A stretch of DNA of 64,000 nt, taken from assembly GCA_037441425.1 (NCBI GenBank), contig JBBISF010000005.1:6529-70528 (forward strand). The letters are read 5' to 3'. Numbering within the stretch: the first letter of the stretch is position 1; the number at the start of each line of letters is the position of its first letter. The translations under genes and the position numbers were made by a program. This stretch comes from Verrucomicrobiia bacterium (GTDB lineage: Bacteria; Verrucomicrobiota; Verrucomicrobiia; Palsa-1439). Below are positions 1-64,000 of this stretch, one piece after another. The notes beneath the pieces were generated by a model, which worked only from the letters and a program-made list of their open reading frames with translations, was not told the origin of the DNA and did not search any database.

Positions 1-66
1 CCCGCTATGAATACCCGCAAGATGAAATGCTGGTTTGCTGCAATCGAGATATGATAAAGTGCGTAT
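1..66 (+). promoter_or_regulatory. AT-richer leader upstream of the MTase gene; possible promoter
   Basis: GATATGATAAAGTGCGTATGTGATT lies immediately 5' of the ATG at 67 in otherwise GC-rich DNA. No consensus -35/-10 was confirmed. Confidence 0.2.
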
Positions 67-1008
67 GTGATTCCGCATCCGATCCAATATCAAGGCAGCA
101 AGCGCGGGTTGGCGCCGGTGATTCTGCGTTATCTGCCAGTGCAGATGGAACGGCTGGTCGAGCCGTTTGTAGGTTCGGCGGCGGTTTCGATAGCTTGCGC
201 CGCACGAGGACGCGCGAAGAATTACTGGCTGAATGACCTGAACAAACCGCTAGCGGAACTTATCGGGTTAATGATCAACCATCCTCAGGAGTTGACCCGC
301 TTCTACAAAGATCTCTGGGAGCAGCAACACGCCGACAGTTTAGAACATTATTACCGGGTGCGGGAAGACTTCAATCGGACCCGCAATCCCCAATTGCTGT
401 TGTATCTGTTGGCGCGGTGCGTCAAGGGGGCGGTGCGGTACAACGCGGAAGGACTGTTCAACCAAAGCCCGGACAAACGACGGCAGGGTACGCGACCAGA
501 GACAATGCGAGAAAATATTTATGGCGTATCAACGTTGCTGCGTGGACGCACAGTGGTTTCCTCGCTCGATTATCGCGATGTGCTGGCGAACGTCAGTCCT
601 AGTGACGTGGTGTACATGGATCCGCCGTATCAAGGAGTCTGCGGTGAGCGCGATTCACGGTACTATGCCGGGGTGATGTTTGACGATTTCGTTAATGAAC
701 TGGCGAAGCTGAATCGCTGCGGTATCCGGTATGCGGTCAGTTACGACGGACGGACCGGGACAAAGCGGTTCGGCAAGCCGATGCCGAAGGTGTTGGATTT
801 GACGCTCGTGGAATTGTCAGCCGGTCCCTCGACGCAGGCAACATTGCTGGGCCGTAAGGCGATCACCGTCGAATCGCTCTACCTCTCTGCGTCGTTGGCG
901 GAAGAAGCTGGTGCGGCGGAGCGGGTACATCGTCACAATGAAGTCGAACAACTCGTCTTAATGGAGTCACGCAAACCGTATGGCAAAATATCCAAAAGAA
1001 TTTCTTGA
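67..1008 (+). CDS. Dam-family (D12 class, alpha-group) N6-adenine DNA methyltransferase
   Basis: The N-terminal QYQGSKR motif is typical of the Dam/D12 family and the catalytic DPPY lies in VVYMDPPYQG. 313 aa. Local GC is lower than the surroundings. Confidence 0.85.
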   Translation: MIPHPIQYQGSKRGLAPVILRYLPVQMERLVEPFVGSAAVSIACAARGRAKNYWLNDLNKPLAELIGLMINHPQELTRFYKDLWEQQHADSLEHYYRVREDFNRTRNPQLLLYLLARCVKGAVRYNAEGLFNQSPDKRRQGTRPETMRENIYGVSTLLRGRTVVSSLDYRDVLANVSPSDVVYMDPPYQGVCGERDSRYYAGVMFDDFVNELAKLNRCGIRYAVSYDGRTGTKRFGKPMPKVLDLTLVELSAGPSTQATLLGRKAITVESLYLSASLAEEAGAAERVHRHNEVEQLVLMESRKPYGKISKRIS

Positions 1009-1708
1009 ATTGTGTCGTTCCGTGACCGGCAAGCGTGCCCGCACGGTCATTGACCACATCCTCAAGCACGGCCAAATCTCCACGGAAGAGCTCAAGACCA
1101 AGTATGGCTACAATCATCCGCCCCGTGCCGCACGTGATGTGAAAGAACACGGTATTCCCTTGGAGCGCGTTACCGTTGTCGGTTCTGACGGGAGGAAGAT
1201 TGCCGCTTACCGGTTTGCCGACCCGAGCAAGGTGAAGTTCCGACGCTTGGCTGGCCGGACAGGTTTGTCCAAGCAGATCAAGCAGGCCCTGATTCAGAAG
1301 TATGGCTGCCAATGCTTCATTTACTTGGAGGAGTTGCCAGAAGCCCAGCTCCAAATTGATCACCGAGTTCCATACGAAGTCGCTGGTGACGTGGGAGGCC
1401 AATCATCTCCCGATGACTTTATGCTGCTCTCCGGCTCCGCAAATCGTGCCAAATCGTGGTCATGCGAACACTGCGAGAACTGGCGGAATCTTAAGAAGCG
1501 TGAAGTCTGCCTCTCATGCTATTGGGCGTATCCGGAGGAATACTCACACATTGCCATGCAACCTGTCCGTCGCGTGGACTTGCTTTGGCAAGGTGAGGAA
1601 GTGGCTCAATACGATCAACTCAAGAAGGATGCCCGCACCGCCGGCATGCCAATTCCGCAATTTGTGAAGGACATTATCGAGCGCGCGGTCAAACGCGAGC
1701 AAGACTGA
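980..1708 (+). CDS. HNH-family endonuclease, putative Type II restriction enzyme partner of the MTase
   Basis: HNH core QIDHRVPYEV with flanking Cys pairs (GCQC ... CEHC ... CLSCYW) indicates a zinc-binding HNH. The start overlaps the MTase 3' end by 29 nt on the same strand. Confidence 0.7.
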   Translation: MAKYPKEFLELCRSVTGKRARTVIDHILKHGQISTEELKTKYGYNHPPRAARDVKEHGIPLERVTVVGSDGRKIAAYRFADPSKVKFRRLAGRTGLSKQIKQALIQKYGCQCFIYLEELPEAQLQIDHRVPYEVAGDVGGQSSPDDFMLLSGSANRAKSWSCEHCENWRNLKKREVCLSCYWAYPEEYSHIAMQPVRRVDLLWQGEEVAQYDQLKKDARTAGMPIPQFVKDIIERAVKREQD

Positions 1709-2483
1709 GGCTGGGTTGCGGGCCGGCACCGACGAGGAACAGCCGCGCCAGATTCAGCAGCGGCCGGTAGAGTTGGCCGGCGGAAACGCGGCACCGGTGG
1801 CTGACCATCCAGCGGTTGGCGGCGTCGAAATCTTCCACGCGCGGTGTGTGGTCGGCGACATCGGCAAATGCGCTGCGGAGGTGGGCGAGTTTCGACTGGG
1901 TGTCCGACCACTTGGCCCAGCGGGAGACCTTCTCGACGGTCGCCTTGAACAGCCGGTTGGGCAGGTTGTCCTCGGTGAACTCGTCAAAGGCCACGTCGAA
2001 CCGGTCGCGCCGCCAGCCGTCGGGCCGCCGGGCTTGGGCGGCGACGAGCCAGCGGCCTTTGAGCACGTCGAGCCGGTCTTCGATGGTCACGTACCCGCGC
2101 AACACTTCCCGGCGGACGGCCTCCCAAAGCCGGTGGGCGAAAATCCAGTAGAGGATTTCCGAGAGCCGCGCGCGTTGTTCGGTGAGCCGGGCGATTTCCG
2201 GTTCGGTGATTTCCAGTTTGCGCGTGTAGCTCAGGAGGAACAGCAGATTTGCCGTGGCCTCGCGTTCCGCCGTCGCCTCTTCCCGGTACGTCTTCGGTAG
2301 GACTTGCAGCGTGGCGGTCGGGAGTTGGACGATGCCGACGAATGAAGTCGCGCGTGTCTCCCGCCAGCCAACTTGGAACATCGGTTTTCCTGCCGGGCCA
2401 CGCAGCGTGTCTAGGACGCGCTTATCAATTTCCGGTAACGGCCTCGCGATGGCCTGATGTTCAAAAACAGTGACGGCCTTCAT
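1689..2483 (-). pseudogene. McrC-like N-terminal-domain protein, truncated (nuclease half absent)
   Basis: FDEFTEDNLPNRLFKATV resembles the E. coli McrC region FDMLNEDTLANRIIKSTL, recalled from memory. The ORF stops about 87 aa after this motif with no PD-(D/E)xK (D.KYY) motif. No mcrB is adjacent. The 3' end overlaps the HNH gene end convergently. Confidence 0.4.
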
Positions 2484-2566
2484 GCGTGCCGCCGAGTATG
2501 AGTCGTACCTGCCAGTAAATCAACGCGGCTTTATCCCCAACACCGGTCGCGATTGGGAAATCGCTC

Positions 2567-3634
2567 CTACGAGTTGCTGGCCGCCAGCCGGCGCTGATAA
2601 TCGTCCGCCATCAGCGATTCAATCATCTCGTCCAAATCACCGTTCATGATGGCCGGGAGGTTTTGGATCGTGAGGTTGATGCGGTGGTCGGTGACGCGGT
2701 TCTGCGGGAAATTGTAGGTGCGGATTTTTTCGCTGCGGTCGGCGGTGCCGATCTGGCTACGACGAGCGGCGGTCATCTTGGCTTGTTCTTCTTCCTGTTT
2801 GTGGACAAGCAATCGGGAACGCAGCACGCGCAGGGCTTTGGCCTTGTTTTTGATTTGGGAGCGCTCGTCGGCGCAACGCACGATCAGGCCGCTGGGCTTG
2901 TGGTGAATCTGGACGGCGCTGTCGGTAGTGTTCACGCCCTGACCGCCGGGGCCGCTGGCGCGGCAGACGGTGATCTCCATATCCTCGGTCTTGAGTTGGA
3001 TGTCCACTTCTTCAGCTTCCGGGAGGACGGCGACGCTGGCGGTGCTGGTGTGAACACGGCCTTGCGCTTCGGTTTCCGGCACGCGCTGCACGCGATGGAC
3101 GCCGGACTCGTAGCGCAGTTTCTTATAAACATCCTGGCCTTGGACGCTGAAGACGATTTCCTTGAAGCCGCCGCGTTCGCTGGGACTGGTGTCCATGACT
3201 TCGATCTTCCAACGCTGCGTGTCGGCAAACCGCGCATACATCCGGTAAAGATCAGCCGCGAACAGCGCGGCTTCCTCGCCGCCGGTGCCGGCGCGGATTT
3301 CGACAATCGTGTTGCGCGAATCGTGCGGATCGGGCGGCACGATGCCGAGCTGGATGTTCTTGGAAAGCCGGTCAGACTCTTTGCGCAACTCGTCGAGTTC
3401 GCTCTTCGCGAGTTCCGCCATGTCCGGGTCGGCGAGGAGTTGTTCGTTCTCGGCGATCTGTTTCTGGACGGTTTGCCAACGCGCGTCGTCGGCCAGCGCC
3501 TGGTTCAGGCGTTGGAGTTCCCGAGCCAGTTCGCCGGCGCGCCGCTGGTCGGCGTACACCGCCGGATTGGCGAGCTCGTTCTGCAGCTCGGCCACCCGGT
3601 GGCGGAACTTTTCGATGGAGGGCGCAAAGTCCAT
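2567..3634 (-). CDS. prfA: peptide chain release factor 1
   Basis: GGQ motif (SGPGGQGVNTTDSAV) and RF1-type sequence throughout. The likely start is the internal ATG at 3634 (MDFAPSIEKF...); the ORF track extends to 3679. Confidence 0.95.
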   Translation of the reverse strand: MDFAPSIEKFRHRVAELQNELANPAVYADQRRAGELARELQRLNQALADDARWQTVQKQIAENEQLLADPDMAELAKSELDELRKESDRLSKNIQLGIVPPDPHDSRNTIVEIRAGTGGEEAALFAADLYRMYARFADTQRWKIEVMDTSPSERGGFKEIVFSVQGQDVYKKLRYESGVHRVQRVPETEAQGRVHTSTASVAVLPEAEEVDIQLKTEDMEITVCRASGPGGQGVNTTDSAVQIHHKPSGLIVRCADERSQIKNKAKALRVLRSRLLVHKQEEEQAKMTAARRSQIGTADRSEKIRTYNFPQNRVTDHRINLTIQNLPAIMNGDLDEMIESLMADDYQRRLAASNS

Positions 3635-3682
3635 AAAGACAAAACGGGCGCAAGCGGAAATGCCTGCGCCCGTCAGCAAACC

Positions 3683-3889
3683 CTACTTCGCCTTCTTCGC
3701 GTACCGCTTCTGGAAGCGCTCGACGCGGCCGGCGGTGTCCACGTACTTCGCCTGCCCCGTGAAAAACGGGTGACAACGTGAGCAGATGCCGACGTGCATA
3801 TCTTTCTTGGTGGAACGCGTCTTGATCACATTGCCGCACGCGCAATGGATGATCGACTCCACATATTCCGGATGAATCTTCGCTTTCAT
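3683..3889 (-). CDS. rpmE: 50S ribosomal protein L31
   Basis: MKAKIHPEY... with CxxC...CxxCHPFFTG zinc-ribbon motifs. rpmE-prfA arrangement. Start taken at the ATG at 3889. Confidence 0.9.
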
Positions 3890-3959
3890 GAGTAAATCCC
3901 TAAAAGGCGCGACACAGTACAAGCCAAGTCTTGCGGTTGCAAGCTGATTTTACTACCTC

Positions 3960-5435
3960 TTGAGCTTCATGATACGTAATCTTAAGGCGCTGGCCAGCGG
4001 CGAGTTCGACGTGCTGGTGATTGGTGGCGGCATCTTCGGGGCCGGCATCGCCCGGGACGCCACGTTGCGTGGGCTGCGCGTCGCGCTGATTGATAAGGCC
4101 GACTTCGCGAGCGGCGCTTCCAGCCGGTCCACCAAACTCATCCATGGCGGTTTCCGGTATCTCGAACAAGCCGCAGTTGGCCTCGTTGCTGAGTCCTGCC
4201 GGGAGCGCCGCATCCTCCAAGAGATTGCGCCGCACCTGGTCAAACCGCAGTCATTTCTTTTCACAGTCTATGCGGGCGATTCCCGGCCCTTGTGGAAAAT
4301 CAATCTCGGCATGACGCTTTACGACCTGCTCGCCGCGTACCGGAATCCGGGACGACATCGCCGCTACGGACCGCGGCGCGCGCTCGCGCACGAACCCGCG
4401 CTCAACCGGCAAGGCCTGCAAGGCGCGGTGTTGTTCCATGATTGTCAGGAAGACGACGCGCGGTTCTGTCTCGATAATCTCTTCCATGCCGCCCAACACG
4501 GTGCAGTCTGCGCCAACTACTGTGCGCTGACCGGGTTCGTCAAAGAAGTCGACCGGCTGGCCGGGGCGCGCGTCACGGACGAATTGACCGGCGAATCCTT
4601 TCCCATTCGCGCCCGCGTCTTCATTAACGCCGCCGGCCCGTGGGCGGAACAAGTGGCGAACCTCGCCCCGTTGAATGGCCGGAATCTCCGCCTCAGTCCC
4701 ACCAAGGGGGTGCACTTGGTGTTGCCGCGCCTGACGGAGCGTCATGGCGTTTTCTTTCAGGCCCGCCGGGACGGCCGGCTCATCTTCGTAGTGCCGTGGC
4801 TGGATTGCTCGCTGCTTGGCTCCACGGATACGGATTTTACCGGCGACCCGGCCACGGCGGCAACCGAGCCGGCCGACATCGAATACCTGCTGACGGAATT
4901 GCGGACAGTCATGCCGGATGCGCGAATCCAGGCGTCGGACATCATCACGACCTTCGCGGGCGTGCGTCCCTTGCTGCATTCCTCCGCGCGCCCGTCCGCC
5001 CGCTCGCGCGAGGAACGCATCGTTTGGCACGGGAAGAATTTCATGTCTGTCGCCGGCGGCAAGTACACCACCTACCGGGCGGTTGCCGAACAGGTGGTGG
5101 ATCAGTTGGGTAAGCACCTTGAGCGTCGGTTGCCGGTCTGCGCGACTGCGACCACGCCCTTGCCGGAGCATCGTCCACCGGTGGCCGGCGAACAACTGGC
5201 GGATGTGCCGGAAGTTTACGCCAGCGACATTGACCACGCCTGCCGGGAGGAAATGGCCCTGACGTTATCCGATGTGATGCGGCGGCGCACGCCGTTGGCC
5301 TTGAGCCGGCACGGCGGGAAAGAAGTGGCGGAACGCGTGGCGCGTGTCATGGCCGCCGCGCTGGGCTGGAGTGAGGAATGGACCCGCCGGCAGGTGGACG
5401 ATTACCTCGCGGAGCGAACGCGGGGAACGTTATGA
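3960..5435 (+). CDS. glpD: FAD-dependent glycerol-3-phosphate dehydrogenase
   Basis: N-terminal FAD fold DVLVIGGGIFGAGIARDA with GlpD/GlpA-like sequence over 491 aa. Confidence 0.85.
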   Translation: MSFMIRNLKALASGEFDVLVIGGGIFGAGIARDATLRGLRVALIDKADFASGASSRSTKLIHGGFRYLEQAAVGLVAESCRERRILQEIAPHLVKPQSFLFTVYAGDSRPLWKINLGMTLYDLLAAYRNPGRHRRYGPRRALAHEPALNRQGLQGAVLFHDCQEDDARFCLDNLFHAAQHGAVCANYCALTGFVKEVDRLAGARVTDELTGESFPIRARVFINAAGPWAEQVANLAPLNGRNLRLSPTKGVHLVLPRLTERHGVFFQARRDGRLIFVVPWLDCSLLGSTDTDFTGDPATAATEPADIEYLLTELRTVMPDARIQASDIITTFAGVRPLLHSSARPSARSREERIVWHGKNFMSVAGGKYTTYRAVAEQVVDQLGKHLERRLPVCATATTPLPEHRPPVAGEQLADVPEVYASDIDHACREEMALTLSDVMRRRTPLALSRHGGKEVAERVARVMAAALGWSEEWTRRQVDDYLAERTRGTL

Positions 5436-6037
5436 CGCCATTGGTCATCGCGCATCGGGGGTGGAGCGCCCGGTATCTCGAGAACACGTGGCCGGCCATT
5501 CGCGCGGCGATCCGGTTGGGGGTGGACATGGTCGAGATTGACGTGCAACAGACGCGCGATGGGGAATTGGTGGTATTCCATGATTACCGGTTGGATCGGA
5601 TCTATGGCGTCCACAAACGCGTGCGCGCCGCCTTGCGAGAAGAAATGCCGGAGGCCCCGACGCTTGACGAAGTTTTGCGCTTAAACTTTCCGCTGCTCAT
5701 TGAAATCAAGGGCGCGGATCCGGAGCGCGTGGCGGCGGTGACGGGTGGGCGGAAGGATGTGATTGTATTTTCCGTCCATCCCGGCAAGGTGCGGCGGTTG
5801 ACCGACGTGACCCGGTTCGGACTTTCGGCGCGCTGGATTCGATTTCCCAAGGACGTGGCCGGGTTGGGCGTGAGTCGCCGGTTGATCAAGTCGCCGGCGG
5901 TCGTGCGGCGCATTCATGGCCGCGGATTGAAGTTGTTCGTGTGGACGGTGAATCAGTCGGAAGAGATGCGCCGGTTGCGCGACTGGGGCGTGGATGGGTT
6001 GATCACCGATCATCCCGACCGGGCGTTGCAAATCTGA
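5432..6037 (+). CDS. ugpQ: glycerophosphodiester phosphodiesterase (GDPD family)
   Basis: VIAHRGWSARYLENTWPA ... MVEIDVQQTRDG ... VVFHD are GDPD catalytic motifs. ATGA start/stop overlap with glpD at 5432-5435. Confidence 0.85.
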   Translation: MTPLVIAHRGWSARYLENTWPAIRAAIRLGVDMVEIDVQQTRDGELVVFHDYRLDRIYGVHKRVRAALREEMPEAPTLDEVLRLNFPLLIEIKGADPERVAAVTGGRKDVIVFSVHPGKVRRLTDVTRFGLSARWIRFPKDVAGLGVSRRLIKSPAVVRRIHGRGLKLFVWTVNQSEEMRRLRDWGVDGLITDHPDRALQI

Positions 6038-6054
6038 AGCGGGGACGGTAGGCT

Positions 6055-6417
6055 GTGGCCATGCTGCAAATTATTTTCAGTCCGGTGGGCGCCAAGGAAC
6101 TGGCGGCCATGCCGAAGAAACTGCAATTGGAATTGATTGACGGTTTTCAGTTGTTGCCGCGCGATTTCGAGAAGGCGGACGCGCATTTTGGTCAACTCAC
6201 GCGCGGTGGGAAAAAAGTCTATCGCTACCGGGTGAAGGACTACCGCATTTATTTCGACAAGGACGGCGACATGATCAATGTCCGGTGTGTTCTCAACAAG
6301 AACTCATTGAAGGATTTCTTTTACCGCTCGAAGCTGCCAATTTCCGAAGACCAACTCCTCCAGGAAAATCCCAAGTTCTGGGAGTTACTGGAGTCCAGCG
6401 CTACAGCGCCTTCGTAA
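6055..6417 (+). CDS. RelE/ParE-like toxin-fold protein (putative, orphan)
   Basis: The pattern IIFSPVGAKELAAMPKKLQ...GKKVYRYRVKDYRIYFDKDGDMINVRCVLNKN matches the RelE/ParE layout (...yRlRvgdyRiiY...v.il.i...). It has a roughly 30-aa C-terminal extension, no antitoxin ORF nearby, and lower GC (about 50%). Confidence 0.35.
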   Translation: MAMLQIIFSPVGAKELAAMPKKLQLELIDGFQLLPRDFEKADAHFGQLTRGGKKVYRYRVKDYRIYFDKDGDMINVRCVLNKNSLKDFFYRSKLPISEDQLLQENPKFWELLESSATAPS

Positions 6418-9400
6418 ACTCCGGCACGAGTTCGTACAAGTCCCCCACCAGCGGAATCACCTTGGGCCGTGCGCGGCGTTGATTCAGCGTCAGCAACGGC
6501 GCGTCGGCATCCTTGTTGAAGGCGATGATCAGCGCCCGTTCCCCGAGGTAATCCACGTGCTGCGGCGCACCGCTGACGCCAAGCGAGATGATCAACTTGG
6601 GATTCACCGCCGTGCCGGTTTGACCGATTTGACGGTCGGGCGTGAGCAGCTTGAGATCTTCCACCACCTTGCGTGTCCCGCCAATCATCACGTTCTGCAC
6701 TCCGATCTTTTCGAGGCGGTCCTTCAGGGGCAAAACGATCAAATCAAAATTCTCCCGGTTCCGGATGGCGTAACCGACATCAATGATCACATCCGCATCA
6801 GCCATCATGAGCGAACGCGCGCGCGCTTCCGCCTGTTTGGGCGGGGGGACGTATTCCAAGTCCAGCGGCACGCGGCAGACGCGTTTTGGCGCGACGGTCT
6901 TGTGCTGACTGCCGGCCGTAAACGTCGCCACCAGCGGATGTTCCTGGACGTTACCGATGGCGAACACGCGGTGCACGTTCCCGCCGAATACCGGCACGGC
7001 CAGTTCATGGTGCGCGATTGCCGCCACATTGTACCGGGCCTGCACGCGCGGGAACGTGCTCGCAAATTGCGCGAACACCTCATTCGCCCACGTCCCGCTG
7101 GCGAGCAGGGACGGCAACGTGTCCTTCCACAGGTATTGGGCGGCGGCGAGCACGCCTTCGGGCGAATCGTCGCGCAATTGCGCGTGCGTACAAAAGAACA
7201 CGGACGCCGCCGCCAGCCGTCCGGCCAATTCCCGGATCTGCTTCTCGTCAGGGTCGCCCACCACCACCACGTGAAACGGCAAACCCAAAGCGGCCGCACA
7301 TTCAGCGGCGGTTTCTGCGCCGTCGCAGTTGCCCGGTGTCGCCACGAACACCGCTGCGGCGCGCGCCGGCACAACTGATTGGTCTGCCGCCTCAATTTTG
7401 CCAGTATATTGCGCGTCGCCATCCGGGCCGGACGATTCCACCCCCGTCAACGCCCGTACCAACTTTGCCGCTGCGGCCGGCGTGGCGACGGTTGGTTGCT
7501 CCCCGGCCGTGACTGCCGGCAAAATAAGACGTGACGGGAACTTCGCGCTGGCGATTATTTGCGCGCTGGGAATGATCTCCAATGGTTTCGACTGAGCCGC
7601 GCAGAAGTCATCGACCGAGAAATTGTTGGCAGCGGTTGCTTCGGTGATGGCGCGGACCGGAGGCAGCCCGCCCAGATTGCTGTTCAAGATGGTGCAGAAC
7701 AGTGCCTCCCCGCATAACACCAAATCACATGAGGGCAGGTGCACGGCGATGTGATCGGCAATCAGTCGAGCAGTCGCATGGATGTCCTCTGGCAGGTCGT
7801 CGGCTTCCAGCAGCACGGCATCGGTTGCGCCGGCGGCCAGCGCGCGGCGGAGAAGTTCGGCGGCATAACGCGGTGCGACGGTCAGGATGGTGAGGCGGAC
7901 GGGTCGTCGCGACAGGCTTGTCGGGACTCCCACATCAAGCTCGAAGTGTGTCTCCAGTAGCTCGCCCTCCACCACGCGCGGTCGCGGTGAAAGAGCCGGC
8001 ACGACGTTGGCGACAACGACAATGTGTTGGGCCGGGGGTAGGATTGCCGGTTGCGGAGCGAGTGCCGGTTTATGTTCTGCTTCCTGCAGCGCGAGCATCG
8101 CAACACGGATTTCGGGTGGGTACAGACCTTGTTTGAGCAGCGCGCAGTCGCGGTCGAACTCGGAGAGGAGGCGCTGGATTTCCCGTTGAGCGCAATCGCA
8201 ATACCGGTCATAGGCCACTTCAGCCAATTGCCGGTGGGGGCTGTCCACAGCGGTCGTATTCTTCGTCAGCCATTGGGTGCGCCACCGGGCGGAATCCATG
8301 GCCTTCAGGTAGCCGGCCATTTCGGCGAGTTTGAACATCGCGGGTTGGAAATTCGCGTTTTGCCAGACTTGTTGACCGAAGGTTTCAACGGCTTGCCGGA
8401 GGCGATCAATCAGCGGGCTGGATTCCTTGGCGTTCGGAAGTGCTTTGTCCACGAGATCGCGCAGAATGAGAAACCGCTGCACTTCGTTCGTGCCTTCGTA
8501 AATGTTCAGCACCCGGGCGTCACGCCGGTGTTTTTCCAGTTCGTGCAATTGGGTGCCGCCTTCCAACCCGTAAATATTCTCCGCGGCCCGAATGACCCGG
8601 TGCAGAACTTCGCTGGCGTAGTATTTGCCGATGGCCGACTCGGTGCGGACGCTCTTCGTGTCGTGATGGTCGAACCGGCCAATCAACTCATACGCGAGCG
8701 ATTCAGTCGCGTAATGCTCGATGGTCATTTCGCCGACGAGTTGCTGGATGTGCGGTTCGTTCTCCAAGCCGCGTTCCCTTACGAATTGCCGGGTTTGCTC
8801 GATGATCTTGGCGGTCATCGCCGCGGCGCTGACGCAGAGGCCGGTGCGCCCGACGTTGAGGGTTTCCAGCGCGTTGACTTGGCCCCGGCCTTCGATGCCG
8901 ATGATGTTTTCCCGTGGGACGCGGACTCCGTTGAGGCTGAGTTCGTTGGTGGGCGAACCGCGCTGGCCCATCTTTTCTTCGTCGCGACCGACCTTCAGCC
9001 CTTCGGAATTGCGGCGGACAAGGAAACCGGTTGGGCCTTCTTTCGTGCGTGCGTACAAGCAAAACACGCCGGCCACGTGGCCGTTGGTGATCCACATCTT
9101 GGCGCCATTGAGTTCGTAGTACTCGTAGAATTCCCGGCCGCCTTCCTTCCGGATCTGCGCGATGTCGGCATCCGGTAGGTTGGCTATGTCCACGGTCGCC
9201 GCGTCCACGATGCCGCGGCGCTCTGTGCCGAGCCGGAAATACTTCGAGCCGTCAGAATTTGTGAAGACTTCGGCGCGCTTCAATTCGGCCCGGGTCTGAA
9301 TGCCACCGGAATCACTGCCGGCACTCGGCTCAGTCAGGGCAAAGGCGCTGATCTGACCGGCACTGATTAAACGCAGGAAGAATTTCGCGGCTTCTGCCCG

Positions 9401-12400
9401 GCGGTCGAGTTCGGCGATGACCATTTCCGCGCGCGGGCGTACGGTGTCCAATGCCGGCCCGCACGCCTGTAGCTCCGCTTTGAACTTCGGCAAGTCCATC
9501 CGCAGTCCAGCCCGTCCGGCATCCATGAAGTGCGTCAGAAATTCGCTCGCAATGGCGCGGAGCATCGGTTTCTTCCCGATGTCAGTTTTCACTTTTTTGC
9601 CGAGCGCGGTGAACGCGTCTTTGACTTTGAGCGCCGCCGGAGATTCGAGCATCCGCAGGAGATTGTGGATTGTGGATTTTAGATTTTGGATCAGGCCGGC
9701 CGCGGCGAGAAACTCTTGGAGGTCAGCTTCGGCGCGCGGCAAGTCTTGGTTCAGGCCGAGGAGGATGGGGGTTGTCCCGATGCTGGAGTGCGCCATGATG
9801 GTGAGCGCGTAACTCGGGTCGGCATACCGCATCGAAAGCGGGCAGAGGATGTAGTAATGGGCCTTGAGCAAGCCGGCGCCGCCGAACTCCTTCGGGATGT
9901 ACATGCGGGTGAAGCCGTGCGCGACCATGTCGTGAACGTCTGCAAGCGGGACTTGGTGGAGACGCTCGACGAGCCGGTAATATTTTTCGCCGGGGCGATA
10001 GACATAGCGCTCGGTGAAATGCCGGTAGAGTTGGTCGTGATAGGCGCGGAGTTCGGGGTCGGCGTGGAGCATTTCCGGAACGTAACGCCACGTCACCGGG
10101 TCGAAGGGCTTGGTAAGAAAATCGCCGTAGTCATAGGGATTGGGTTGGGCGAGTTCAGAGCGGTAGGAGAATGGGGGCGGGGATTGAAGTGGCTGTTCGA
10201 GGAGGTAGCCGCGGGTCAGGACGGTAGAGCCGAGTTCCGCGAGGTCGCGGCGCTGAGGCTGCGCCCACGTTTTGGTTTTCAGCAACTTGATGATTTCGAA
10301 ATCGAGTTCGGTCTGAGGTTCGGACGCGAGCGTCGGCGCACCGGCTGAAGGTTCTTCGTCGTCGAACAGCAAACGTGAGAAGACAACGCTGTCGCGATAG
10401 AACTTGGAGAAGATGTCGTCTTCGCTGTAGGCGCTGCCGCCGATGATTTGGCCGGCGTTGTACGCGAGCGTGAAGAAAGCTTCGCGGGGGTTGGCGGCAT
10501 TGTGACGGAGCTGCCAGACCTGCGCTTCCATTTCGCTGAGCATCTGTTTGACAGCGCCGAACTTGGCGATGCCATCGTGAGCGTCTTCGTCTTGGAACAG
10601 GCCGGGGAATTGGACGCGGCTCCGCGCGTGTTGCCGGCAGCGTTCCAATAACATTTCGCCGGCGCCGCGGACAATAGCGCGGCAATCGGCGGTCAGCGCG
10701 ACCGGGAACTCGCGGGCGTGGCGGCGGGCGGTGTTGAGGCCGATCCATTCGACGTCGGCCAAGTCTGGGCGGGCGGTGATTTGGGCGTGGGCGATGCCGG
10801 AGACGAGGAGCGCGAGCGAGACGTCGCGCGCGGCGAGGGCGCGGAGAATGTCCGGTGTGGGCTGAAGAGACTTGAGAAAGGCGAGTTGGTCGGCGGTGAG
10901 GCGCGCGCCGCGTTCGAGGTCTTTGATGGATTGTTTGGTGAAGTGGTGCTCAATTCCGGATTCGGTTGTGAGGTCCTTCGCTTCGCTCAGGAAGACCGAT
11001 GGGGAAGGGGCGAGGTGTTTCTGTACCTCCGCTTCCGCCCAGAAGAACTTGCCGGCTTTGGCATAAGCGAGGGCGCGGTCACAACCGGAATCTTCCAGCA
11101 GGGAGAGCAGCCATTGGCGCCGGCCGGTGTCGAGGTAGCGCGGGCCGGAATGGATCGAAGTGCAAAACTGCTGCAACTTCTCGTGGGAGCGGCGTCCCCG
11201 CCGCGATTCGGGGACCTGTCGCGGCGGGGATGCCGCTCCCACCATACCGGAGTTTAGAACCGCCAGCAGCTTGCGGTTAGCCGGTGTGGGCGAACTGAAG
11301 ACCAAACGCTGTTCGCGGTGCCGGGTCCAGTCCACGTCAGCAGGGGCGGCGCGCCAGCAGGTTTCGCATTTGATGCAGTTCTCGAAGTGCACCACGATCT
11401 GCACTTGGCCGAGATCGTCGGTGTGTTGCTCGTACACTTTGGCGGGACAGACGTGCCACAATGGTGAGTCGGCGAGTTTGCGGCGATCTTCAAAATGCTC
11501 GGGACGCTGCACTTTGATATGGCTGGTCTTCTCGGAGGAATACCGGATGAGGGAAAGTTTTTCTTCGATCGGCTGCGCGAGCGGGACGGCGTCGAGATTG
11601 GCGCGTTGCCGGACGAGGGCGAGGGTGCGTTGGTAGAAGGAGGACAGGTATTTTTCGGGGGAGGGTCGGGTGACGAGCAGCCCGATCATTTCGCAAAGCC
11701 ATTGGAAAGGCGCGAGCAGCGCCGTGAGGAAGGGCCACCCGCCGAGCGACCAGGGGCGCGGGGCGGAACGCAAGGCGTGGCGCAGCTTGACCGGCAAAGG
11801 CGTATCGTCATTGCGATAAGGGTGATCGCAAGCGGAACGCAGACGGGACGCGAGCTTCTGAAAACGGGGTTGGCCGTTGATGGAAATGGAGACTGCGCCG
11901 GCGTGTCGGAGTGCTGGCGCGCGTGAGGAACCGGCGCGCTGGAGACCGAGGGCGGCGCGTTGTTGCCGCAGGTCGCGGAAGAATTCGCCCCAGCGTTTGG
12001 GCGGGAGCGTTTCGCGGAGGAACTTGGCTTGTTGCCAGAGTTTCTGGCCGGGGCGGAGATCGGGATGCGTGGCGATATGCAGCGCGCCGCAGGCGAGATC
12101 GGCGGCGCGGCCGAAGAAGACGCGCGTGTGGGCGACGTAGTGCGGCCAGTCTTGGAGGAATTCGACGTTCTGGAAATAGTGCGTTTGCCGGAGCGGCTTT
12201 TCGTAGAGTTCGGTGAGATGTTCCCGGCGGAAATCGCCGTGGGCTTGTCGGACGGCTTGGGCGAACAGGCGGCCCATCGCGGTGGCGGGACCGGTATAGT
12301 TGGGGAATGGGAAATCGAGGCCGATGCCGGTGCACGCCCCGCCGAGCGCGAGACCGTGGTCGACGAGTTGGGGGAGTTCCCGGAAGCCGCCGCCGCGGAT

Positions 12401-13255
12401 GAGCTTCGCGCCGTAGGCAACGGCGCGTCCGCCGCCGGTGAGGCGTTGGATTTCCGGCAGCGATTTGAACCACTCCATCAGCCGGTTGTGATCGCCTTTG
12501 AATTCGCGCGCGAGGTTGTCGAGCGGCATCACGAGGCCCAGCGAGAGGCTGGAATGGTTGGTGTAGATGAACCCGCCCATGTTGAGTTGCAGCTTGCCGG
12601 GATTGCGCAGGATGATTTCGTAAGCCGCGCCTTCACCCGGCGGAAGGGCAAACCGGGATTCGATTTCGGCAGGATCGAGTTCGATGACTTCTTTGATGCC
12701 TTGAAGAAAATGGGGGGTGTTGTTCGGGCAGCGTTCGTAGCCTTCCTTGGTGACGAGATGCGAGGCGTCGCCTTCAGCGAGAAAGACAACGGCGGCGTAA
12801 ATCGGGCCACGCGTGGTGTGGACGCCGATCACTTTGCCGGCCGAGTCGCGCAGCAAGCCGGTCGCGGTGGTTTCGGTGAGGATGGTGGCGCCGAAAGATT
12901 TGGCCAGTTCGGCAAGATAATGGTCGTATGTCGGACGGAGAACGGTGTAGCAATGCCGGAAGGTGTCGGGGTTGTGATAGGTCAGGCCGACGAGTGTGTG
13001 GCCGTTGTAGAGATGGATACCGCGTTTGGTGACGGGCCGTTCCCAAGCGGATGCACGAACCGCTTCCTCGCCGAGCACGTCCGGCTGGGCGAGGTTCTCG
13101 GTGAAATAGACGGCGCCCGACCAGTTCTCCGCGCCGGGGAATTTGCCGGCTTCGAGAACGAGGACGGGAATCTGCGCTTTGGCGAGAGCGATGGCGGCGG
13201 TGATCCCGGCGGGGCCAGCGCCAACGATGACAACATCGTATTTCCAATCGGCCAT
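6401..13255 (-). CDS. 2301-aa multidomain flavoprotein fusing ETF:quinone oxidoreductase (FAD plus 4Fe-4S), acyl-CoA dehydrogenase, ETF-beta (FixA-like) and ETF-alpha (FixB-like) domains
   Basis: Residue numbers follow the track ORF starting at 13306. The likely start is the ATG at 13255 (MADWKYDVVIVGAGPAGITAA, a dinucleotide-binding motif). ETF-QO covers about residues 18-670 and ends with the 4Fe-4S signature WHVCPAKVYE...NCIKCETC. The ACAD core covers about residues 1080-1620 (FALTEPSAGSDSGG; MWITNGHVAGVFCLYART; VLNIYEGTNEVQRFLILRDL). ETF-beta-like covers about 1760-1960 (HIVVVANVVP...DLVLCGEALF). ETF-alpha covers about 1975-2301 (ISLGVSGAPQHVDYLGERALIIAFNKDADAP...VGDLYELVPEF). One frame with no stop across 6.9 kb. 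Confidence 0.85.
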   Translation of the reverse strand: MADWKYDVVIVGAGPAGITAAIALAKAQIPVLVLEAGKFPGAENWSGAVYFTENLAQPDVLGEEAVRASAWERPVTKRGIHLYNGHTLVGLTYHNPDTFRHCYTVLRPTYDHYLAELAKSFGATILTETTATGLLRDSAGKVIGVHTTRGPIYAAVVFLAEGDASHLVTKEGYERCPNNTPHFLQGIKEVIELDPAEIESRFALPPGEGAAYEIILRNPGKLQLNMGGFIYTNHSSLSLGLVMPLDNLAREFKGDHNRLMEWFKSLPEIQRLTGGGRAVAYGAKLIRGGGFRELPQLVDHGLALGGACTGIGLDFPFPNYTGPATAMGRLFAQAVRQAHGDFRREHLTELYEKPLRQTHYFQNVEFLQDWPHYVAHTRVFFGRAADLACGALHIATHPDLRPGQKLWQQAKFLRETLPPKRWGEFFRDLRQQRAALGLQRAGSSRAPALRHAGAVSISINGQPRFQKLASRLRSACDHPYRNDDTPLPVKLRHALRSAPRPWSLGGWPFLTALLAPFQWLCEMIGLLVTRPSPEKYLSSFYQRTLALVRQRANLDAVPLAQPIEEKLSLIRYSSEKTSHIKVQRPEHFEDRRKLADSPLWHVCPAKVYEQHTDDLGQVQIVVHFENCIKCETCWRAAPADVDWTRHREQRLVFSSPTPANRKLLAVLNSGMVGAASPPRQVPESRRGRRSHEKLQQFCTSIHSGPRYLDTGRRQWLLSLLEDSGCDRALAYAKAGKFFWAEAEVQKHLAPSPSVFLSEAKDLTTESGIEHHFTKQSIKDLERGARLTADQLAFLKSLQPTPDILRALAARDVSLALLVSGIAHAQITARPDLADVEWIGLNTARRHAREFPVALTADCRAIVRGAGEMLLERCRQHARSRVQFPGLFQDEDAHDGIAKFGAVKQMLSEMEAQVWQLRHNAANPREAFFTLAYNAGQIIGGSAYSEDDIFSKFYRDSVVFSRLLFDDEEPSAGAPTLASEPQTELDFEIIKLLKTKTWAQPQRRDLAELGSTVLTRGYLLEQPLQSPPPFSYRSELAQPNPYDYGDFLTKPFDPVTWRYVPEMLHADPELRAYHDQLYRHFTERYVYRPGEKYYRLVERLHQVPLADVHDMVAHGFTRMYIPKEFGGAGLLKAHYYILCPLSMRYADPSYALTIMAHSSIGTTPILLGLNQDLPRAEADLQEFLAAAGLIQNLKSTIHNLLRMLESPAALKVKDAFTALGKKVKTDIGKKPMLRAIASEFLTHFMDAGRAGLRMDLPKFKAELQACGPALDTVRPRAEMVIAELDRRAEAAKFFLRLISAGQISAFALTEPSAGSDSGGIQTRAELKRAEVFTNSDGSKYFRLGTERRGIVDAATVDIANLPDADIAQIRKEGGREFYEYYELNGAKMWITNGHVAGVFCLYARTKEGPTGFLVRRNSEGLKVGRDEEKMGQRGSPTNELSLNGVRVPRENIIGIEGRGQVNALETLNVGRTGLCVSAAAMTAKIIEQTRQFVRERGLENEPHIQQLVGEMTIEHYATESLAYELIGRFDHHDTKSVRTESAIGKYYASEVLHRVIRAAENIYGLEGGTQLHELEKHRRDARVLNIYEGTNEVQRFLILRDLVDKALPNAKESSPLIDRLRQAVETFGQQVWQNANFQPAMFKLAEMAGYLKAMDSARWRTQWLTKNTTAVDSPHRQLAEVAYDRYCDCAQREIQRLLSEFDRDCALLKQGLYPPEIRVAMLALQEAEHKPALAPQPAILPPAQHIVVVANVVPALSPRPRVVEGELLETHFELDVGVPTSLSRRPVRLTILTVAPRYAAELLRRALAAGATDAVLLEADDLPEDIHATARLIADHIAVHLPSCDLVLCGEALFCTILNSNLGGLPPVRAITEATAANNFSVDDFCAAQSKPLEIIPSAQIIASAKFPSRLILPAVTAGEQPTVATPAAAAKLVRALTGVESSGPDGDAQYTGKIEAADQSVVPARAAAVFVATPGNCDGAETAAECAAALGLPFHVVVVGDPDEKQIRELAGRLAAASVFFCTHAQLRDDSPEGVLAAAQYLWKDTLPSLLASGTWANEVFAQFASTFPRVQARYNVAAIAHHELAVPVFGGNVHRVFAIGNVQEHPLVATFTAGSQHKTVAPKRVCRVPLDLEYVPPPKQAEARARSLMMADADVIIDVGYAIRNRENFDLIVLPLKDRLEKIGVQNVMIGGTRKVVEDLKLLTPDRQIGQTGTAVNPKLIISLGVSGAPQHVDYLGERALIIAFNKDADAPLLTLNQRRARPKVIPLVGDLYELVPEFTKAL

Positions 13256-13292
13256 CGAAAGGAATATAGTTCGCGGTGAGAGGAGAACAAAG

Positions 13293-14726
13293 ATGAAATT
13301 TTTCAAATGGATGGCGGTGCTGTTGCTGGCAGCAGTCGTGGCGCGTGCCGCGGAGAACCAAGACGAAGGCGTGGCGCTGACGATTTACAACCAGAACTTT
13401 GGCGTGGTGCGGGAGAAACGTAACGTCGAAGTGCCGGATAAACTGGGCGCGATCCGGTTCGGCGACGTGGCGGCGCAGATTGACGGCACGAGCGTGCAGT
13501 TCAAGTCGTTGACCGATCCGACGGCGACGGTGCTGGAACAGAACTACGAATACGACCTCGTCTCCGCTGACAAGCTCTTGCAGAAGTACATTGATAAGCA
13601 GATCACGGTGTTGACCAAGGATGGTTCACGGTATTCCGGTAATCTGTTGAGCTTCGATGGAAATCAACTGGTCATCCGGCAGTTTGGTGAGAAGGGCGAT
13701 CTGGTGATGGTCCAGCGCGGCGACAACGTGAAAGACATCGAGTTCGGTGCATTACCGGAAGGACTAATCACCAAGCCAACGCTGGTGTGGAAGCTGGCGA
13801 CGGAGAAGCCCGGCAAGCAGTTGATCGAGGTGGCCTATCAGACGGGCGGCCTGAATTGGTATGCCGACTACAATGCCGTGTTGAATGCGAAGGATACGCA
13901 GATGGATTTTGCCGGTTGGGTGACGATTGAGAACAAGTCGGGAGCGACTTACAAGGATGCACGGCTAAAGCTCATTGCCGGAGATGTGCGTCGGGTGCAA
14001 CCGATGGCACAGGGCACGATGCCGTTGAAAATGGCGCTATCGGAGGCAGCTCCTGCGCCCGGTTTCGAGGAAAAGGCATTCTTTGAATATCACCTCTACA
14101 CGTTGCAGCGGGCAACAACGGTTGCCGAGAACCAGACGAAGCAGATTGAGTTGTTGAAGACGGCGGATGTGCCGGTGAAGAAGGTTTACCTTTACGATGG
14201 TGCACCGCAGTTTAGGTTTTACGGTGGACTGAATACCAACGCCGGCTACGGCAGTGAGGAGTCGAACAAGAAGGTCAACGTCATCATCGAGGTTAAGAAT
14301 TCCCAGGAAAATCACATGGGCATGGCGTTGCCAAAGGGGAAGGTCCGGCTTTACAAACGCGACGAGGCGGATAAATCACTGGAGTTCATCGGTGAGGATG
14401 AGATTGATCACACGCCCAAAGACGAGACGATCAAGCTGCATGTTGGCGATGCGTTTGACGTGGTCGGGGAGCGGAAGCGCACCGACTTCAAAGTGGACAA
14501 CGCCGCCCACTGGATGACCGAGAGCTTCGAGATTCGCGGTCGCAATCACAAGGATGAGCCGGTCGAAGTGCTGGTCAAGGAGACGTTGTACCGGTGGAAT
14601 AACTGGGAGATCACCCAGGCCAGCCACAAGTGGACGAAATTCGATTCCAACACGATTCACTTCCCGGTGAAAGTCGACAAGGACGGCGAACAGGTCATCA
14701 CCTACACGGTCCGATACACGTGGTAA
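13293..14726 (+). CDS. secreted DUF4139/DUF4140-like protein (paralog 1 of 4)
   Basis: Signal peptide MKFFKWMAVLLLAAVVARA with AGGAGA 7 nt upstream of the ATG at 13293. It shares the architecture and motifs of the paralogs at 53478, 55765 and 56933 (TIYN..., ...GGLNWYADY..., C-terminal ...TVRYTW). The track ORF extends upstream to 13143. Confidence 0.75.
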   Translation: MKFFKWMAVLLLAAVVARAAENQDEGVALTIYNQNFGVVREKRNVEVPDKLGAIRFGDVAAQIDGTSVQFKSLTDPTATVLEQNYEYDLVSADKLLQKYIDKQITVLTKDGSRYSGNLLSFDGNQLVIRQFGEKGDLVMVQRGDNVKDIEFGALPEGLITKPTLVWKLATEKPGKQLIEVAYQTGGLNWYADYNAVLNAKDTQMDFAGWVTIENKSGATYKDARLKLIAGDVRRVQPMAQGTMPLKMALSEAAPAPGFEEKAFFEYHLYTLQRATTVAENQTKQIELLKTADVPVKKVYLYDGAPQFRFYGGLNTNAGYGSEESNKKVNVIIEVKNSQENHMGMALPKGKVRLYKRDEADKSLEFIGEDEIDHTPKDETIKLHVGDAFDVVGERKRTDFKVDNAAHWMTESFEIRGRNHKDEPVEVLVKETLYRWNNWEITQASHKWTKFDSNTIHFPVKVDKDGEQVITYTVRYTW

Positions 14727-15049
14727 ACGAATCGCTCAATAATCCATTTGTACGGCTTTCCGGTGAGGGTTTGCCGGCCGGGCCGGTGTCCAAACCAGCT
14801 AAACTGGGTCGGGTGGTGCTGCGGCGTGAGACCGCCCACCGCGGCGGCAAAACGGTTGTGGTGGTTTACGATTTCGCCGCACACGTTCCGATCGCCAAGA
14901 TTGAAGAGTATGCGAGTCAACTCAAGAAGACTTGCGGCTGTGGTGGCACGGTGAAGGGCCGCGAGATCGAGATTCAAGGTGATCAACCCGGCAAGATTCG
15001 GGCACTGCTCGAAGCGGAGGGGTTTCAAGTGGCCGGCGTGCGCTCATGA
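14720..15049 (+). CDS. yciH: translation initiation factor SUI1/YciH family
   Basis: LKKTCGCGGTVKGREIEIQGDQPGKIRALLEAEGFQVAG matches the SUI1 core (KKCGCGGAVKDG.IEIQGD). A GTG start at 14720 gives 109 aa, the YciH-like length, and overlaps the upstream gene by 7 nt. Confidence 0.75.
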   Translation: MVNESLNNPFVRLSGEGLPAGPVSKPAKLGRVVLRRETAHRGGKTVVVVYDFAAHVPIAKIEEYASQLKKTCGCGGTVKGREIEIQGDQPGKIRALLEAEGFQVAGVRS

Positions 15050-15777
15050 ACGCCCGGTGTCTGCAAGGCGACGCGACTTTGGCAACAACCTGGTCGGCAG
15101 CGCTGAGCACTGAGCGGGCCGCGGCACTGATTACCGACCCGCCGTATTGCTTGCTGACCCGGCGGCGCAAAGATGGTGATTTGCGCGATCCGAAAGGTCG
15201 CAAGCTCGACGCCGGGCCGGTCCGACGATTCGAAACCGTGCGCGATTACCGTGCGTTCACCCGGGCGTGGATGACACACGCCGTCCGTTGGGTGACGGAG
15301 CAAGCGCCACTGGTGATTTGGAGTAACCTGTTGGGCAAAGAACCAATCACCACAACCGCACGCGAACTCGGCTGGACGTATTGCCGGGGAGAGTTCATCT
15401 GGGGAAAACGCACGCGCGAGGGGAACTCCGGTGAAGAAATCCTTCGAGTGGTGGAAACGGCGTTGGTGTTTACGCGCACCCCGGCACCAAGTCCGACCGT
15501 TGCCGACGCCGCGCCGCCGTGGTCAGTCGTTGCCGGTTACGATGACGACGGCGAGGGCGCACGGTGGGGCAATCACCCCAATCACAAGCCATTCCGGGTG
15601 CTCGAACCGTTGATCCGGACCTGGAGTCGTCCCGGTGATTTGATTGTTGATCCCTTTGCCGGCAGCGGTTCAATACCGGTTGCCGCCGTGCGCTTGAACC
15701 GGCGCGCCGTCAGCTTTGAGCTTGAGGCCGAATGGGCCGCGCGGACGAACAAACGATTGGCGCAGACGCCTGTCTGA
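15046..15777 (+). CDS. beta-class DNA methyltransferase (N6-adenine or N4-cytosine), no cognate nuclease nearby
   Basis: Motif IV ALITDPPY sits near the N-terminus and motif I DLIVDPFAGSGS near the C-terminus, the beta-class order. 243 aa. The ATG overlaps the yciH stop (ATGA at 15046-15049). Confidence 0.75.
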   Translation: MNARCLQGDATLATTWSAALSTERAAALITDPPYCLLTRRRKDGDLRDPKGRKLDAGPVRRFETVRDYRAFTRAWMTHAVRWVTEQAPLVIWSNLLGKEPITTTARELGWTYCRGEFIWGKRTREGNSGEEILRVVETALVFTRTPAPSPTVADAAPPWSVVAGYDDDGEGARWGNHPNHKPFRVLEPLIRTWSRPGDLIVDPFAGSGSIPVAAVRLNRRAVSFELEAEWAARTNKRLAQTPV

Positions 15778-16019
15778 CAAGCCTACCTCCGCAAACGCAG
15801 CCTGCCGGCAGTTTAGCCAAAGGCGAATGTGGATTGGGTGTTGGCGTTGGTGCCGGTGCGCCGCTCGGCAAACAACTTGGTGAATCACTCAACGTTGCGT
15901 CCGATGGCGGGCAAGATGCAATCGCGCGTCTGCAAACGTTGAAGAAGATGTTCGACGAGAAACTAATCACGCAAGAGGAATTCGACGCGAGAAAGAAAGC
16001 AATCTTGGATTCGGTTTAG
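15732..16019 (+). CDS. small SHOCT-domain protein (start uncertain)
   Basis: C-terminal ARLQTLKKMFDEKLITQEEFDARKKAIL is SHOCT-like (short C-terminal oligomerisation domain). The upstream part overlaps the MTase 3' end, so the true start is unclear. Confidence 0.3.
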   Translation: MGRADEQTIGADACLTSLPPQTQPAGSLAKGECGLGVGVGAGAPLGKQLGESLNVASDGGQDAIARLQTLKKMFDEKLITQEEFDARKKAILDSV

Positions 16020-16031
16020 TGGGAGAGGAAC

Positions 16032-16379
16032 ATGAATGATTCAAAGATTCGTTCGCTCCGCATGATCTGCCTTCTGGGACTACTTGCTACCGCTGCTGTG
16101 GTGGTGGCAGTTCCGTTGGCACTCGTGCCTACTCAGCACCGGTCAGACACGTATTGGCTCAAGATCACTTGGGCAGAATTCCTAGTCGTTCTCATTTGGC
16201 TCGGTCTATACGGGTTTCTTTCTACCCCGCTGCAACCAGACAGAGCGAGAACAGGACGTGGTGGATATGCGGATCAAGGGCAGCCATCATTTCCTGAAAC
16301 ATCCCGACGGTCGCTGTACGGTTGTGCCGGTTCATGGCGGGGAAATCATCGGTGTCGGTTTAATGAAAACGGTTCTTGA
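16032..16379 (+). CDS. small membrane protein, hypothetical
   Basis: Two hydrophobic segments (LLGLLATAAVVVAVPLALV; FLVVLIWLGLYGFL). The C-terminal part reads through a HicA-like fragment in another frame, so the true end is uncertain. Confidence 0.3.
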   Translation: MNDSKIRSLRMICLLGLLATAAVVVAVPLALVPTQHRSDTYWLKITWAEFLVVLIWLGLYGFLSTPLQPDRARTGRGGYADQGQPSFPETSRRSLYGCAGSWRGNHRCRFNENGS

Positions 16380-16422
16380 TGACGCCGAAATGACTGCCGA
16401 GCAGTTTCTTGAGTTGGAGTGA
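16258..16422 (+). pseudogene. HicA-family toxin fragment (N-terminally truncated)
   Basis: The frame from 16258 reads VVDMRIKGSHHFLKHPDGRCTVVPVHGGEIIGVGLMKTVLDDAEMTAEQFLELE*, matching the HicA core (..GSHH.f.hp....vtvP.H...l..gtl..ilkqagl). The typical first ~18 aa are missing, an in-frame stop lies upstream at 16183, and no hicB is adjacent. Confidence 0.4.
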
Positions 16423-16452
16423 ACTGCCGGGAACCTAATCGAATACCGGCGG

Positions 16453-17385
16453 TTGCCCGCTCAAGATTCTTCGTGTCCTTCGCGACTTCGTGGTAAAACT
16501 CTCCCCGTGACTTCAGCATCCAACTTCAAATCCGGTCTGGCCGTCCTCGTCGGACGCACCAACGTAGGCAAGTCCACGCTGCTCAACGTGCTCGTCGGCA
16601 CGAAGATCGCCATCGTCACGCCGAAACCGCAGACGACGCGCGACACCTACCACGGCATCGTCCACCGCCCGGAAGGGCAGATCGTGTTCGTGGACACGCC
16701 CGGCATCTTCAAGACCGAACCGAGCAAACTCGTCCAGAACCTCCATCACCGGGTGCGCGACGCGGTGGAAGGAATTGATGTCATCGTCCACGTGGCTGAT
16801 CCGACGCGTCCGCCCGGTCCCGAAGACCGGCGGGTCTGCGACCTGATCGCGCGGATCGGCCAGCCCAAGATTCTCGCTCTCAACAAACTCGACGAACCCA
16901 ATCGCCCGTTTCGCGGCTACTGGATGGAACGTGGTCCGCAGTACGTTTCTGTCGTCGAGCTTTCGGCATTGAAAGGGAAGAATATTGATCTCCTCGTGAA
17001 CGCCATTCTGCGCCACTTGCCGGTTGGTCCGCCGCAGTACCCGGAGGGACAGGTCAGCAACGTCACCAACGAGTTTTGGATTGCCGAATTGATCCGCGAG
17101 AAAATCTATCTGCAAACCGGCCAGGAAGTCCCATACTCGACGAACGTCCAATTGGAACAAGTCGAAGATCGCAAGGACAAAGCCGGCCAGCCATTGCTCT
17201 ACATCAAGGCCGCGATCCTGACCACCCACGAACGCTATCAGCGGATGCTCATCGGCCAAGGCGGCAAAAAGATCAAAGAGATCGGCAGCGCCGCCCGCCG
17301 GGAACTGGAAGTCGCCATGAACCGCAAAGTCTTCCTCGATCTCGCCGTGCTGGTGGATGAGGAATGGATGGAGCGGATGCAGTAG
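16453..17385 (+). CDS. era: GTPase Era
   Basis: G1 VGRTNVGKSTLLN, G3 DTPG, G4 NKLD and a C-terminal KH domain. The start may be the GTG near 16507 rather than 16453. Confidence 0.9.
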   Translation: MPAQDSSCPSRLRGKTLPVTSASNFKSGLAVLVGRTNVGKSTLLNVLVGTKIAIVTPKPQTTRDTYHGIVHRPEGQIVFVDTPGIFKTEPSKLVQNLHHRVRDAVEGIDVIVHVADPTRPPGPEDRRVCDLIARIGQPKILALNKLDEPNRPFRGYWMERGPQYVSVVELSALKGKNIDLLVNAILRHLPVGPPQYPEGQVSNVTNEFWIAELIREKIYLQTGQEVPYSTNVQLEQVEDRKDKAGQPLLYIKAAILTTHERYQRMLIGQGGKKIKEIGSAARRELEVAMNRKVFLDLAVLVDEEWMERMQ

Positions 17386-17411
17386 GCGAGCTATCCGGGT
17401 GGACACAAAAA

Positions 17412-17488
17412 TGGAGCGAGCGAAGGGATTCGAACCCTCGACATTCACCTTGGCAAGGTGACGCTCTACCGGACTGAGCTACGCTCGC
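17412..17488 (-). tRNA. tRNA-Gly (anticodon GCC)
   Basis: The reverse complement folds as a cloverleaf: acceptor GCGAGCG/CGCTCGC, D-arm GCTC/GAGC, anticodon stem TCACC/GGTGA with loop TTGCCAA (anticodon GCC), T-arm GAGGG-TTCGAAT-CCCTT, then discriminator T and CCA. Confidence 0.85.
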
Positions 17489-17546
17489 TTCCGTTGAGAA
17501 CGGGACACACCATAGCAAAACGGCGCGGCCGTGCAAGTCTCAAAAC

Positions 17547-18992
17547 TTGACTCGCCCGCGGCCCACGCGGCGTTCGTTGGGTTTGCCAGCCGGCGGAGGA
17601 TTATGGCAACATACCGGGAACGTGACGACACGAGCGTTTTTCCTCATGTTGGCGGGTGTGTTGTGTTTGGGCCAGATGCCAGCCGGCCCGCCAGAAGTAC
17701 CGGCAAGGCCCCTCGACAAATGGTTCGCGGCCGATGGCCAGCTTTGGCAATCGTCGCCAGATGAATTCCTAGCGCAGCATCGTCAGGACGGATTCCGGAT
17801 GGTGGCGGAGGGCGCGTCGGCGGCGCGTAGTATGAACCCGGAAATGACGTTCCTTGGGTTCAAGGTATGGGAGGCGATTGTGCGTTTCGAGAGCAATTCG
17901 GTCAGCGAGGTGACGTTCTCGCTGTACAACCGCGGCGATGCGGGGGAGTGGACGGTGGGCCAGTTCGAGTCGTTCATGGGCAAGCTGAATCATCAGCTCA
18001 CCGCTTGGGCTGGCGACAAGGGGGTCCAGATGCGCGCGGAGGAACGCACGGCAGCGGTCACGTTGAATCGCAAGTTGTGGGTGCGTCCGCCGCAACAGGT
18101 CGAGATGATTTGGAGTTTTACCGCCAAGAGCAAAGTACAAGGTACGGCTGCGCCTCGTCCGGAATTCGCGCGGGTGCAACTGACCCGGTTTGATCCCGCA
18201 CACGACCCGCGCAAGTTGGTGTTCGCCACCGCCACGTTACCGGGGATGCCAATGACCATTTTGGATTTGCGCGCCCGCGTCAAACAGGCCGGCACCGGCG
18301 ACGTGCTGATCGACAGTGTGCCGATGGTGGATCAGGGCCAAAAAGGTTACTGCGCGGCCGCCGTCGCGGAGCGCATTTTGCGGTACTACGGACGAAACGT
18401 GGACGAGCACGAGATTGCCCAACTGGCCAACACCACCGCCGAAAACGGCACCAACCCGGATCAGATGATCACCGCATTGCGCCGCATCAGCGGCGACCTC
18501 GGTCTGGACGTCACGGTTCACGAAGATTTCAACCTGAAAGACTTCGAGAAGCTTATCAACGACTACAACCGCGCCGCCCACCGGGTGGGTCGGCCGGAGT
18601 TGCAATACAAGACGCAGATCGGCAACACGATTTACATCGAGTCACCGGTGGTGATCTATCAACAGATGGATACCGCCTTGTTGAAGGAGGTTCGGATCAA
18701 GCGCGACGCGGCCATGGCGCGATTCCTGACCGACATCGAGCACTTCATCAACAACGGCGTGCCGCTGGCGTGGGCGGTCATGGTCGGCAAACTGCCGGAG
18801 AAACCCAACGTCCACCTCGTCGGGATCGGTGCCCACATGCGGTTGATCATCGGTTACAACGACCGCGCGAAGGAAATTCTCTACACCGACACATGGGGGC
18901 CGGGTCACGAAGAGAAACGCATGTCGCTGGCGGACGCCTGGACGATCACCCTCGGTCTTTACAGCGTCCAGCCGAGCGACATCCGGTTCTAA
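17547..18992 (+). CDS. secreted/membrane-anchored protein with C-terminal C39-like (papain-fold) cysteine peptidase domain
   Basis: VDQGQKGYCAAAVAERILRYYG resembles the C39 Cys motif (Q..CG.A.L.M...YYG), followed by a His region GIGAHMRLIIGY. The N-terminal hydrophobic segment LMLAGVLCLG suggests a signal or anchor. Start is uncertain (17547 or downstream). Confidence 0.65.
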   Translation: MTRPRPTRRSLGLPAGGGLWQHTGNVTTRAFFLMLAGVLCLGQMPAGPPEVPARPLDKWFAADGQLWQSSPDEFLAQHRQDGFRMVAEGASAARSMNPEMTFLGFKVWEAIVRFESNSVSEVTFSLYNRGDAGEWTVGQFESFMGKLNHQLTAWAGDKGVQMRAEERTAAVTLNRKLWVRPPQQVEMIWSFTAKSKVQGTAAPRPEFARVQLTRFDPAHDPRKLVFATATLPGMPMTILDLRARVKQAGTGDVLIDSVPMVDQGQKGYCAAAVAERILRYYGRNVDEHEIAQLANTTAENGTNPDQMITALRRISGDLGLDVTVHEDFNLKDFEKLINDYNRAAHRVGRPELQYKTQIGNTIYIESPVVIYQQMDTALLKEVRIKRDAAMARFLTDIEHFINNGVPLAWAVMVGKLPEKPNVHLVGIGAHMRLIIGYNDRAKEILYTDTWGPGHEEKRMSLADAWTITLGLYSVQPSDIRF

Positions 18993-19078
18993 ACGGGTGT
19001 CGTTCGGGCTTGACTGACCTGCACCCCTGAAACTGGACATGACGTTGCCCCCAACGCTGGACACTAGCGACTCAAGAT

Positions 19079-19600
19079 TTCCGCGCGTGGCAGCCTTCGG
19101 GTTGTAGTCCTCCCGCCACGCGGCCAATTTCTGGCGGGCATTGTCCAAGCCAAAGAACAAATGCACGTTCAGACACCCATCCCGCAGTCGCCCATTGAAA
19201 CTTTCAATGCAGCCGTTCTCCGTCGGCTTGTCCGGCCGGATGAATGCCCAACTGCCCGCCGCTGCCTTTCTCGTACTCCCGGATCGCAAACTCGAACAAC
19301 CGGGGACCGTTGGCGTCCAGATGTCGCAACACCGCGTGATTCAACTCGTGGAGCACCGTGGACGGATCGGCCTTGCCGTCCGCCAGTTCCAAAATATGAC
19401 CGTTCAACACCGGATCGAACACCAGCGCCCCGCGCACCGACCCGCCGACTTATCCCCACTGATTCTGCGAACACCCCGGACCAGTTCGGACAACGGGACG
19501 CCCAGATTATCCGCCACCCGGCCCCAGACCTCCTGCCGGATACCCAATCGTGATTCAACGCGTACCTAGTCTTCGTGCCGGTGAGCTTGTCCACCCACCT
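19079..19600 (-). mobile_element. decayed IS transposase remnant (rve integrase-core fragments, frameshifted)
   Basis: Minus-strand frames give LRHLDANGPRLFEFAIREYEKG (like ..hsDnGpeF..), then after a frame change FIRPDKPTENGCIESFNGRLRDGCLNVHLFFGLDNARQKLAAWREDYNPK (like kP.qNg.iErfN.tlr.E.l....w...YN..RpH). No intact ORF and no terminal inverted repeats were identified. Confidence 0.5.
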
Positions 19601-19703
19601 GCCCGGCCGCGCATTCTTGAACGGCTCGTGGCCGGCGTTGTCCAACTCCGGCAGGATGAGCGCACACAGCAACAATACCGCCGCGTGATTTCCGGCATGG
19701 AGA

Positions 19704-20927
19704 ATGACGGCGCGTTGGCATTGGTTGGCGCAGTTGCCCAAGACGGTCATCGTGATGACCGCCGGGGTCTTGCTGCTTGTGCTGGGTCTGATTGATTATC
19801 GGGCGGGCCACGATGTCGCTATTTCCGCCTTTTACTTGTTACCCATCTGTTGGACGACGTGGTACGTCGGCCGGACCTGCGGCGTCACGTTCGCGTGCCT
19901 CGCGGTGCTGGTCTGGCTGATCTGCGATTGGCTGAACGCGATCGACCACAATCATCCGTTTGTGCTGGAATGGAACGCCATCATGCTGCTGATTTTGTTC
20001 CTGAGCGTGGTGTACCTGTTAGCGGCTTTCCAATCGGCAAAGGAACATCTGGAGACCACCGTCGCCCGCCGCACGCAAGCCCTGCAAAATGAAGTCACCG
20101 AGCGCGAACGCGCGCAGGAGCGCCTGCTGGAGTCCAACCGGGAATTGGCCGCCAGCCGCGAGAAAGCTGAAGATGCGCTCGTTCAACTCCAGCGTTCCCA
20201 CGACGAACTCAAGGTCGCGCAGTGGCAACTGCTTGAGGCCGCGAAGATGGAATCGGTTGGCCGCCTGGCCGCCGGCATCGCCCATGAAGTCAAAAATCCG
20301 CTGGCGGTTGTCGGCGTCGGCGCCGCCTACCTCAAGCAACACCTGCCGGTACAGGATGAAAATGTGGGCAACACCCTGCGCGAAATCGAAGCCGCCGTGG
20401 ACCGCGCCGACGCCGTCGTCAGCGATTTGCTCGATTTGTCCACTCCCCGGGAATTGGAACTCAAACCGCAAGTACTCAACGGGCTCATCGAAAAATCGCT
20501 CGCCATGGTGAGACACGAATTGATGAAAACGCGGATCAAGACCGAGTTGGAATTATGCGCGGACGCGCCTGCCTTGTGGTTGGACAATCACAAAATGGAG
20601 CAGGTGCTCATCAACCTGTTCACTAACGCCATCCACGCCATGTCGCGCGGGGGCACTCTCACCGTGCGCACCCGGCTGGGGGAAAAACTTGCGACTGAAC
20701 CCAACCGCGCCGCGGTCGCCATCGAAGTGGATGATACCGGCGTGGGTGTCCCCGAAGGTCAACTCGCGCGCATTTTCGATCCGTTCTTTACGACGAAAAC
20801 CGCGGGGCAGGGGACCGGTTTGGGGTTAACCGTCAGCCGCAAGATCGTCCAACTCCACGGCGGCACGATTACCGCTTATAACCGCCCCGAGGGTGGCTTC
20901 CGCGTCCGCATTCTCCTGCCGGTATGA
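19704..20927 (+). CDS. sensor histidine kinase (membrane domain, coiled coil, HisKA, HATPase_c)
   Basis: Several N-terminal TM segments. H-box ESVGRLAAGIAHEVKNPLA, N-box LINLFTNAIHAM and G-boxes DDTGVGV / GTGLGLTVSRKIV. Confidence 0.85.
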   Translation: MTARWHWLAQLPKTVIVMTAGVLLLVLGLIDYRAGHDVAISAFYLLPICWTTWYVGRTCGVTFACLAVLVWLICDWLNAIDHNHPFVLEWNAIMLLILFLSVVYLLAAFQSAKEHLETTVARRTQALQNEVTERERAQERLLESNRELAASREKAEDALVQLQRSHDELKVAQWQLLEAAKMESVGRLAAGIAHEVKNPLAVVGVGAAYLKQHLPVQDENVGNTLREIEAAVDRADAVVSDLLDLSTPRELELKPQVLNGLIEKSLAMVRHELMKTRIKTELELCADAPALWLDNHKMEQVLINLFTNAIHAMSRGGTLTVRTRLGEKLATEPNRAAVAIEVDDTGVGVPEGQLARIFDPFFTTKTAGQGTGLGLTVSRKIVQLHGGTITAYNRPEGGFRVRILLPV

Positions 20928-21352
20928 AGCCCCGGATCCTGATCATTGATGACGAGCCGGGCTTCGCGACTCTGTTGAAGCGGTTGCTCGAGGACTTGGA
21001 GCTTTACGAGGTGCGCATCGCCACGACAGGCCGTGAGGGCCTCGCCGCCGCCCGCGACTTTCGTCCACACCTGATCCTGCTCGACATGCTGCTACCAGAC
21101 ATGAACGGCGGCGAAGTCAGCCAAATGCTCGCCGCGGATTCGGCGCTGCGCGACGCACGGATCGTCTTCTTGACTGCGCTCAGTGCCCGGCAACAAACCC
21201 TGCGTTACGTCGGTGGCCGCCCGCTGCTGGCGAAGTCCGGCAAGATCGATCCCCTGTTGGCGTTCATCCGCGATCAACTCGAGGGCCACATCGCTCAAAA
21301 CGCGCGGGCGCGCCGAACGGTCAAAGCGGATCCGGAGCCGCGCCCATCGTAG
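20924..21352 (+). CDS. single-domain response regulator (receiver only)
   Basis: MKPRILIIDDEPGF...HLILLDMLLPDMNGGEV is a REC domain with the phospho-acceptor Asp in LLDMLLPD. ATGA overlap with the kinase gene. Confidence 0.85.
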   Translation: MKPRILIIDDEPGFATLLKRLLEDLELYEVRIATTGREGLAAARDFRPHLILLDMLLPDMNGGEVSQMLAADSALRDARIVFLTALSARQQTLRYVGGRPLLAKSGKIDPLLAFIRDQLEGHIAQNARARRTVKADPEPRPS

Positions 21353-21359
21353 ATGGTTG

Positions 21360-22511
21360 TCAGGCCAGTCGTTTGCGGAAGCGCAGCGCGCAGAGCGCGA
21401 ACAGAACGACACTCATGACAACGAGCACCGTCAGGTTGCCCCAAAACTCCCGCAGGGTCGCGCCGCGCAGGATGATGCCGCGCATCAGTTCGATGAAATA
21501 GGTCAGCGGCAGCACGGTGCTGATGGCGTAGAAAATCCACGGCAAGGTTTCCCGCGGAAAGATGAACCCGCTGAAGAAGATCGAGGGGAGCATGATCGCC
21601 ATGCTCATTTGCATGGCTTCGTTCTGGGTCTGCGCCTTGGTGGAGACCAGCAAACCCAGGCTGGCGAGGGCGAAGATGTAGAAGAAAGCCGAGATGATCA
21701 GCGCCCCGAGGTTGCCGCGGATCGGCACGAAGAACACCCACCGCAGGATCGCAAACAGGATCAGTGCCATGGTCATCGAAATACAAAGATACGGCACCAG
21801 CTTGCCCAACATCAGCCCCCAGCGCGACATCGGGCTGACGAGCAGGTTTTCCAGGGTGCCGCGCTCCCGTTCGCGCACGACAGACATCGCCACCGCGAAC
21901 ACGGTCGCGATCTGCAGCGCGGTGCCGATGACACCGGGCACGAAGAAGTTGGGGGCGCGCATGTCCGGGTTGTAGAGGACTTGCGGGCGGACTTCGACGG
22001 GGAGGTCGGGGATGCCGGAAGGACCGGGTGGAGCGCCCGGGGAACGGGCGTTGCCGGATAGCAGAATCTGGGCGGATTGGCGGAAGCCGATGCTGAGCGC
22101 GGTGTTGAGGGCCTGAAGGGCGGTGGTCGAGTTCGAGCCGTCGATCAGCACTTGGACGGTGGCTTTGCGGCCGGCGCGCAGTTGCCGGGTGAAATCCGGT
22201 GGAATGTCCAGTCCGGCATAGGCTTTGCCACGGCGCACCATCGCCGTTAACTCCGCGACACTGTTGACTTGAGCCACCACGCGGAAGGTCTGGGTGTTGA
22301 CGAACGCATCAATGAGTTGCCGGCTTTCCTGGGTGCGATCCTCGTCGTACACCGCCATGGCCATGTGCTTCACATCGTTGTCGAGCGCGAATCCAAAGGC
22401 GATGATCTGCACCAGCGGCGGGAAGAACATGAAGAACAACGTCATCCGGTCGCGCAGGATAATGATGAATTCCTTGTACAGGATGGCGCGAAATCCCCGG
22501 AAGATATTCAT
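21360..22511 (-). CDS. ABC-2 family transporter permease
   Basis: 383 aa with an N-terminal TM followed by a large extracytoplasmic loop and a 5-TM ABC-2 core. Overlaps the ATPase gene by 4 nt. Confidence 0.8.
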   Translation of the reverse strand: MNIFRGFRAILYKEFIIILRDRMTLFFMFFPPLVQIIAFGFALDNDVKHMAMAVYDEDRTQESRQLIDAFVNTQTFRVVAQVNSVAELTAMVRRGKAYAGLDIPPDFTRQLRAGRKATVQVLIDGSNSTTALQALNTALSIGFRQSAQILLSGNARSPGAPPGPSGIPDLPVEVRPQVLYNPDMRAPNFFVPGVIGTALQIATVFAVAMSVVRERERGTLENLLVSPMSRWGLMLGKLVPYLCISMTMALILFAILRWVFFVPIRGNLGALIISAFFYIFALASLGLLVSTKAQTQNEAMQMSMAIMLPSIFFSGFIFPRETLPWIFYAISTVLPLTYFIELMRGIILRGATLREFWGNLTVLVVMSVVLFALCALRFRKRLA

Positions 22512-23449
22512 GGGTGTCCTCCGGTGGCGTGCTTCGTTGTCAACGTCACGAACACATCCTCCAGTGACGGCGCGATGGGCCGGATGTCGGCTTCGTGGAT
22601 GTGCGCTTCCTGCAGCCGGGCACGAATGGCCTCGTCGGGCAGGGATTGGTCCACCAACAAGTGCATGGATTGGCCAAACACCGTCGCGGCGCGCATGCCC
22701 GGTAATTGCCGCACCGCTTGCAGGCCAACGGTCACGTGGTCGCAGGTGACATCGAGTCGCCGCGCGCCGGCAGGGTTGACTTCGGGCAGTTGTTTCAAAT
22801 CGTCCGGCTCGCCGCAGATGATCAGCTTGGACATGTAGATGTAGCCGACGTGCGAGCAGCGTTCGGCTTCGTCCATATAATGCGTGGTGACAAACAGCGT
22901 CATGCCGTGGCTGGAAAATTCAAAGAGCAAATCCCACAGTTCGCGGCGGGCGACGGGATCAATGCCGGCGGTCGGTTCGTCGAGAAAGAGCACGGTCGGT
23001 TTATGGACGAGCGCGCAGGCCATCGCGAGGCGTTGGCGCCAGCCGCCGGAGAGCAGGCCGGCCCGGCGATTGAGATAGGGTTCGATGTGGGTGAGGGCGA
23101 CGAGTTCGTCGCGGCGTTGGCGGAGGGCCGCACCGCGCAGGCCGTAGAGCCGGCCATAGAACAGCAGGTTCTCTTCCACGGTCAACTCGTCGTACAGCGA
23201 GAACTTCTGGGACATGTAACCGATTGCGCCTTTGATCTGTTCGGTTTGCCGGGTCACGTCCAGCCCGGCGATGCGTCCCGTGCCGCTGGAAGGTTCGAGG
23301 ATGCCGCAGAGCAGGCGGATGACGGTGGTCTTGCCGGAACCGTTCGGGCCGAGGAAACCGAAGATGGAGCGTTGGCCGACCTGGAAGCTGACGTTATCGA
23401 CGGCGGTGAACTCACCGAAACGTTTGGTGAGGTTCGCGCACTCGATCAT
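22508..23449 (-). CDS. ABC transporter ATP-binding protein
   Basis: Walker A GPNGSGKTT, signature LSGGWRQRL and Walker B LFLDEPTAGID. The start is taken at the internal ATG (MIECANLTKRFG) at 23449; the track ORF's basic 55-aa leader is probably untranslated. Confidence 0.85.
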   Translation of the reverse strand: MIECANLTKRFGEFTAVDNVSFQVGQRSIFGFLGPNGSGKTTVIRLLCGILEPSSGTGRIAGLDVTRQTEQIKGAIGYMSQKFSLYDELTVEENLLFYGRLYGLRGAALRQRRDELVALTHIEPYLNRRAGLLSGGWRQRLAMACALVHKPTVLFLDEPTAGIDPVARRELWDLLFEFSSHGMTLFVTTHYMDEAERCSHVGYIYMSKLIICGEPDDLKQLPEVNPAGARRLDVTCDHVTVGLQAVRQLPGMRAATVFGQSMHLLVDQSLPDEAIRARLQEAHIHEADIRPIAPSLEDVFVTLTTKHATGGHP

Positions 23450-23463
23450 GACCTCCGGGGCGC

Positions 23464-23790
23464 TCACGTCCGGATCATGGTCAACATCATCTTGAACCGG
23501 GTGGGCGCGTGGAGCGCGTGCGGTTTGTTGGCCGGCATGATGATCATGTCGCCGGTCGCGACGCGGTGCGGTTTGCCGGCAATGGTGATCGCGGCTTCGC
23601 CGTCGAGCACGCACACCAGCGCGTCGAACGGCGCAGTGTGTTCGCTCAGCCCCTGGCCTTCGGCGAAGGCGAACAGGGTGACGCTGCCGGTTTGTTTATG
23701 GAGGATTTCCCGGCTGACTACCGCGCCGGCTTGATAATCCACGAGTTCGACGAGCTTCAACGTTTTGGCGGTGAGTTGTTTTTTATTCAT
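23464..23790 (-). CDS. cupin-domain protein
   Basis: 108 aa with two-His cupin motifs (GLSEHTAPFDALVCVLDGEA ... GDMIIMPANKPHAL). It sits inside the efflux operon, overlapping the MFP gene end by 4 nt. Confidence 0.65.
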   Translation of the reverse strand: MNKKQLTAKTLKLVELVDYQAGAVVSREILHKQTGSVTLFAFAEGQGLSEHTAPFDALVCVLDGEAAITIAGKPHRVATGDMIIMPANKPHALHAPTRFKMMLTMIRT

Positions 23791-24758
23791 TTTGGAATCG
23801 GGGGGACGTTGGGGAACAATACGTCGGCGGACATGCCGGCGCGGAGTTGGTCTGCGGTGTTGGGGAGACGCACTTTCACGCCGAAGACTTGTTTGATCCG
23901 GTCGCTGACGGTTTGGACGTTGCGCGGAGTGAATTCGGCGACGCGATTGACCTGTTCCACGTCGCCTTCAAAATCGCGGTCGGGGAAGGCGTCCACACGC
24001 ACCCGGACTTTCTGGCCGATCTGGATGTGCCCCAGCCAGACTTCCGGGACGTACACGCGCACCCAGAGCCGGTTGCGGAAGATGAGCGTGGCGGCCGGTT
24101 GGTTGGGAGCCAGCACGTCGCCGACTTTGATGTTGAGGGTTTCGAGGGTGAAGGGAGGAAAATCGGTCTTGGTGGTGGCATCGCGAGGTGTGCAAATCCG
24201 CATCTCGTTCAATTGCGCGTCCAACTCAGCCAGCCGGGCTTTGGCTTGGGCGATTTCTTCGGGACGGGTGCCGGTTTTCAAGAGGAGATAACGTTGCTCC
24301 GCTGCGGCGAGATTTTTCGCGAGCGCGTCGGCGTGGCTGGTGGCTTGATCGCGTTCGGTGGCGGAAATGGTTTTGGCGGTGAACAGTTCTTCGGCGCGTT
24401 TGGCCTCGGTCTTGGCGAAGATCAACTGCGCATCGAGCGCATCCCGGTCAGCAAGGGCGGCGGCGATTTCTTGGGGACGGGGACCGTTTTCGAGTTCCTG
24501 AAGATTGGCGGCGGCTTCGTCACGGCGGGCGGCGAGTTCGGCGGCATCGAGTTCGGCAATCCATGCGCCGTTGGTCAGGGCATCACCTTCGTCGGCATAA
24601 ATCTTTTCGACCCGGCCGCCATACCGGGAGGCGACCTGGGTTTCGTCGGTTTCGATGGTGCCGGAAACGCTGCGGGTGCCGGGATGGCGCCGGGAGAGCG
24701 ACCAGAACAGCGCGGCCAGACCAAGCAGCACGAGCGCGACGATCAGGACCTTTTTCAC
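23787..24758 (-). CDS. HlyD-family membrane fusion protein
   Basis: N-terminal TM VLIVALVLLGLAALFW, then a biotinyl/lipoyl-like domain (GTIETDETQVASRYGGRVEKIYADEGD), a coiled coil and a beta-barrel. A GTG start at 24758 avoids overlap with divergent terC; the alternative start at 24875 is possible. Confidence 0.8.
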   Translation of the reverse strand: MKKVLIVALVLLGLAALFWSLSRRHPGTRSVSGTIETDETQVASRYGGRVEKIYADEGDALTNGAWIAELDAAELAARRDEAAANLQELENGPRPQEIAAALADRDALDAQLIFAKTEAKRAEELFTAKTISATERDQATSHADALAKNLAAAEQRYLLLKTGTRPEEIAQAKARLAELDAQLNEMRICTPRDATTKTDFPPFTLETLNIKVGDVLAPNQPAATLIFRNRLWVRVYVPEVWLGHIQIGQKVRVRVDAFPDRDFEGDVEQVNRVAEFTPRNVQTVSDRIKQVFGVKVRLPNTADQLRAGMSADVLFPNVPPIPK

Positions 24759-24816
24759 GGTAGCAGAGCATAACAGAGTGTCGTGGCGCGCGTCCAGATT
24801 CGGTTGACTCCCGTCA

Positions 24817-25761
24817 TTGTGGACAGCAATATCCGGGGCTATGCCGGGATCGATTTGGAAATGGGTGTTCTTCAATCTGTTCGTGTTGGCGATGCTGGCG
24901 CTCGACTTGGGGGTGTTTCATCGCAAGACGCACGCGGTGAAGCTGAAGGAGGCGTTGGGTTGGAGCGCTGTGTGGATCGCGCTGGCCTTGAGCTACAGCG
25001 TGATGATCTACTTCTGGATGGGGCGCGTGAAGGCCCTGGAGTTTTTGACCGGCTACGTCGTCGAGAAGTCGCTGAGTGTGGACAATATTTTCGTCTTCCT
25101 GCTGATCTTCAATTTTTTCCGGGTGCCGGCGACGTATCAACACAAGGTGTTATTCTGGGGTATCCTCGGAGCATTGGTGATGCGGGCGGTGTTTATCGCG
25201 TTGGGCGTGACGCTGATCCAACGGTTTGGGTTCATCATCTACTTGTTTGGTGGTTTGTTGATTTACAGCGGGATCAAGATGGCGCTGGGGAAGGAGAAGG
25301 ACGTCCAGCCGGAACACAATCCCGTGCTCCGCCTGTTTCGCAAAGCCTTTCCCGTGACCGCGCAGTACGAAGGCGGTCGTTTCTGGATCCGTCGGGAAAC
25401 GGGATTGCTGGCCACGCCATTGATGGTGGTATTGGTGGTGGTGGAAACGACGGACCTGATCTTTGCCGTGGATTCAATTCCGGCAGTGTTGGCGATTTCG
25501 CACGATCCGTTCATCGTGTACACCTCGAACGTATTCGCCATCTTCGGGTTGCGTGCACTGTATTTTGCGGTGGCTGGAGTCATGGACCTGTTCCATTATC
25601 TGCACTATGGACTGTCGGTCATTCTGGTGTTTGTGGGGGTCAAGATGGTGTGTTCCCATTTCTTCGAAATCCCCATCCATCTGGCGTTGGCTGTGATCGG
25701 CGGGGTGCTGGTGTTGTCGGTCATCGCCTCGTTGGTTTGGCCGAAGAAAAGTTTGGCGTAA
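24817..25761 (+). CDS. terC: TerC-family integral membrane protein
   Basis: 314 aa multipass membrane protein with TerC-like motifs (LSVDNIFVFLLIF ... DSIPAVLAIS). Confidence 0.8.
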   Translation: MWTAISGAMPGSIWKWVFFNLFVLAMLALDLGVFHRKTHAVKLKEALGWSAVWIALALSYSVMIYFWMGRVKALEFLTGYVVEKSLSVDNIFVFLLIFNFFRVPATYQHKVLFWGILGALVMRAVFIALGVTLIQRFGFIIYLFGGLLIYSGIKMALGKEKDVQPEHNPVLRLFRKAFPVTAQYEGGRFWIRRETGLLATPLMVVLVVVETTDLIFAVDSIPAVLAISHDPFIVYTSNVFAIFGLRALYFAVAGVMDLFHYLHYGLSVILVFVGVKMVCSHFFEIPIHLALAVIGGVLVLSVIASLVWPKKSLA

Positions 25762-25821
25762 CGCTCGCAGAGATACATCGGCGGCGTTTACCTGCGTACT
25801 GGTCTTGATGGGAGGCGGGTC

Positions 25822-25853
25822 GGCTTGCGCGCCCCATTGCCCTAGCGCAAGCC
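25822..25853. terminator. GC-rich hairpin between convergent terC and queA (no U-tract)
   Basis: A perfect 9-bp inverted repeat GGCTTGCGC ... GCGCAAGCC flanks a 14-nt loop in the 196-bp convergent intergenic region. It is followed by an A-rich rather than T-rich tract. Confidence 0.25.
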
Positions 25854-25957
25854 AACCCAAAGCGAAAAACGTCAATGACCGGGAAACAACGCCCATGATT
25901 CCCCGTCCAAGTGTTACGCCTGGCTTAATAGCAGGGGGTGCGCCAACGAGCGGCGCG

Positions 25958-26941
25958 CTACAGAATCAACATGCAGTCGCCGTAGCTGTAGAACCGGTAA
26001 CCTGCGCGCACGGCTTCGGCGTACGCGCGTAGAATCAGTTCCCGGCCAGCGAAAGCGGACACCAACATCAACAACGTGGAGCAGGGGAGGTGAAAGTTGG
26101 TGAGCAATGCATCGGTCATGCGAAATTGATAAGGGGGACGGATAAAAATGTCCGTGCTGCCGGTTGCGGCGCGCGGTTCGCCAATCGTTTCCAGCGTCCG
26201 GGCCACGGTCGTGCCGACCGCCACCACCCGGTTGGCTTGTTTGATGGAGTTGGCCGTCGCTTCCGAAACTGAAAATCGTTCCGCGTGCATCTGGTGCTCT
26301 TCGACGTTTTTGACTTTGACGGGCCGGAACGTGCCGATGCCCACGTGCAGCGTGACGAAAGTATGATCAATCCCGGCGACGTGGAGTTGCTGAAGAATTT
26401 CCGGCGTGAAATGCAGGCCGGCAGTCGGCGCGGCAATGGCGCCAGGCGTGTGGGCAAACACTGTCTGATAGCGTTCCAGATCCGCCGTCTCGGCCGTCCG
26501 TTTAATGTATGGGGGCAACGGCGGCGCGCCGTGATGCCGGAGGTACGACTCGACATTGCCCTCGAACCGAATCACGCGCCCGAAATCCGTTTCGCTTTCG
26601 ATGCGGCCGCTGAACCAGGGTGTGAACTGCAATCGTGTGCCGACCTTGGCGCGGTGGCCGGGACGCGCCAGCGCGCTCCACCGGTTATCCCCAAGGTCTT
26701 CGACCAACAGCAATTCCACGTTGGGCGATTGCGCCCAAATCCGTGCCGGAATGACTTTGGTGTCGTTGAGCACGAGCAAGTCGCCCGGTAACAGATGTTG
26801 CTGGAGATTTCGGAACGTATCATGCCGGATTTCGGCTTGGGTCCGATCGATAACCATCATCCGGGACGCTGCGCGGTCGGGCAGGGGATGTTGGGCAATC
26901 AACTCGGGCGGCAGGTCGTAATGGAAGTCGGAAGTCTTCAT
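25958..26941 (-). CDS. queA: S-adenosylmethionine:tRNA ribosyltransferase-isomerase
   Basis: MKTSDFHYDLPPELIAQHPL... is QueA-like across 327 aa. Confidence 0.9.
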   Translation of the reverse strand: MKTSDFHYDLPPELIAQHPLPDRAASRMMVIDRTQAEIRHDTFRNLQQHLLPGDLLVLNDTKVIPARIWAQSPNVELLLVEDLGDNRWSALARPGHRAKVGTRLQFTPWFSGRIESETDFGRVIRFEGNVESYLRHHGAPPLPPYIKRTAETADLERYQTVFAHTPGAIAAPTAGLHFTPEILQQLHVAGIDHTFVTLHVGIGTFRPVKVKNVEEHQMHAERFSVSEATANSIKQANRVVAVGTTVARTLETIGEPRAATGSTDIFIRPPYQFRMTDALLTNFHLPCSTLLMLVSAFAGRELILRAYAEAVRAGYRFYSYGDCMLIL

Positions 26942-27177
26942 CGCTTCCGCAGCAACCAGAAAATCAACGTCAGCACGAGGCTGATCAGGATGCAGGTGGT
27001 GAGCGGGAAGTAGAACTTGAAGTTGTCGTGTTCGACGCGGATGTCACCCGGCAAGCGTCCCAACGGCAGATGCAGCCGGCCGCCCAGCCAGATCAACGCG
27101 CCCAGCAGGGCAATGGCCAGACCGACGGCGATCAGGATTTTGCCCACGTCGTTCATCACTGCGGACAACACCGGCAA
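26938..27177 (-). CDS. DUF2905-like small membrane protein
   Basis: 79 aa; GRLPGDIRVEHDNFKFYFPLTTCILISLVLT matches the DUF2905 pattern. ATGA-type overlap with queA. Confidence 0.55.
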   Translation of the reverse strand: MPVLSAVMNDVGKILIAVGLAIALLGALIWLGGRLHLPLGRLPGDIRVEHDNFKFYFPLTTCILISLVLTLIFWLLRKR

Positions 27178-27235
27178 CTACAGACGACCAAAGTGATGGT
27201 CAGTACGAGCAACAGCGTCGCAAGGTAGAATCGGT

Positions 27236-30130
27236 TCATGGTTGGTAGAGAATCATCCCGGACTTATAGCGGACTTCGACAAACTTGTCTGCCGCCCGTG
27301 GTTCAGCGACCGCGCCGTTGTGGTCAAAAGCGATGTACCAATGGCCGGGCGGCAGCGCAAAGTCAGCATTGGCGGCGCCGGCGGCGTTGGCCAGAACGCA
27401 GACGTGCTTCCACGATTCGTCGGCCTGTGCCGTGCCGTCGAGAGTCAACATGATGGTATTGGGATCCGCGGTCTTGTGAACTTCCAACCACGCGGCAATC
27501 TGTTCCTTGGCGCGGATGCGAAAGATGGGATGCGCTTTGCGCAACGCAATGAGGTCGCGCACGTAATTGAAAAGATCGGCGTGGCGTTCCTTCAACGACC
27601 AATCCACCTCGTTAATCGCGTCGGGAGCATTGTAGCTGTTGTGATTCCCTTGTTTGGTTCGGGCAAACTCTTCACCACCGTGAAGGAACGGGACGCCCTG
27701 CGCGGTGAACAACAGCAGGTAACTGAGCTTCATCGTCTCAATGATGTCCTGCTCGGATACGCCCGGCAGGGACAGCTTGAGCTTGTCGAATAATACGAGA
27801 TTGTCGTGGCAGGTTAAGTAGTTGATCGTCTGTGCGGGCGTGGGCGCCCACAACGTCCAACTGCCCAGTAATCCATTGATGACTGCTTCGCGTTCCGAAC
27901 CGTCTTGAATGAACCCTCTGCCGTCGCCGTCGGCGGAGCCTTTGACGGCGTTGCGGAAATCGTCGTTGAACGCGCCGATGTGCGTGCCACGGAGATGGAA
28001 CTTGTCGGTGGGCAGACCTTTGATCGGCGTGGGACCGGCCGACCACGGTTCCCCGTAAAGCACGATCTGCGGGTTGATCTTCCGTAATTCCTGTTCGAGT
28101 TCCTTCATCGTTTCGAGGTCGAGCATCGCCATCAGGTCAAACCGGAAACCATCAATGCCATACTCCTCGACCCAGTACTTGAGCGAATCAATCATGAATT
28201 TCCGCCCCATCGGGCTTTCGGTGCGGAAATCATTGCCGCAGCCGGAACCGTTCGAGTAACTGCCGTCGGCGTTGAACCGGTAGTAGTAACGCGGGGCAAG
28301 CACGTTGAACGCGGCGGAGCTGCCGGTATGATTATAAACCACGTCCATGATGACGCCGATGCCCTGCGCATGGAGGGCCGCCACCAACGTCTTGAATTCC
28401 CGGATGCGACTGTCGTCCTGCGGATTGGTGGCGTACCAGCCTTCCGGCGACCAGAACCCGGTAGTCATGTAGCCCCAGTTGTAGGTGTTGGCAGTCTCGT
28501 CGTTCTCGAAATCCTGTACCGGCAGCAACTGCACGTGCGTGACGCCGAGTTCCGCCAAATAGCCGGCGGCTTCCGCGAACCCGAGGAATTTTCCGCGATG
28601 TTCGGGCAGGGCCGGCGAATTGGCATCAATCGTGAAATCCCGGACGTGCATCTCGTACACCACCATGTCCACCGGTGATTGCAGCGGCGGGCCGTGACGG
28701 AGCTGTTCCCACCCAGGCGGATTGGTTTTCGCGAGGTCGGTGATCCGCGCGCGGCGACCGCTGTTGACGGTATTGATCGCGCAAATATCCACCACCTCGC
28801 GTTCCGTGGCAGAATCGAGATTACGGATGAGGTAGGTGTAAAACCTGCCGTTGAGATTACCGGCAATGGTGCCTTCCCAAATGCCCTTGGAGCGATGTTC
28901 CAGCGGATGGACGGTGCGTCCTTTGTCGCCACTGACTTCGTCGTACAAAACCACCTGCACCGATTTCGCAATGGGCGCGAACACGCGGAACGTCGTCGCC
29001 GTGGGCGAATAGATTGCCCCGAGTTCCGCTTGGGCGTCGCAGAACAAGTTGGTGTCGTCCAGCACGCCGCGCGGCAGGGCGGGCACCTGGCCTTTGTACC
29101 CTTCGATCTTGACGGTGTAGCTCCGGTTGGCCACATCCAACGGCTCGAACAACACGGCGTCGAGGAACGTGGATTTTTCGCCGGGCACGGTCGTGCGCAC
29201 CGGCGTATACCGGTGACCTTGATCGTCGCTGATGTGAACGGCGGTCGGCGGAACGTCACCCTCGCTGACCAGTTGCGAGAGTTGAATCACGACCTCCAGT
29301 GCGCTGTCCAAATACGCCGCGGCCACGTGCGGGGACAGGTCCGGGCGTTGGCCCCAAATCTGGTTCCGCGTGCCGATCAGGTAAACTTCCCGGCCCAGCG
29401 CCGGTGTCCAATATCGGTCTTCGCCGTCTTTTCGATTCCAATCACCGGCCATCCGTGGCAGCAACCCGATGCGCGCGCCGCCGTACTCGGCGAGATCGAG
29501 TTGGAACACCAAGCCGTAATCATCACGCCCCACCTCCAGCAGTTCGTTTTCCTTAGGCGAACGTTTGTGTTCCGAGTCCCACGACCACAACCCGACGTTA
29601 TCGTAATCCTGGTCGTACCGGTGATAATGGATTGTGACCAGATTCTGCGGCGCGGACAACTTCTTCTCCTGCCACGCCTGCCGGTCAAATCGCACTTTCT
29701 CTTCCGGGTTCCAAGTTTCACGGATGAACAGATCGCCGAAGCTGGGGTAACACGACTGCCAACCATCCCGGTCCAACGCAATCCACAGCTCGTATTCCGC
29801 GTCCGGCAAAGCCTCGTCCGCCGCCAAGGTGCGCAGCTTGATTTCCACGCGCACCGATTTCCCGGCCACCGCCACGCCGCGGGCGACGATTCGTCCGCCG
29901 CGTTTCAACCCAGCAAAGATCTGGCGTCCTGTGTTGCCGGGCGGCACGGCGACGTCGAAGGTCGCCACCACTGGTCCCGTAGCGGCGGGCGGTGGTAATG
30001 AGTGCGGATGACGGGTGGTTTTCACTGAAGTTCTTTCGCAGGAGACGAGGCTCATGCCCAACACCGCCGCGAGCAGGCCGGCAAAAAGCGGTTTACCAGG
30101 CAGACAACAGATTGGCCCGTGGCCGCGCAT
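27236..30130 (-). CDS. pulA: type I pullulanase-like GH13 glycoside hydrolase with N-terminal carbohydrate-binding domains
   Basis: GH13 regions VVYNHTG and GFRFDLM plus the pullulanase-type YNWGYMTTGFWSPEGWYATNP. Possible lipoprotein signal ...LLAAVLGMSLVSC. Start taken at MRGHGP... (30130); the track ORF extends to 30181. Confidence 0.85.
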   Translation of the reverse strand: MRGHGPICCLPGKPLFAGLLAAVLGMSLVSCERTSVKTTRHPHSLPPPAATGPVVATFDVAVPPGNTGRQIFAGLKRGGRIVARGVAVAGKSVRVEIKLRTLAADEALPDAEYELWIALDRDGWQSCYPSFGDLFIRETWNPEEKVRFDRQAWQEKKLSAPQNLVTIHYHRYDQDYDNVGLWSWDSEHKRSPKENELLEVGRDDYGLVFQLDLAEYGGARIGLLPRMAGDWNRKDGEDRYWTPALGREVYLIGTRNQIWGQRPDLSPHVAAAYLDSALEVVIQLSQLVSEGDVPPTAVHISDDQGHRYTPVRTTVPGEKSTFLDAVLFEPLDVANRSYTVKIEGYKGQVPALPRGVLDDTNLFCDAQAELGAIYSPTATTFRVFAPIAKSVQVVLYDEVSGDKGRTVHPLEHRSKGIWEGTIAGNLNGRFYTYLIRNLDSATEREVVDICAINTVNSGRRARITDLAKTNPPGWEQLRHGPPLQSPVDMVVYEMHVRDFTIDANSPALPEHRGKFLGFAEAAGYLAELGVTHVQLLPVQDFENDETANTYNWGYMTTGFWSPEGWYATNPQDDSRIREFKTLVAALHAQGIGVIMDVVYNHTGSSAAFNVLAPRYYYRFNADGSYSNGSGCGNDFRTESPMGRKFMIDSLKYWVEEYGIDGFRFDLMAMLDLETMKELEQELRKINPQIVLYGEPWSAGPTPIKGLPTDKFHLRGTHIGAFNDDFRNAVKGSADGDGRGFIQDGSEREAVINGLLGSWTLWAPTPAQTINYLTCHDNLVLFDKLKLSLPGVSEQDIIETMKLSYLLLFTAQGVPFLHGGEEFARTKQGNHNSYNAPDAINEVDWSLKERHADLFNYVRDLIALRKAHPIFRIRAKEQIAAWLEVHKTADPNTIMLTLDGTAQADESWKHVCVLANAAGAANADFALPPGHWYIAFDHNGAVAEPRAADKFVEVRYKSGMILYQP

Positions 30131-30140
30131 AACGTGGGTT

Positions 30141-30626
30141 TCACACTGCGCGAGAATAGACAAGCACCACCAGCAACACAAGCCCGCACAGCAACACCCC
30201 TCCGTTGATTTGCACGCTCAAGTGGTGCAGCGCCTTCCACTCGCGTTCCAACTCCGCCTCCGGTTCCTTGCCGGCGGCGCGGGCGGCGGCCCGTTGCTCG
30301 CGCAACGCCGCCATCTCCGGCACCACCGCCTGCCGCATCCAGAAATCCGTCGCCCCGCATCCGGCCAGCAGCAACAAACTCAAGATTCCCGGCCAGACCG
30401 GCAAGGCGTGATTCGCCAACAGCAACCCGACGCAGACGATTCCAACCGCTGTGCAGATAATGCCCACTAGGTAGTACTTCGGGAACAACGCCCGCTGCAA
30501 TTTCGCGGCGTCCTCCGGCTGGAGCACTTTGAACACGGTGGGCGCGATTACAAAACTGAAAAAGATGATGCCGCCGACCCATACCGCCAGCACCACCAGA
30601 TAAATCAGTTTCACCACAGGCGTCAT
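30141..30626 (-). CDS. DUF4149-like membrane protein
   Basis: Four predicted TM helices; 10 nt upstream of the pullulanase start on the same strand. The family assignment is tentative. Confidence 0.45.
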   Translation of the reverse strand: MTPVVKLIYLVVLAVWVGGIIFFSFVIAPTVFKVLQPEDAAKLQRALFPKYYLVGIICTAVGIVCVGLLLANHALPVWPGILSLLLLAGCGATDFWMRQAVVPEMAALREQRAAARAAGKEPEAELEREWKALHHLSVQINGGVLLCGLVLLVVLVYSRAV

Positions 30627-30708
30627 GCGGCGCAACGTAGCAGCGCCCACCGCCCGCGTCAAAACAAACTCCTTTTACTTAGGTTCGGGTCACACTACGC
30701 TCACGGCA

Positions 30709-31749
30709 ATGTCCATAGAACGATTGGTGCGTTTTGGCATCCTCGGCACGGGACGCATCGTTAACAAGTACGCTGAGGTGTTTCGCGCAGCGCGCGGTGT
30801 CGAGTTGGTGGCGATTGCCAGCCGGGAACTGGCGCGTGCTCAGGAGACAGCCACCCGGTTGGGGATCCCGCGAGCCCAGGGCAGTTATGAGGCGTTACTG
30901 GCCGACGCGGGGGTGGACGCGATCATCAACGTGCTCCACAATGGACTGCACTGCGCGTGGACTTGTCGCGCTTTGGCCGCCGGGAAGCACGTGCTTTGTG
31001 AGAAGCCACTGGCTTGTTCTTATACCGAGGCGGAACAAATGTTCGCCGCAGCGCACCGGTCTCGGCGGTGGTTGGCAGAAGGGTTCATGTACCGGTTTCA
31101 TCCGCAAATGATCGCGGCCCAGCGGCTCGTGGCGGACGGGGCGATTGGCCGGATTGCCTACATCCATTCCGCGCGCACCGCTTATGGCCGGGAACGCGAT
31201 AATCCACGGCATCGAAAAGACGCCGGCGGCGGGGCGCTGCTGGATGTGGGTTGCTACTGCGTGAACATTTCGCGGCTCTTTGCCGGCACCGAACCGGTGC
31301 GCGTCTTGGCCCGGGCGGATTGGGACCGGGAGACGGGAGTTGATCTGACCACGACCGGTGTGTTGGAGTTTCCTGATGGCGTCACCGCGCAATTTGTTTC
31401 GAGCATGGTGCTGGAGCCGACGTATGCGGTGGAGGTGATTGGGGACAAGGGGCGGTTGGCGATTCCCCATCCGTGGGGACCGCCGGCGTGGCCGGCCGAA
31501 TTGTATCTCACCAGGGAATCCAAAACCGAAACGATTCGGATCGAACCGCACGGTCGCCCGGCGCACGCGCTGATGCAGTTTATCTTGGAGGTGGAGCAGT
31601 TTGCCGACTGCATCCGGCAGAACCGCGCGCCAACGTTTCCGCTCGACCGGGATGGGGAGCGTGACGCCTTGGGGAATGCGCGGGTGCTGGATGGGCTGTT
31701 TGAGTCGGCGCGGAAGGGAAACCCAGTGGAACTGGTTAATTGCTCATAA
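30709..31749 (+). CDS. Gfo/Idh/MocA-family NAD(P)-dependent oxidoreductase
   Basis: N-terminal Rossmann motif VRFGILGTGRIVNKY and the EKPLA motif of the Gfo/Idh/MocA family. Start at MSIERL... (30709). Confidence 0.85.
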   Translation: MSIERLVRFGILGTGRIVNKYAEVFRAARGVELVAIASRELARAQETATRLGIPRAQGSYEALLADAGVDAIINVLHNGLHCAWTCRALAAGKHVLCEKPLACSYTEAEQMFAAAHRSRRWLAEGFMYRFHPQMIAAQRLVADGAIGRIAYIHSARTAYGRERDNPRHRKDAGGGALLDVGCYCVNISRLFAGTEPVRVLARADWDRETGVDLTTTGVLEFPDGVTAQFVSSMVLEPTYAVEVIGDKGRLAIPHPWGPPAWPAELYLTRESKTETIRIEPHGRPAHALMQFILEVEQFADCIRQNRAPTFPLDRDGERDALGNARVLDGLFESARKGNPVELVNCS

Positions 31750-32149
31750 TCTTGCGGATGGTCATTTGAGCGTCGTGGATGCGGAACGGTTTGTGAATGT
31801 AGCCGTCGATCCGGTGCTGGGCGCAGATCTGTCGGAGTTTCAGTTCTTCGGCGCCGGAGCAAAGGAGGACTTTGACTTTGGGGTTGAGTTTGCGCAACCA
31901 CTCGAAGGTCTGCGCGCCGTCCATCGTCGGCATGAAGTAGTCCACCAAGACGAGATCAATGTTGCCTTTGTCGCGCGTGAAGAGTTCGAGGGCTTTGACG
32001 GGATTGGCGACCGTGACGACCTTGTAGCCGAGCGGTTCGAGCAACTGCCTGACCGTCTCGCAAAAGTCCTCGTTGTCGTCAATAATCATCACCCGCACCG
32101 TGTCGGTGCTGGTCGGTTCGTTGGCTGCTTTTTGGGCTGTGGCTTGCAT
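31736..32149 (-). CDS. single-domain response regulator (receiver only)
   Basis: VMIIDDNEDF...DLVLVDYFMPTMDG...KVLLCSGA is a REC domain. Start at the internal ATG at 32149; upstream in-frame sequence is low-complexity. Confidence 0.8.
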   Translation of the reverse strand: MQATAQKAANEPTSTDTVRVMIIDDNEDFCETVRQLLEPLGYKVVTVANPVKALELFTRDKGNIDLVLVDYFMPTMDGAQTFEWLRKLNPKVKVLLCSGAEELKLRQICAQHRIDGYIHKPFRIHDAQMTIRKIMSN

Positions 32150-32267
32150 AAATCGGTTCCTCGGCCTCCAATCTTGCCGCATAAAAAGCACGGTCGGTGC
32201 CACATTCTTTCCGTGTCTCATCTTGCGAGGCTGGCGCGGAAACGGTATCATCCGGACCATGTGACTC

Positions 32268-32897
32268 ATGTCTGACAAGGGCAAATTCATCACATTTGAG
32301 GGGGGGGAGGGCAGCGGCAAGTCCACGTTGATCGAGCGTTTGGCGATCCGGCTACGGGCGGCGGGACACACCGTGCTTCTCACCCGCGAGCCGGGCGGGA
32401 CGGAAGTGGGTGAACAAATTCGTCACACCCTCCAGTACAGCCGGCAATCCGCCGCCATGGTGCCGGAGGCCGAACTATTGTTGTTCAGCGCCAGTCGGGC
32501 GCAGTTGGTCCGCGAAGTCATCCTGCCGGCACTGAAACGTGGCCAGATCGTGCTGGGCGACCGGTTCTACGATTCCACCACCGTCTATCAAGGCGTGGGC
32601 CGGCTGCTCGACCCGTTGGTCGTGGCTGCCATCAACAATTTCGCCGTCGGCCCGTGCGTGCCGGACCTGACGCTGGTGATTGACGTTGATCCGCGCATCG
32701 GACTGGAACGCGCGCGCGGCCGGGAGCTCTTCGACCGGATGGAAAACCAGTCGCTGGAATTTTATCAGCGGGTCCGGCAGGGCTACCTTGATCTGGCGCG
32801 ACGTGAACCGCACCGGGTGAAAGTTGTGGATGGCAACCGGACGCTGGACGAGATCGAAAAAGACAGTTGGGAATTGGTTGGTCATGCCATTCAGTGA
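32268..32897 (+). CDS. tmk: thymidylate kinase
   Basis: P-loop FITFEGGEGSGKST and the DRF motif (GDRFYDSTTVYQG). Confidence 0.9.
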   Translation: MSDKGKFITFEGGEGSGKSTLIERLAIRLRAAGHTVLLTREPGGTEVGEQIRHTLQYSRQSAAMVPEAELLLFSASRAQLVREVILPALKRGQIVLGDRFYDSTTVYQGVGRLLDPLVVAAINNFAVGPCVPDLTLVIDVDPRIGLERARGRELFDRMENQSLEFYQRVRQGYLDLARREPHRVKVVDGNRTLDEIEKDSWELVGHAIQ

Positions 32898-33894
32898 TCT
32901 GAAAGAACAGCAGGCCGTCGCCGGTCAACTCCATCACAGTCTGGAGCGGGGCCGGTTGGCGCACGCGTATCTGTTTGCCGGGCCGCGCGGCTGCGGCAAA
33001 GCGCAAGTGGCGCGCACCCTGGCGCAAGCGCTCAACTGCGCCGAGCGCGAACACGACGCGTGCGGCCGGTGCGATTCCTGTCGGCGTATCGCCGAGGGCA
33101 CGCACCCGGACATCTACTGGGTGAGTCCCGAATCCAAGAGCCGGCGGATTGCCGTCGAGCAAATCCGGGAATTCGAAAAGGCGATCAACCTTCGACCGAC
33201 GCTGGCTCGCGTAAAGGTCGGCGCGATCCTCGACGCCGATTGCATGGGCGAGGAAGCCAGCAACGCGTTTCTGAAAACGTTGGAAGAGCCGCCTGCACAA
33301 ACGGTGATTCTGTTGCTCAGCGCCGAACCGCAACGGTTGCTGCCGACGATTTTGTCGCGTTGCTTGAAACTGAATTTTGGCCAGACCGGTTCGGGCGCCA
33401 CATGGCCGCAGCGGGGCCGCGTATTGGAGTTGTTGAAAACCTTTACCGCGCGTGGCCCGGAGAAGGTGGCGCACACCTACCGGTTGCTGGCGGAGTTGAC
33501 GGCCCTCTTGGCCGATCTGCGCGAAATGACACGCGCCCGGATTGAGGCGGAAACCGATCTCGATCAATACGCGGAACTCGAACCGCGGGCGCGGGAGAAA
33601 TTGGAAAAGGAAATGGAGGCGCGGATCGAGGGCGAGTACCGCGCGCAGCGGGAACAGGTGCTCGAAATCGTGTACGGCTGGTTTGGCGACGTGTTGTTGC
33701 AGGTGGTCGGCGTGGACAGATCGTTGCTGGCGCACCCGGACTTTGCCGAAGCCAGCCGGCGGGCGGCGGACGGATTGACTTACGAGCAGGCCAGCCGGAA
33801 TCTTGAGGCGGTGGAGGGCATTCGCGAAGCCTTGTTCCGCAACGTGGCTGAGCCGTTGACGCTGGAGGTCGGCTTGTTGCGCGTGACGGTTTGA
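32884..33894 (+). CDS. holB: DNA polymerase III delta-prime subunit
   Basis: HAYLFAGPRGCGKA P-loop, zinc-binding CxxC...CxxC and the SRC motif (LSRCLKL). tmk-holB arrangement. Start at MPFSDL... (32884) overlapping the tmk end. Confidence 0.8.
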   Translation: MPFSDLKEQQAVAGQLHHSLERGRLAHAYLFAGPRGCGKAQVARTLAQALNCAEREHDACGRCDSCRRIAEGTHPDIYWVSPESKSRRIAVEQIREFEKAINLRPTLARVKVGAILDADCMGEEASNAFLKTLEEPPAQTVILLLSAEPQRLLPTILSRCLKLNFGQTGSGATWPQRGRVLELLKTFTARGPEKVAHTYRLLAELTALLADLREMTRARIEAETDLDQYAELEPRAREKLEKEMEARIEGEYRAQREQVLEIVYGWFGDVLLQVVGVDRSLLAHPDFAEASRRAADGLTYEQASRNLEAVEGIREALFRNVAEPLTLEVGLLRVTV

Positions 33895-33898
33895 AATC

Positions 33899-35659
33899 AT
33901 GAAAGCGTTTGGCCGATGGGCAATCTGGTGTCTGGCGCTGCTGGCGTTTTTCGCGCCGTTGAAATTCGGCACGCCGGTCGTGGTGCAAGCGTCGCTGCTT
34001 CTGCCGGGCGGGCTGGATGAGTGGATTTACTTTTCGTGGCCGAATCAGTTGGGGGTGCTGTTTTGCTTCGGTGCGTTGATCTGGCTGGTGTTGGACGCGC
34101 GCCGGATGGCCGCCCGAATGGATGGATTGTTTGTTTTGCCGGTCATCCTGTTGGCGGCGTTGCTGGCCGCGTATCCGAGTTCGATCAACCGGCAGGTTGC
34201 GACCGATACGGTGCTGCACTTTGCGGTGTGCGTGTTGCTGTTTTATGCCGCCGCGTGGTACGCGCGGGATGGAGCGAGTGCCGCGCATGTGTTTGGCGGG
34301 TTGGGATTGGCGACGTTCGTGGTGTGCATCTTTGCCCTCCAACAATGGTGTGGCGGGCTGGCAGAGACCCGCGCGATGGTGGCGGAACTTGGTCACCCCT
34401 TGCCGCCGGATCTCGCCCTGCGCTTGACGAGTAACCGGGTGTTCGGGACGCTGGTGTACCCGAACGCGCTGGCGGGTTTTTTGATCGTGGCGTTCGGGCC
34501 GACGCTCGCATGGATTTGGGTCCGCAGCCGCAACTGGTTGCCGGCGGTGAAGTGGATCGCGTTGATCTTGACCGGCGGATTAATCGTCACCTGCCTCTTG
34601 GTGACGGGATCCCGCGGGGGACTGGCGGCGTTTGGGGCCGGGTTGCTGTTGACGGTGATTTGCTTTGTACGACGGAGTCCGGGGCGCGGGACGTGGGCGT
34701 TGATCGCTGTGGTGATCTTCCTGGTGGCAATCGGTTGGGTGGCGCGCTCCACCGGGTTGCTGCGTTTGAGCGGGAGCAGTCTGGAAGCGCGGGTGGATTA
34801 TTGGCGCGGCGCAGTGGCGATCGTGAAAGATCATCCGTGGTTGGGGACGGGACCGGGAACGTTTGGGTCAGCCTACCTGAAATACAAGACCGGGCAGACG
34901 GAGGACGCCCGGTTGGTTCATAATGATTACTTGGAGATGTGGTCGGATGCCGGGGTGGTGGCGGTTCTGGCGTTCGCGGGGCTGGCGGTGCTCGCGGTGG
35001 GCGGGGCCGTGCGCCTGGCGCGTCAACGGCGCGGCGATCCCGCCGCCATGGCCTTGTGCGTCGCGCTGACGAGTTGGTCGGTGCACATTTTGGCGGATTT
35101 CGATTCCTTTACACCGGGCGTGGTGTGGCCGGTATTTATTCTTCTGGGGATTTTGCAGGGATTAAAAGATCCTGCGCGCGTGGCGCCGGCCACCGAGGAC
35201 GCCCGGCAAACAACGGCCGCCCAATCGTTCTGGCGGACGGCTTGCGTAATGGTGATCGGGGCGGTCGCGTGGATTGAGGGACGCTCGTTGGTGGCCGAGT
35301 TTTATTTCACGCGCGCCAACGCCTGGCAACGGACGCATCCGCTCGCCGCGTACGTCGAAGCGTTGCAGGCCTCGACGGTGGCAGGCTCCAACGGGGAGTA
35401 TTGGTCATTGGCCGGCGACCTCGCGATGGATTTGGGCCGCTGGCCGGAAGCGATCTCTCGTTATCAGTCGGCGGTGCGAGCGGATCCGTACCGGGCCAAC
35501 TATCATTGGCGCTTGGGCCGGGCTATGCTGGCTGACGGTCTGCCTCCCGACGAAGTGCTATTGCCTTTGCGCCGCGCGGTCGAGTTGAACCCGACCGAAA
35601 GTCGCTACCGAAAGGACCTGAACCTGCTGTCAGGAGATTCCCGGTTCCGAAGGAACTGA
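33899..35659 (+). CDS. O-antigen ligase-like (Wzy_C) polytopic membrane protein with C-terminal TPR repeats
   Basis: About 10 TM helices with the Wzy_C-type motif [18 protein letters not shown]-terminal TPR-like repeats ([27 protein letters not shown]). Confidence 0.7.
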
Positions 35660-35745
35660 TCAACAATCAGCTCAATCCGAACCCGGCGGGCAATGCCGCA
35701 AACGGGCTTGAAATTGGTGCCCGTCGCGCCCACTCTGGACAGGTC

Positions 35746-36042
35746 ATGAACATTCTCCTGGTCAATTGCCACGTGAAACCCGAATGCGTCGCGGCCTTCA
35801 AAGCCGCCACCCTCGACAACGCCCGCCACAGCGTACAAGAACCCGGCGTCGCGCGCTTCGATGTCTTGCAACAACAAGACGACCCCACCAAGTTCGTCCT
35901 CTACGAGGTTTACAAAACGCCCGACGCCCCGGCCCAACACAAGGCAACCGCGCATTACAAGAAATGGGCCGAAGTCACCGCCAATATGTTTGCCGAACCC
36001 CGCACCCGCGCGCTGTACAGCGAGGCGTTTTGGACGAAGTAA
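35746..36042 (+). CDS. ABM-family (antibiotic biosynthesis monooxygenase-like) small protein
   Basis: 98 aa; [26 protein letters not shown]...[19 protein letters not shown] is the ABM ferredoxin-like fold pattern. Confidence 0.65.
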
Positions 36043-36051
36043 AAGGCCAGA

Positions 36052-37140
36052 ATGAATTTTGAATTCGCCACCGCGACACGCATCATCTTTGGGGCCGGCA
36101 AACTGAAAGAGGCCGGCGCGATTGCCAAATCGGTCGGCCCGCGAGCGCTCGTCGTCATTGGTAAATCCGCCGGGGCGGTGCAACGCGCGGAGCCGTTGCT
36201 CCAGCAGTTGGATGAGTACGCGACATTTTCGGTTTCCGGCGAGCCAACGGTGGCTGTGGTTCGTGTCGGTACGGAGCGCGCCCGGCAAGAACAGTGTGAT
36301 GTCGTCATCGGCTTCGGCGGCGGAAGTGTGATTGATACCGGCAAGGCGATTGCCGCGCTGCTGACGAATCCGGGCGATCCGCTCGACTACCTCGAAGTCA
36401 TTGGCAAGGGCCAGACGATCAAACTATCGGCGGCGCCATTCATCGCGATTCCGACGACGGCAGGCACCGGGTCGGAGGTCACGCGCAACGCGGTGATCGG
36501 GTCGCCGGAACACAAGGTCAAGGCCAGTCTGCGGAGCCCGTTGATGTTGCCCCGCGTGGCGCTGGTGGACCCGGACATCATGCTGGCGGCCCCGGCCTGC
36601 CGGCTGGACGCGTTGACGCAGTTGATTGAGCCGTTCGTGTCGTGCCAGGCGAATCCCCTGACCGACGCGATTTGCCGGGAAGGAATGCGCCGTTGGCGTG
36701 AAGGCGGCAACGAGAACTGGGCGTTGGCGGCGCTATTTTCCGGGATGGCACTGGCCAATGCCGGGCTGGGCGCCGTGCATGGATTCGCCGGCCCGCTCGG
36801 CGGGATGTTTGACGCGCCGCATGGAGCGTTGTGCGCCGCGTTGTTGCCGGCCGTGATGAGGGTAAACGCCAGAGTTGTAGCCGCGGGCGTTGACCGCGGC
36901 GGGGAGGAGGGCCGCGCTCACCGAGCGCGACTACAGAAGTTGGAAGAGGCAAAACAACTTGTCGGCGATGTCGGCGAACTGGTGCGGGTGCTGCAAGTTC
37001 CGCCGTTGAACGCGTACGGCATCCGGCGGGAACATTTCCCGGAGATCATCGCGAAAGCAGCCCAAGCCAGCAGCATGAAAGCTAACCCGGTGGTGTTAAG
37101 TGATGACGAGTTGCTGGAGATTCTGGAACAGGCGTTGTAG
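36052..37140 (+). CDS. iron-containing (group III) alcohol dehydrogenase family protein
   Basis: Fe-ADH signatures GGGSVIDTGKAIA and metal-binding His region GLGAVHGFAGPLGGMFDAPHG. Confidence 0.85.
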   Translation: MNFEFATATRIIFGAGKLKEAGAIAKSVGPRALVVIGKSAGAVQRAEPLLQQLDEYATFSVSGEPTVAVVRVGTERARQEQCDVVIGFGGGSVIDTGKAIAALLTNPGDPLDYLEVIGKGQTIKLSAAPFIAIPTTAGTGSEVTRNAVIGSPEHKVKASLRSPLMLPRVALVDPDIMLAAPACRLDALTQLIEPFVSCQANPLTDAICREGMRRWREGGNENWALAALFSGMALANAGLGAVHGFAGPLGGMFDAPHGALCAALLPAVMRVNARVVAAGVDRGGEEGRAHRARLQKLEEAKQLVGDVGELVRVLQVPPLNAYGIRREHFPEIIAKAAQASSMKANPVVLSDDELLEILEQAL

Positions 37141-37174
37141 GTGCCGGGCGCGCCCGCAGAGTCGGTCTACACCG

Positions 37175-37717
37175 TCAGCGCGGCTTCGCGCTCAAGGATG
37201 GCGTCTTCGGCGCGGTCACCGGCGGATTGCGGCAGCGGAGCCGGTGATCGAGGACATCCGGCGACAAGCCGTAATGTTGCGGGCTGCCGCAGAGGAACGC
37301 GAGTAAACCGCAATAATGGCCACCCAGATTGAAGATGAAAATCAGAAACCAATGCCCCGTCGCGATGAAGATCGCGGCCAGCACCGCGTGGCCAATCAAG
37401 GTGAAGCGGGCCCAGTTTTGGTGCCGGCGCCGGAGTTCAGCGTTGTTCTCCGGTAAAACGAACTCAAACCATTCATTGTCTAGGTGACCAGTCGCCCGCC
37501 GGTAGTACGTTTTCAGGACGTTCCAGGTCGTCAGCGGATTCCACGCGAAGAGGCTGAGCCAGAACTTCCAATCCTTGAACGTGAACTTCCCCGGCAAGAC
37601 CACTTCGCCATCATAATCGTGGTGGACGGTGACTTGATGATGCCGAATGTGACTCGGGCGAAACCACAACCTGCAATACGCGTTATTAACCTCCTCATAC
37701 TCACGACTGATTTGCAT
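37175..37717 (-). CDS. hypothetical membrane protein with His-box-like motifs (possible fatty-acid hydroxylase/desaturase superfamily)
   Basis: HIRHH and HHDYDGE histidine clusters with C-terminal hydrophobic segments. Start taken at the ATG at 37717 because upstream in-frame sequence overlaps the photolyase gene. Weak assignment. Confidence 0.3.
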   Translation of the reverse strand: MQISREYEEVNNAYCRLWFRPSHIRHHQVTVHHDYDGEVVLPGKFTFKDWKFWLSLFAWNPLTTWNVLKTYYRRATGHLDNEWFEFVLPENNAELRRRHQNWARFTLIGHAVLAAIFIATGHWFLIFIFNLGGHYCGLLAFLCGSPQHYGLSPDVLDHRLRCRNPPVTAPKTPSLSAKPR

Positions 37718-37750
37718 CTGCGCCGACGATGAATCATACTGTCCAGCAAC

Positions 37751-39034
37751 ATGATCGCCCCGGCCTGCTCCCTCATGTGGTTCCGGCAAGACCTGCGCCT
37801 CGCCGACAATCCCGCCCTTACGGCAGCCGTCAAACGCGGCCGTCCCGTCGTGCCGGTTTACATCTGGTCGCCGGACGAGGAAGGCGACTGGCCGCCGGGC
37901 GCGGCCAGCCGGTGGTGGCTGCACCATTCGCTGGCAGCACTCGACGCCCGTCTGCGCCAGCGGGGCTCGCGATTGATCATCCGCCGGGGGCCGGCACTGC
38001 CGGCCTTGCGACAGTTGCTGAGGGAAACCGGTGCCGACCGAGTCTTCTGGAATCGCCGCTACGAACCGGTCATCGGTAAGCGTGACGCGGAAATCGAAAA
38101 GATGTTACCGGCGGAATCGTTTAACTCCGCTTTGCTGGTCGAGCCGTGGGAACTCAAACCCTACCGGGTGTTCACGCCATTCTGGCGCGCGTGTTTATCC
38201 AAGGAAATCAGGAGACCGGTGGGGCGTGTCGCCCCCGGCGCGCCACATCGTTGGCCAAGAGCATGGCCACTTGACGAGTTGGGATTGCTCCCCAAAATCG
38301 ACTGGGCTGCCGGCCTGCGTCACGCGTGGACTCCGGGCGAAATCGGCGCGCAGCGGCAACTCCGCCGCTTCACAGGGGCCGATTATGCAGCCGGCCGCGA
38401 CCGTCCGGATCTTGCCGGTACATCGCGCCTGTCGCCGCACCTGCACTTCGGCGAAATTTCACCCCGGCAACTATGGGCGGCCTGCCAACCTCATCCCGCG
38501 TATCTCCGGCAACTCATCTGGCGGGAATTCGCGTATCACCTGCTTCATCATTTTCCACGCACTCCGGACCAGCCGTTGCGGCCCGAATTCCAAAAGTTCC
38601 CGTGGCGACGGGATGTGAAATCACTGAAAGCGTGGCAACGAGGATGCACCGGTTATCCGCTTGTGGACGCCGGCCTGCGCGAACTCTGGGCGACCGGCTG
38701 GATGCACAACCGGGTGCGGATGGTGGTGGCGTCGTTCCTCGTCAAACACCTCCTCATCCCGTGGCAGGAAGGCGCACGTTGGTTCTGGGATACTCTGGTG
38801 GACGCCGATCTGGCGAACAACACACTCGGCTGGCAATGGACGGCCGGTTGCGGCGCGGACGCCGCGCCGTACTTTCGGATTTTTAATCCCACCACGCAGG
38901 CGGAAAGATTCGACCCGGACGGCGCGTATGTAAAGCGCTGGGCGCCGGAAATCAGCCGACCGATTGTGGATCACCGGCAGGCGCGTGAACGCGCCCTGGA
39001 TGCGTATGACGCGATGCGACAGGCTACCGGCTGA
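37751..39034 (+). CDS. phrB: deoxyribodipyrimidine photolyase / cryptochrome family protein
   Basis: N-terminal LMWFRQDLRLADNPAL, FAD-binding region GYPLVDAGLRELWATGWMHNRVRMVVASFLVKHL and WQWTAGCGADAAPYFRIFNP. Confidence 0.9.
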   Translation: MIAPACSLMWFRQDLRLADNPALTAAVKRGRPVVPVYIWSPDEEGDWPPGAASRWWLHHSLAALDARLRQRGSRLIIRRGPALPALRQLLRETGADRVFWNRRYEPVIGKRDAEIEKMLPAESFNSALLVEPWELKPYRVFTPFWRACLSKEIRRPVGRVAPGAPHRWPRAWPLDELGLLPKIDWAAGLRHAWTPGEIGAQRQLRRFTGADYAAGRDRPDLAGTSRLSPHLHFGEISPRQLWAACQPHPAYLRQLIWREFAYHLLHHFPRTPDQPLRPEFQKFPWRRDVKSLKAWQRGCTGYPLVDAGLRELWATGWMHNRVRMVVASFLVKHLLIPWQEGARWFWDTLVDADLANNTLGWQWTAGCGADAAPYFRIFNPTTQAERFDPDGAYVKRWAPEISRPIVDHRQARERALDAYDAMRQATG

Positions 39035-40829
39035 GGACGAAGATGGCGAGGTCGGCGTGCCGGTTGGGGTCGTCGTGGATTTCGATGTTCTGTTCGGTGT
39101 TGAGGTGAACCTGCCGGTGAATCCGGATGTTCCGCGTCCGGCAAAATTCCTGAAAGTCGAGGATCGAGAAGAACCGGCGGTTCGGGGTGTTCCACCAATC
39201 GTACCGCAGAACGCCGGCCGTCTTGGGGGACCGGCCTTCTTCGGCAATCATGCGCCGCACCGCCTCGTAGGCGAAGTTGGGGAAACTGACAATGCCCGTG
39301 CGCCCCACCCGCAACATATCCGCCACCAGGCCTTCGGTGTCCTGCACCGCTTGCAGCGTCTGCGAGAGCACCACGCAGTCGAATTGGCCGTCGGCAAACG
39401 TCCGCAATCCCCGGTTGAGGTCGGCGTGCACCACGTCCAGCCCGCGGCGGACGCAGGTGACGATGGCGTGTTCGTCCAACTCCACACCGACCAGCCGGTG
39501 ATGATCGCGTTGTTTGAGTCGCGCCAACAATCCGCCCCGGCCGCAACCGAGGTCGAGCACGCTCGCGCCGCGCGGAATGAGTTCGAGAATGAGATCGTAG
39601 TCGAGCCGCCGGCGGTGAAAGATACTGGTCGGCGCGTGGCCGTGCGTTTCCTCGTCGGGAACATCCGTCCCCGGCGCGCCGGACAGGTTGGCCAGAAACG
39701 CGCGCAGCAGTTCGCCATACCGGTCGAGTTCGTTCGGCAGGAGAAACGCATCGTGCCCACAATCGCTGACCACGTTGCAGTAACTGACCGGCGTGTTGTT
39801 GGCGATGAGCGCCTGCACCAGATCGCGCGACTGTTCCGGCGGGAACAACCAATCGCTCGTGAAACTGACCACCAACCATCGCGACCGGGTGACCGCCAGA
39901 TTGGCCGCCAATTCCGCCGGCGTGCCGCCCAAGTCGAATAAATCCATCGCCAGCGAAAGCGTCACGTAACTGTTGGCGTCAAACCGTTCGACGAACTTTT
40001 GCCCCTGATAGCCGAGATAGGAGCCAACGGAGAATTGTTTTTCAAATTCGACCGGCACGTCACGCGGCTTCAGCCGGTCGGCTTCGAACTTTTGGCTCAT
40101 CGCTTCCCGGGACAGATAGGTGATATGCCCGATCATCCGGGCCAACGCGAGACCGACCTCCGGGCCGTCGGGTTTGTCGTAGTATTGGCCGCCGTGAAAA
40201 TGCGGGTCGCGCCGAATCGCGTTGCGACCAACCACGTCGAACGCGAGTGCTTGGCTGGTCAACCTCGGCGAGGTGGCCAACGCGATCACACCCGTCACCT
40301 TGTCGGGATGCCGGGTGGCCCACGTCAACGCCTGGTGTCCCCCCATCGAACCGCCGGTCACCGCGAGCAACTTGGTGACGCCGAGCCGCTCCAGCAATCG
40401 GCGTTGCGCTTCAACCATGTCGCGAATGGTGATCACCGGGAAATCGCGGCCGTACGGCTGACCGGTTTCGGGGTTGAGGCTGCCGGGGCCGGTGCTGCCC
40501 CGGCACCCGCCAAGCAAGTTCGGGCAAATCACGAAGTACCGGTCGGTATCAATGGGGTTACCGGGGCCGACCACGATGTCCCACCAACCGGGATCATCGT
40601 CGGCGTCATGCTGGGCCACGTGTGAATCGCCGCTGATGGCGTGGCAAATCAGAATGGCGTTATCTTTGGCGGGACTGAGTTTGCCGTACGTCTCGTAAGC
40701 CATCGTGACGCTGCGCAACTCCCCACCGAGTTCGAGTGAAAACGGTCCGTCAAACGTCACGCTCTGCACGTGCTTCAACGGTCGCGCGTGCCGGACGCTG
40801 TCACTGCTGTCGAGAAGGTCATCAGCCAT
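39024..40829 (-). CDS. metX: homoserine O-acetyltransferase MetX fused to methionine-biosynthesis methyltransferase-like MetW
   Basis: N-terminal alpha/beta hydrolase MetX (VTGGSMGGHQALTWA with the serine-nucleophile motif GGSMGG). The C-terminal roughly 200 aa is MetW-like SAM methyltransferase (VLDLGCGRGGLLARL...). One 601-aa ORF. Confidence 0.85.
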   Translation of the reverse strand: MADDLLDSSDSVRHARPLKHVQSVTFDGPFSLELGGELRSVTMAYETYGKLSPAKDNAILICHAISGDSHVAQHDADDDPGWWDIVVGPGNPIDTDRYFVICPNLLGGCRGSTGPGSLNPETGQPYGRDFPVITIRDMVEAQRRLLERLGVTKLLAVTGGSMGGHQALTWATRHPDKVTGVIALATSPRLTSQALAFDVVGRNAIRRDPHFHGGQYYDKPDGPEVGLALARMIGHITYLSREAMSQKFEADRLKPRDVPVEFEKQFSVGSYLGYQGQKFVERFDANSYVTLSLAMDLFDLGGTPAELAANLAVTRSRWLVVSFTSDWLFPPEQSRDLVQALIANNTPVSYCNVVSDCGHDAFLLPNELDRYGELLRAFLANLSGAPGTDVPDEETHGHAPTSIFHRRRLDYDLILELIPRGASVLDLGCGRGGLLARLKQRDHHRLVGVELDEHAIVTCVRRGLDVVHADLNRGLRTFADGQFDCVVLSQTLQAVQDTEGLVADMLRVGRTGIVSFPNFAYEAVRRMIAEEGRSPKTAGVLRYDWWNTPNRRFFSILDFQEFCRTRNIRIHRQVHLNTEQNIEIHDDPNRHADLAIFVLSR

Positions 40830-40840
40830 GCAGTTCAGAT

Positions 40841-42148
40841 TTACTTCTGCGATGTCTTCAGCGCCTGATCCAAATCCGCCGTGATGTCACGAATGTCTTC
40901 CAACCCAACCGATAACCGGACGTATTCCGGCGTGACACCGGTTTGTGTCTGCTCCTCCGGTGTGAGTTGCGAATGCGTCGTGGATGCCGGATGGATGATC
41001 AACGATTTTGCGTCACCGATGTTGGCGAGATGACTGAACAGCTTCACGCTGTTGATCAGCTTCTTGCCGGCCGCCATGCCGCCTTTGATGCCGAACCCAA
41101 GGATCGCGCCGCAACCATCCGGCAGATAGTTCTTCGCGCTGGCGTGATGCGGATGATCGGGCAAGCCGGGATAATTCACCCATTGCACGGCTGGATGTTT
41201 CTTCAGGAACTGCGCGACCGCCAGTGCGTTCTCGCAGTGGCGCGGCATCCGGAGATGCAACGTTTCCAAGCCCAGCAGAAACAGCGACGCCGCATATGGA
41301 CTCATGCAGCTGCCGGTATCCCGCAACCAGTGGGTGCGAATGTGAATGATGTACGCGATGTTGCCGATAGGTTTCAGCGCCTCGGTGAAGACCACGCCGT
41401 GATAAGCCGGGTCGGGCGCGCCGAACTCCGGCCATTTCTTCGGGTTGTCCGCCCACGGAAACTTCGCGCTGTCCACAATCGCACCGCCGATGTGCATTCC
41501 GTGACCGCCGATGAACTTCGTCGTCGAATACACCACGATGTCCATCCCGTGCTCAATGGGCCGCAGCAACGCCGGGGTCATCACCGTATTATCAATGATT
41601 GTCGGCAGCCCGTGTTTGTGGGCAAGGTCAGCAATCTTCTTGAAATCCGGCACGTCGTTCTTCGGATTGCCGAGTGATTCGAGATAAACGCAACGCGTGT
41701 TCTTGTCCACGAGCTTGTTGATCTCTTCCGGCTTGTTCGGGTCGAAGAACCGCACCTCGATGCCGAGCTTCGTGAGCGTCTGCGTGAACAGCGTCCACGT
41801 ACCGCCGTAGAGACTGGTCGCGGAGATGAAATTCTGTCCGGCATGGGTGATCGTCAAAATCGCCGCCGTAATCGCCGCCTGTCCGCTGGCAAAGGCCAAC
41901 CCGGCCGCGCCGCCGTCGAGCGCCGCGAGCCGCTTCTCCAGCACATCATTGGTCGGGTTCATCAACCGGCTGTAGATGTTCCCGAATTCTTTCAGCGCGA
42001 ACAGATTCGCCGCGTGATCCGTGTCCTTGAACACGTAACTCGTCGTGGCGTAAATCGGCACCGCGCGCGAGCCGGTAGTCGGATCGGGCGTCTGCCCGGC
42101 ATGAAGCGCCAACGTTCCCAAACGATGACCAGATTCAGGTGTGGACAT
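40841..42148 (-). CDS. metY: O-acetylhomoserine aminocarboxypropyltransferase (PLP-dependent)
   Basis: Cys/Met-metabolism PLP enzyme family ([13 protein letters not shown]...; lysine region [10 protein letters not shown]). Adjacent to metX. Confidence 0.85.
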
Positions 42149-42219
42149 AGATTCTCCTCATCAGTTCGCGCCTTGTTTAGGCCAGCCCGGCGGTCGGGTC
42201 AAGCAGGGACTACCCGCAA

Positions 42220-43272
42220 CTATTTGGCCGTCGTCAAGGCTGCGCGCTTCTCGCAAATCAACTTGAGCAACGCTTTGTGCGGGTCGGCGAACTTGGCGGT
42301 GCCTTCTTCCATCAACTTGGCTTCCAGCTTCTGCTGATCAACTAAGCGATCGATCTCGTCGAGAACCGTCTGTGCCGGGAGTTTGTCCACTTGCCGGGTG
42401 TAGGTCTTGCCGGTTTTCTCGACAGCGTCGTTGGTGGCGGGCGGGTTGGTTTGGATGTCGCTGCCGGCAAGGGCTTCGACGTATTTGTCGGGGGCATCGG
42501 TCGGCTTCTTGGTGCCGGTGCTGGCGAAGATGATTTCTTGCTGGAGCGGACACTTCTTGTCCTTCCAAAACGCCTGGTTGAGCCGCCACAGCCGCTTGGC
42601 GTTGACGATGCCGACCTGGCCTTGCGCGGCCGGGCTGAGTTGCGGGATATGCTTCTCCGTGTACACGTCCACCCGGGAGACGAAGATCGAGTACACGCTT
42701 TTGAACTGGTCGAGTGACTTGCGCCGTTGCGCGCCGCGCCAGACGGCTTCCCGGGCGATCTTGTATTGGCGCTCGGAGAAGATCAGGGTGACGTTGAGAT
42801 TGATGCCGGCGGCGGCAAGTTCTTCCAACGCATCCAAACCCGCTGGGGTGGACGGAACTTTGATGAGGCGGTTGGCGCGGTTGGTGCCGGCTTGCTTGCC
42901 TTGCGCGATGTAACGACGGACACGCTCGGCATGAGGCGGGCCGAGTTGGAGGTCTTCGAGGAGCGGATCGAGTTCGTAGCTGACGTAACCATCGTTGCCG
43001 CGCGCCTGGTCCCAGACGGGGCGGAAAACTTTTTGGGCTTCGCTGACCAAGTGTTCCGTGAGTTGCCACGCGATGGCTTCATCATCCAGACCTTCCGTGA
43101 CGAGTTGCCGGATGCGGGCGTCGAGGATGCCGGTCTTGATGATGTCGGAGATGATGATGGGGTTGGATGTGGCCCCAGTCGCGCCGAGGGCGCGGTTCTT
43201 TTTCACCAAGTCAGGCTCAACCGAGTCCAGCCAAAGTTTCGTGCCGGTGGCGATCAATGATTTCAGGGACAT
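42220..43272 (-). CDS. tal: transaldolase
   Basis: LWLDSVEPD...TSNPII...VSRVD transaldolase motifs. Start at the internal ATG at 43272 gives about 350 aa. Confidence 0.85.
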
Positions 43273-43427
43273 AAATGTTCTCTTTCCGGGGGTATCTGCT
43301 GCGGCAGCATACGATGACCCTGCAACCGAGTCCAGCGGTTTGCGTGGTAAGCATGGGAACCGGTGGGACTTCCGTTGATGCCGTTGGGGGCGACTTGGCA
43401 CGCATCCCGCGTTGAGGGGAAGGAGCG

Positions 43428-44612
43428 ATGTCGAGTCCGTCCATGGAAATAGTGGGCAGTGAAATCCCAACGGCGGTGTCGTCCCGGGCAACCAAACGGG
43501 TCTTGATTATCGAAGACGACCGGCTGCTGGCGCGGATTTACTGGCGTAAGTTGTCGCTGGAGGGCTACTCCGCCAACCTGGCCACCGACGGCGTGCGCGG
43601 GCTGGAACTGGTGCAAGCGGAGAAGCCCGATCTGGTTGTGTTGGATTTGATGTTGCCCAGGATGAACGGGGTGGATGTGTTGCGGAGTCTGCGGCAGGAC
43701 CCGGCTACTCATCACTTGCCCGTGATTGTGTTCACCAATGTTTACTTGGGCGACTGGGCCGAGCAGGCCCGGGAAGCCGGCGCCACGCGGATGCTCTCCA
43801 AATCCCAAGACTCACCGGACAAGTTGCTCCGCGAAATCCAAAGCCTGATCGGCAAGAGTCAGTCGCCAACGTTCGTCCCGGCAACCGAACAAACCGCAGC
43901 ACCCGCCCCGGAGCTGCGCCAGAATTTTCTAAACGCGGCGCCCCAGCTCACGAAAGAGTTGCAGGAAATGCTCAACGCGTTCCTCCTGCGTGGCAGCGGC
44001 GATCTGTCGCGCGTGGTGGAACTGGAACAGAAAGTCAAACTCCTCGCGGCGCAGGCGGCGGTTGACGGTTTCCCGTTGATTGCTCACATGGCGACCACGC
44101 TCGACGCCTTGTTGAAGGACCTTAGCGACCGCCCCCAAGCCATCACCCCGTCCGCCCGGCAAACCATCACTGACGGCGTGATGTGTTTGACCGCTCTGTT
44201 CGCGCTGGCGGAGCAACCGGCGGAGTGCAGTTTCTCCCGACTCAACGTTCTGGCGGTGGATGACGATCCCGTGTCGCTCCGGTTGATCACCTACGCGCTC
44301 GGTCGGCTGCGCCTGCGGACCCAGTGCGTGGAAAAACCGGTCTTCGCCCGGCAACTCCTGATCGAAACAACATTTGATCTGATCTTGTTGGACATTGAAA
44401 TGCCGGAACTGACCGGCCCGCAACTCTGTGCGGAACTGCGTCAGTGGCCCGCCAACGTCCACACGCCGGTGATCTTCGTAACCGGCGTCAAAGAGTTCGA
44501 CCGCCGGCAGGACGCAATTGCCCACGGGGCCGACGATCTGATCGCCAAGCCCTTTCTCTCCACCGAACTCGGCGTCAAAGCCCTGACCCGGCTGCTCACC
44601 GCCCGCGGTTGA
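43428..44612 (+). CDS. tandem-receiver response regulator (REC, helical HPt-like linker, REC)
   Basis: REC1 KRVLIIEDD...[10 protein letters not shown] and REC2 [10 protein letters not shown]...[10 protein letters not shown]. The central roughly 110-aa helical segment is HPt-like but has no His at the expected position ([14 protein letters not shown]). Confidence 0.8.
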
Positions 44613-44621
44613 TCGGCGCGG

Positions 44622-44972
44622 TCACAACAACTCCCGCACTTTTTCCGGGGGACGACCGATAACGGCGCGCTCGCCACGGACCACGATCGGGCGTTGCATG
44701 AGGATGGGGTGTCGGGCCAGGGCGGCCAAAAGTTCCGCCTCGGACTTGCCGGGCGCGCCGAGGTGGAGTTTCTGAAATTCATCTTCCCCGTCGCGGAGAA
44801 TGTCGCGCACCGACAGGCCGAGCTTCTTGAGCAACGCCTTGAGTTCACCAGCGCTCAATGGGTGCTGGAGGTATTCGACGATTTGCGGCTGGATTCCCCG
44901 CTTCTGCAACACTTCCAGCGTTTGCCGGCTCTTCGAACACCGGGGGTTGTGGTAGATGATAAACTCACTCAT
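44622..44972 (-). CDS. arsC: ArsC-family arsenate reductase / redox protein
   Basis: IIYHNPRCSKSRQTLEVL with the catalytic Cys in the ArsC/Spx-family position; 116 aa. Confidence 0.7.
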   Translation of the reverse strand: MSEFIIYHNPRCSKSRQTLEVLQKRGIQPQIVEYLQHPLSAGELKALLKKLGLSVRDILRDGEDEFQKLHLGAPGKSEAELLAALARHPILMQRPIVVRGERAVIGRPPEKVRELL

Positions 44973-45024
44973 GGCGCGAGGATAATTGCTTTTCGGGCGG
45001 GTCGCGATTAAAAATCGCCCCGCA

Positions 45025-46728
45025 ATGAGGTGGCGGCTGGCAATCGCGTTGGTGGTGGTGGCAGTGCTTTATGTCTGCCACGTGCATCTGAAGACGGCCA
45101 AGATTTTTGCCAACCCGACTTGGGATGGCCACGACGATACCGGCCAGTTCTGGAGTGAGTGTGCGGTTCATTACCGGCTCGCCAAGTTCTTCGCGACGCA
45201 TCCAGTCCGGGATTGGGAAGCATTGAGCCGTGACCGCAAGATTCAATATCCGGACCCGACCGACGATTGGGCGGAATTCACCATTGCGATGGAGGTGCCG
45301 GTGGGGGTTTTGTACCGGTGGTGCCAACCGGCAATTCCATTTCACGTGTGGGTGGTCTGGTACGACTGCGTGGTGTCGAGCCTGACACTGTTTGCGCTGT
45401 TCTTCCTCGCCCGGTCCTTGTGGCAGTCGGATTTTGCCGGGGTGATGGCGAGTGTGTTGTATGCCGGATTGTACCCGAGCTACGGGCGGACGGTGAAGAA
45501 TCTGTTTTTGAAGGAAGATTTTGCGATTCCCTTGATTGTGCTGGCGGTCTTTCTTTCGATCCGCATGTTGCAAGACGAACGCGTCCGCTATCAGGTGGGC
45601 GCCGGGTTGATGTGGCTCGTCGCGCTGGCCAGTTGGCATTTGACGCAATTTCTGCTGGCGGTGGCCGTGGGAGCGGTGGTGTTGGTGTATCTCGGGAAAG
45701 GTGAGACGCCCCGGCGTCCGTGGTTGGTGCTCGTGCTGACCGCCGGGGCGTTGTGCGTGCCGGTGTTGCGCGCGAAACAGTTCTACATTTCGCCGATGAT
45801 GTGTACGGTGTGGGCGCTGACGTTGGCGGCGTGGATTGATGGGGGGCGCCAAAAGGCGGCGCTGGTGTTTGCCGGATGGTTGGTGGCGTTTTTGGCGGTG
45901 GGCGCGGTGATGGGCAAATCCCTCGGCGAATATGCGCATGTGTACGAGTTGTTTTTCAACAAGCTCCGGTATCTTGGCGAGAAGCCCGCCGATCCGAAGG
46001 CGTTGCCGTGGGAGGCGCGGTGTTTGTGGGAGAGCGCGTTTGAGACGGCGCGCTGGAGCGAATGGTGGCACAGTTTGCTGTGGTGCGGGCCGCTGGCAAT
46101 CGTGGGCGTGTGGGGCGTAAACCGCAGGAGCGTGGAGCGCAATGTGTTTGTGGTATTCACGTTGTTGCTGGTGCCGTTGAGTTGGATGGTGTTGCGGTAT
46201 TTTACGTTTCTCGGCTGGGCGGCGGCGGTGCTGGCGGCCGGGGTGGCGACCAAACGGATCGGGTGGAAGGTGGTGGTGGTGGCTGCCGCCGTGTGGCAAT
46301 TGGCGACGCTGAACTTCCAGCCGTTGGACCGCGCGCCGGTGGTGCCGGCCGATTACAAACCGGTTGTGCAATGGATCAACGCCAACACGCCGCCGAACGC
46401 CGTGATGCTGGCTTCGATTGCCGAGTCGCCGGTGCTGCTGGCGTACACGGGGCGACCGATCATTCTGCAATCGAAATTCGAGAACCGGGAAATTCGGGAG
46501 CGGGATCGGGAGTTTCTCGCGGCGGCGTACGGAAACGCGGATGCCCTGTACAATTACTGCCGGAAATATGGCGCGGATTACTTCGTGTGGGATTCCGGCT
46601 TCTTGTCGGCAACGCGAAAATACAAAGCCGGCAATGTCGCCGCGGTGCCGGTCTGGCCCGACAAATCCCCGCACTTCCGGTTGGAATTTTCAACGCCCCG
46701 GTTTGCGGTATTTCGCGTGTTGAAATAG
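45025..46728 (+). CDS. large multipass membrane protein, possible GT-C-fold glycosyltransferase
   Basis: About 12 predicted TM helices plus a C-terminal soluble domain, lying directly upstream of the exosortase/EPS genes. Assigned by architecture only. Confidence 0.4.
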   Translation: MRWRLAIALVVVAVLYVCHVHLKTAKIFANPTWDGHDDTGQFWSECAVHYRLAKFFATHPVRDWEALSRDRKIQYPDPTDDWAEFTIAMEVPVGVLYRWCQPAIPFHVWVVWYDCVVSSLTLFALFFLARSLWQSDFAGVMASVLYAGLYPSYGRTVKNLFLKEDFAIPLIVLAVFLSIRMLQDERVRYQVGAGLMWLVALASWHLTQFLLAVAVGAVVLVYLGKGETPRRPWLVLVLTAGALCVPVLRAKQFYISPMMCTVWALTLAAWIDGGRQKAALVFAGWLVAFLAVGAVMGKSLGEYAHVYELFFNKLRYLGEKPADPKALPWEARCLWESAFETARWSEWWHSLLWCGPLAIVGVWGVNRRSVERNVFVVFTLLLVPLSWMVLRYFTFLGWAAAVLAAGVATKRIGWKVVVVAAAVWQLATLNFQPLDRAPVVPADYKPVVQWINANTPPNAVMLASIAESPVLLAYTGRPIILQSKFENREIRERDREFLAAAYGNADALYNYCRKYGADYFVWDSGFLSATRKYKAGNVAAVPVWPDKSPHFRLEFSTPRFAVFRVLK

Positions 46729-47057
46729 GATGTCGCCGTTGGGCTGCAAGAGGACGCCGTTCACGTCCGCCCGGATGGCGACGGCGTTCTCGGCGTGGGC
46801 GCGCGGCACCATTGGACATTCGTCGTATCTCCTGTGCCTGCCGGTAAAGCGCGGCGTGTGCGAAAATGAACGTGTCCGGCAACCGTGGGGATGGCGGGCG
46901 GCAACCGACTAATCCACAAACCCCCGCGACGACGAGCCACCGCAGAATTTTCATGCCGGGTACGCTAGCGCAAGGGCTTACGCTGAACAAGGCTCGTTAT
47001 TTGACACCTTCCGGCCGAGTCGGTAAACTAATTGCTTTATAGATCGCGCGCCGGCGC

Positions 47058-48041
47058 ATGGATAAACCGCCTTTAACAGGAAGTATCAAGCTGCCCACCA
47101 CCGCAACCGGTTGGATGAGGTGGGTTCTCGGGGCCATCATTGTCGGCTTGATTGGTTACGGCTATTTTGTTCAGCCGGTGGACCTCCACTTCACCTGCGC
47201 CACGTGGTTGTACAATCAATGGACTTGGCCGGGAACGAACTACTCCCATGGACCGCTCGTGCCGCTGATCGCGCTGGGACTAATGGCGATGAAGCATCGG
47301 GAGATCCGCGCGGTCCGCTTTTCCCCCGTGATGTCCGCCGCCTGGATCATCGTGGTTGCCATGGCGTTTTATTATCTGGGGGTAAAAGGGATGCAGCCCC
47401 GTATCCAAGTCGGGGCGTTGGTCCTGCTGTTGTGGGGCCTCACGCTGACCTTGGGTGGCCGGCAGTTATTTGGGGAGTTGGTGTTTCCGATCGGATTCCT
47501 GGTGTTGATGATTCCGCTGAACTTTCTGGATGGCGTGCTCGGCTTCCCGCTGCAAATTCTGATGGCCAAGATTTCCACCGGCGTCCTGAACGGGATGGGC
47601 ATGGAAGCGCAGCGCGTCGGCAGCGGCATCCGCACGCCGGTGTTCAATTTCGACGTCGCCAGTCCGTGCAGCGGCATTCGCTCGCTCATGGCGCTGATGA
47701 CCGTGACGGCGGCGTTTGGTTACCTGACGCAACGCCGGCTTTGGAAACGCGTGGTGTTGTTTCTGGCGGCGATTCCGTTGGCGGTGATGGGGAACGTGTG
47801 CCGGGTGTTGGGGATCGCGTTGGTGGGTCAGATTTACGGCGCCAAACTCGCCATGGAAGTTCACGACACTGTGGCGGGATTCATCGTCTACGGCGTAGCC
47901 CTCGCGTGCATGGTGGCCTTCGGTCTCCTGCTGAACGTGCCGCTTCGCCCGATCATCGACAAGTGGCTTCAGCCCCTTCAACCCGCGACCGCCAACCAAG
48001 AAGCGCCGACCGCGCAGCAAAGGAAGGAAAACCATGAGTGA
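47058..48041 (+). CDS. exosortase (Xrt family transpeptidase)
   Basis: Eight-TM protein with the exosortase signature Cys (FDVASPCSGIRSLMAL) and a downstream Arg/Asn pair (GNVCRVLGIALVG). Confidence 0.75.
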   Translation: MDKPPLTGSIKLPTTATGWMRWVLGAIIVGLIGYGYFVQPVDLHFTCATWLYNQWTWPGTNYSHGPLVPLIALGLMAMKHREIRAVRFSPVMSAAWIIVVAMAFYYLGVKGMQPRIQVGALVLLLWGLTLTLGGRQLFGELVFPIGFLVLMIPLNFLDGVLGFPLQILMAKISTGVLNGMGMEAQRVGSGIRTPVFNFDVASPCSGIRSLMALMTVTAAFGYLTQRRLWKRVVLFLAAIPLAVMGNVCRVLGIALVGQIYGAKLAMEVHDTVAGFIVYGVALACMVAFGLLLNVPLRPIIDKWLQPLQPATANQEAPTAQQRKENHE

Positions 48042-48792
48042 CATTCCCGTCAATCCTACCGCGACCACTCCCGCCGCGCCATCGCGCGGGCCGAGCATCA
48101 AACAACTGGCCATCGTGGTGGCCATTCTGGCAGCCGGCATTGTGGTCACGGCGCTGACCTCCGACGTGAAAAAGGTTTCCGAACCCGGTGTGCGTCTGGT
48201 CAACGACGCGCCCTATCTGGATGCGCAAATTGGCCTCTGGCAGGGCGGACCTGAGGAAGGGTTGAGCGAACAGGAACGCTCCATCTTGCCGCAGGACACC
48301 GAGGGCGCGCGGCGACTCTACAAAGACAATGCCGGCCATCAGATTTACTGCTCGATCATTTTGGCGGGGCGGGACGTGACCAGTATCCACCGTCCGGAGA
48401 TGTGTCTGCCCGGTCAGGGCTGGACCATCGAGTCCGAACACGTGGTCGCCATCCCGGTGGCTAGCGCTCGTGGCGGGGTCCTGCGGGTGATGCGGATGAA
48501 CACCTCCCGGGAGGTTCGGTTGGAGGACGGCCGGACGTTGCCGTATCACGCGATTTTTGTGTACTGGTTTGTCGGGAAGGGGCGGGAGACGCCGTACCAT
48601 TGGCAGCGCATCTTGTGGACGACGAAAGATCGCGTTCTCCATAACACCAACCACCGCTGGGCGTACATCTTGATCAACGAACCGGCGATTCCGACCAGCG
48701 CGCAGGAAGACGTCAAACAAGCGGAAGACGCGGCCATGAAACTGACCGCGACGTTTATCCAGAACCTGTATCCCACCTTGATACCCAAGTAA
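48034..48792 (+). CDS. EpsI-family exosortase-associated protein
   Basis: N-terminal anchor, then HRPEMCLPGQGW (EpsI hallmark H.PE.CLPG.GW). Overlaps the exosortase end by 8 nt. Confidence 0.7.
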   Translation: MSDIPVNPTATTPAAPSRGPSIKQLAIVVAILAAGIVVTALTSDVKKVSEPGVRLVNDAPYLDAQIGLWQGGPEEGLSEQERSILPQDTEGARRLYKDNAGHQIYCSIILAGRDVTSIHRPEMCLPGQGWTIESEHVVAIPVASARGGVLRVMRMNTSREVRLEDGRTLPYHAIFVYWFVGKGRETPYHWQRILWTTKDRVLHNTNHRWAYILINEPAIPTSAQEDVKQAEDAAMKLTATFIQNLYPTLIPK

Positions 48793-48795
48793 CCC

Positions 48796-50190
48796 ATGTC
48801 ACGCCGCCAACGAGAACTCGCCATTCAGTTCCAGCAGTTCACCGACGCCTTGGTGATCGCGTTTGTGTTCTGGTTGGCCCACTATTTCCGCGAGTATATC
48901 GCCTACACATATCCGCTCAGTTTCCCGGGGATTGCGCCGTTTCGCTATTACAAATGGTTGTACCTGATCATCCTGCCGATCTGCCCGTTTATCCTCGACG
49001 TCAACGGCTACTACTCGCGCCCGCACAGTGCCGGGTTGCGACAAGTGTTCTGGATGCTGGCCAAGAGCGTGACGTTGAGCGCGCTGGTCGTGATCGCCGC
49101 CATGTATTTCCTCGGCCTGACGAACCTCAGCCGGGGCGTGATCGTGCTGTTTGCCGGATTCACGATGGCAAGCTTGTTCGTCAAAGACCGCCTGTTTCAG
49201 GTGTACTTCCGATTGCACCGGACGCACGGCCGCTACAGCCGCCCCATCATCATTGTCGGCCCCAAAGACCGCAACCAGAACTTCATGAAACTACTGGAAG
49301 ACAACCCGGAGTGGGACTTGCAAGTGGTCGGCGTCATTGAACCGACCGCGGAGCTGCTGCAAAAACTCCCGGCTATGCTGCACCGTTACCCGGTCAATTG
49401 CGTGGTCTTCAACGTCACCCAAACCTCCTTCAGCGAAGTGGAAAAAGCCATCCTCGCCTGCGAAATCGAAGGCGTGGAAGCTTGGTTGGTCGCCGATTTC
49501 GTTCGCACCTCGATCGCCCGCGCGGCGATTGACGATTTCCATGGCAAACCGATTCTCGTGTTCCGCACCACGCCGGACATTTCCTGGCAACTGGTCGGTA
49601 AACGGCTGATTGATATCGTCGGCTCCGCGTTGGGGCTGCTGATTCTTGGCCCGTTCGTGATGTTGCCCGCCGCGATCGCCATCAAGCTCACCTCTCCCGG
49701 ACCGATCCTGTTCCGCCAAAAACGCAGCGGTCTTCACGGACGGATCTTCACCATGTACAAGTTCCGCTCGATGATTAACAACGCCGACATGCTGAAAGCG
49801 GAGTTGGACGCGTACAACGAGAAAACCGGACCGGTCTTCAAGATCAAGGACGACCCGCGCGTGACGCCGTTCGGCCGGTTCATCCGCAAAACCAGCATTG
49901 ATGAGCTTCCACAGCTTTGGAATATTCTCTTGGGCGATATGAGCCTGGTCGGCCCCCGCCCCTTGCCCTATTACGAAGTCGAGAAGTTTGAAAACATGGC
50001 CCACCGCCGGCGCCTCTCCATGAAGCCGGGATTGACCTGCTTGTGGCAAATCACCGGGCGCGACAACATTCAGTTTGAGGACTGGATGCGGCTGGACTTG
50101 AAATACATCGACAACTGGTCGCTCTGGCTGGACCTGAGAATTCTCGCCCAAACCGTCCCGGTCGTCATCGGCGGGTTCGGCGCGCATTGA
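48796..50190 (+). CDS. undecaprenyl-phosphate sugar phosphotransferase (EPS priming transferase)
   Basis: C-terminal bacterial sugar-transferase domain: [16 protein letters not shown]...[17 protein letters not shown]...[21 protein letters not shown]. Confidence 0.85.
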
Positions 50191-50234
50191 GATTTTGATT
50201 GCCCCGATCAAAAAAATCTGACAGCACTTTCCAT

Positions 50235-51173
50235 ATGGCTTCCCCTACATCTGTCGTCACCGGTGGCGCCGGTTTCCTCGGCTCGCATTTGTCCGATCGC
50301 CTGCTGGCCGAAGGCCACCGCGTCATCGTCCTCGACAACCTGCTGACCGGCAACACCGACAACATCGCCCACCTTGCCGGCAACCGGAACTTCACGTTCA
50401 TCCACCACAACGTCACCGAATACATCTACCTGCCCGGCCCCGTGGACTACGTGTTCCACTTCGCCTCGCCGGCCAGTCCGATTGACTACCTCGAATTGCC
50501 GATCCAGACCTTGAAAGTCGGTTCGCTCGGCACCCACAACGCCCTCGGCTTGGCTAAAGCGAAAGGCGCGAAATTCCTCCTCGCCTCCACCTCCGAATGC
50601 TACGGCGACCCGCACCAACATCCGCAACGCGAAGATTACTGGGGCAACGTCAATCCCATCGGCCCGCGCGGCGTCTATGACGAAGCCAAACGGTTCGCCG
50701 AAGCTATGACGATGGCCTACCACCGCTACCACCAACTCGACACCAAGATCGTCCGCATCTTCAACACCTACGGCCCGCGGATGCGCCTACGCGATGGCCG
50801 CGTCGTCCCGGCCTTCATCGGCCAGGCGCTCAAAGGCGAACCGCTCACCGTGTTCGGCGACGGCCAACAAACCCGCAGCTTCTGTTACGTCAGCGATCTG
50901 ATTGACGGCATCTACCGGCTCAGCCAATCCGCCTACCACGAGCCGGTCAACATCGGCAACCCCACCGAGTTCACCATCTTGGAATTTGCCAAGCTCGACC
51001 TCCGCCTGACCAACGGCAAAAGCCAGATCGTCAATAAACCACTGCCCGTGGATGATCCCAAACAACGCCGCCCCGACATCGGTCTCGCCAAAAAACTGCT
51101 CGGTTGGGGCCCGAAGGTCGAGTTGGAAGCAGGTTTGGGAAAAACGATCGACTATTTTCGCGACAAGGTGTGA
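50235..51173 (+). CDS. UDP-glucuronate decarboxylase-like NAD-dependent sugar epimerase/dehydratase
   Basis: [18 protein letters not shown] Rossmann motif and the catalytic YDEAKR. Start at the ATG at 50235 (MASPTSVV...). Confidence 0.85.
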
Positions 51174-51178
51174 TCGGG

Positions 51179-51385
51179 TCAGAGTTTCGTCTTCATCCCC
51201 AACGCGCGCAGCACGCACCAGCCGCGCGCGCCTTCGAAGATCATGAACGCCGCGGCCCCCACCAAGAGTCCGGCTGCCCACCACCAGCCGGCCACGGCTG
51301 ACGCGCTTCCACCGAGCAGCACGATCATGCCCATCACCAAGCGCGCTTTGCGACCGCGCTGGTCAATGTTGCAGGCCAGCTTCAT
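51179..51385 (-). CDS. DUF2892-like (YgaP-like) small membrane protein
   Basis: The 68-aa product MKLACNIDQRGRKARLVMGMIVLLGG...GARGWCVLRALGMKTKL matches the DUF2892 pattern (..dR.iR...G.....G...Cp). Start at the ATG at 51385. Confidence 0.4.
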   Translation of the reverse strand: MKLACNIDQRGRKARLVMGMIVLLGGSASAVAGWWWAAGLLVGAAAFMIFEGARGWCVLRALGMKTKL

Positions 51386-51387
51386 CA

Positions 51388-51915
51388 AAGCTTCGAACGC
51401 GACCACAGGCCGGCGGCAAGCGCCAGCACGAAGATCATCACCCAGCGCAATCCCGGCAAGGGGGCCAGGGCTTTGAGCCATTCCGGCCAGATGATCCAGA
51501 GCAACGCCGCCGCCGCCAGCAAAACAATCCCCAGCCATTCCAGAAACTGAAACGTCGCGCGTTCCTCCTCCAGTTCACCACGCAATCGGTGAATCGTTTC
51601 CTTGTCCACGTGCAACGTCTGCGCCGCGGTTTCCGCCAGCACCTGTTCGTCGGTCGCGGCTTCGAGAAATTCCTTCACCAGTTGCCGGGCGCGCGCGGCA
51701 TCCGGCGCCAGCACGGAGATTGAACAGGCTTTGTCGTCCCCGGTGAGCCGTTCGGCGGCATCGAACGGCGGCATCGCCGACGGTTCCCGCAGGTCGGCTT
51801 CAATGGCATTGTCCCGCAGATAACCCACGAGCAATGTGCCTTCCCATTCGTCGCGCGCCTGATGGATCGTGACCAGCTTCTCGCGCGTGAACTGCTCCTC
51901 GGTGTTCATGACCAC
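51388..51915 (-). CDS. hypothetical protein with C-terminal membrane anchor
   Basis: 176 aa: soluble acidic N-terminal domain and C-terminal hydrophobic helices. Its stop overlaps the start of the downstream small gene (TGATG). Confidence 0.45.
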
Positions 51916-51946
51916 AATCTACTCCCGGTCAGGCCGCAATCAACTC

Positions 51947-52333
51947 TCAATCCGCGAGAAGATGCTGTCTGATCTCCGCCTTGAAATCTTCCAGAAAAAA
52001 CGGTTTCCGAATCAACCCCTTCAGCCCGCGCTCGAACATCTTCTGCGCCACGCGATCATCGCACCCGGTCAGAAGCACCACCCGCACATCGGCCTTGATG
52101 TCCTGCAGACACTCGAACATCAACTCGCCGTTCATGTCCGGCATCAGAAAATCCAAAAGAACCAGATCCACTTCATCGGCGTGCTCCCCGTAGTGCTTTA
52201 ACGCGGCTTCCGCCGCGGTGAAACCTTGAACCACGTAGCCTTCCGGCTCCAAGGTCGCCCGCACGATGTCGAGAATCTCCGGCTCGTCATCAATCGCAAG
52301 AATCTGCTTCGGTCGCCCTGCGTCATTGCTCAA
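51947..52333 (-). CDS. single-domain response regulator (CheY-like receiver)
   Basis: KQILAIDDEPEIL...DLVLLDFLMPDMNG...VVLLTG...GLIRKPF is a REC domain; 128 aa. Confidence 0.8.
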   Translation of the reverse strand: MSNDAGRPKQILAIDDEPEILDIVRATLEPEGYVVQGFTAAEAALKHYGEHADEVDLVLLDFLMPDMNGELMFECLQDIKADVRVVLLTGCDDRVAQKMFERGLKGLIRKPFFLEDFKAEIRQHLLAD

Positions 52334-52371
52334 AGCGAACGGACGTTATATCATGGCTTGGTAAGCGTAAA

Positions 52372-53109
52372 GTGAAAACCGCTTTACTAAACAAGATTGT
52401 CATCATTACCGGGGCCTCCAGCGGCATCGGGCGGGAAACCGCCCGGCTTTTCACCGAACGCGGCGCGAGGGTCGTTGCCGCGTCCCGCCGCTCGACTCCG
52501 CCGTGCGACGTGACTTCCGATGACGATGTCCGCCAATTAGTCGCGCGCACCGTGGCCGCGTTTGGCCGCATCGACATCCTCGTCAACAATGCCGGCCTCG
52601 GTCTCCGCGCCGAAGTCGCCGCCACCAAACCCGAAGACGCCCAGCGGGTGATGGACGTGAACTTCTTCGGCACCCTCCGTTGCACGCAGGCGGTTCTGCC
52701 CCACATGCTGCGGCAAAAGTCCGGCCAGATCGTCAATGTCGGCAGCGTCCTCAGTCTGTTGGCCACGCCGAGCAACTCGATCTACAGCGCCAGCAAATTT
52801 GCCGTCCGCGCCTTCAGCGACGCCCTGCGCCTCGAACTCGCCCCACACGGCATCGAAGTCATCCTCATCATGCCCGGCTACACCGATACGCCGTTCTTCG
52901 ACAACCTCATCCGGTATGGCGGCCCGTCGCAGGTCAGCTCCATCAAAGGCCAACATCCCGGCAAGGTGGCCCAAGCCATCGTTCGCGCCTGCGAACAGCA
53001 CCGGCGCGAAGCCGTCCTCACCCTCCCCGGCAAACTTGGGGCGCTAACGAAAAAGTTTGTCCCGCGCCTCCTCGACTGGTCCCTCGCCCATACCCGCCAT
53101 ACTCCTTAA
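52372..53109 (+). CDS. short-chain dehydrogenase/reductase (SDR) family oxidoreductase
   Basis: TGASSGIGRETA cofactor motif, NNAG, and the catalytic YSASKFAV. Confidence 0.85.
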   Translation: MKTALLNKIVIITGASSGIGRETARLFTERGARVVAASRRSTPPCDVTSDDDVRQLVARTVAAFGRIDILVNNAGLGLRAEVAATKPEDAQRVMDVNFFGTLRCTQAVLPHMLRQKSGQIVNVGSVLSLLATPSNSIYSASKFAVRAFSDALRLELAPHGIEVILIMPGYTDTPFFDNLIRYGGPSQVSSIKGQHPGKVAQAIVRACEQHRREAVLTLPGKLGALTKKFVPRLLDWSLAHTRHTP

Positions 53110-53402
53110 AGCGCTTGCTCGAACGTCCGCCACATCTTCTCGTCGAATAAACAAAACACCACCCGGCTCAACCCGGTCTTGCCGCTCAAATACGTCGCCG
53201 TTTCATCGAACATCTGGTTGGCCGCGCGTTCGACCGGGAAACCGTAGATCCCGGTGCTGATCGCCGGGAACGCGATGGGCTTTAGTCCTTTCTCATCCGC
53301 CAAGGCCAACGAACTCCGAATGGCCTTCCGCAACCGCGCATCCGCTTCCGCCGGCTGGCCCGCGACTACGAGCGACTGGCGACGACACTGGCTGGTTATC
53401 AC
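53106..53402 (-). pseudogene. macro-domain (ADP-ribose binding/deacetylase) C-terminal fragment, N-terminal half missing
   Basis: GLKPIAFPAISTGIYGFPVERAA is the C-terminal macro-domain motif. The ORF (GTG start) is only 98 aa and no N-terminal macro motifs are found upstream in any frame. Confidence 0.5.
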
Positions 53403-53477
53403 TGGCTCGCCTTGTCATCCTGATGCTCAAATCCCTGTTTGCCAGAAGTGCATCACAGGCTCTAGACTGACCCGTGG

Positions 53478-55265
53478 ATGAAGGAGAGATTTATGAGCAT
53501 TCGATCTGGAGCAGTTGCCTGGATGGCTTTGCTGGCGCTGACGGCCCCAATGGCGCGAGCGGAAAAGGCGGCACCGTTGTCAGCGCTGGCCAAGATGCCG
53601 GTAAAGGAAATCACGGTATTCAAGGACGGGCATGCGTTCGTGCTGCACACCGGCAAGATGCCGACCGACGAGCACGGGAACGTGCTCATGGATTATCTGC
53701 CGACCCCGGTGATCGGCACGTTCTGGCCGTACTCGGCGGAGAAACGGGCCAAGCTCAGCGCGGTGACGGCCAGTGCCCGGAAGGTATTGGTGGAACGGAC
53801 CGCGCTGAATCTTCGCGAGTTGCTCGAGGCGAATGTTGGTGCTGAAGTATTCGTCACGGAAACGGTTGCAACGAACCACTACCGGGCAACCATTCTGGAT
53901 GTGCCGGCACAGAGTGGTGACGAGTTGGAAGCCATCAGCCCGCCGGATTCCGGCCAGAAGCTACCGGAGCAAGGCAATGTGGTGCTGCTCAAGTTGCAGG
54001 AAGGAGGCGTTAAGGTCGTCGCGCTCGACCGGATTCAAGACGTGACTTTCGTGGGCGACCACAAGGAGAAGGTCGCGCAGGAAGAGTTCCGCAATTTGCT
54101 GACGCTCAAGCTCGATTGGGATGGGCGGCCGCAGAGAGAAGCAGAGGTGGGGTTGTTGTACTTGCAGCGCGGCGTGCGCTGGATTCCCAACTACAAGGTC
54201 ACGATTGACGGCAAGGGCAACGCCGTCGTGAAACTACAGGCGACGCTGATTAACGAACTGACCGACCTCGAAGACGTGACCGCACACTTGGTCATCGGCG
54301 TCCCGACGTTTGCGTTCAAGGAAACGGTGGACCCGATGTCGTTGCAGCAGGCGGTGGCGCAACTCTCGCAGTACTTCCGGCAAGACGCCCAGACGGCGAA
54401 CGGCTTTGCCAATGCGATCATGAGCCAGCAGGCGTTGCGGATGGGAGACTACCGCGGTGCTCCAGCGGCACCCGAGCCGGGCCGCACGATTGACCTCGGG
54501 CCGGAAGTCGCGACTTCTGGCAAGACCGAAGATCTGTTCATGTTCAGTGTGAAGCATGTGACGCTGAAGAAGGGCCAGCGGATGGTGGTGCCGATTACGG
54601 AGTTCACACTCAAGTACAAGGACGTGTACACGCTCGACATTCCGTTCAGCCCGCCGCCGGAGGTCTGGCGCAACTTCAACAACAACCCGCAACAAGCCGA
54701 ACTCGCGCGGTTGTTTAACTCACCAAAAGTCATGCACAAGATTCGACTGACCAACAGCAGTGAGTATCCGCTCACCACCGCGCCGGCGCTGATTCTGCGT
54801 GATGACCGGGTGCTGGCGCAGGGCTTGATGACGTACGCGTCGCCCGGCGCCGATGCCGATTTGGACGTGACAACCGCGGTGGATGTGCGCGTGAAAAAAT
54901 CCGATAACGAAACGAAGCGTACGCCCAATGCTGCGAATTGGCAGGGCGACCAGTACGGACGCATTGACCTCACCGGCAAGATCACGCTCACCAACTTCGC
55001 CAAGCAGCCGGTCGAGGTTGAGATCGTCCGCAACGTGTTAGGCAACGTCACCGAAGCCGATCACGACGGGAGGATTGAGATGGTCAACATCTTCGAGGAT
55101 CCGAGCTTCGGCGCGGGCGGACCGTATCCATACTGGTGGGGTTGGTTCAACTGGCCGTGGTGGTGGCATCACTTCAACGGCGTCGGGCGAATCACCTGGA
55201 TCGTCAAACTCGAGCCCGGCAAACCGCTCGACCTCGACTACACTTGGAATTACTATTGGCGCTGA
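53478..55265 (+). CDS. secreted DUF4139/DUF4140-like protein (paralog 2 of 4, largest, Trp-rich C-terminal segment)
   Basis: Signal peptide MSIRSGAVAWMALLALTAPMARA and the shared family architecture. Unique C-terminal GPYPYWWGWFNWPWWWHHFNG. Confidence 0.75.
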   Translation: MKERFMSIRSGAVAWMALLALTAPMARAEKAAPLSALAKMPVKEITVFKDGHAFVLHTGKMPTDEHGNVLMDYLPTPVIGTFWPYSAEKRAKLSAVTASARKVLVERTALNLRELLEANVGAEVFVTETVATNHYRATILDVPAQSGDELEAISPPDSGQKLPEQGNVVLLKLQEGGVKVVALDRIQDVTFVGDHKEKVAQEEFRNLLTLKLDWDGRPQREAEVGLLYLQRGVRWIPNYKVTIDGKGNAVVKLQATLINELTDLEDVTAHLVIGVPTFAFKETVDPMSLQQAVAQLSQYFRQDAQTANGFANAIMSQQALRMGDYRGAPAAPEPGRTIDLGPEVATSGKTEDLFMFSVKHVTLKKGQRMVVPITEFTLKYKDVYTLDIPFSPPPEVWRNFNNNPQQAELARLFNSPKVMHKIRLTNSSEYPLTTAPALILRDDRVLAQGLMTYASPGADADLDVTTAVDVRVKKSDNETKRTPNAANWQGDQYGRIDLTGKITLTNFAKQPVEVEIVRNVLGNVTEADHDGRIEMVNIFEDPSFGAGGPYPYWWGWFNWPWWWHHFNGVGRITWIVKLEPGKPLDLDYTWNYYWR

Positions 55266-55378
55266 TGAAAATCAGCGTGGTTGAAGACGGCGCGCTGCTC
55301 CGCGACGGACTGGTGGACTTGCTCAAAGGTTCCGGGCATGCCGATCTTGTGGATCATGAGTGCGGTCGAACCTTTTGA
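55265..55378 (+). pseudogene. 37-codon fragment resembling a response-regulator receiver N-terminus
   Basis: MKISVVEDGALLRDGLVDLLKGSGHADLV... then stop. It starts in a TGATG overlap with the upstream stop. Could be coincidental. Confidence 0.25.
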
Positions 55379-55649
55379 ACAACTCTGGCGTCAACCCAAC
55401 CGGATGGGCGACCTCCCGCCCGAAACGTGGTCGGAACAACTCAAGTCGGACCACGAAACCGTGCGCAAGCTCAACAAATACAAAAATCAGGGGGTCCGCG
55501 CTCACTGTTGCATGGTCATCGGTTACCACAAGATCACCAAGGAAGTGGCGACTTCAGACTCGTGGGGAGCGTTCGCACAAGAACGGTGGTTCCCCTTGGA
55601 AGCCTCCCAAAATGTTTTCAGCGATACGTACAGTGTGATCCATTGGTAG
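55281..55649 (+). pseudogene. C-terminal fragment paralogous to the C39-like peptidase domain of the 17547 protein
   Basis: HCCMVIGYHKITKEVATSDSWGAFAQERWFPLEASQNVFSDTYSV aligns with HMRLIIGYNDRAKEILYTDTWGPGHEEKRMSLADAWTITLGLYSV from 17547-18992. No upstream Cys-motif region. Confidence 0.5.
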
Positions 55650-55764
55650 ATTTTGGGTAGCGGCGCATCGGTGATGTCACCTCGTAAAACTTCCAGGATG
55701 GCATTCCTGGTTTTTTTCTGCATGACGAAGGGAACTCTAGCCAACCGGCGGTGTCAGCACGAGT

Positions 55765-56931
55765 ATGAAACCAATCATCATCACCGTTGGTTTGCTCCTG
55801 ATGGTCAACACCGCCCACGCCCGCGTGAAACTGGTCGCGCTGCCGGAACGGGCGCGCGTGGTCGTTTCCCTCGCCAATCCCGACGCGACGCTCGTCGAAG
55901 AGGAACGCGTTCTGACGTTGCAGAAAGGTGTGAACCAGGTGGATTTCTCCTGGCGGGAGGTGAACATCGATCCCGCCTCGATCCAAGTGCGGATGTTGAA
56001 GAATCCGGACAAGGTGCTGGTGCTCAATACCAGCTATCCGCCCAATGAAAACGCGTTAATCTGGGAAGTCAGTAGCCCTGCTGCCAGCGAGGAACGCGTG
56101 CGCATCTCGTACCTGCTCCAAGGTTTGGCGCGCGACATCGTGTACAAAGCCGTAGCCGAGCCGAATGAGAAATCGTTCACTCTCCGCAATTATCTGCGCC
56201 TGCGCAATGATTCGGGTGAAGACCTGACCGATGCCGAGATTGGCCTGGGTTACGGCGCGGACTTCAAACGCAGCATCGGCAACGGCGAAATCCTCGAACT
56301 GCTCTCCGAGCGCCTCGACGGCGTGGTGATCAAGAAGACGTTGAACTGGGACGCCGCGCTGCAGCCGTGGGATCCGGAATACCAAAAGCAGACCGTCGGT
56401 CTGCCGCTCACCTACATCATCCAAAACGACAAGGCCAGCCAACTCGGCGCGCACACGTTGCTGCCCGGCAAGGCGCGCATTTTCATCAAGACCGGCGCGC
56501 CAGGCGAAGGCGTGGCGTTTACCGGCGAGGATTGGGTGACGCTGACGCCGCCCGACCGGGAGTTGAAACTCTCCATCGGCCAGAGCCGCGACGTGAAAGT
56601 CACCCAGCGCAAACTCAAGGAGGACCGGGTCAACATCCGCCGCAACAACAACAATCAGATCGTCCTGTACGACGTGGATGAGGAGTACAAAGTCGAGATT
56701 GAGAACTTCAAGAAGGAGCCCGCGTCGCTGGTGTTGACCGAACACATCCCCGGTTACTGGGAGATGATGAAGAACTCCCACGAACAGCAGTACCGGAAGA
56801 AAGACGCCTACACCATCGAGTATGGCCTCACTTTGCCGGCCGAATCCACGGGCGACCAGAAGACCATCGTCGCCTTCAAGATTCTCCGCAAGAACGTCCA
56901 ACCCAACATCGCGGAGCCGCGGAGCTACTGA
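55765..56931 (+). CDS. secreted DUF4139/DUF4140-like protein (paralog 3 of 4)
   Basis: Signal peptide MKPIIITVGLLLMVNTAHA; shared motifs (GVNQVDFSW, IDPASIQVR) with the other paralogs. Confidence 0.75.
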   Translation: MKPIIITVGLLLMVNTAHARVKLVALPERARVVVSLANPDATLVEEERVLTLQKGVNQVDFSWREVNIDPASIQVRMLKNPDKVLVLNTSYPPNENALIWEVSSPAASEERVRISYLLQGLARDIVYKAVAEPNEKSFTLRNYLRLRNDSGEDLTDAEIGLGYGADFKRSIGNGEILELLSERLDGVVIKKTLNWDAALQPWDPEYQKQTVGLPLTYIIQNDKASQLGAHTLLPGKARIFIKTGAPGEGVAFTGEDWVTLTPPDRELKLSIGQSRDVKVTQRKLKEDRVNIRRNNNNQIVLYDVDEEYKVEIENFKKEPASLVLTEHIPGYWEMMKNSHEQQYRKKDAYTIEYGLTLPAESTGDQKTIVAFKILRKNVQPNIAEPRSY

Positions 56932-56932
56932 C

Positions 56933-58243
56933 ATGAAAACTATTTTTGTTCTCTTGGGCACTTGGGCACTGGTTACTTCCGCGTTGGCGCGAATCAACGT
57001 CGTCACCCTGCCCGGGCGCGATTCCGTTCAACTCACCATCTACAACTCCGCCGACCTGACGATGGTCAAGGAGACCCGCCACCTCACCTTCCGCAAGGGG
57101 TTGAACAAGCTGGAGTTTTCGTGGGCGAACACGCTGATTGACCCCACGTCGGTCGAGTTCCGCGCGCTCACGCACGCCGATCAGGTTGAGGTGCTCGATG
57201 TCCGGTTCCCGCCGCGGGTCACCAACACGCTCGAATGGCACATCCAGAGTGAAGTGGCCGGTGAGGTGGAGGTGGAGATCCGGTATTTCACCAGCGGTAT
57301 TAGTTGGGCGGCGGACTACGTCGCCGAAGCCAACAAGCCCGAGAAGACGATGACGCTGGCCGGCAACGTCCGCATCACCAATAACAGCGGCGAGGATTAT
57401 GAGAACGCGCAGATCCGCCTCGTCGTCGGCGTCATCCGGTTAGTCGAAGAGATTCGGCAGCTCGCGCAGCAAGGCCGGCCGGGACCGATGCCGCCGATGC
57501 TGGTGACGGCTCCTTTCAGGGGATTCGGGGGATTCAGGCGAGAGGGGATGGAACTGGCCAAGGCTGCTGACATGGCCGAGATGCGGCCAAGGGAAATCGT
57601 CAAAGAAGGCGTCTCGGAGTACTTTCTCTACACGGTTGAAGGCCGGGACACGATTCCCAACGGCTGGTCGAAGCGGCTGCCGTCGTTCCGGGCGACGGAT
57701 GTGCCGCTGGTCAGCTATTACAAGTTCGAGAACGAACAGTGGGGCAATCAGGTCGTCCGGTTCTACCGGTTCAAAAACGACAAGGAAAGCCAGCTCGGCA
57801 ACGAACCGCTGCCGGATGGCGCGGTGATGGCCTTCCGCACAGTCACGCCCGATAATCTGTGCGTGTTCGTGGGTCGCACCGACGCGAAGTACATCCCGAT
57901 TGGCGAACAGGTCGAACTCAATCTCGGCAACGACCTCGAAGTTATGGTCAAACCCAAGCTCATGAACTGGGTGAAAGATGACATCCGGTTCAACCAGAGC
58001 GGCAACGTGGATGGTTGGACAATCAAGGAGACGTGGCAGATCGAAGTGCAGAACAGCAAAGATATCAATGTCGTCCTCGACATCCGCCGCAATTTTGCCG
58101 GCGATTGGGATCTCAAGACCGATGCCCCATATGAAAAGGTGGATGCCCAAAAGGTGAAATTCGTCATTCCGTTGAAAGCGCACGAGAAACAAACGGTTTC
58201 CTATGAACTCACGACCCGGTATGGGACGAACGTTACTCGCTAG
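56933..58243 (+). CDS. secreted DUF4139/DUF4140-like protein (paralog 4 of 4)
   Basis: Signal peptide MKTIFVLLGTWALVTSALA and shared motifs (TIYNSADL, GLNKLEFSW, IDPTSVEFR, FTSGISWAADY). The ATG at 56933 follows the upstream stop after 1 nt. Confidence 0.75.
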   Translation: MKTIFVLLGTWALVTSALARINVVTLPGRDSVQLTIYNSADLTMVKETRHLTFRKGLNKLEFSWANTLIDPTSVEFRALTHADQVEVLDVRFPPRVTNTLEWHIQSEVAGEVEVEIRYFTSGISWAADYVAEANKPEKTMTLAGNVRITNNSGEDYENAQIRLVVGVIRLVEEIRQLAQQGRPGPMPPMLVTAPFRGFGGFRREGMELAKAADMAEMRPREIVKEGVSEYFLYTVEGRDTIPNGWSKRLPSFRATDVPLVSYYKFENEQWGNQVVRFYRFKNDKESQLGNEPLPDGAVMAFRTVTPDNLCVFVGRTDAKYIPIGEQVELNLGNDLEVMVKPKLMNWVKDDIRFNQSGNVDGWTIKETWQIEVQNSKDINVVLDIRRNFAGDWDLKTDAPYEKVDAQKVKFVIPLKAHEKQTVSYELTTRYGTNVTR

Positions 58244-58709
58244 TTTTGGCGCGCTGCTGCTCGCTGGCTGCGCCGCCGCGCCGCGAGAAACTGCCCCACA
58301 ACTCTTCGAGCGCACCGTTCGGGAATATCACCTCCCGGCGGGCGAAGCGCAGGGCGCGGCGCGCGACAAACTGCTCGCCCAAGCCGCCGCGGGCTACGAG
58401 CAATTGCTCCGGCAACATCCACACGAGTCGCTCTGGTGCGCCCAAGCCTTGCGTTCGCTGGGCAACGTCCGCGCCGAGCAAGGCCGGCTCGATGAAGCCG
58501 TCAATCTCTACCGGCAAGTCGGCGAGAAATATCCGCAGCAAGATTGGGAAGTCCTTCAGTCCTGGAAATCTGCCGCTGACCTGCTCTGGGATGCCGGGCG
58601 GAAACCCGAAGCGCAAATCTTCTACCGGCAAATCACCCAGCGCTACGATCAGCCCATCGCGCCCGCCATCTACCGGACGATTGTCAAAGCTGCCCAGAAC
58701 CGATGCTGA
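58221..58709 (+). CDS. TPR-like lipoprotein
   Basis: Lipobox LLLAGC after MGRTLLASFGA, followed by helical TPR-like repeats. The start overlaps the upstream gene by about 23 nt; the alternative start is 58203. Confidence 0.55.
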   Translation: MGRTLLASFGALLLAGCAAAPRETAPQLFERTVREYHLPAGEAQGAARDKLLAQAAAGYEQLLRQHPHESLWCAQALRSLGNVRAEQGRLDEAVNLYRQVGEKYPQQDWEVLQSWKSAADLLWDAGRKPEAQIFYRQITQRYDQPIAPAIYRTIVKAAQNRC

Positions 58710-58747
58710 TCATTGTTGGTGCTGGGAAGAAGCCGTTAAGTTCTTGA

Positions 58748-60393
<1,646 letters not shown>

Positions 60394-60555
60394 CAAGCAT
60401 CCTTCATCGTCTTTCCGGGCTTGTTTTATCTGGCCTAGAGGGTTATTATATTGTGTGAATTAACCGGGTGATCTGACCGGCGCGCAAGCGCGGTTGCGGG
60501 TTTTCGCCGAGTTGTGGATCACGGGCGCGGAAAGGGAAATAGGGGTGTGCGCCAA

Positions 60556-60714
60556 ATGATGTTGTGGATGGGATGCCAGGGACGAACGGCTCAGACGCTG
60601 GTCGAATACGCGTTGATCTTGATGCTGATCGCGGTGGTTGTGCTGGCGGTTCTCAGCGGCATGGGGCACGAGGCTGCCAACGATTTTGGAAGTGTGAATA
60701 GCAACTTGCAGTAA
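60556..60714 (+). CDS. Flp/Fap-family type IVb pilin
   Basis: GQTLVEYALILMLIAVVVLAVL is the Flp pilin motif (G/xxxEY after the prepeptide). The start is uncertain (60514-60568). Confidence 0.55.
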   Translation: MMLWMGCQGRTAQTLVEYALILMLIAVVVLAVLSGMGHEAANDFGSVNSNLQ

Positions 60715-60746
60715 CGATGCCGGGCAGTATCCCCGCCGGGACCGGG

Positions 60747-61655
60747 TTATCTGTTCTCGAAGTGACTCATCAGCCGGAAGACTTGGTAGCGGTCTGCGAT
60801 GTCTTTCTTGGTCAGCGTTTGGAGGCGACCGAGGCTGAAGGCTTCGACGTTGTAGGAAGCCAGCACGCTGCCGTAGATGACCGCCTTCCGCAAATGCTCG
60901 TGATCCACGGTGCCTGCGCGCGCCAGATAGCCGGTAAAGGCGCCCGCAAAGCTGTCGCCCGCCCCGGTCGGGTCGTGGATGTCTTCCAACGGGTACGCCG
61001 GCGCGCTGAAGAACAGATTGTCCGCAAACAGCAGACAGCCGTGCTCGCCTTTCTTGATAACCACGTATTGCGGCCCCCACATCAGGATTTTGCGGGCGGC
61101 CTTGACCAGGCTGGTCTCCTTGGTGAACTCCCGGGCCTCGCTGTCGTTGAGTACGATGCAGTCAATCTTCCTCAGCAATTCCACGAGCGCGTCGCGCTGG
61201 GTTTCGATCCACAAGTCCATCGTGTCGGCCACGATGAAGCGCGGGGCCGTCATTTGCGCGAGCACGTGCATTTGAAGCTGTGGCGAGATGTTGGCGAGGA
61301 AAACAAATGGCGTGTCTCGGTAAGCCCCCGGTAGCGTGGGCTGGAACGTCTCGAACACGTTGAGTGCCACGGAGAGCGTGCGGCGTTTGTTCAAGTCCCA
61401 CTCGTATTCGCCGTGCCACCGGAACGTTTTCCCGTGGGCGATTTGCAGGCCGTCGAGGTTGATGCCGAACCGTTGGTACAGATGGCGGTAGGGCGGGGGA
61501 AAATCCGAGCCGACGATGCCAACGAGATTGACCGGCGCGAAAAAACTGGCCGCGACCGATGCGTAGCTGGCCGAACCGCCCAACAAATCGTGGTGTTCTT
61601 CGACAGGCGTCTTCACACTGTCGAGCGCGATGGACCCGGTAATGAGTAAGCTCAT
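60747..61655 (-). CDS. PfkB-family carbohydrate/nucleoside kinase
   Basis: Ribokinase-superfamily motifs GGSASYASVAA and DPTGAGDSFAGAF. Confidence 0.8.
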   Translation of the reverse strand: MSLLITGSIALDSVKTPVEEHHDLLGGSASYASVAASFFAPVNLVGIVGSDFPPPYRHLYQRFGINLDGLQIAHGKTFRWHGEYEWDLNKRRTLSVALNVFETFQPTLPGAYRDTPFVFLANISPQLQMHVLAQMTAPRFIVADTMDLWIETQRDALVELLRKIDCIVLNDSEAREFTKETSLVKAARKILMWGPQYVVIKKGEHGCLLFADNLFFSAPAYPLEDIHDPTGAGDSFAGAFTGYLARAGTVDHEHLRKAVIYGSVLASYNVEAFSLGRLQTLTKKDIADRYQVFRLMSHFENR

Positions 61656-62293
61656 GACGTTAACTGTTTCTTGAAATCCGCGGTGGCTTGTTTCACGTCC
61701 GGCGCATTGAGGATTGCGGAGACAACCGCAACGCGGCGGGCACCGGCAGCCAGAATCTGCTGAACATTCTTCAACGTGACGTCGCCAATGGCGAAGAACG
61801 GAACCTGCACTTGACCGGCCACCTGGCGCACGAGTTCGACGCCGACGGGTTTGACGCCCGGTTTGGTGCCGGTCGGAAACACCGGGCCGACACCAATGTA
61901 ATCGGCACCGTCGCGCTCAGCTTGCCGGGCTTGCTCCAGCGAATGGGTGCTGAGGCCGACAATGCGCATGTTGGCCAAGTGTTCCGTGCGTTGGTCGCGC
62001 GGGATGGCGGCCCAGTCTTCTTGTCCAAGATGGACGCCATCCGCGCCGCACTCGAAAGCGGCGTCGATGTCGTCGTTGATGATCACTGGCACCTGATATG
62101 GGAACGCCACCCCCACCACCGCCAGACCCAACTCAACCCGTCGCGCGTGGTTCTCTTTCTTGGCGCGGACCTGAATGATGTCCACGCCGCCGGCCAGCAG
62201 TTCGGCCGCCAGCCTTTGCGGGTCGCGCCCAGCCAGGTACGCGGTGTCGATGAACCCGTATAAACGGGCTGCTGCCAGCCGGGCTTTGGGCAT
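61652..62293 (-). CDS. thiE: thiamine-phosphate synthase
   Basis: ThiE TIM-barrel pattern (IIQVRAKK ... GADGVHLGQED ... GVGPVFPTGTKP). Confidence 0.85.
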   Translation of the reverse strand: MPKARLAAARLYGFIDTAYLAGRDPQRLAAELLAGGVDIIQVRAKKENHARRVELGLAVVGVAFPYQVPVIINDDIDAAFECGADGVHLGQEDWAAIPRDQRTEHLANMRIVGLSTHSLEQARQAERDGADYIGVGPVFPTGTKPGVKPVGVELVRQVAGQVQVPFFAIGDVTLKNVQQILAAGARRVAVVSAILNAPDVKQATADFKKQLTS

Positions 62294-63357
62294 TAGCCGA
62301 AGAAGACCTTGGCCACGTCGTAGAATTCCCGGGGAACGTTACGGTTGGCGAGGCGCAGTTTGGGTTTGCCGGTTTTCTTGTCGGTGACCTCTTTGATCAG
62401 CGGATCAAGGTCCACGCCGACCACCTCAATGCCGCGCAGCGAAACCATTTGGCCGAACTTGCCGGCGATGGCCAGCTCGACCGCTTTGATGCCGTAGCGC
62501 GTGCCGAGGACGCGATCGAACGCGGTCGGCGTGCCCCCGCGTTGGATGTGGCCGAGGACGACCGAACGGCTTTCAATGCCGGTGTCTTTTTCAATCAGTT
62601 TGCAGAGGCGCTCGGCAACGCCGCCCAAGCGGACATGGCCGAACGCATCGAGTTCCTTGGTCTGGGTGACGATTTCTTCGCCGTCGAGCATGAAGCCTTC
62701 CGCGACGGCGACGATGGAGAAGTTTTTGCCGCTGGCTTGCCGGGCCTTGATGATTTTGCAGATCGCCGCCAACGTCATCGGGAATTCGGGCAGCAACACG
62801 ACATCCGCGCCGCCGGCGATGCCGGACCAGAGCGCGATCCAGCCCGCTTGCCGGCCCATGATTTCCACCACGAGCACGCGGCTGTGCGCCTCCGCGGTGG
62901 TGTGCAGCCGGTCGAGCGCTTCGGTGGCGATGTTGACGGCGGTGTCGAACCCGAAAGTTTGTTCGGTGCCGGCAATGTCGTTATCAATCGTTTTCGGGAC
63001 GCCAATGACCGGCACGCCGCGCTTGTGGAGGCGCGAGGCGACGGTGAGCGTGTCGTCGCCGCCGATCGCGACCAGGGCGTCGATGTTGAACCCCTTGAGG
63101 TTGCGAATGATGAGATCGATCTGCTCCTCGGTGGGGTTGGTGCGGGAGGTGCCGAGGATGGTGCCGCCCATGTGCAGGATGCCGGCCACGCGGTTGCGGT
63201 CCAAGGGAATGTAATCCCCCTTGATCACGCCGGCCCAGCCGTTGCGAAACCCAAAGACTTCGTAGCCTTCCGCCAACGCGCGCCGGGTGACGCCGCGAAT
63301 GACGGCATTCAGGCCGGGGCAATCACCGCCGCCGGTCAACATTGCGATTTTTTTCAT
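62293..63357 (-). CDS. pfkA: 6-phosphofructokinase
   Basis: IAMLTGGGDCPGLNAVIRGV, GGDDT, and MGR substrate-binding motifs. Confidence 0.9.
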   Translation of the reverse strand: MKKIAMLTGGGDCPGLNAVIRGVTRRALAEGYEVFGFRNGWAGVIKGDYIPLDRNRVAGILHMGGTILGTSRTNPTEEQIDLIIRNLKGFNIDALVAIGGDDTLTVASRLHKRGVPVIGVPKTIDNDIAGTEQTFGFDTAVNIATEALDRLHTTAEAHSRVLVVEIMGRQAGWIALWSGIAGGADVVLLPEFPMTLAAICKIIKARQASGKNFSIVAVAEGFMLDGEEIVTQTKELDAFGHVRLGGVAERLCKLIEKDTGIESRSVVLGHIQRGGTPTAFDRVLGTRYGIKAVELAIAGKFGQMVSLRGIEVVGVDLDPLIKEVTDKKTGKPKLRLANRNVPREFYDVAKVFFG

Positions 63358-63388
63358 GGTCTTGATTCCAGATGGAGGGGGTGAACAA

Positions 63389-64000
63389 TTATTTTTCGGT
63401 CGTGTCCAATGGGGCCGACGCTCCGGCGGCCAGCAACCGTTCGACGAAACTCGTCGTGTAGCGGCCGCGCCGGAAATTGGGGTCCTTCAAAATCAATTTG
63501 TGCAGCGGGACCGTGGTGTCCACGCCACGAATGATGAATTCATCCAGCGCCCGCGCCATGCGGTCCAGGACGGTGCGCCGGTCGCGCCCGAAACAAATCA
63601 GCTTGGCAATCATCGAATCGTAATGCGGGCTGATGGTGTAGCCGGTATAGACGTGTTTGTCCACGCGCACACCGTGGCCGCCGGGCACATGGATGAAATC
63701 GACCCGCCCGGGACAGGGCTGAAAGTTGTTGAACGGGTTCTCGGCGTTGATCCGGCATTCGATCGCAGCGCGGTTAAATTGAATGTCTTTTTGGTCGAGA
63801 TCGAGTGGCTCACCGGCGGCAATGCGAATTTGCTCCTTCACAATATCAATGCCGGTCACTTCCTCGGTGACCGGGTGCTCGACTTGCACGCGCGTGTTCA
63901 TTTCGATGAAGTAGAAGTCGCCTTTGGAGTCAACGAGGAACTCAACCGTGCCGGCATTGACGTAGTTGACGCTTTCCGCCGCCTTGATCGCGGCCTTGCC
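63389..64000 (-). CDS. accC: acetyl-CoA carboxylase biotin carboxylase subunit, 3' portion only (gene continues past the window end)
   Basis: [30 protein letters not shown] is the conserved biotin carboxylase C-terminal region. The ORF is open at 64000. Confidence 0.85.

Follow-up and report, generated by a model that had tools for sequence, protein, structure and literature searches.

A probable horizontally acquired Type II restriction-modification gene pair abutting a truncated mcrC gene

Our analysis of the window, i.e. the whole 64,000-nucleotide stretch of DNA from a Verrucomicrobiia bacterium, indicates that the two genes at its left end, here called M and R, very probably form a horizontally acquired, orthodox Type II restriction-modification gene pair that is likely to be active. 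This conclusion draws on the domain content of the two proteins, their matches to Type II restriction-modification profiles, the near-obligatory linkage of M and R, purifying selection on both genes and the foreign composition of the cassette. Taken alone, the cassette is of small significance, because it is one more uncharacterised system of an already catalogued family. Its only unusual feature is its position, exactly where the cutting half of the methylation-dependent mcrC was lost.

Layout of the cassette and its methyltransferase

Both open reading frames lie on the + strand and overlap by 29 nt, as a sequence-only reading of this DNA had described. The M gene occupies positions 67-1008 (GTG start, 313 aa) and the R gene positions 980-1708 (ATG start, 242 aa), so that the 3′ end of M runs over the 5′ end of R at 980-1008. 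The R start is preceded by a GGAG (962-965), and no Shine-Dalgarno sequence is visible upstream of the M start at 67. The overlap makes translational coupling of M and R likely. An identical overlapped layout (7088-8029 / 8001-8729) was found in three further loci (L005, L006 and L009) with unrelated chromosomal neighbourhoods, and the two genes overlap or nearly abut in most of 73 tandem metagenome loci. The leader 5′ of M (21-66, + strand) is conserved in relatives and probably acts as the promoter region. Scans of positions 1-2700 for repeats, promoters and terminators returned nothing above chance, and the window holds no gene for a C-protein-type small HTH controller upstream of R.

The composition of the cassette sets it apart from the sequence to its right. 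Its GC content (52-1708) is 54.7%, whereas the remainder of the window has 60.4% (SD 1.7%). This comparison is confined to the right flank, as only 66 nt of the window precede the M start. The adjacent segment 1709-2483 has a GC content of 64.8%, and all 1213 segments of equal size from elsewhere in the window exceed the cassette (minimum 55.1%). The earlier estimate of about 50% GC for positions 241-360, offered as an example of a region lower in GC than its flanks, agrees with the measured 48.3%. GC3 is likewise 0.61-0.63 in M and R versus 0.78 in the mcrC remnant and prfA. We also considered whether the loss of DNA homology to other cassettes at 52-66 and 1702-1708, by which the cassette would end where its genes end, could be a sign of defined mobile ends, and rejected this. 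Such a loss is uninformative, because the copies are so diverged (dS from 0.66 up to saturation) that neutral flanks could not be aligned in any case. The sole real boundary of the cassette in view is the mcrC junction at 1708/1709, since its left end falls before the first base of the window.

M is a 313-aa alpha-class, D12/Dam-family N6-adenine DNA methyltransferase, by its profile matches. The motifs QYQGSKR (aa 7-13, nt 85-105) and DPPY (aa 185-188, nt 619-630), on which its earlier assignment to the D12/Dam class was based, are both present, together with FVGSAA (aa 34-39, nt 166-183). The protein scores above the cutoffs of both Pfam PF02086 (D12; 7.8e-35, 121.2 bits versus a cutoff of 22) and TIGR00571 (dam subfamily; 120.2 bits versus 114.85), so this assignment stands. 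The PADLOC profile MTase_II PDLC03341 was matched at 6.6e-71 over profile positions 15-303 of 316. A total of 7536 homologues were found, and the closest are likewise 313 aa long. M belongs to the fold family of Dam, DpnM and T4 Dam, with its motifs in the same order (N-terminal xYxGxK, FxGxG-like, DPPY), and in the PDB it matches T4 Dam, E. coli Dam and DpnM (1yfj, 2g1p, 2dpm). However, identity to these solved Dam-type structures is low, the alignment covers aa 6-225, and the C-terminal 90-100 aa of M are specific to its own family. The equivalog model for GATC-specific Dam orthologues (NF008152) requires 441 bits, and M reaches 69.4. GATC specificity of M should not be assumed, because M falls far below this cutoff, has low identity to the solved structures and has its own C-terminus.

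The putative restriction endonuclease and its linkage to M

R is a 242-aa putative Type II restriction endonuclease. It matches the PADLOC profile REase_II PDLC03566 at 8e-55 over profile positions 23-225 of 235, so that both proteins of the window align with PADLOC Type II profiles over almost their whole length. The pair thus already belongs among the catalogued Type II systems. These profiles give neither the name of a prototype enzyme nor its site, and no specificity is transferable from them to the M-R pair. The R family is large (6422 matches in 680 clusters at 50% identity) and highly conserved across phyla, and all 16 family-invariant residues are present in R.

The structure of R was modelled with AF2. 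With 29 close homologues, the HNH part reached a pLDDT of only 30-40, whereas a 67-sequence alignment reaching 33% identity gave a mean pLDDT of 90.7. In the latter model, a winged HTH domain (aa 1-87, nt 980-1240) is followed by a beta-beta-alpha unit with strands at 124-128 and 147-151 and a helix at 152-163 (pLDDT >90). This unit corresponds to the HNH core (aa 110-160, nt 1307-1459), which carries D127-H128, N155, R156 and K158. Next come a Cys4 module (C162/C165/C177/C180, nt 1463-1519), invariant in alignment A4, and a C-terminal beta-alpha-alpha tail (aa 195-242, nt 1562-1705). Foldseek searches with the model returned domain-level matches only (TM about 0.25), to winged HTH and HNH proteins including the Gme HNH nickase (4h9d) and the Cas9 HNH domain. 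No solved structure, including those of Hpy99I and PacI, matched R at E<=1e-3 in PDB sequence, profile and Foldseek searches, and the Cys4 segment drew only insignificant RanBP2-type zinc-finger matches (E 0.2-0.8) in the PDB sequence and profile searches. As a side observation, there is a hint that the C-terminal tail is a ribbon-helix-helix, with RHH_5 found in 2 of 67 family members and RHH_4 at E=0.21.

The description of R as an HNH/zinc-finger nuclease calls for some refinement. D127-H128, N155 and the cysteine clusters are present, but most of the zinc cysteines typical of an HNH core have been lost, and the conserved Cys4 forms a module of its own. R itself matches none of the Pfam HNH models, while four distant members of its family pass PF01844 (HNH) with at most 30 bits against a cutoff of 21.4, over the segment equivalent to R aa 112-160. 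Of the two zinc CxxC pairs in PF01844, R keeps only C112; at the remaining three sites it has Y115, S151 and A154. These features are what one would expect if the locus were a relic pair, in which M is an orphan enzyme with a regulatory or protective role and R is catalytically dead because its HNH zinc cysteines are gone. Nevertheless, the form without canonical cysteines is that of the majority in a family with thousands of members, in which D127, H128, R156, K158, the Cys4 module and H190 are invariant and N155 changes only to Q, in distant A4 members. Purifying selection on both genes is strong, with dN/dS of 0.04-0.08 for M and 0.03-0.07 for R (0.03-0.08 overall). The R reading frame is also full length and remains linked to M. 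With these findings in mind, we regard a relic pair as improbable.

Linkage of the two genes extends well beyond the window. A homologous D12 methyltransferase gene is directly adjacent to the R homologue in 90 of 92 evaluable loci from metagenomes and viral contigs, and in one of the two exceptions an ISL3 transposase occupies the methyltransferase position. The arrangement is either tandem or convergent, and both forms are conserved. Three plasmids from three different orders also pair an R gene with a D12 methyltransferase gene in tandem or convergent orientation, and one of them (an Aeromonas variant) has a controller-like HTH gene ahead of the nuclease gene. The sequence-only reading had proposed a horizontally acquired Type II module, and the PADLOC matches, this linkage and the foreign GC and GC3 bear it out.

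That reading had also named a match of R to a non-restriction family, such as homing or colicin-type nucleases, as a result that would count against a restriction system; instead, R matches a Type II endonuclease profile nearly end to end. The near-obligatory linkage to M, in two arrangements and also on the three plasmids, makes a homing or colicin-type nuclease a poor fit. R could still be seen as an HNH nuclease of the homing or phage-packaging type, merely accompanied by a Dam methylase of phage type, rather than as a methylation-sensitive endonuclease, since homologues occur on 19 IMG/VR viral contigs, the best BFVD Foldseek matches are phage HNHc and HTH proteins, and NCBI names the homologues only "HNH endonuclease" or "hypothetical protein". 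Yet those structural matches are again domain-level, the chromosomal and plasmid pairs lack a terminase gene or an intron/intein host gene nearby, the tandem and the convergent arrangement are each conserved, and a C-protein-like regulator is found on one plasmid. We therefore consider this reading very improbable. The public names have a practical consequence of their own, namely that name-based defence inventories miss the R family.

Among characterised enzymes, SphI has a predicted HTH domain and His-Me core and is placed in group 28 (PMC5714182). R resembles SphI in being small (~240 aa), in having an HTH-type domain followed by a His-Me core and in its adenine methyltransferase partner, a likeness of predicted architecture only. 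In contrast to the HNH (His-Me finger) Type II enzymes SphI, KpnI, Hpy99I and PacI, R has mostly lost the canonical zinc cysteines and carries in addition the invariant Cys4 module and the C-terminal beta-alpha-alpha tail. The structure and recognition site of the R family would be new information, because the family is large and conserved, is without a solved structure and has its canonical HNH zinc site swapped for the Cys4.

Predicted action of the pair and its recognition site

Based on these observations, we predict that the pair acts as follows. M would transfer a methyl group from AdoMet to the N6 of adenine in a short DNA site, thereby marking the host genome as self. R, probably translationally coupled to M through the 29-nt overlap, would be made after M and in lower amounts. 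Recognition of the site presumably falls to its N-terminal winged helix, and its His-Me (HNH) beta-beta-alpha core would be catalytic, with H128 as the general base and N155 as a metal ligand. The Cys4 is predicted to form a zinc module after this core. Dimerisation, possibly through the C-terminal beta-alpha-alpha tail, would allow the enzyme to cut both strands. Incoming DNA that lacks the methylation would be cleaved and methylated host DNA spared.

We agree with the earlier view that the specificity of the system cannot be read from its sequence. With the aim of finding the site by palindrome avoidance, we compared observed and expected counts. Within the window itself, none of the palindromes that contain an A is conspicuous (GATC 0.79, CATG 0.82), and GCATGC occurs 4 times against 9.5 expected. 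When 337 kb of pooled flanks of loci bearing the restriction-modification pair were set against 292 kb of controls, the 4-mer with the largest difference was GTAC (O/E 0.64 versus 0.86), which was below expectation in 47 of 51 loci. GTAC is a lead only, because depletion affects palindromes in general and the flanks and controls are not of the same taxonomic make-up. Neither the window nor the pooled flanks gave a decisive recognition site. Assignment of R to the NlaIII/IceA (CATG) type was ruled out, as PF05315 matched neither R nor any of the 67 family members.

The junction with a truncated mcrC

A truncated mcrC gene beside the cassette (1689-2483, - strand, convergent) had escaped the sequence-only reading. 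Its 264-aa reading frame encodes the N-terminal 60% (residues 1-258) of a 433-aa McrC-family protein, and the final part of the frame, six codons and the stop, is supplied by the end of the R gene. Pfam McrBC matches the remnant at 7.2e-35 over profile positions 2-198 of 318 only, and the C-terminal PD-(D/E)xK nuclease part is absent. By comparison, an intact relative (L015 10001-11302, 433 aa), to which aa 1-258 of the remnant are 72% identical, covers the full profile (1-318). In the intact relatives, mcrC is followed by a McrB-like gene encoding EVE and AAA_5 domains, which is the reverse of the E. coli order. Among the defence architectures that contain EVE, the pairing of an EVE-domain McrB with McrC is the most frequent (PMC7641849). 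The N-terminal domain of McrC is common to those systems and to the frame in the window, but here only residues 1-258 of 433 remain and mcrB, the gene for the AAA+ GTPase, is absent from the window, the sequence to the left of which is unseen.

The junction can be placed to the base. The stop codon of R (TGA) ends at 1708 and mcrC-derived sequence begins at 1709. Homology to other cassettes stops at 1702-1708, McrC protein homology reaches residue 258, encoded at 1710-1712, and GC content steps from 0.54 to 0.65 at 1708/1709. Because McrC homology stops one base past the R stop, the foreign cassette directly adjoins a Type IV restriction gene that has been decapitated. The remnant has prfA as its neighbour on one side and the cassette on the other. 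In this genome the cassette is located immediately downstream of prfA and replaces or interrupts the 3′ part of mcrC (its left flank lies outside the window), and the resident McrC/EVE-McrB Type IV system is therefore without its nuclease domain.

An assembly or binning chimera at this point, as might be suspected from the metagenome-type assembly, in which the source protein is listed on a 74,439-bp NCBI contig, and from the abrupt GC step, is extremely improbable, given that a separately assembled Logan contig (L001, run SRR11582168, 1540 bp) is 100% identical to window positions 581-2120 and crosses the junction, and that the mcrC frame reads across it to a stop six codons on, as expected of a real fusion. 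L001 was all that exact-protein look-ups of M, R and the mcrC remnant recovered.

With the acquired pair and its junction taken as real, the locus is a clean, base-precise natural example of defence-island turnover, and it could serve to test whether EVE-McrBC attacks m6A-modified DNA. We can speculate that mcrC/EVE-mcrB was decapitated in the same selected event that brought in the m6A methyltransferase. The resident EVE/YTH-like McrB would recognise the new adenine methylation, and only recipients whose mcrC had been destroyed by the cassette could have retained it. Although we consider this unlikely, the locus would then be the genomic footprint of a conflict between Type II and Type IV systems at single-base resolution.

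A further observation concerns how the cassette might move. Window positions 21-457 align with positions 1405-1841 of a related locus (L124) at 85.7% identity, and positions ~22-66 align with both repeat copies in another (L009). Together with a third locus (L056), these hint at a secondary possibility, in which the cassette would spread or be amplified by recombination at the conserved leader and the 5′ end of M, as tandem copies or as a circle of ~2 kb.

A linked methyltransferase and nuclease gene pair

The cassette, taken here as window positions 52-1708, consists of two plus-strand genes which, as the sequence-only reading had claimed, overlap by 29 nt. In the six-frame ORF list the methyltransferase gene (M; 313 codons, GTG start) lies at 67-1008 and the nuclease gene (R; 242 codons, ATG start) at 980-1708. 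An in-frame stop at 55-57 rules out an earlier start for M. The motifs reported for M, QYQGSKR (aa 7-13) and DPPY (aa 185-188), were both found, together with FVGSAA (aa 34-39); R carries LQIDH (D127-H128), SANRAKS (N155) and several cysteines. Profile matches identify M as a predicted D12/Dam-family N6-adenine DNA methyltransferase (Pfam PF02086, 7.8e-35; TIGR00571, 120.2 bits against a cutoff of 114.85; PADLOC Type II MTase profile PDLC03341, 6.6e-71, profile positions 15-303 of 316), and the solved structures related to it are those of T4 Dam, E. coli Dam and DpnM. Since its score against the Dam equivalog, 69 bits, falls far short of the 441-bit cutoff, GATC specificity cannot be assumed. 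In Pfam, R matched only the winged-helix family HTH_39, below threshold. It matched the PADLOC Type II restriction-enzyme profile PDLC03566 nearly end to end (8e-55, positions 23-225 of 235).

Homologues of R are numerous, with 6422 matches among 90%-identity clusters (the best 120 of the 6422 are all >70% identical to R) and 680 clusters among 50%-identity representatives (E<=1e-3). Linkage was surveyed by placing both genes with tblastn in 80 metagenome loci and 19 IMG/VR viral contigs. A homologue of M was directly upstream on the same strand in 73 of the 80 metagenome loci, and six of the other seven were cut by a contig end. The viral loci (L105-L123) had an adjacent D12 methyltransferase in 17 of 19 cases, 10 in tandem and 7 convergent. 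Altogether, the genes were linked in 90 of the 92 evaluable loci; at L100, one of only two loci lacking an adjacent methyltransferase, an ISL3 transposase gene (2527-3912, minus strand) sits directly upstream of the R homologue, in the usual methyltransferase place. Close homologues on long contigs (85-88% identity) retain the same overlapped pair of 313 and 242 aa in unrelated neighbourhoods: one is flanked by genes for a RecD2-like helicase and a TRAM-domain protein, a second by transketolase fragments and a GAF histidine kinase gene, and a third lies beside gyrA within a cluster of other restriction-modification (R-M) genes. R homologues with 38-53% identity are also paired with Dam-family methyltransferases on three plasmids (Bacteroidota, Aeromonadales and Enterobacterales). 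The two genes are in tandem on Hymenobacter pHsw3 and convergent on an Arsenophonus plasmid and an Aeromonas plasmid of 5.1 kb; on the latter, the nuclease gene start is overlapped by the gene of a small, controller-protein-like HTH regulator. Between cassette copies, dN/dS of M and R is 0.03-0.08, indicating strong purifying selection.

This linkage and selection signature differs from that of a homing or colicin-type nuclease, and M and R are best read from their sequences as a Type II R-M system. The profile match of R and its linkage with M thus uphold the earlier interpretation; membership of R in a non-restriction family, which had been raised as the finding that would count against it, was not borne out by gene context. 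Because R homologues (41-63% identity) occur on 19 viral or proviral IMG/VR contigs, 17 of them with the adjacent methyltransferase, phages are a plausible vehicle for this family. Pairings of HNH nucleases with Dam-family methyltransferases are familiar among Type II systems (PMC2441816), and the cassette is an uncharacterised system of this catalogued kind, ordinary apart from its contextual twist. It is distinguished by a zinc-site swap in the HNH core, the lack of a solved relative of R and a base-precise junction with a decapitated mcrC.

Predicted fold and putative metal sites of the nuclease

No sequence relative of R was found in the PDB. Four distant members of its family passed the Pfam HNH gathering score (<=30 bits against 21.4), and the matched segment aligns with residues 112-160 of R. 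Canonical members read CxxC...DH...LCxSCNRxK; the corresponding stretches in the window's subfamily are C112-x-x-Y115 and L-S151-G-S-A154-N155-R-A-K158. Only one of the four structural-zinc cysteines is thus left in the HNH core, while the catalytic D-H, the N and the basic residues are kept. Directly after the catalytic helix comes a Cys4 motif (162, 165, 177 and 180) that weakly resembles RanBP2-type zinc ribbons, the matches being non-significant (E 0.2-0.8). All four cysteines are invariant in an alignment of 67 family sequences reaching down to 33% identity, as are R19, D53, L124, D127, H128, P131, G136, R156, K158, N167, P185 and H190.

AlphaFold modelled the HNH region poorly from close homologues only; with a diverse alignment the mean pLDDT was 90.7. 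The model has a winged helix (aa 1-87), a beta-beta-alpha unit (strands 124-128 and 147-151, then helix 152-163), short helices spanning the Cys4 part and, after an extended segment, two long C-terminal helices (205-220 and 225-241). Foldseek returned no PDB entry at E<=1e-3 for the whole model. Domain-level matches were to extended winged helices (TFE/TFIIE-alpha and MarR-like proteins) and, for the HNH part, to the Gme HNH nickase 4h9d and the Cas9 HNH; the best match in BFVD was a phage HNHc protein (3e-4). The beta-alpha-alpha tail could conceivably be a ribbon-helix-helix dimerisation module, with RHH_5 matched in 2 of the 67 members and RHH_4 at E=0.21. A similar HTH plus His-Me architecture has been predicted for SphI (PMC5714182). 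The NlaIII/IceA family was rejected for R, as there was no PF05315 match. Palindrome statistics for the window and the pooled flanks gave no decisive word for the recognition site; GTAC was depleted, a lead only.

Junction with a truncated mcrC

The cassette is lower in GC, as had been noted, at 54.7% against 64.8% in the adjoining 1709-2483, a contrast with the right flank only, given that the window begins 66 nt before M. Positions 241-360, estimated at about 50%, measured 48.3%. The remaining window averages 60.4% (SD 1.7% in same-size windows), and the cassette falls below all 1213 of them. M and R have a GC3 of 0.61-0.63, the two neighbouring host genes one of 0.78.

To the right, a convergent ORF (1689-2483, minus strand) encodes the N-terminal part, 258 residues, of an McrC homologue of 433 aa (Pfam McrBC, profile positions 2-198 of 318). 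In a scan of species-representative genomes, MAGs that included Lentisphaerae and Verrucomicrobiae had relatives of 60-72% identity. On its other side the ORF list gives prfA (2567-3679) and then rpmE. The McrC of the comparison locus L015 (433 aa) covers the whole McrBC profile; the remnant aligns with it gaplessly over residues 1-258 at 72% identity, and then the match ends. The missing part, beyond residue 258, holds the catalytic segment (VPDIRF...VDTKYK in L015). At L015 (10001-13896) and L012 (9845-13374), mcrC is intact, and the gene that comes after and overlaps it encodes a protein of 706-903 aa containing EVE and AAA_5 domains (EVE-McrB); no mcrB was found within the window. The S258 codon lies at 1710-1712, the R stop TGA ends at 1708 and homology to other cassette copies ends at 1702-1708, which together place the right end of the foreign DNA between 1708 and 1709. 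The mcrC ORF takes its final six codons and its stop from the opposite strand of the R gene end.

On the left, homology to the leader of the nearest cassette copies, L124 and L009, continues through window 21-66, so the cassette reaches past the window start. The event may have been an insertion, with the rest of mcrC and mcrB further left, or a replacement, with these genes gone. The still open mcrC remnant with host-like GC3 and the un-ameliorated cassette GC suggest a recent arrival. R-M cassettes in defence islands and McrBC gene decay are documented themes (PMC2614495), and simple defence-island turnover explains the data as well as a conflict in which the m6A made by M is the target of the resident EVE-McrB and mcrC destruction is the condition for cassette establishment; for this reason we consider such a conflict improbable. 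It has been reported that a YTH-fused McrB binds m6A DNA and that YTH-like domains of prokaryotes are in many cases difficult to distinguish from EVE (PMC7641849). An assembly chimera at the junction is made unlikely by L001, a separately assembled Logan contig (SRR11582168) that matches window 581-2120 at 100% identity and spans it.

Other copies show further rearrangements. In L124 (1-1841; ENA ERZ18644181), a GC-rich spacer of ~370 bp with repeated CCGCC-N3-GGCGG hairpins follows the nuclease gene, and beyond it the cassette leader and first 130 methyltransferase codons reappear; this may reflect tandem duplication or a circle of ~2.06 kb. In L009 (L010 alike), a ~105-bp direct repeat of the leader and first 13 methyltransferase codons flanks the cassette (7024-7128 and 8871-8975), the second copy running in frame into the 5' end of another D12 methyltransferase gene, which is paired with a SacI_N-like nuclease. 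L056 has stray methyltransferase codons 2-39 (1824-1937) 860 bp upstream of the full gene. These loci raise the possibility of recombination at the 5' end of the methyltransferase gene. DNA homology ending with the gene ends was rejected as a sign of defined mobile ends, dS among copies being 0.66 to saturated. In L009 (1-11038), R-M genes are densely clustered around gyrA. First come an N6_N4 MTase and a CfrBI-like REase, then an 85-aa gyrA fragment and an MvaI/BcnI-like gene together with an HNH_2 gene; the complete gyrA and the cassette are next, and a D12 MTase and a SacI-like REase complete the cluster. L006 (3891-6924) carries, immediately 5' of the cassette, a 673-aa transketolase gene followed in turn by a gene for DUF433, an ORF of 114 aa and a separate 132-aa C-terminal piece of transketolase, which suggests another small insertion or duplication there.

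Proposed mode of action and other window genes

The M gene would be transcribed from the conserved leader, and as no Shine-Dalgarno sequence was seen before its GTG, a short or leaderless mRNA 5' end is possible. R starts in the last 29 nt of M, and GGAG stands 14 nt 5' of the R ATG; translation of R is therefore probably coupled to that of M and lower. Coupled, lower nuclease translation is the usual route to protection before restriction in R-M systems without a C protein. Beside the domains, conservation, linkage and selection observed, all catalytic steps are ones we infer: M would write m6A in its site, and R, probably as a dimer, would read the same site through its winged helix, possibly also the Cys4 module, and cut unmethylated DNA by a one-metal His-Me mechanism with H128 as general base and N155 as metal ligand.

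A second DNA methyltransferase gene, encoding a 243-aa N6_N4_Mtase (15046-15777, plus strand; PF01555, 2.3e-19; PADLOC MTase_II, 8.9e-25), lies just downstream of the window's second-lowest-GC stretch (~13.0-15.0 kb, ~55%). Its start is overlapped by 4 nt by a 139-aa ORF (14630-15049, plus strand) that had no PADLOC match. A 2301-aa ORF (6401-13306, minus strand) joins FAD/4Fe-4S domains resembling those of ETF-QO to a complete acyl-CoA dehydrogenase with its N, M and C domains and to the FAD domain of ETF-alpha, and its domain content identifies it as a predicted, unusually large fusion of an electron-transfer chain.

Follow-up and report, generated by a model that had tools for sequence, protein, structure and literature searches.

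Within the window, as we call the whole 64,000-nucleotide stretch of DNA analysed here, one minus-strand gene is supported, by profile searches and structural modelling, as encoding a single polypeptide in which a quinone reductase is followed by an acyl-CoA dehydrogenase (ACAD) and then by the two subunits of ETF. We consider it fairly probable that the product is a non-bifurcating, single-chain acyl-CoA:quinone oxidoreductase, cytoplasmic and probably membrane-associated, for which the quinone would most likely be menaquinone. Profile and fold searches resolved five modules (FixC-type, FixX/ETF-QO-type, pseudo-ACAD, catalytic ACAD, and a fused EtfB-EtfA), with a predicted cofactor load of three FAD and one [4Fe-4S] on approximately 250 kDa. 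An earlier note on this DNA had named four modules; their presence and order hold, but the count does not, as a fifth, a degenerate ACAD at aa ~770-965, had been missed.

One reading frame and its modules

The open reading frame, listed mechanically as 6401..13306 (minus strand; 2301 aa from a TTG), translates without an internal stop. The true start is most likely the ATG at 13255, giving a product of 2,284 aa, because homologue N-termini read 'MxxxxYDVVIVGAGPAG' and a database protein (P0001) identical to the window protein is 2284 aa long. The uninterrupted frame described earlier is therefore sound, while its length of 2301 aa should probably read 2284 aa, and the end that was given, 13255, coincides with the likely ATG. 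All motifs quoted at that time occur in the translation: DVVIVGAGPAGITAA, CPAKVYE...NCIKCETC, FALTEPSAGSD, MWITNGH, YEGTNEVQRFLI, SLGVSGAPQH, and VGDLYELVPEF. Similarly, the domain searches that it had proposed support, in Pfam and NCBIfam, an FAD oxidoreductase/FixC, Fer4_ETF_QO, three ACAD domains, and ETF_alpha. The features, in order from the N-terminus, are as follows.

6401..13255, minus strand: whole coding region of the fusion protein, giving 2284 aa and ending with the stop codon at 6401-6403; the ORF as listed mechanically reaches back to TTG 13306
12056..13255, minus strand: FixC/EtfC-type FAD-dependent quinone reductase domain, aa 1-400 (NCBIfam, PDB profile match, high conservation)
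11570..12055, minus strand: insert specific to the family, separating the FixC domain from the Fe-S domain, aa 401-562 (no Pfam match)
11321..11569, minus strand: FixX/ETF-QO-type ferredoxin-like domain, aa 563-645 (Pfam, PDB match, invariant Cys)
10361..10948, minus strand: pseudo-ACAD, a degenerate second acyl-CoA dehydrogenase, aa ~770-965 (Pfam, family profile against the PDB, alignment)
8426..10138, minus strand: catalytic acyl-CoA dehydrogenase, aa ~1040-1610 (Pfam, NCBIfam, PDB profile, Foldseek)
8051..8425, minus strand: long helical linker between ACAD and ETF, aa 1611-1735 (predicted helices, pLDDT ~90 over model residues 10-124; no Pfam match)
7376..8050, minus strand: EtfB-like module (ETF domain III), aa ~1736-1960 (PDB profile, Foldseek, alignment)
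6836..7375, minus strand: EtfA domain I, aa ~1961-2140 (PDB profile, column counts; poorly conserved)
6404..6835, minus strand: EtfA domain II, mobile and carrying the electron-transfer FAD, aa ~2141-2284 (Pfam ETF_alpha 1.5e-15, alignments to CarE and 5ol2_A)

The fusion is genuine and is maintained by selection. A protein search returned 488 homologues, of which over 100 cover the full length, and uninterrupted ORFs of 2,500-3,050 codons stand at ~55 independent genome loci in Verrucomicrobiota, Planctomycetota, Acidobacteriota, and Gemmatimonadota. Among the 80 genome matches listed, only uncultured genomes carry the family, several of them MAGs from peat or palsa soils. Counted over 47 diverse members, the FixC GxGxxG, the four Cys, the ACAD TEPxAGSD/WITN/YEG motifs, and EtfA R2195/QIGQTG/SGAPQH are invariant, though the sequences are only 35-70% identical. 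The shorter ORFs at a few related loci (L079, L080, and L083, with 1500, 2151, and 1096 codons), together with the deletions that the EtfB and pseudo-ACAD modules of the window protein show in this lineage, might be read as signs that the long ORF is spurious, whether through chimeric assembly, through sequencing errors that merged neighbouring genes, or as a pseudogene in decay. Those deletions, however, are in frame and common to the whole clade, and the same unbroken architecture recurs across independent assemblies from four phyla with its catalytic and cofactor residues intact, leaving an artefact extremely improbable. The search for orthologous long ORFs suggested in the earlier note has thus excluded chance as well as assembly artefacts.

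The quinone-reductase end

The N-terminal FAD domain has the invariant GxGxxG at G12/G14/G17 and matches NCBIfam PRK10015 (1.5e-47) and FixC (4.4e-43), both far under the curated full-length cut-offs. Against the PDB, it aligns to 7koe_C over aa 5-399 (9e-39, 136.7 bits), versus only 45.7 bits (3e-11) for the ETF-QO 2gmh_A. Downstream, the Fe-S domain scores 29.1 bits with Pfam Fer4_ETF_QO (1.2e-6; cut-off 24) and matches 7koe_D (1.6e-5). Its four invariant Cys (C603, C627, C630, and C633), which would suffice for one [4Fe-4S], all align to those of 2gmh. An FAD domain and a C-terminal four-Cys [4Fe-4S] domain thus share one chain, as in the ETF-QO layout. The module had earlier been called a complete ETF-QO; the FAD domain and the four-Cys cluster are there, but the type is FixC plus FixX-like and not that of mitochondrial ETF-QO. 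ETF-QO was ruled out as the closest relative of the N-terminal module on these bit scores and on the lack of any match, in Pfam or PDB profile searches, for the aa 401-562 insert, which lies where ETF-QO has its ubiquinone-binding domain. Also set aside was a FixX acting as a separate small subunit with a bifurcating FixAB, given that the Fe-S domain follows on the same chain behind an insert of 160 aa, has four Cys only, and lies in a protein in which bifurcation determinants are absent.

Within the insert, aa 505-528 (nt 11672-11743) form a hydrophobic segment that includes the 19-mer ranking second in hydrophobicity in the whole protein (Kyte-Doolittle 1.67) and whose hydrophobicity is kept across the aligned homologues. 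It may serve as a monotopic anchor in the membrane or at the quinone site, a reading that rests on this one borderline segment.

Two unequal acyl-CoA dehydrogenase modules

The acyl-CoA dehydrogenase core recognized earlier is borne out at aa ~1040-1610, where Pfam Acyl-CoA_dh_N (4e-8), _M (6.8e-18), and _1 (9.1e-27) all exceed their gathering scores. NCBIfam FadE matches at 1.2e-53, with the best ACAD family scores far under the curated cut-offs. The profile matches 5ol2_C (4.5e-18) and 6fah_C (1.4e-17) in the PDB, and Foldseek recovers the three-domain ACAD fold by aligning the predicted model with 5ol2_C (E 5e-10, TM 0.72). Large helical insertions occur at aa ~1166-1300 and ~1320-1380. Invariant in 47/47 sequences are T1308-D1315 (TEPxAGSD), W1388-T1390 (MWITN), and E1587 (YEGTNEVQ), the last in a motif that aligns to Bcd 'IYEGTSEVQR'; from this alignment, E1587 is assigned as the catalytic base.

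The upstream pseudo-ACAD is more diverged (Pfam Acyl-CoA_dh_1 0.0046), and its family profile matches 2dvl_A (2.5e-9) over ACAD residues 68-367. It retains the N-terminal helices and the C-terminal helical domain, the middle beta-domain being deleted in the window's lineage, and it has FSRLLFDD in place of the ACAD IYEGT, without the catalytic Glu. Across the 47 sequences, R880-V-Q-F883, Q936-x-x-G939-G940, and Y953-R-D (Y953/R954/D955) are nevertheless invariant. The module lies at residue ~690-735 in every long representative, that is, solely within the fusion. The two modules have decayed in complementary fashion: RVQF and Q..GG survive in the pseudo-ACAD, which has no Glu, and the catalytic ACAD, which retains the Glu, no longer has its own R-x-Q-F-G (RVQFG, a 5-aa deletion) and Q-x-x-G-G motifs. 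The residues that contact the FAD in trans we take to be the equivalents of MCAD R281/F284/Q349/G353. This pattern of an active-site half and a base-less half keeping FAD-contact residues matches the alpha/beta split of the alpha2beta2 enzyme ChsE4-ChsE5, where beta touches the ADP-ribose of the FAD while the isoalloxazine, the Glu, and the substrate site all belong to alpha (PMC11153573); hence, by motif and by analogy, the pseudo-ACAD is probably a built-in beta subunit completing the one ACAD FAD site. The two modules may pack as a pseudo-dimer; AlphaFold2 modelled aa 760-1640 with low confidence (pLDDT 66, pTM 0.49).

An ETF with one FAD site

The ETF-alpha assignment of the earlier note is confirmed by ETF_alpha and by a family profile that aligns over full-length EtfA to CarE (1.2e-32) and 5ol2_A (4e-29). 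From a single sequence, EtfB is weak (TIGR04503 3e-7), but its family profile matches CarD (2.4e-23), 4kpu_B (5e-23), and 1o94_C (6e-22), and Foldseek of the predicted structure (model pLDDT 79 for the ETF part) matched EtfB chains at E 1e-7 to 1e-5 as well as EtfA chains. The ETF-beta domain proposed earlier is therefore present, and both subunit folds, with domains III, I, and II, are accounted for.

Conservation is concentrated at the C-terminus. In EtfA domain II, R2195, Q2209-G2214 (QIGQTG), S2228-H2233 (SGAPQH), and F2246/N2247/D2249/A2252/P2253 (FNxDxxAP) are invariant or present in at least 46 of the 47 sequences, so that the electron-transfer FAD site is intact. The base formed by EtfB and EtfA domain I is, in contrast, the least conserved part of the protein, without a single invariant residue in the family alignment over aa 1809-2154. 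The EtfB module keeps its fold but is degenerate and of low conservation. Specifically, the nucleotide-binding loop (G-x-Q-A-I-D-x-D-x-x-Q-x-G; equivalent to 'GRQAIDGDTAQVG') is deleted in frame in the window protein ('LCGEA---LFCTILNSNLG') and in its whole clade, and a ~30-aa helix and a beta-hairpin are missing from the window EtfB as well. Where ETFs have a conserved Arg (equivalent to Arg165, and part of 'TRPAFGG' in both CarE and the EtfA of C. difficile), the window has V2087 and the family T/S/V; Arg165 of EtfA is reported to be necessary for AMP or FAD binding (PMC8958531). In the alignments, neither an AMP site nor a second FAD site was found in the base of the window protein. The inspection of ETF-beta for bifurcation-type motifs that had been suggested also came out negative: by column counts, the Thr pair of the 'ADT94LAT97' motif, in which T94/T97 hydrogen-bond the Bf-FAD ribose in A. 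fermentans EtfB (PMC8958531), is absent from all clades, the window having EDIHATARL. On its sequence, the EtfB module here is a vestigial scaffold. The long forms of Acidobacteriota and Planctomycetota (Planctomycetia) have kept the nucleotide loop, as 'GxxAxDTGQG'.

Comparison with known systems

The canonical chain of mitochondria and proteobacteria, ACAD to EtfAB to ETF-QO (MCAD:ETF 1t9g/2a1t; ETF-QO 2gmh), resembles the fusion in its redox modules, its proposed order of flow, its ETF with one functional, electron-transferring FAD, and the alignment of the four-Cys [4Fe-4S]. It differs in that the fusion has everything on one 2,284-aa chain, a FixC-type quinone reductase (137 versus 46 bits), an ETF base that has lost the AMP site, a putative intramolecular alpha/beta ACAD pair instead of a homotetramer, and an acceptor that is probably menaquinone and not ubiquinone. 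The T. maritima EtfABCX/FixABCX complex (7koe) is the closest solved relative of the FAD and Fe-S domains and is related through its EtfA and EtfB (7koe_B 8.5e-25; 7koe_A 2.6e-16). It shows a handover from ETF domain II to FixX, FixC, and menaquinone. However, it is built from four individual subunits, bifurcates electrons from NADH, has a second FAD in its ETF base, and lacks an ACAD, whereas the fusion has a single four-Cys motif and no second-FAD determinants.

Bcd-EtfAB and CarCDE (5ol2, 6fah), which among solved structures match the catalytic ACAD and EtfA/EtfB best, show ETF domain II docked on the ACAD. Yet, these are soluble, multi-subunit, NADH-dependent bifurcating enoyl-CoA reductases without a quinone reductase, and Bcd/CarC-type ACADs are homotetramers with R-x-Q-F-G and Q-x-x-G-G intact. 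The alpha2beta2 ACADs of steroid catabolism, ChsE4-ChsE5 and ChsE1-ChsE2 (4x28), divide labour (PMC11153573) as do aa ~1040-1610 and ~770-965, and 4x28_D is among the PDB matches of the pseudo-ACAD profile; in the fusion, both halves sit in one chain between the FixCX and ETF modules, and the window's beta-like half has lost its beta-barrel domain. Finally, SaETF of Sulfolobus acidocaldarius also has EtfB then EtfA on one polypeptide, but it is a stand-alone protein of ~600 aa with two FADs and bifurcating ETF behaviour (PMC12042025), whereas in the fusion the ETF makes up the last third of a chain of 2,284 aa and lacks the second nucleotide site. We found no publication describing the fusion architecture, in keeping with the earlier remark that it was not recognized as a characterized one.

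Proposed electron path and alternatives

In the path we propose, an acyl-CoA would be dehydrogenated at the single functional ACAD site (base E1587, FAD no. 1), with the pseudo-ACAD contacting the ADP-ribose part of this FAD in trans and so forming an intramolecular alpha/beta pair. Electrons would exit singly via FAD no. 2 of the mobile EtfA domain II, which would swing from the ACAD to the FixX-like [4Fe-4S] domain and back; from the cluster they would move on to the FixC-type FAD (FAD no. 3), where quinone would be reduced at the membrane surface. The EtfB/EtfA-domain-I base would be scaffold and hinge only, holding neither AMP nor a bifurcating FAD. As judged from the alignments, all cofactor sites that this linear path would need are invariant, and the closest solved relatives, in which ETF domain II docks on ACAD (5ol2) and on FixX/FixC (7koe), support it by analogy. 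The genomic context is oxidative lipid catabolism, with GlpD-like and GDPD genes adjoining the gene in the window and lying within 10 kb of it at locus L002. What the data show are the modules, their order, which cofactor sites are intact and which degenerate, and the retention of the fusion across phyla; the direction of flow, the quinone, the pseudo-dimer packing, the membrane association, and the acyl-CoA substrate are inferred.

The earlier note had left open whether such a fusion would be a self-contained acyl-CoA:quinone oxidoreductase or an intramolecular bifurcating machine; we favour the former and disfavour the latter for the window protein, as determinants of the bifurcating-FAD/AMP site are missing. 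A FixABCX/Bcd-EtfAB hybrid that bifurcates would take NADH at a bifurcating FAD in the EtfB/EtfA base; of the two electrons, one would reach quinone and/or enoyl-CoA through EtfA domain II, and ferredoxin or flavodoxin would accept the second. The nearest solved relatives of every module do reside in bifurcating complexes (CarE/CarD, C. difficile EtfAB-Bcd, and T. maritima EtfABCX), an observation on the ETF, ACAD, and FixC modules that itself weighs against the oxidoreductase reading, as does the loop retained in EtfB of the Acidobacteriota and Planctomycetia long forms, and the fused EtfB-EtfA of Sulfolobus is a bifurcating ETF (PMC12042025). Nevertheless, the loop is deleted throughout the window's clade, the ribose-binding Thr motif is missing in all clades, the Arg required for nucleotide binding (PMC8958531) is unconserved, the base is devoid of invariant residues, and no ferredoxin or flavodoxin gene recurs nearby, such that we regard bifurcation as quite unlikely.

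The same wire run backwards would be a menaquinol:enoyl-CoA reductase, using an enoyl-CoA (e.g., crotonyl-, acryloyl-, or caffeyl-type) as a respiratory sink in the manner of fumarate reductase. Menaquinone lies at about -74 mV and acyl-CoA oxidation at about -10 mV; transfer from acyl-CoA to menaquinone is mildly uphill, and the direction is therefore not self-evident. These background values favour reverse flow (-74 mV to about -10 mV), and, to our knowledge, all gene-carrying phyla are menaquinone-only. Its case is also helped by the reductive enzymes among the nearest solved or curated ACAD relatives (C. difficile Bcd, CarC, and the acryloyl-CoA reductase AcrC) and by the peat or palsa soil origin of several MAGs. 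Direction cannot be fixed from sequence, but the recurring neighbours GlpD and GDPD are oxidative and catabolic, no reductive-pathway genes are linked in the gene neighbourhoods, and aerobic heterotrophy prevails among the cultured representatives of these phyla, so we hold reverse flow to be unlikely. That the family, or at least the Acidobacteriota and Planctomycetota long forms with their EtfB loop and complete second ACAD, is a one-polypeptide energy-coupling enzyme, be it a single-chain bifurcating/confurcating machine or a respiratory menaquinol:enoyl-CoA reductase, seems to us unlikely; if true, it would address the mismatch between acyl-CoA/enoyl-CoA (~ -10 mV) and menaquinone (~ -74 mV) in menaquinone-only phyla.

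Implications

ACAD, ETF, and ETF:quinone oxidoreductase are the standard example of a diffusible electron relay working through transient complexes, of which the fusion, read as a single-chain acyl-CoA:quinone oxidoreductase, would be a natural covalent version. It would make a good object for cryo-EM and kinetics, which could reveal the swinging ETF FAD domain alternating between donor and acceptor without partner dissociation. Further, the fusion shows how much an ETF base and an ACAD protomer can shed once they are tethered, the window protein having lost the nucleotide site and the beta-barrel. The gene is at present annotated as 'acyl-CoA dehydrogenase family protein' or 'ETF-quinone oxidoreductase', and the fusion matters for annotation, given such simple labels. 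The family is confined to Verrucomicrobiota, Planctomycetota, Acidobacteriota, and Gemmatimonadota, which use menaquinone. These phyla are abundant in soil and water, and the fusion bears on how electrons from beta-oxidation may enter their low-potential quinone pool.

A conserved single-frame fusion

On the minus strand, 6401..13306 forms one open frame of 2301 codons, counted from a TTG; it translates without an internal stop, and all of the motifs quoted in the earlier note are found in its translation. Because homologues open with 'MxxxxYDVVIVGAGPAG', and a public collection contains the identical protein at 2284 aa (P0001), the fusion gene probably starts with the ATG at 13255. The N-terminus enters the Rossmann fold directly; hence, a signal peptide is not expected.

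A search of 5.8 billion proteins (E <= 1e-10) returned 488 homologues, of which more than 100 cover the full query, with lengths of 2,200-2,950 aa. Proteins labelled Verrucomicrobiae are 58-70% identical to the query, against 35-45% for those from Gemmataceae and other lineages; the taxonomy was inferred from source names and a genome scan. That scan, of one genome per GTDB species, turned up a relative in 114 species. Among the best 80 of these 114, the gene is carried by Acidobacteriota, Planctomycetota, Verrucomicrobiota and Gemmatimonadota, and also by two genomes labelled Alcaligenaceae; all 80 are metagenome-assembled genomes (MAGs), with no cultured isolate among them. An uninterrupted single ORF of 2,500-3,050 codons is present at about 55 of these 80 best loci, and nearly all of the remainder are broken off at contig ends. 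The earlier note had proposed that orthologous mega-ORFs be sought in related genomes, and the full-length homologues and uninterrupted loci supply them. Further, a profile specific to the middle region of the family, searched against 1.84 billion cluster representatives, matched only 110 clusters at E <= 1e-30; the region begins at residue ~690-735 in every long match and is therefore found only within the fusion.

Such conservation leaves no room for an assembly error, a frameshift fusion or a decaying pseudogene: the homologue counts, the independent uninterrupted ORFs and the confinement of the middle region to the fusion exclude all three. The family is real, rare and old, and we regard the fusion itself as real and conserved with near certainty.

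Two sets of loci merit separate mention. The homologues in the MAGs labelled Alcaligenaceae (Proteobacteria; loci L039 and L059), of 2830 and 2725 codons, are full-length or near, and their position outside the four usual phyla could reflect mis-binning or horizontal transfer. At three Verrucomicrobiae MAG loci (L079, L080 and L083), the longest ORF over the match is 1500, 2151 and 1096 codons, respectively, and the contig continues beyond; these could be assembly frameshift errors or genuine splits of the fusion.

Five modules, among them a FixC-type quinone reductase

Modules of the fusion protein, N- to C-terminal (aa; encoded on the minus strand)
1-400: FixC-type FAD domain (NCBIfam PRK10015 1.5e-47, FixC 4.4e-43)
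401-562: family-specific insert; no family matched
563-645: Fer4_ETF_QO domain, related to FixX (7koe_D 1.6e-5)
~646-1040: region unassigned by the earlier note; on its own, a sub-threshold Acyl-CoA_dh_1 match (0.0046)
~1040-1610: catalytic acyl-CoA dehydrogenase (ACAD); three Pfam domains, all over threshold; large helical inserts
1611-1735: helical linker, confidently predicted
~1736-2284: EtfB then EtfA, from the family profile against the PDB

Pfam, profile-PDB comparison and Foldseek confirm that one protein unites an acyl-CoA dehydrogenase, both ETF subunits and a quinone reductase. The earlier note had counted these four modules; all four are present, and a degenerate second ACAD (below, the pseudo-ACAD) brings the number to five. 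Its assignment of the N-terminus to ETF-QO held for the Fer4_ETF_QO domain with its four Cys, but the FAD domain is of the FixC type: among solved chains it lies nearest to EtfC/FixC from the EtfABCX complex of T. maritima (7koe_C, 9e-39), with pig ETF-QO (2gmh, 3e-11) far poorer. C603, C627, C630 and C633 align one-to-one with the ETF-QO cluster ligands, are unchanged in 47/47 sequences, and are predicted to suffice for one [4Fe-4S] cluster. Within the insert, aa 510-528 (inside hydrophobic aa 505-528) form the second most hydrophobic 19-mer of the fusion protein, and this hydrophobicity is kept across all clades, making the segment a candidate monotopic membrane or quinone-site element.

Tandem ACAD modules that degenerate complementarily

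The region at aa ~646-1040 is, on profile evidence, a degenerate second ACAD, because a ten-sequence family profile of it matches ACADs in the PDB (2dvl_A, 2.5e-9, spanning ACAD residues 68-367), as well as VLCAD, CarC and the heteromeric ChsE chain 4x28_D. A direct hhalign comparison of the region with the catalytic ACAD gives only an E of 0.016 and a probability of 2.8%. The region measures 740-780 aa in Acidobacteriota and Planctomycetota, where the beta-barrel middle domain is still present, and 432 aa in the window's clade, where the beta-domain is deleted. It lacks the catalytic Glu, carrying FYRDSVVFSRLLFDD at the position of the ACAD 'RDAxIxxIYEGT', and has the invariant motifs R880-V-Q-F883-P-G, G-Q936-x-x-G939-G940 and Y953-R-D.

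The module at aa ~1040-1610 is a bona fide ACAD. Specifically, T-E-P-x-A-G-S-D, M-W-I-T-N and the catalytic Y-E1587-G-T-N-E-V-Q are unchanged across the family, among solved structures it is best matched by C. difficile Bcd (5ol2_C, 4.5e-18) and CarC, and its predicted model fits Bcd with a TM of 0.72. No NCBIfam equivalog model comes near its cut-off for this module, so none points to a substrate. The module reads 'FVRERGLENEP', with a 5-residue deletion, against YVKERVQFGRPLSKFQ in Bcd, and 'ENIYGLEGG' against 'VQLHGGYGY'.

The two ACAD-like modules have degenerated complementarily, the pseudo-ACAD keeping motifs without the base and the catalytic ACAD keeping the base. In ordinary ACAD dimers, such C-domain motifs touch the ADP part of the FAD of the neighbouring subunit, contacts that in MCAD we take to be made by R281, F284, Q349 and G353. 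In the alpha2beta2 ACADs of mycobacterial steroid catabolism, the alpha subunit holds the isoalloxazine, the Glu and the substrate site, while the beta subunit touches the FAD ADP-ribose (PMC11153573); the catalytic ACAD and pseudo-ACAD of the fusion show exactly such a split. The simplest reading is that the tandem modules would form an intramolecular alpha/beta pair that has a single FAD and a single active site. Confidence in the model of aa 760-1640 is low (pLDDT 66, pTM 0.49), and it shows the ACAD fold only.

A reduced EtfB-EtfA module

The EtfA half of the family profile matches CarE (1.2e-32), C. difficile EtfA (4e-29) and T. maritima EtfA (8.5e-25); the first half matches CarD (2.4e-23) and A. 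fermentans EtfB (5e-23), along with the M. methylotrophus, Paracoccus and human EtfB chains. An AlphaFold2 model of the module (pLDDT 79) retrieves EtfA and EtfB chains in Foldseek. Across a 47-sequence alignment, conservation is high in the FixC domain, the Fe-S motif, the pseudo-ACAD C-domain (aa 880-955), the ACAD core and EtfA domain II, and is lowest (0.4-0.5) over EtfB and EtfA domain I; between aa 1809 and 2154, not one column is invariant.

EtfA domain II has its electron-transfer FAD site fully intact: R2195 aligns with the Arg of the CarE 'SR', and QIGQTG, SGAPQH and FNxDxxAP are kept. The second nucleotide site, where EtfB meets EtfA domain I, is not intact. The nucleotide loop of EtfB reads 'GxxAxDTGQG' in the long forms, aligning with GRQAIDGDTAQVG of A. 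fermentans and GKQAIDDDCNQTG of human EtfB, and is deleted in the window protein and its entire clade ('LCGEA---LFCTILNSNLG'). PMC8958531, together with alignments to solved structures, supplied the motifs that define ETF groups. In bifurcating EtfB, the bifurcating FAD is reported to be hydrogen-bonded at its ribose by T94 and T97, and a T94,97A variant to take AMP instead (PMC8958531); the 'ADT94LAT97' motif that contains this pair is absent from all clades aligned. For the EtfA Arg that is R165 in R. palustris ETF, PMC8958531 reports high conservation among ETFs and a requirement in binding either FAD or AMP at this site. The position of that Arg ('TRPAFGG' in CarE and 5ol2_A) is V2087 in the window protein and T, S or V in most members. 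The window protein is also among the most reduced of the family (EtfB aa 1736-1960, window 7376-8050; pseudo-ACAD aa 770-965, window 10361-10948), its EtfB lacking a helix of ~30 aa after 'HFELD' and a beta-hairpin, both present in the close relatives P0002, P0008 and P0012.

Because loop, Thr motif and Arg are all lost, we conclude that the ETF base here would be a nucleotide-free scaffold and that the fusion protein would carry three flavins, not four. The ETF-beta domain described in the earlier note is thus borne out as a fold (CarD, EtfB), but a vestigial one.

Electron path and alternatives

The evidence best supports a linear wire without bifurcation, in which electrons would pass from acyl-CoA to the ACAD FAD, the FAD of a swinging EtfA domain II, the [4Fe-4S] cluster, the FixC FAD and then quinone; we consider this acyl-CoA:quinone oxidoreductase mechanism moderately probable. 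Solved complexes of the modules' nearest relatives show ETF docked on ACAD (5ol2) and on FixX/FixC (7koe). The intramolecular bifurcating machine, the other alternative in the earlier note, is unlikely for the window protein, where the second nucleotide site of the ETF base is not intact, the EtfB loop and the Thr motif being missing and V2087 replacing the Arg; for the long forms, which keep the EtfB loop, this reading retains a small probability. Menaquinone is the quinone used by the carrier phyla and hence the probable acceptor. Since the acyl-CoA couple lies at about -10 mV and menaquinone at -74 mV, the standard oxidation would be slightly uphill, which keeps alive the reverse reading of a menaquinol:enoyl-CoA reductase.

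Gene neighbourhood

Features around the fusion gene (window coordinates)
2567-3679, minus: peptide chain release factor (PCRF + RF-1)
3960-5435, plus: GlpD-type FAD glycerol-3-phosphate dehydrogenase (DAO + DAO_C); downstream, convergent
5378-6037, plus: glycerophosphodiester phosphodiesterase (GDPD); immediately downstream, convergent
13143-14726 (likely start 13293), plus: DUF4139-family gene, weak LSM match; divergent
15046-15777, plus: N4/N6 DNA methyltransferase
16453-17385, plus: Era-like GTPase (MMR_HSR1 + KH_2)
17412-17488, minus: tRNA-Gly(GCC)
17547-18992, plus: peptidase C39-like protein

In the neighbourhoods compared, the fusion gene has no recurrent ETF, ferredoxin or beta-oxidation neighbour, and it appears monocistronic. 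The only neighbours that recur, in two contexts, are a DUF4139 gene transcribed divergently and a GlpD/GDPD pair close by. The DUF4139 product has a signal-peptide-like N-terminus (MKFFKWMAVLLLAAVVARAAEN), and 37 bp separate its ATG from that of the fusion gene; at locus L002, a DUF4139 gene (8429-9889) is likewise the divergent neighbour of the homologue, and a GlpD/GDPD pair (26178-27431) lies ~9 kb away. The GlpD/GDPD pair may connect the gene loosely, by theme, with the breakdown of phospholipids and lipids. The release factor, methyltransferase, Era-like GTPase, tRNA-Gly and C39-like genes have no evident tie to the fusion gene.

A promoter and terminator scan around the gene gave counts at chance level. 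A hairpin followed by a T-run (6369-6383, minus; TCCCAGAACTTGGGA TTTTCC) lies 18 nt past the stop and is a plausible terminator, terminator-like sites nearby occurring at chance frequency.

Relation to known systems

The individual parts are familiar from the ACAD-ETF-ETF-QO chain, EtfABCX/FixABCX, Bcd-EtfAB, CarCDE, the alpha2beta2 ACADs and the fused EtfB-EtfA of Sulfolobus, the last presented in 2025 as the first monomeric ETF to be characterised biochemically (PMC12042025). Within the incomplete literature coverage, no description was found of the complete covalent assembly, the pseudo-ACAD or the nucleotide-free ETF base, and public records carry generic labels, either 'acyl-CoA dehydrogenase family protein' or 'electron transfer flavoprotein-quinone oxidoreductase'. 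The fusion is a striking and experimentally attractive architecture, built from well-understood parts, in under-studied phyla.

Follow-up and report, generated by a model that had tools for sequence, protein, structure and literature searches.

Probable ancient paralogues of the DUF4139 superfamily, a putative B-C-TPR operon and remnants of a regulator gene in a Verrucomicrobiia bacterium

Three genes encoding putative secreted proteins lie on the same strand within 4.8 kb of a Verrucomicrobiia contig (GCA_037441425.1, JBBISF010000005.1), beside pseudogene fragments, and a fourth lies elsewhere in the window, that is, in the whole stretch of 64,000 nucleotides that was analyzed. This arrangement raises the question of whether one gene has recently multiplied at this locus and of what its products do. 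The four open reading frames (ORFs), designated A, B, C, and D, were present where the initial annotation had placed them. The start of A is more likely at 53493, giving 590 aa; this start is favored by an AAGGAG motif 8 nt before it and by agreement with the NCBI model, which is of the same length. For C, the ORF list contained an extra upstream ATG at 56822, and the 436-aa form corresponds to the NCBI model. A and B are separated by 499 bp, and B and C by 1 nt.

Features of the window at and around the four DUF4139-superfamily genes
Feature	Position	Strand	Description
D	13293-14726	+	477 aa; putative stand-alone long-form DUF4139 protein with signal peptide and Sm/SH3-like insert at about residues 91-150
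Macro-domain gene remnant	53106-53411	-	lacks about the first 65 codons
Promoter-like site	53439-53468	+	TTGCCA-18-TAGACT; 9/12 matches; consensus match only
A	53478-55265	+	595 aa; putative divergent long-form DUF4139-superfamily protein with signal peptide and SH3/Tudor-like insert
OmpR-type response-regulator remnant	55265-55343	+	first 26 codons, first 79 bp of the gene
Fragment X	55344-55649	+	3'-terminal part of another gene in a different frame; open frame ends at 55649
Terminator-like hairpin	55693-55717 (hairpin 55693-55710)	+	CCAGGATGGCATTCCTGG followed by TTTTTTT; between fragment X and B
B	55765-56931	+	388 aa; putative short-form DUF4139 protein, first gene of conserved operon
C	56933-58243	+	436 aa; putative short-form DUF4139 protein
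TPR lipoprotein	58221-58709	+	162 aa; lipobox LLAG/C; first 23 nt shared with the 3' end of C

Heuristic inspection combined with hydropathy analysis revealed, at the N-terminus of each of the four proteins, a positively charged segment, a hydrophobic segment, and an ending of AxA type, in agreement with the signal peptides described in the initial annotation. The cleavage sites predicted by inspection were ARA/E, AHA/R, ALA/R, and ARA/A in A, B, C, and D, respectively; the h-regions scored 2.3-3.1 on the Kyte-Doolittle scale, and both the signal peptides and the lipobox that were sought were found. All four proteins therefore look exported, presumably through the Sec route. They are probably cell-envelope proteins built largely of beta-sandwiches. 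The same architecture and a set of common motifs had also been attributed to all four, and both attributions call for caution: each quoted motif matched only one or two of the four proteins and none matched A, an additional Sm/SH3-like insert sets A and D apart, and the central linker is variable. In A, a disordered linker spans residues 283-349, and a Trp-rich loop is located at approximately residues 545-566.

We compared the four proteins with each other and with family models. BLASTP aligned B with C (E 5e-39), C with D (E 2e-26), and B with D (E 1.6e-10), with mutual identities of only 24-26%. C matched the DUF4139 model PF13598 at 44.1 bits, above the gathering threshold (GA) of 31.8, over model positions 1-203 of 205; B (22.9 bits, E 8e-5) and D (24.8 bits, E 2e-5) also spanned the model and scored below GA. 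C has more than 6000 homologues, and PF13598 was carried by 120/120 among the matches listed. The orthologues of D, a singleton in relatives, are 75-86% identical to it, are annotated as DUF4139, and are flagged PF13598 in precomputed data; its insert matched the LSM model at 25.4 bits, above the GA of 23.4. The homology among B, C, and D is well above chance, and these scores and alignments point to the DUF4139 superfamily. The DUF4140 half of the original family assignment (PF13600) fared less well: B scored 17.5 bits (E 0.006) against a cut-off of 27, and no match was found in A, C, or D by Pfam. All four proteins matched TIGR02231 (MuiA) in part, near a conserved G-x-x-W-x-x-x-Y strand region, with scores below the cut-off of 112.6 bits (A 22.5, B 32.1, C 36.7, and D 19.2; E 2e-9 to 4e-4).

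A is the difficult case: it showed no BLASTP similarity to B, C, or D (E>0.1) and no Pfam match at E<=0.1, PF13598 included, and shallow hhalign comparisons gave only 35% against the C family and 0.7% against the D family. A might on these grounds be unrelated to the DUF4139 genes, a mere neighbor resembling them through a common beta-rich composition, and we consider this highly improbable in view of the deeper comparisons. A diverse A-family profile raised hhalign to 96.5% against the C family (E 9e-10) and 92.7% against the D family (E 4e-7, 426 columns, end to end); both alignments were colinear and near full-length, insert and C-terminal strands included, and the N-terminal regions of A and D aligned. 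When representatives were searched with the A profile, the best 150 matches were all A-family; divergent members were then scanned against Pfam, and DUF4139 was the sole Pfam match in 8/10, one of them above GA (P0504, 33.2 bits). PF13598 matches were also found in 5/26 close members. Of the 271 ORFs of the window, only C (1e-8) and B (3e-5) were matched by the A-family HMM besides A itself. Moreover, A sits inside DUF4139 arrays in two other genomes (B-C-C'-TPR-A in L008 and DUF4139-DUF4139-A-DUF4139 in L083). These profile-profile comparisons and intermediate sequences argue for the membership of A in DUF4139, at the superfamily level only. The A subfamily, very divergent and exceptionally conserved, falls outside Pfam capture. 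It comprises approximately 2400 clusters at 50% identity in at least 10 phyla, with the Trp-rich loop invariant; the PF13598 model has no counterpart of this loop or of the approximately 65-aa linker of A, and the insert of A and D is likewise additional to it.

The AF2 model of A had a pLDDT of 74.7, and that of C was poor (pLDDT 44), its one confident domain, at the C-terminus, giving generic CBM2- or Ig-like matches (E about 0.02). Structural matches were weak and generic throughout (TM about 0.1-0.5). The top Foldseek matches, all insignificant, were the luminal beta-sandwich subunits Ost1/ribophorin I and PIG-T, to which the DUF4139 fold might be related. Profile searches of PDB sequences matched no solved structure, with the exceptions of Sm-like matches to the insert of D and sub-significant matches to a collagenase collagen-binding domain.

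Three same-strand family members within so short a distance, next to pseudogene fragments, would be expected if one gene had recently given rise to three adjacent copies and a dispersed fourth, which the initial annotation had called a lineage-specific expansion. This explanation is barely credible, because the four genes resemble each other far less than they resemble genes elsewhere: the paralogues are at most 26% identical or cannot be aligned by BLASTP, A being joined to the others only by profile-profile comparison, whereas orthologues of each gene in other Verrucomicrobiota are 70-88% identical. Recently duplicated tandem copies would be closer to each other than to their orthologues, and the reverse was found. 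In addition, the B-C(-C')-TPR order was kept across 79 sampled metagenomic loci, A belongs to a different operon in relatives, and the fragments are pieces of a regulator gene and of another, unrelated gene rather than of DUF4139 copies. Since the divergence among the paralogues so greatly exceeds that from the orthologues, the duplications are most probably ancient, and A, B, C, and D represent four paralogues, each in its own orthologous group. The dN/dS ratio was about 0.08 for A, against 0.10-0.14 for C and 0.22 for B.

The genes also do not appear to form a single array. A promoter-like site precedes A, of a kind no more frequent here than in shuffled sequence, and the terminator-like hairpin lies between A and B; on the basis of these two sites, the reported tandem array of three resolves into two putative units, A and B-C-TPR. 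The third gene of the second unit encodes a small lipoprotein with the N-terminus MGRTLLASFGALLLAGC, which gave multiple TPR matches in Pfam and weak NCBIfam matches to BamD, YbgF, and Tgl (E 3e-7 to 7e-4). Many metagenomic loci, as well as L004, L005, and L008, carry a B orthologue directly before a C orthologue. In L004, where an orthologous TPR gene comes next, both the 1-nt spacing of B and C and the 23-nt overlap of C and TPR match the window exactly. The order B>C>(C>)TPR> recurred across the sampled metagenomic loci with gaps mostly of -23 to +36 nt. A TPR gene followed DUF4139 genes in at least 28 metagenomic loci when gene strings were read, and in 21/49 on a strict criterion. The upstream neighbors of B differed among loci, and RR-HK (response regulator and kinase) genes followed B-C-TPR in only a minority of those sampled. 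These findings strongly suggest that B-C-TPR is a translationally coupled operon conserved in related bacteria. Its products may assemble into a periplasmic complex tethered to a membrane by the lipoprotein.

We then considered the fragments on either side of A. The truncated macro-domain gene that had been reported at the left boundary was confirmed: it matched only positions 72-117 of 118 of the Pfam Macro model, and in tblastn with full-length macro proteins (L090 and L004) only residues 64/70 to the end, approximately residues 64-169, aligned, at 53411-53112, whereas intact macro genes in relatives encode 171-181 aa. On the other side, the ATG of the response-regulator remnant overlaps the stop codon of A (TGATG). 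The remnant was 73-81% identical to residues 1-26 of the response regulators of L090, L091, and L004 in tblastn and 81% identical over 79 bp in blastn, with no match beyond; part of a 122-aa ORF is the same remnant read out of frame. Fragment X had no Pfam, NCBIfam, or PADLOC match and no match in any fetched locus. A papain-like peptidase C-terminus had been considered for fragment X and was unsupported.

The loci of close relatives provide the context for these fragments. In L175, the macro gene is followed by A-RR-HK-366aa-RR<-tmk-holB-Wzy_C, and in L005 by B-C-TPR-RR-HK-376aa-RR<-holB-Wzy_C; the two loci are 89% identical in RR, 73% in HK, and 77% in the macro gene. Either A or B-C-TPR thus occupies one locus in close relatives, with the macro gene on one side and orthologous RR and HK genes on the other. 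A-RR-HK was also found in L090, L177, and L178, and A leads an A-RR-HK operon in the closest relatives. The topology of HK (TM1, a loop of about 280-320 aa, and TM2) indicates a predicted periplasmic sensor domain of about 300 aa.

A scar inside the array had been correctly noticed in the initial annotation. Its reading as a mark of duplication is not borne out, because the start of a response-regulator gene is joined there to the 3'-terminal part of a gene unrelated to it; the two-component system was probably lost through a deletion or rearrangement. Such an event would have eliminated HK, the part of RR beyond codon 26, and the first codons of the macro gene, and the same event would have placed A 499 bp upstream of B-C-TPR. 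An alternative is that A was inserted by horizontal transfer or a mobile element that truncated the macro gene. The patchy distribution of the A family (at least 10 phyla, 56-83% identity, variable contexts) and one A homologue located beside an integrase and a terminase-like gene are compatible with this alternative, which we nevertheless regard as very unlikely: A occupies the same macro-adjacent slot in the close relatives L090 and L175, with synteny on both sides; neither flanking repeats nor an integrase was found around A, and its G+C content was not anomalous in a host DNA of 60% G+C; and A was not found in 2.9 million viral contigs or matched in the PADLOC defense-system check. Because the two-component system is absent from the window and A, B, and C are intact, these genes do not appear to depend strictly on a nearby copy. 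Across 70 A-family loci from many phyla, no conserved neighbor of A was found, and RR was the next ORF in only 1/70 of the gene strings; the link between A and a two-component system appears restricted to the clade of the window.

Taken together, these findings favor, with reasonable probability, an overall account in which ancient DUF4139/MuiA paralogues, a B-C-TPR operon, and the loss of a regulator beside A make up an envelope-associated module. Apart from this, the window shows ordinary rearrangement and pseudogene remnants, and the module is apparently an ordinary one of the cell envelope and not a recent gene expansion. Tentatively, and by analogy with MuiA, the module could be periplasmic, lipoprotein-tethered, and tied to envelope signaling, feeding into it or being controlled by it. 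More speculatively, and rather doubtfully, A and B-C-TPR may substitute for each other as periplasmic input (co-sensor) cassettes of a single conserved two-component system of the envelope in Verrucomicrobiota. If this is true, the DUF4139/MuiA superfamily would be a general class of envelope-signaling accessory proteins, and the unannotated A subfamily its most constrained branch.

A role other than signaling, in which these envelope proteins bind carbohydrate or handle polysaccharide for a neighboring exosortase/PEP-CTERM exopolysaccharide locus, is suggested by the upstream genes (a Dpy19-like GT-C, an exosortase, a sugar transferase, and an epimerase), by sub-threshold matches of B and C to aldose 1-epimerase and the GH65 N-terminal supersandwich, by the resemblance of the C-terminal domain in the model of C to CBM2 cellulose-binding and glycosidase accessory domains, and by the loop of A with its 7 Trp in 22 residues. 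We consider this role unlikely, because the aldose 1-epimerase, GH65, and CBM2-type matches are all below significance (E 0.01-0.1), the upstream neighbors of B vary, and no glycan-related neighbor is conserved in the 70 A-family loci. For the envelope-associated module that we favor, two leads stand out. The first is a very large, highly conserved A-type family without Pfam annotation that appears assignable to the DUF4139 superfamily. The second is the alternation of A-type and B-C-TPR-type genes before one putative periplasm-sensing two-component system in one verrucomicrobial clade, which yields a testable signaling hypothesis. DUF4139 is a large family found across kingdoms of life and is essentially without functional literature; a literature search on DUF4139, DUF4140, TIGR02231, and PA1494 retrieved no functional study beyond MuiA.

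Several known systems offer points of comparison. BamD/YfiO, CpoB/YbgF, and Tgl resemble the small TPR-repeat lipoprotein of the operon through weak model matches, but at about 30 bits the latter lies far under the curated cut-offs of all these models (81-225); BamD is also much longer than this 162-aa protein, which is apparently not an orthologue of these lipoproteins. Two-component systems can have periplasmic or lipoprotein accessory factors, such as CpxP with CpxAR and the lipoprotein sensors NlpE and RcsF. The likeness to these factors lies in the exported proteins and the lipoprotein that relatives encode directly upstream of a response regulator and a kinase with a predicted large periplasmic domain; the two groups are unrelated in sequence and fold, and the likeness is limited to the clade of the window. 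In the window itself, the two-component system appears to have been deleted. The closest functional parallel is MuiA (P. aeruginosa PA1494, TIGR02231), the sole characterized member of the family, with which the signaling hypothesis is consistent. MuiA belongs to the SbrI ECF regulon of Pseudomonas, is upregulated under envelope stress, and influences swarming, biofilm, and alginate (PMC10418997; see also PMC7603352). The present proteins share with MuiA their export, predicted here, and in relatives their genes adjoin an envelope-facing signaling system. The analogy is nonetheless distant: all four proteins scored 19-37 bits against the MuiA cut-off, and none falls within the MuiA subfamily. 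Furthermore, the regulator adjacent to these genes in relatives is an OmpR/HK pair rather than an ECF sigma/anti-sigma pair.

The initial annotation described four ORFs (genes A, B, C, and D), each with an AxA-type signal peptide. All four were present as described in the ORF list, and heuristic inspection alone showed that every N-terminus carries basic residues, then a hydrophobic segment and an AxA-type site. The start of A is more likely 53493, because AAGGAG lies 8 nt 5' of that ATG and the NCBI model comprises 590 aa. For C, a longer ORF from 56822 is unsupported by the lengths of homologues. The A-B spacer is 499 bp and the B-C spacer 1 nt; the TPR lipoprotein gene overlaps C by 23 nt, and the overlap is identical in the comparison locus L004. 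At the position of the long ORF adjoining D, the relative L174 has a gene whose single polypeptide product combines domains of the FAD-oxidoreductase, ETF-QO, acyl-CoA dehydrogenase, and ETF alpha/beta types. Elsewhere in the window, a Dpy19-like gene lies just 5' of the exosortase and a sugar-transferase gene.

Positions of the DUF4139-superfamily genes, gene remnants, and neighbouring features
Feature	Position	Strand	Description
D-adjoining ORF	6401-13306	-	Single ORF, 2301 aa
D	13293-14726	+	ORF, 477 aa
Dpy19-like gene	44986-46728		580 aa; match to eukaryote-type Dpy19 C-mannosyltransferase family (PF10034, E 6e-22)
Exosortase gene	47058-48041		
Macro-domain gene remnant	53106-53411	-	O-acetyl-ADP-ribose deacetylase-like; residues ~64-169 kept
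A	53478-55265	+	ORF, 595 aa
Scar between A and B	55265-55649		Gene-fragment stretch
Response regulator (RR) remnant	55265-55343	+	First 26 codons, OmpR-type
Unrelated 3' gene fragment	55344-55649	+	Fused to RR remnant
Terminator-like hairpin plus run of seven T	55693-55717	+	3' of gene fragment
B	55765-56931	+	ORF, 388 aa
C	56933-58243	+	ORF, 436 aa
TPR gene	58221-58709	+	Lipoprotein, lipobox LLAG/C

The assignment of all four proteins to a common DUF4139 family proved essentially right. C exceeded the Pfam gathering score (44.1 bits against 31.8), D (24.8 bits, E ~1e-5) and B (22.9 bits, E in the ~1e-5 range) also matched DUF4139, B matched DUF4140 at E 0.006, and A had no Pfam match. The NCBIfam model TIGR02231 (MuiA family) gave short partial matches in all four, far under its 112.6-bit cut-off. 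BLASTP related B to C (26% identity, E 5e-39), C to D (24% identity, E 2e-26), and B to D (E 1.6e-10), and found no similarity of A to B, C, or D. The motifs once thought common to the four proteins each occurred in only one or two of them, and none in A.

Using shallow profiles from close homologues, hhalign gave A a probability of 35% against the C family and 0.7% against the D family. We then gathered divergent A-family members through an exhaustive representatives search (2414 clusters at E<=1e-3). DUF4139 was the sole Pfam match in eight of ten divergent full-length members; one of the eight, P0504, scored 33.2 bits and covered positions 1-200 of the 205 in the model. The resulting 33-sequence A-family alignment (A5; Neff 4.3) matched the C family at 96.5% (E 9e-10, 304 columns) and the D family at 92.7% (E 4e-7, 426 columns), the latter alignment running from the first beta-strands through the C-terminal strand, inserted small barrel included. 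Among the 271 ORFs of at least 80 aa in the window, the A5 HMM ranked A first, followed by C (1e-8) and B (3e-5), and matched no others. The deep profile and this search indicate that A is a genuine but very remote superfamily member and that the window holds exactly four such genes. All four thus add to a family that is catalogued but uncharacterised; a useful gain is that the large unannotated A family is now placed in this superfamily.

A and D are long forms in which an Sm/SH3-like barrel accompanies an N-terminal beta domain and the DUF4139 region; B and C do not contain the barrel. The D barrel (residues ~91-150) matched Pfam LSM at 25.4 bits, above the gathering score, and LSm chains in the PDB weakly (E 0.02-0.8); the modelled small barrel of A, at the equivalent position, showed local Tudor-domain resemblance in Foldseek. 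A variable linker at one conserved position comprises ~65 disordered aa in A and ~60 aa in C; D has a short version and B almost none. A loop in A (YPYWWGWFNWPWWWHHFNG, residues ~545-566), absent from B, C, and D, carries 7 Trp in 22 residues, most of them invariant across the A family, and could be a platform for the membrane interface or for glycan binding. The AF2 model of A (pLDDT 74.7) was almost wholly beta, and we read its Foldseek PDB matches (Ost1/RPN1, PIG-T, alpha-2-macroglobulin, and integrin legs; TM about 0.1) only as showing a chain of beta-sandwiches. The model of C was poor (pLDDT 44); its confident C-terminal domain appears to resemble a CBM2- or Ig-type sandwich (E about 0.02). 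No solved structure was related by sequence.

In relatives, L004 and L005 carry exosortase-EpsI-sugar transferase-epimerase and, further on, RR(-)-SDR-macro(-)/B-C-TPR-RR-HK, where HK is the sensor kinase of the regulator RR. The closest A homologues lie in L090 and L175 (macro(-)/A-RR-HK-~350 aa) and in L177 and L178 (A-RR-HK-~330 aa). L175 (macro/A-RR-HK-366aa-RR<-tmk-holB-Wzy_C) and L005 (macro/B-C-TPR-RR-HK-376aa-RR<-holB-Wzy_C) are the same locus, with RR, HK, and macro identities of 89%, 73%, and 77%. This orthology indicates that A and B-C-TPR alternate before one two-component system, a second useful gain; in its kinase, TM1 and TM2 enclose a periplasmic domain of about 280-320 aa. L008 reads B-C-C'-TPR-A-tmk, C' being an extra C-type gene, and in L006 a giant secreted protein gene directly precedes A. 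Several of these orders would be accounted for if an ancestral B-C-TPR-A-RR-HK cluster had undergone differential loss; no extant cluster of this kind was found among the loci examined.

A search with the C family yielded 79 metagenomic loci, in which the order B>C>(C'>)TPR> recurred, with gaps mostly of -23 to +36 nt; complete arrays contained two (15 loci), three (9), one (9), or four (1) DUF4139 genes, and A was absent from all 79. A Planctomycetota MAG (L083, 6964-13059) carries DUF4139-DUF4139-A-DUF4139 and then fba, an independent linkage outside Verrucomicrobiota. The giant proteins (about 2000-2400 aa; L006 718-7998, L090 8317-14202, and L091 6846-12323) are orthologous and 54-62% identical, have an internal N-half/C-half duplication, adjoin A or RR-HK, and matched no informative Pfam domain. 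In L002 (5720-9809) and L003 (1446-5601), a multi-pass membrane protein of 613-635 aa, without a Pfam match, and a small ORF precede the A homologue; in L002, an integrase and a terminase-like gene are found upstream of all three.

The window is a hybrid of the macro/A-RR-HK and macro/B-C-TPR-RR-HK arrangements. Its left flank is syntenic with L090 and with L004 as far as about 53290-53410. The macro gene, correctly called truncated, lacks roughly 65 codons at its 5' end and is intact (171-181 aa) in four of four relatives examined. The TGA of A overlaps the ATG of the RR remnant, which is homologous over 79 bp only, and B-C-TPR and then enolase lie right of the terminator. Orthologues of RR, HK, the 350-aa gene, and the giant gene were not found within the 64-kb window, nor were flanking repeats, an integrase, or a G+C shift at the locus. 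The scar is real, and these remnants and absences indicate that it records a deletion or rearrangement instead of the duplication or insertion dynamics proposed by the initial annotation. The fragments are an RR 5' end and an unrelated 3' end, which does not fit duplication, and the three absent features do not fit a mobile insertion.

The idea of a lineage-specific expansion did not hold: A, B, C, and D are at most 26% identical to one another, whereas orthologues in other, mostly verrucomicrobial, genomes are 60-88% (A), 70-85% (C), and 75-86% (D) identical. Nei-Gojobori dN/dS against relatives, at a near-saturated dS of about 1, was 0.08 for A, 0.10-0.14 for C, 0.22 for B, and 0.40 for TPR, and 0.13 and 0.28 for the flanking epimerase and SDR. 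The A family was present in 519 species representatives (identity 56-83%) from Verrucomicrobiota, Kiritimatiellia, Planctomycetota, Acidobacteriota, Armatimonadota, Gemmatimonadota, Ignavibacteria, Melainabacteria, Desulfobacterota, and others; no conserved neighbour of A was found across its loci.

We tentatively suggest an envelope-located protein module that may be linked with signalling or stress at the envelope, because all four proteins are predicted to be exported, the B and C genes are closely joined to the TPR lipoprotein gene, the module precedes a periplasm-sensing kinase in the window's clade, and purifying selection is strong. The link to the two-component system is confined to that clade. 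The main alternative, carbohydrate binding in connection with the adjacent exosortase/EPS genes, is favoured by sub-threshold supersandwich and CBM-like matches and by the Trp-rich loop of A, and we consider it rather unlikely. A literature search on DUF4139 found no functional study. The only studied relative is MuiA of P. aeruginosa, a TIGR02231 protein. Its transcription is directed by the ECF sigma factor SbrI, and osmotic shock, D-cycloserine, and CtpA overproduction induce it; MuiA inhibits swarming and suppresses alginate promoter activity but promotes biofilm formation (PMC10418997), and its abundance is higher in biofilms (PMC7603352).
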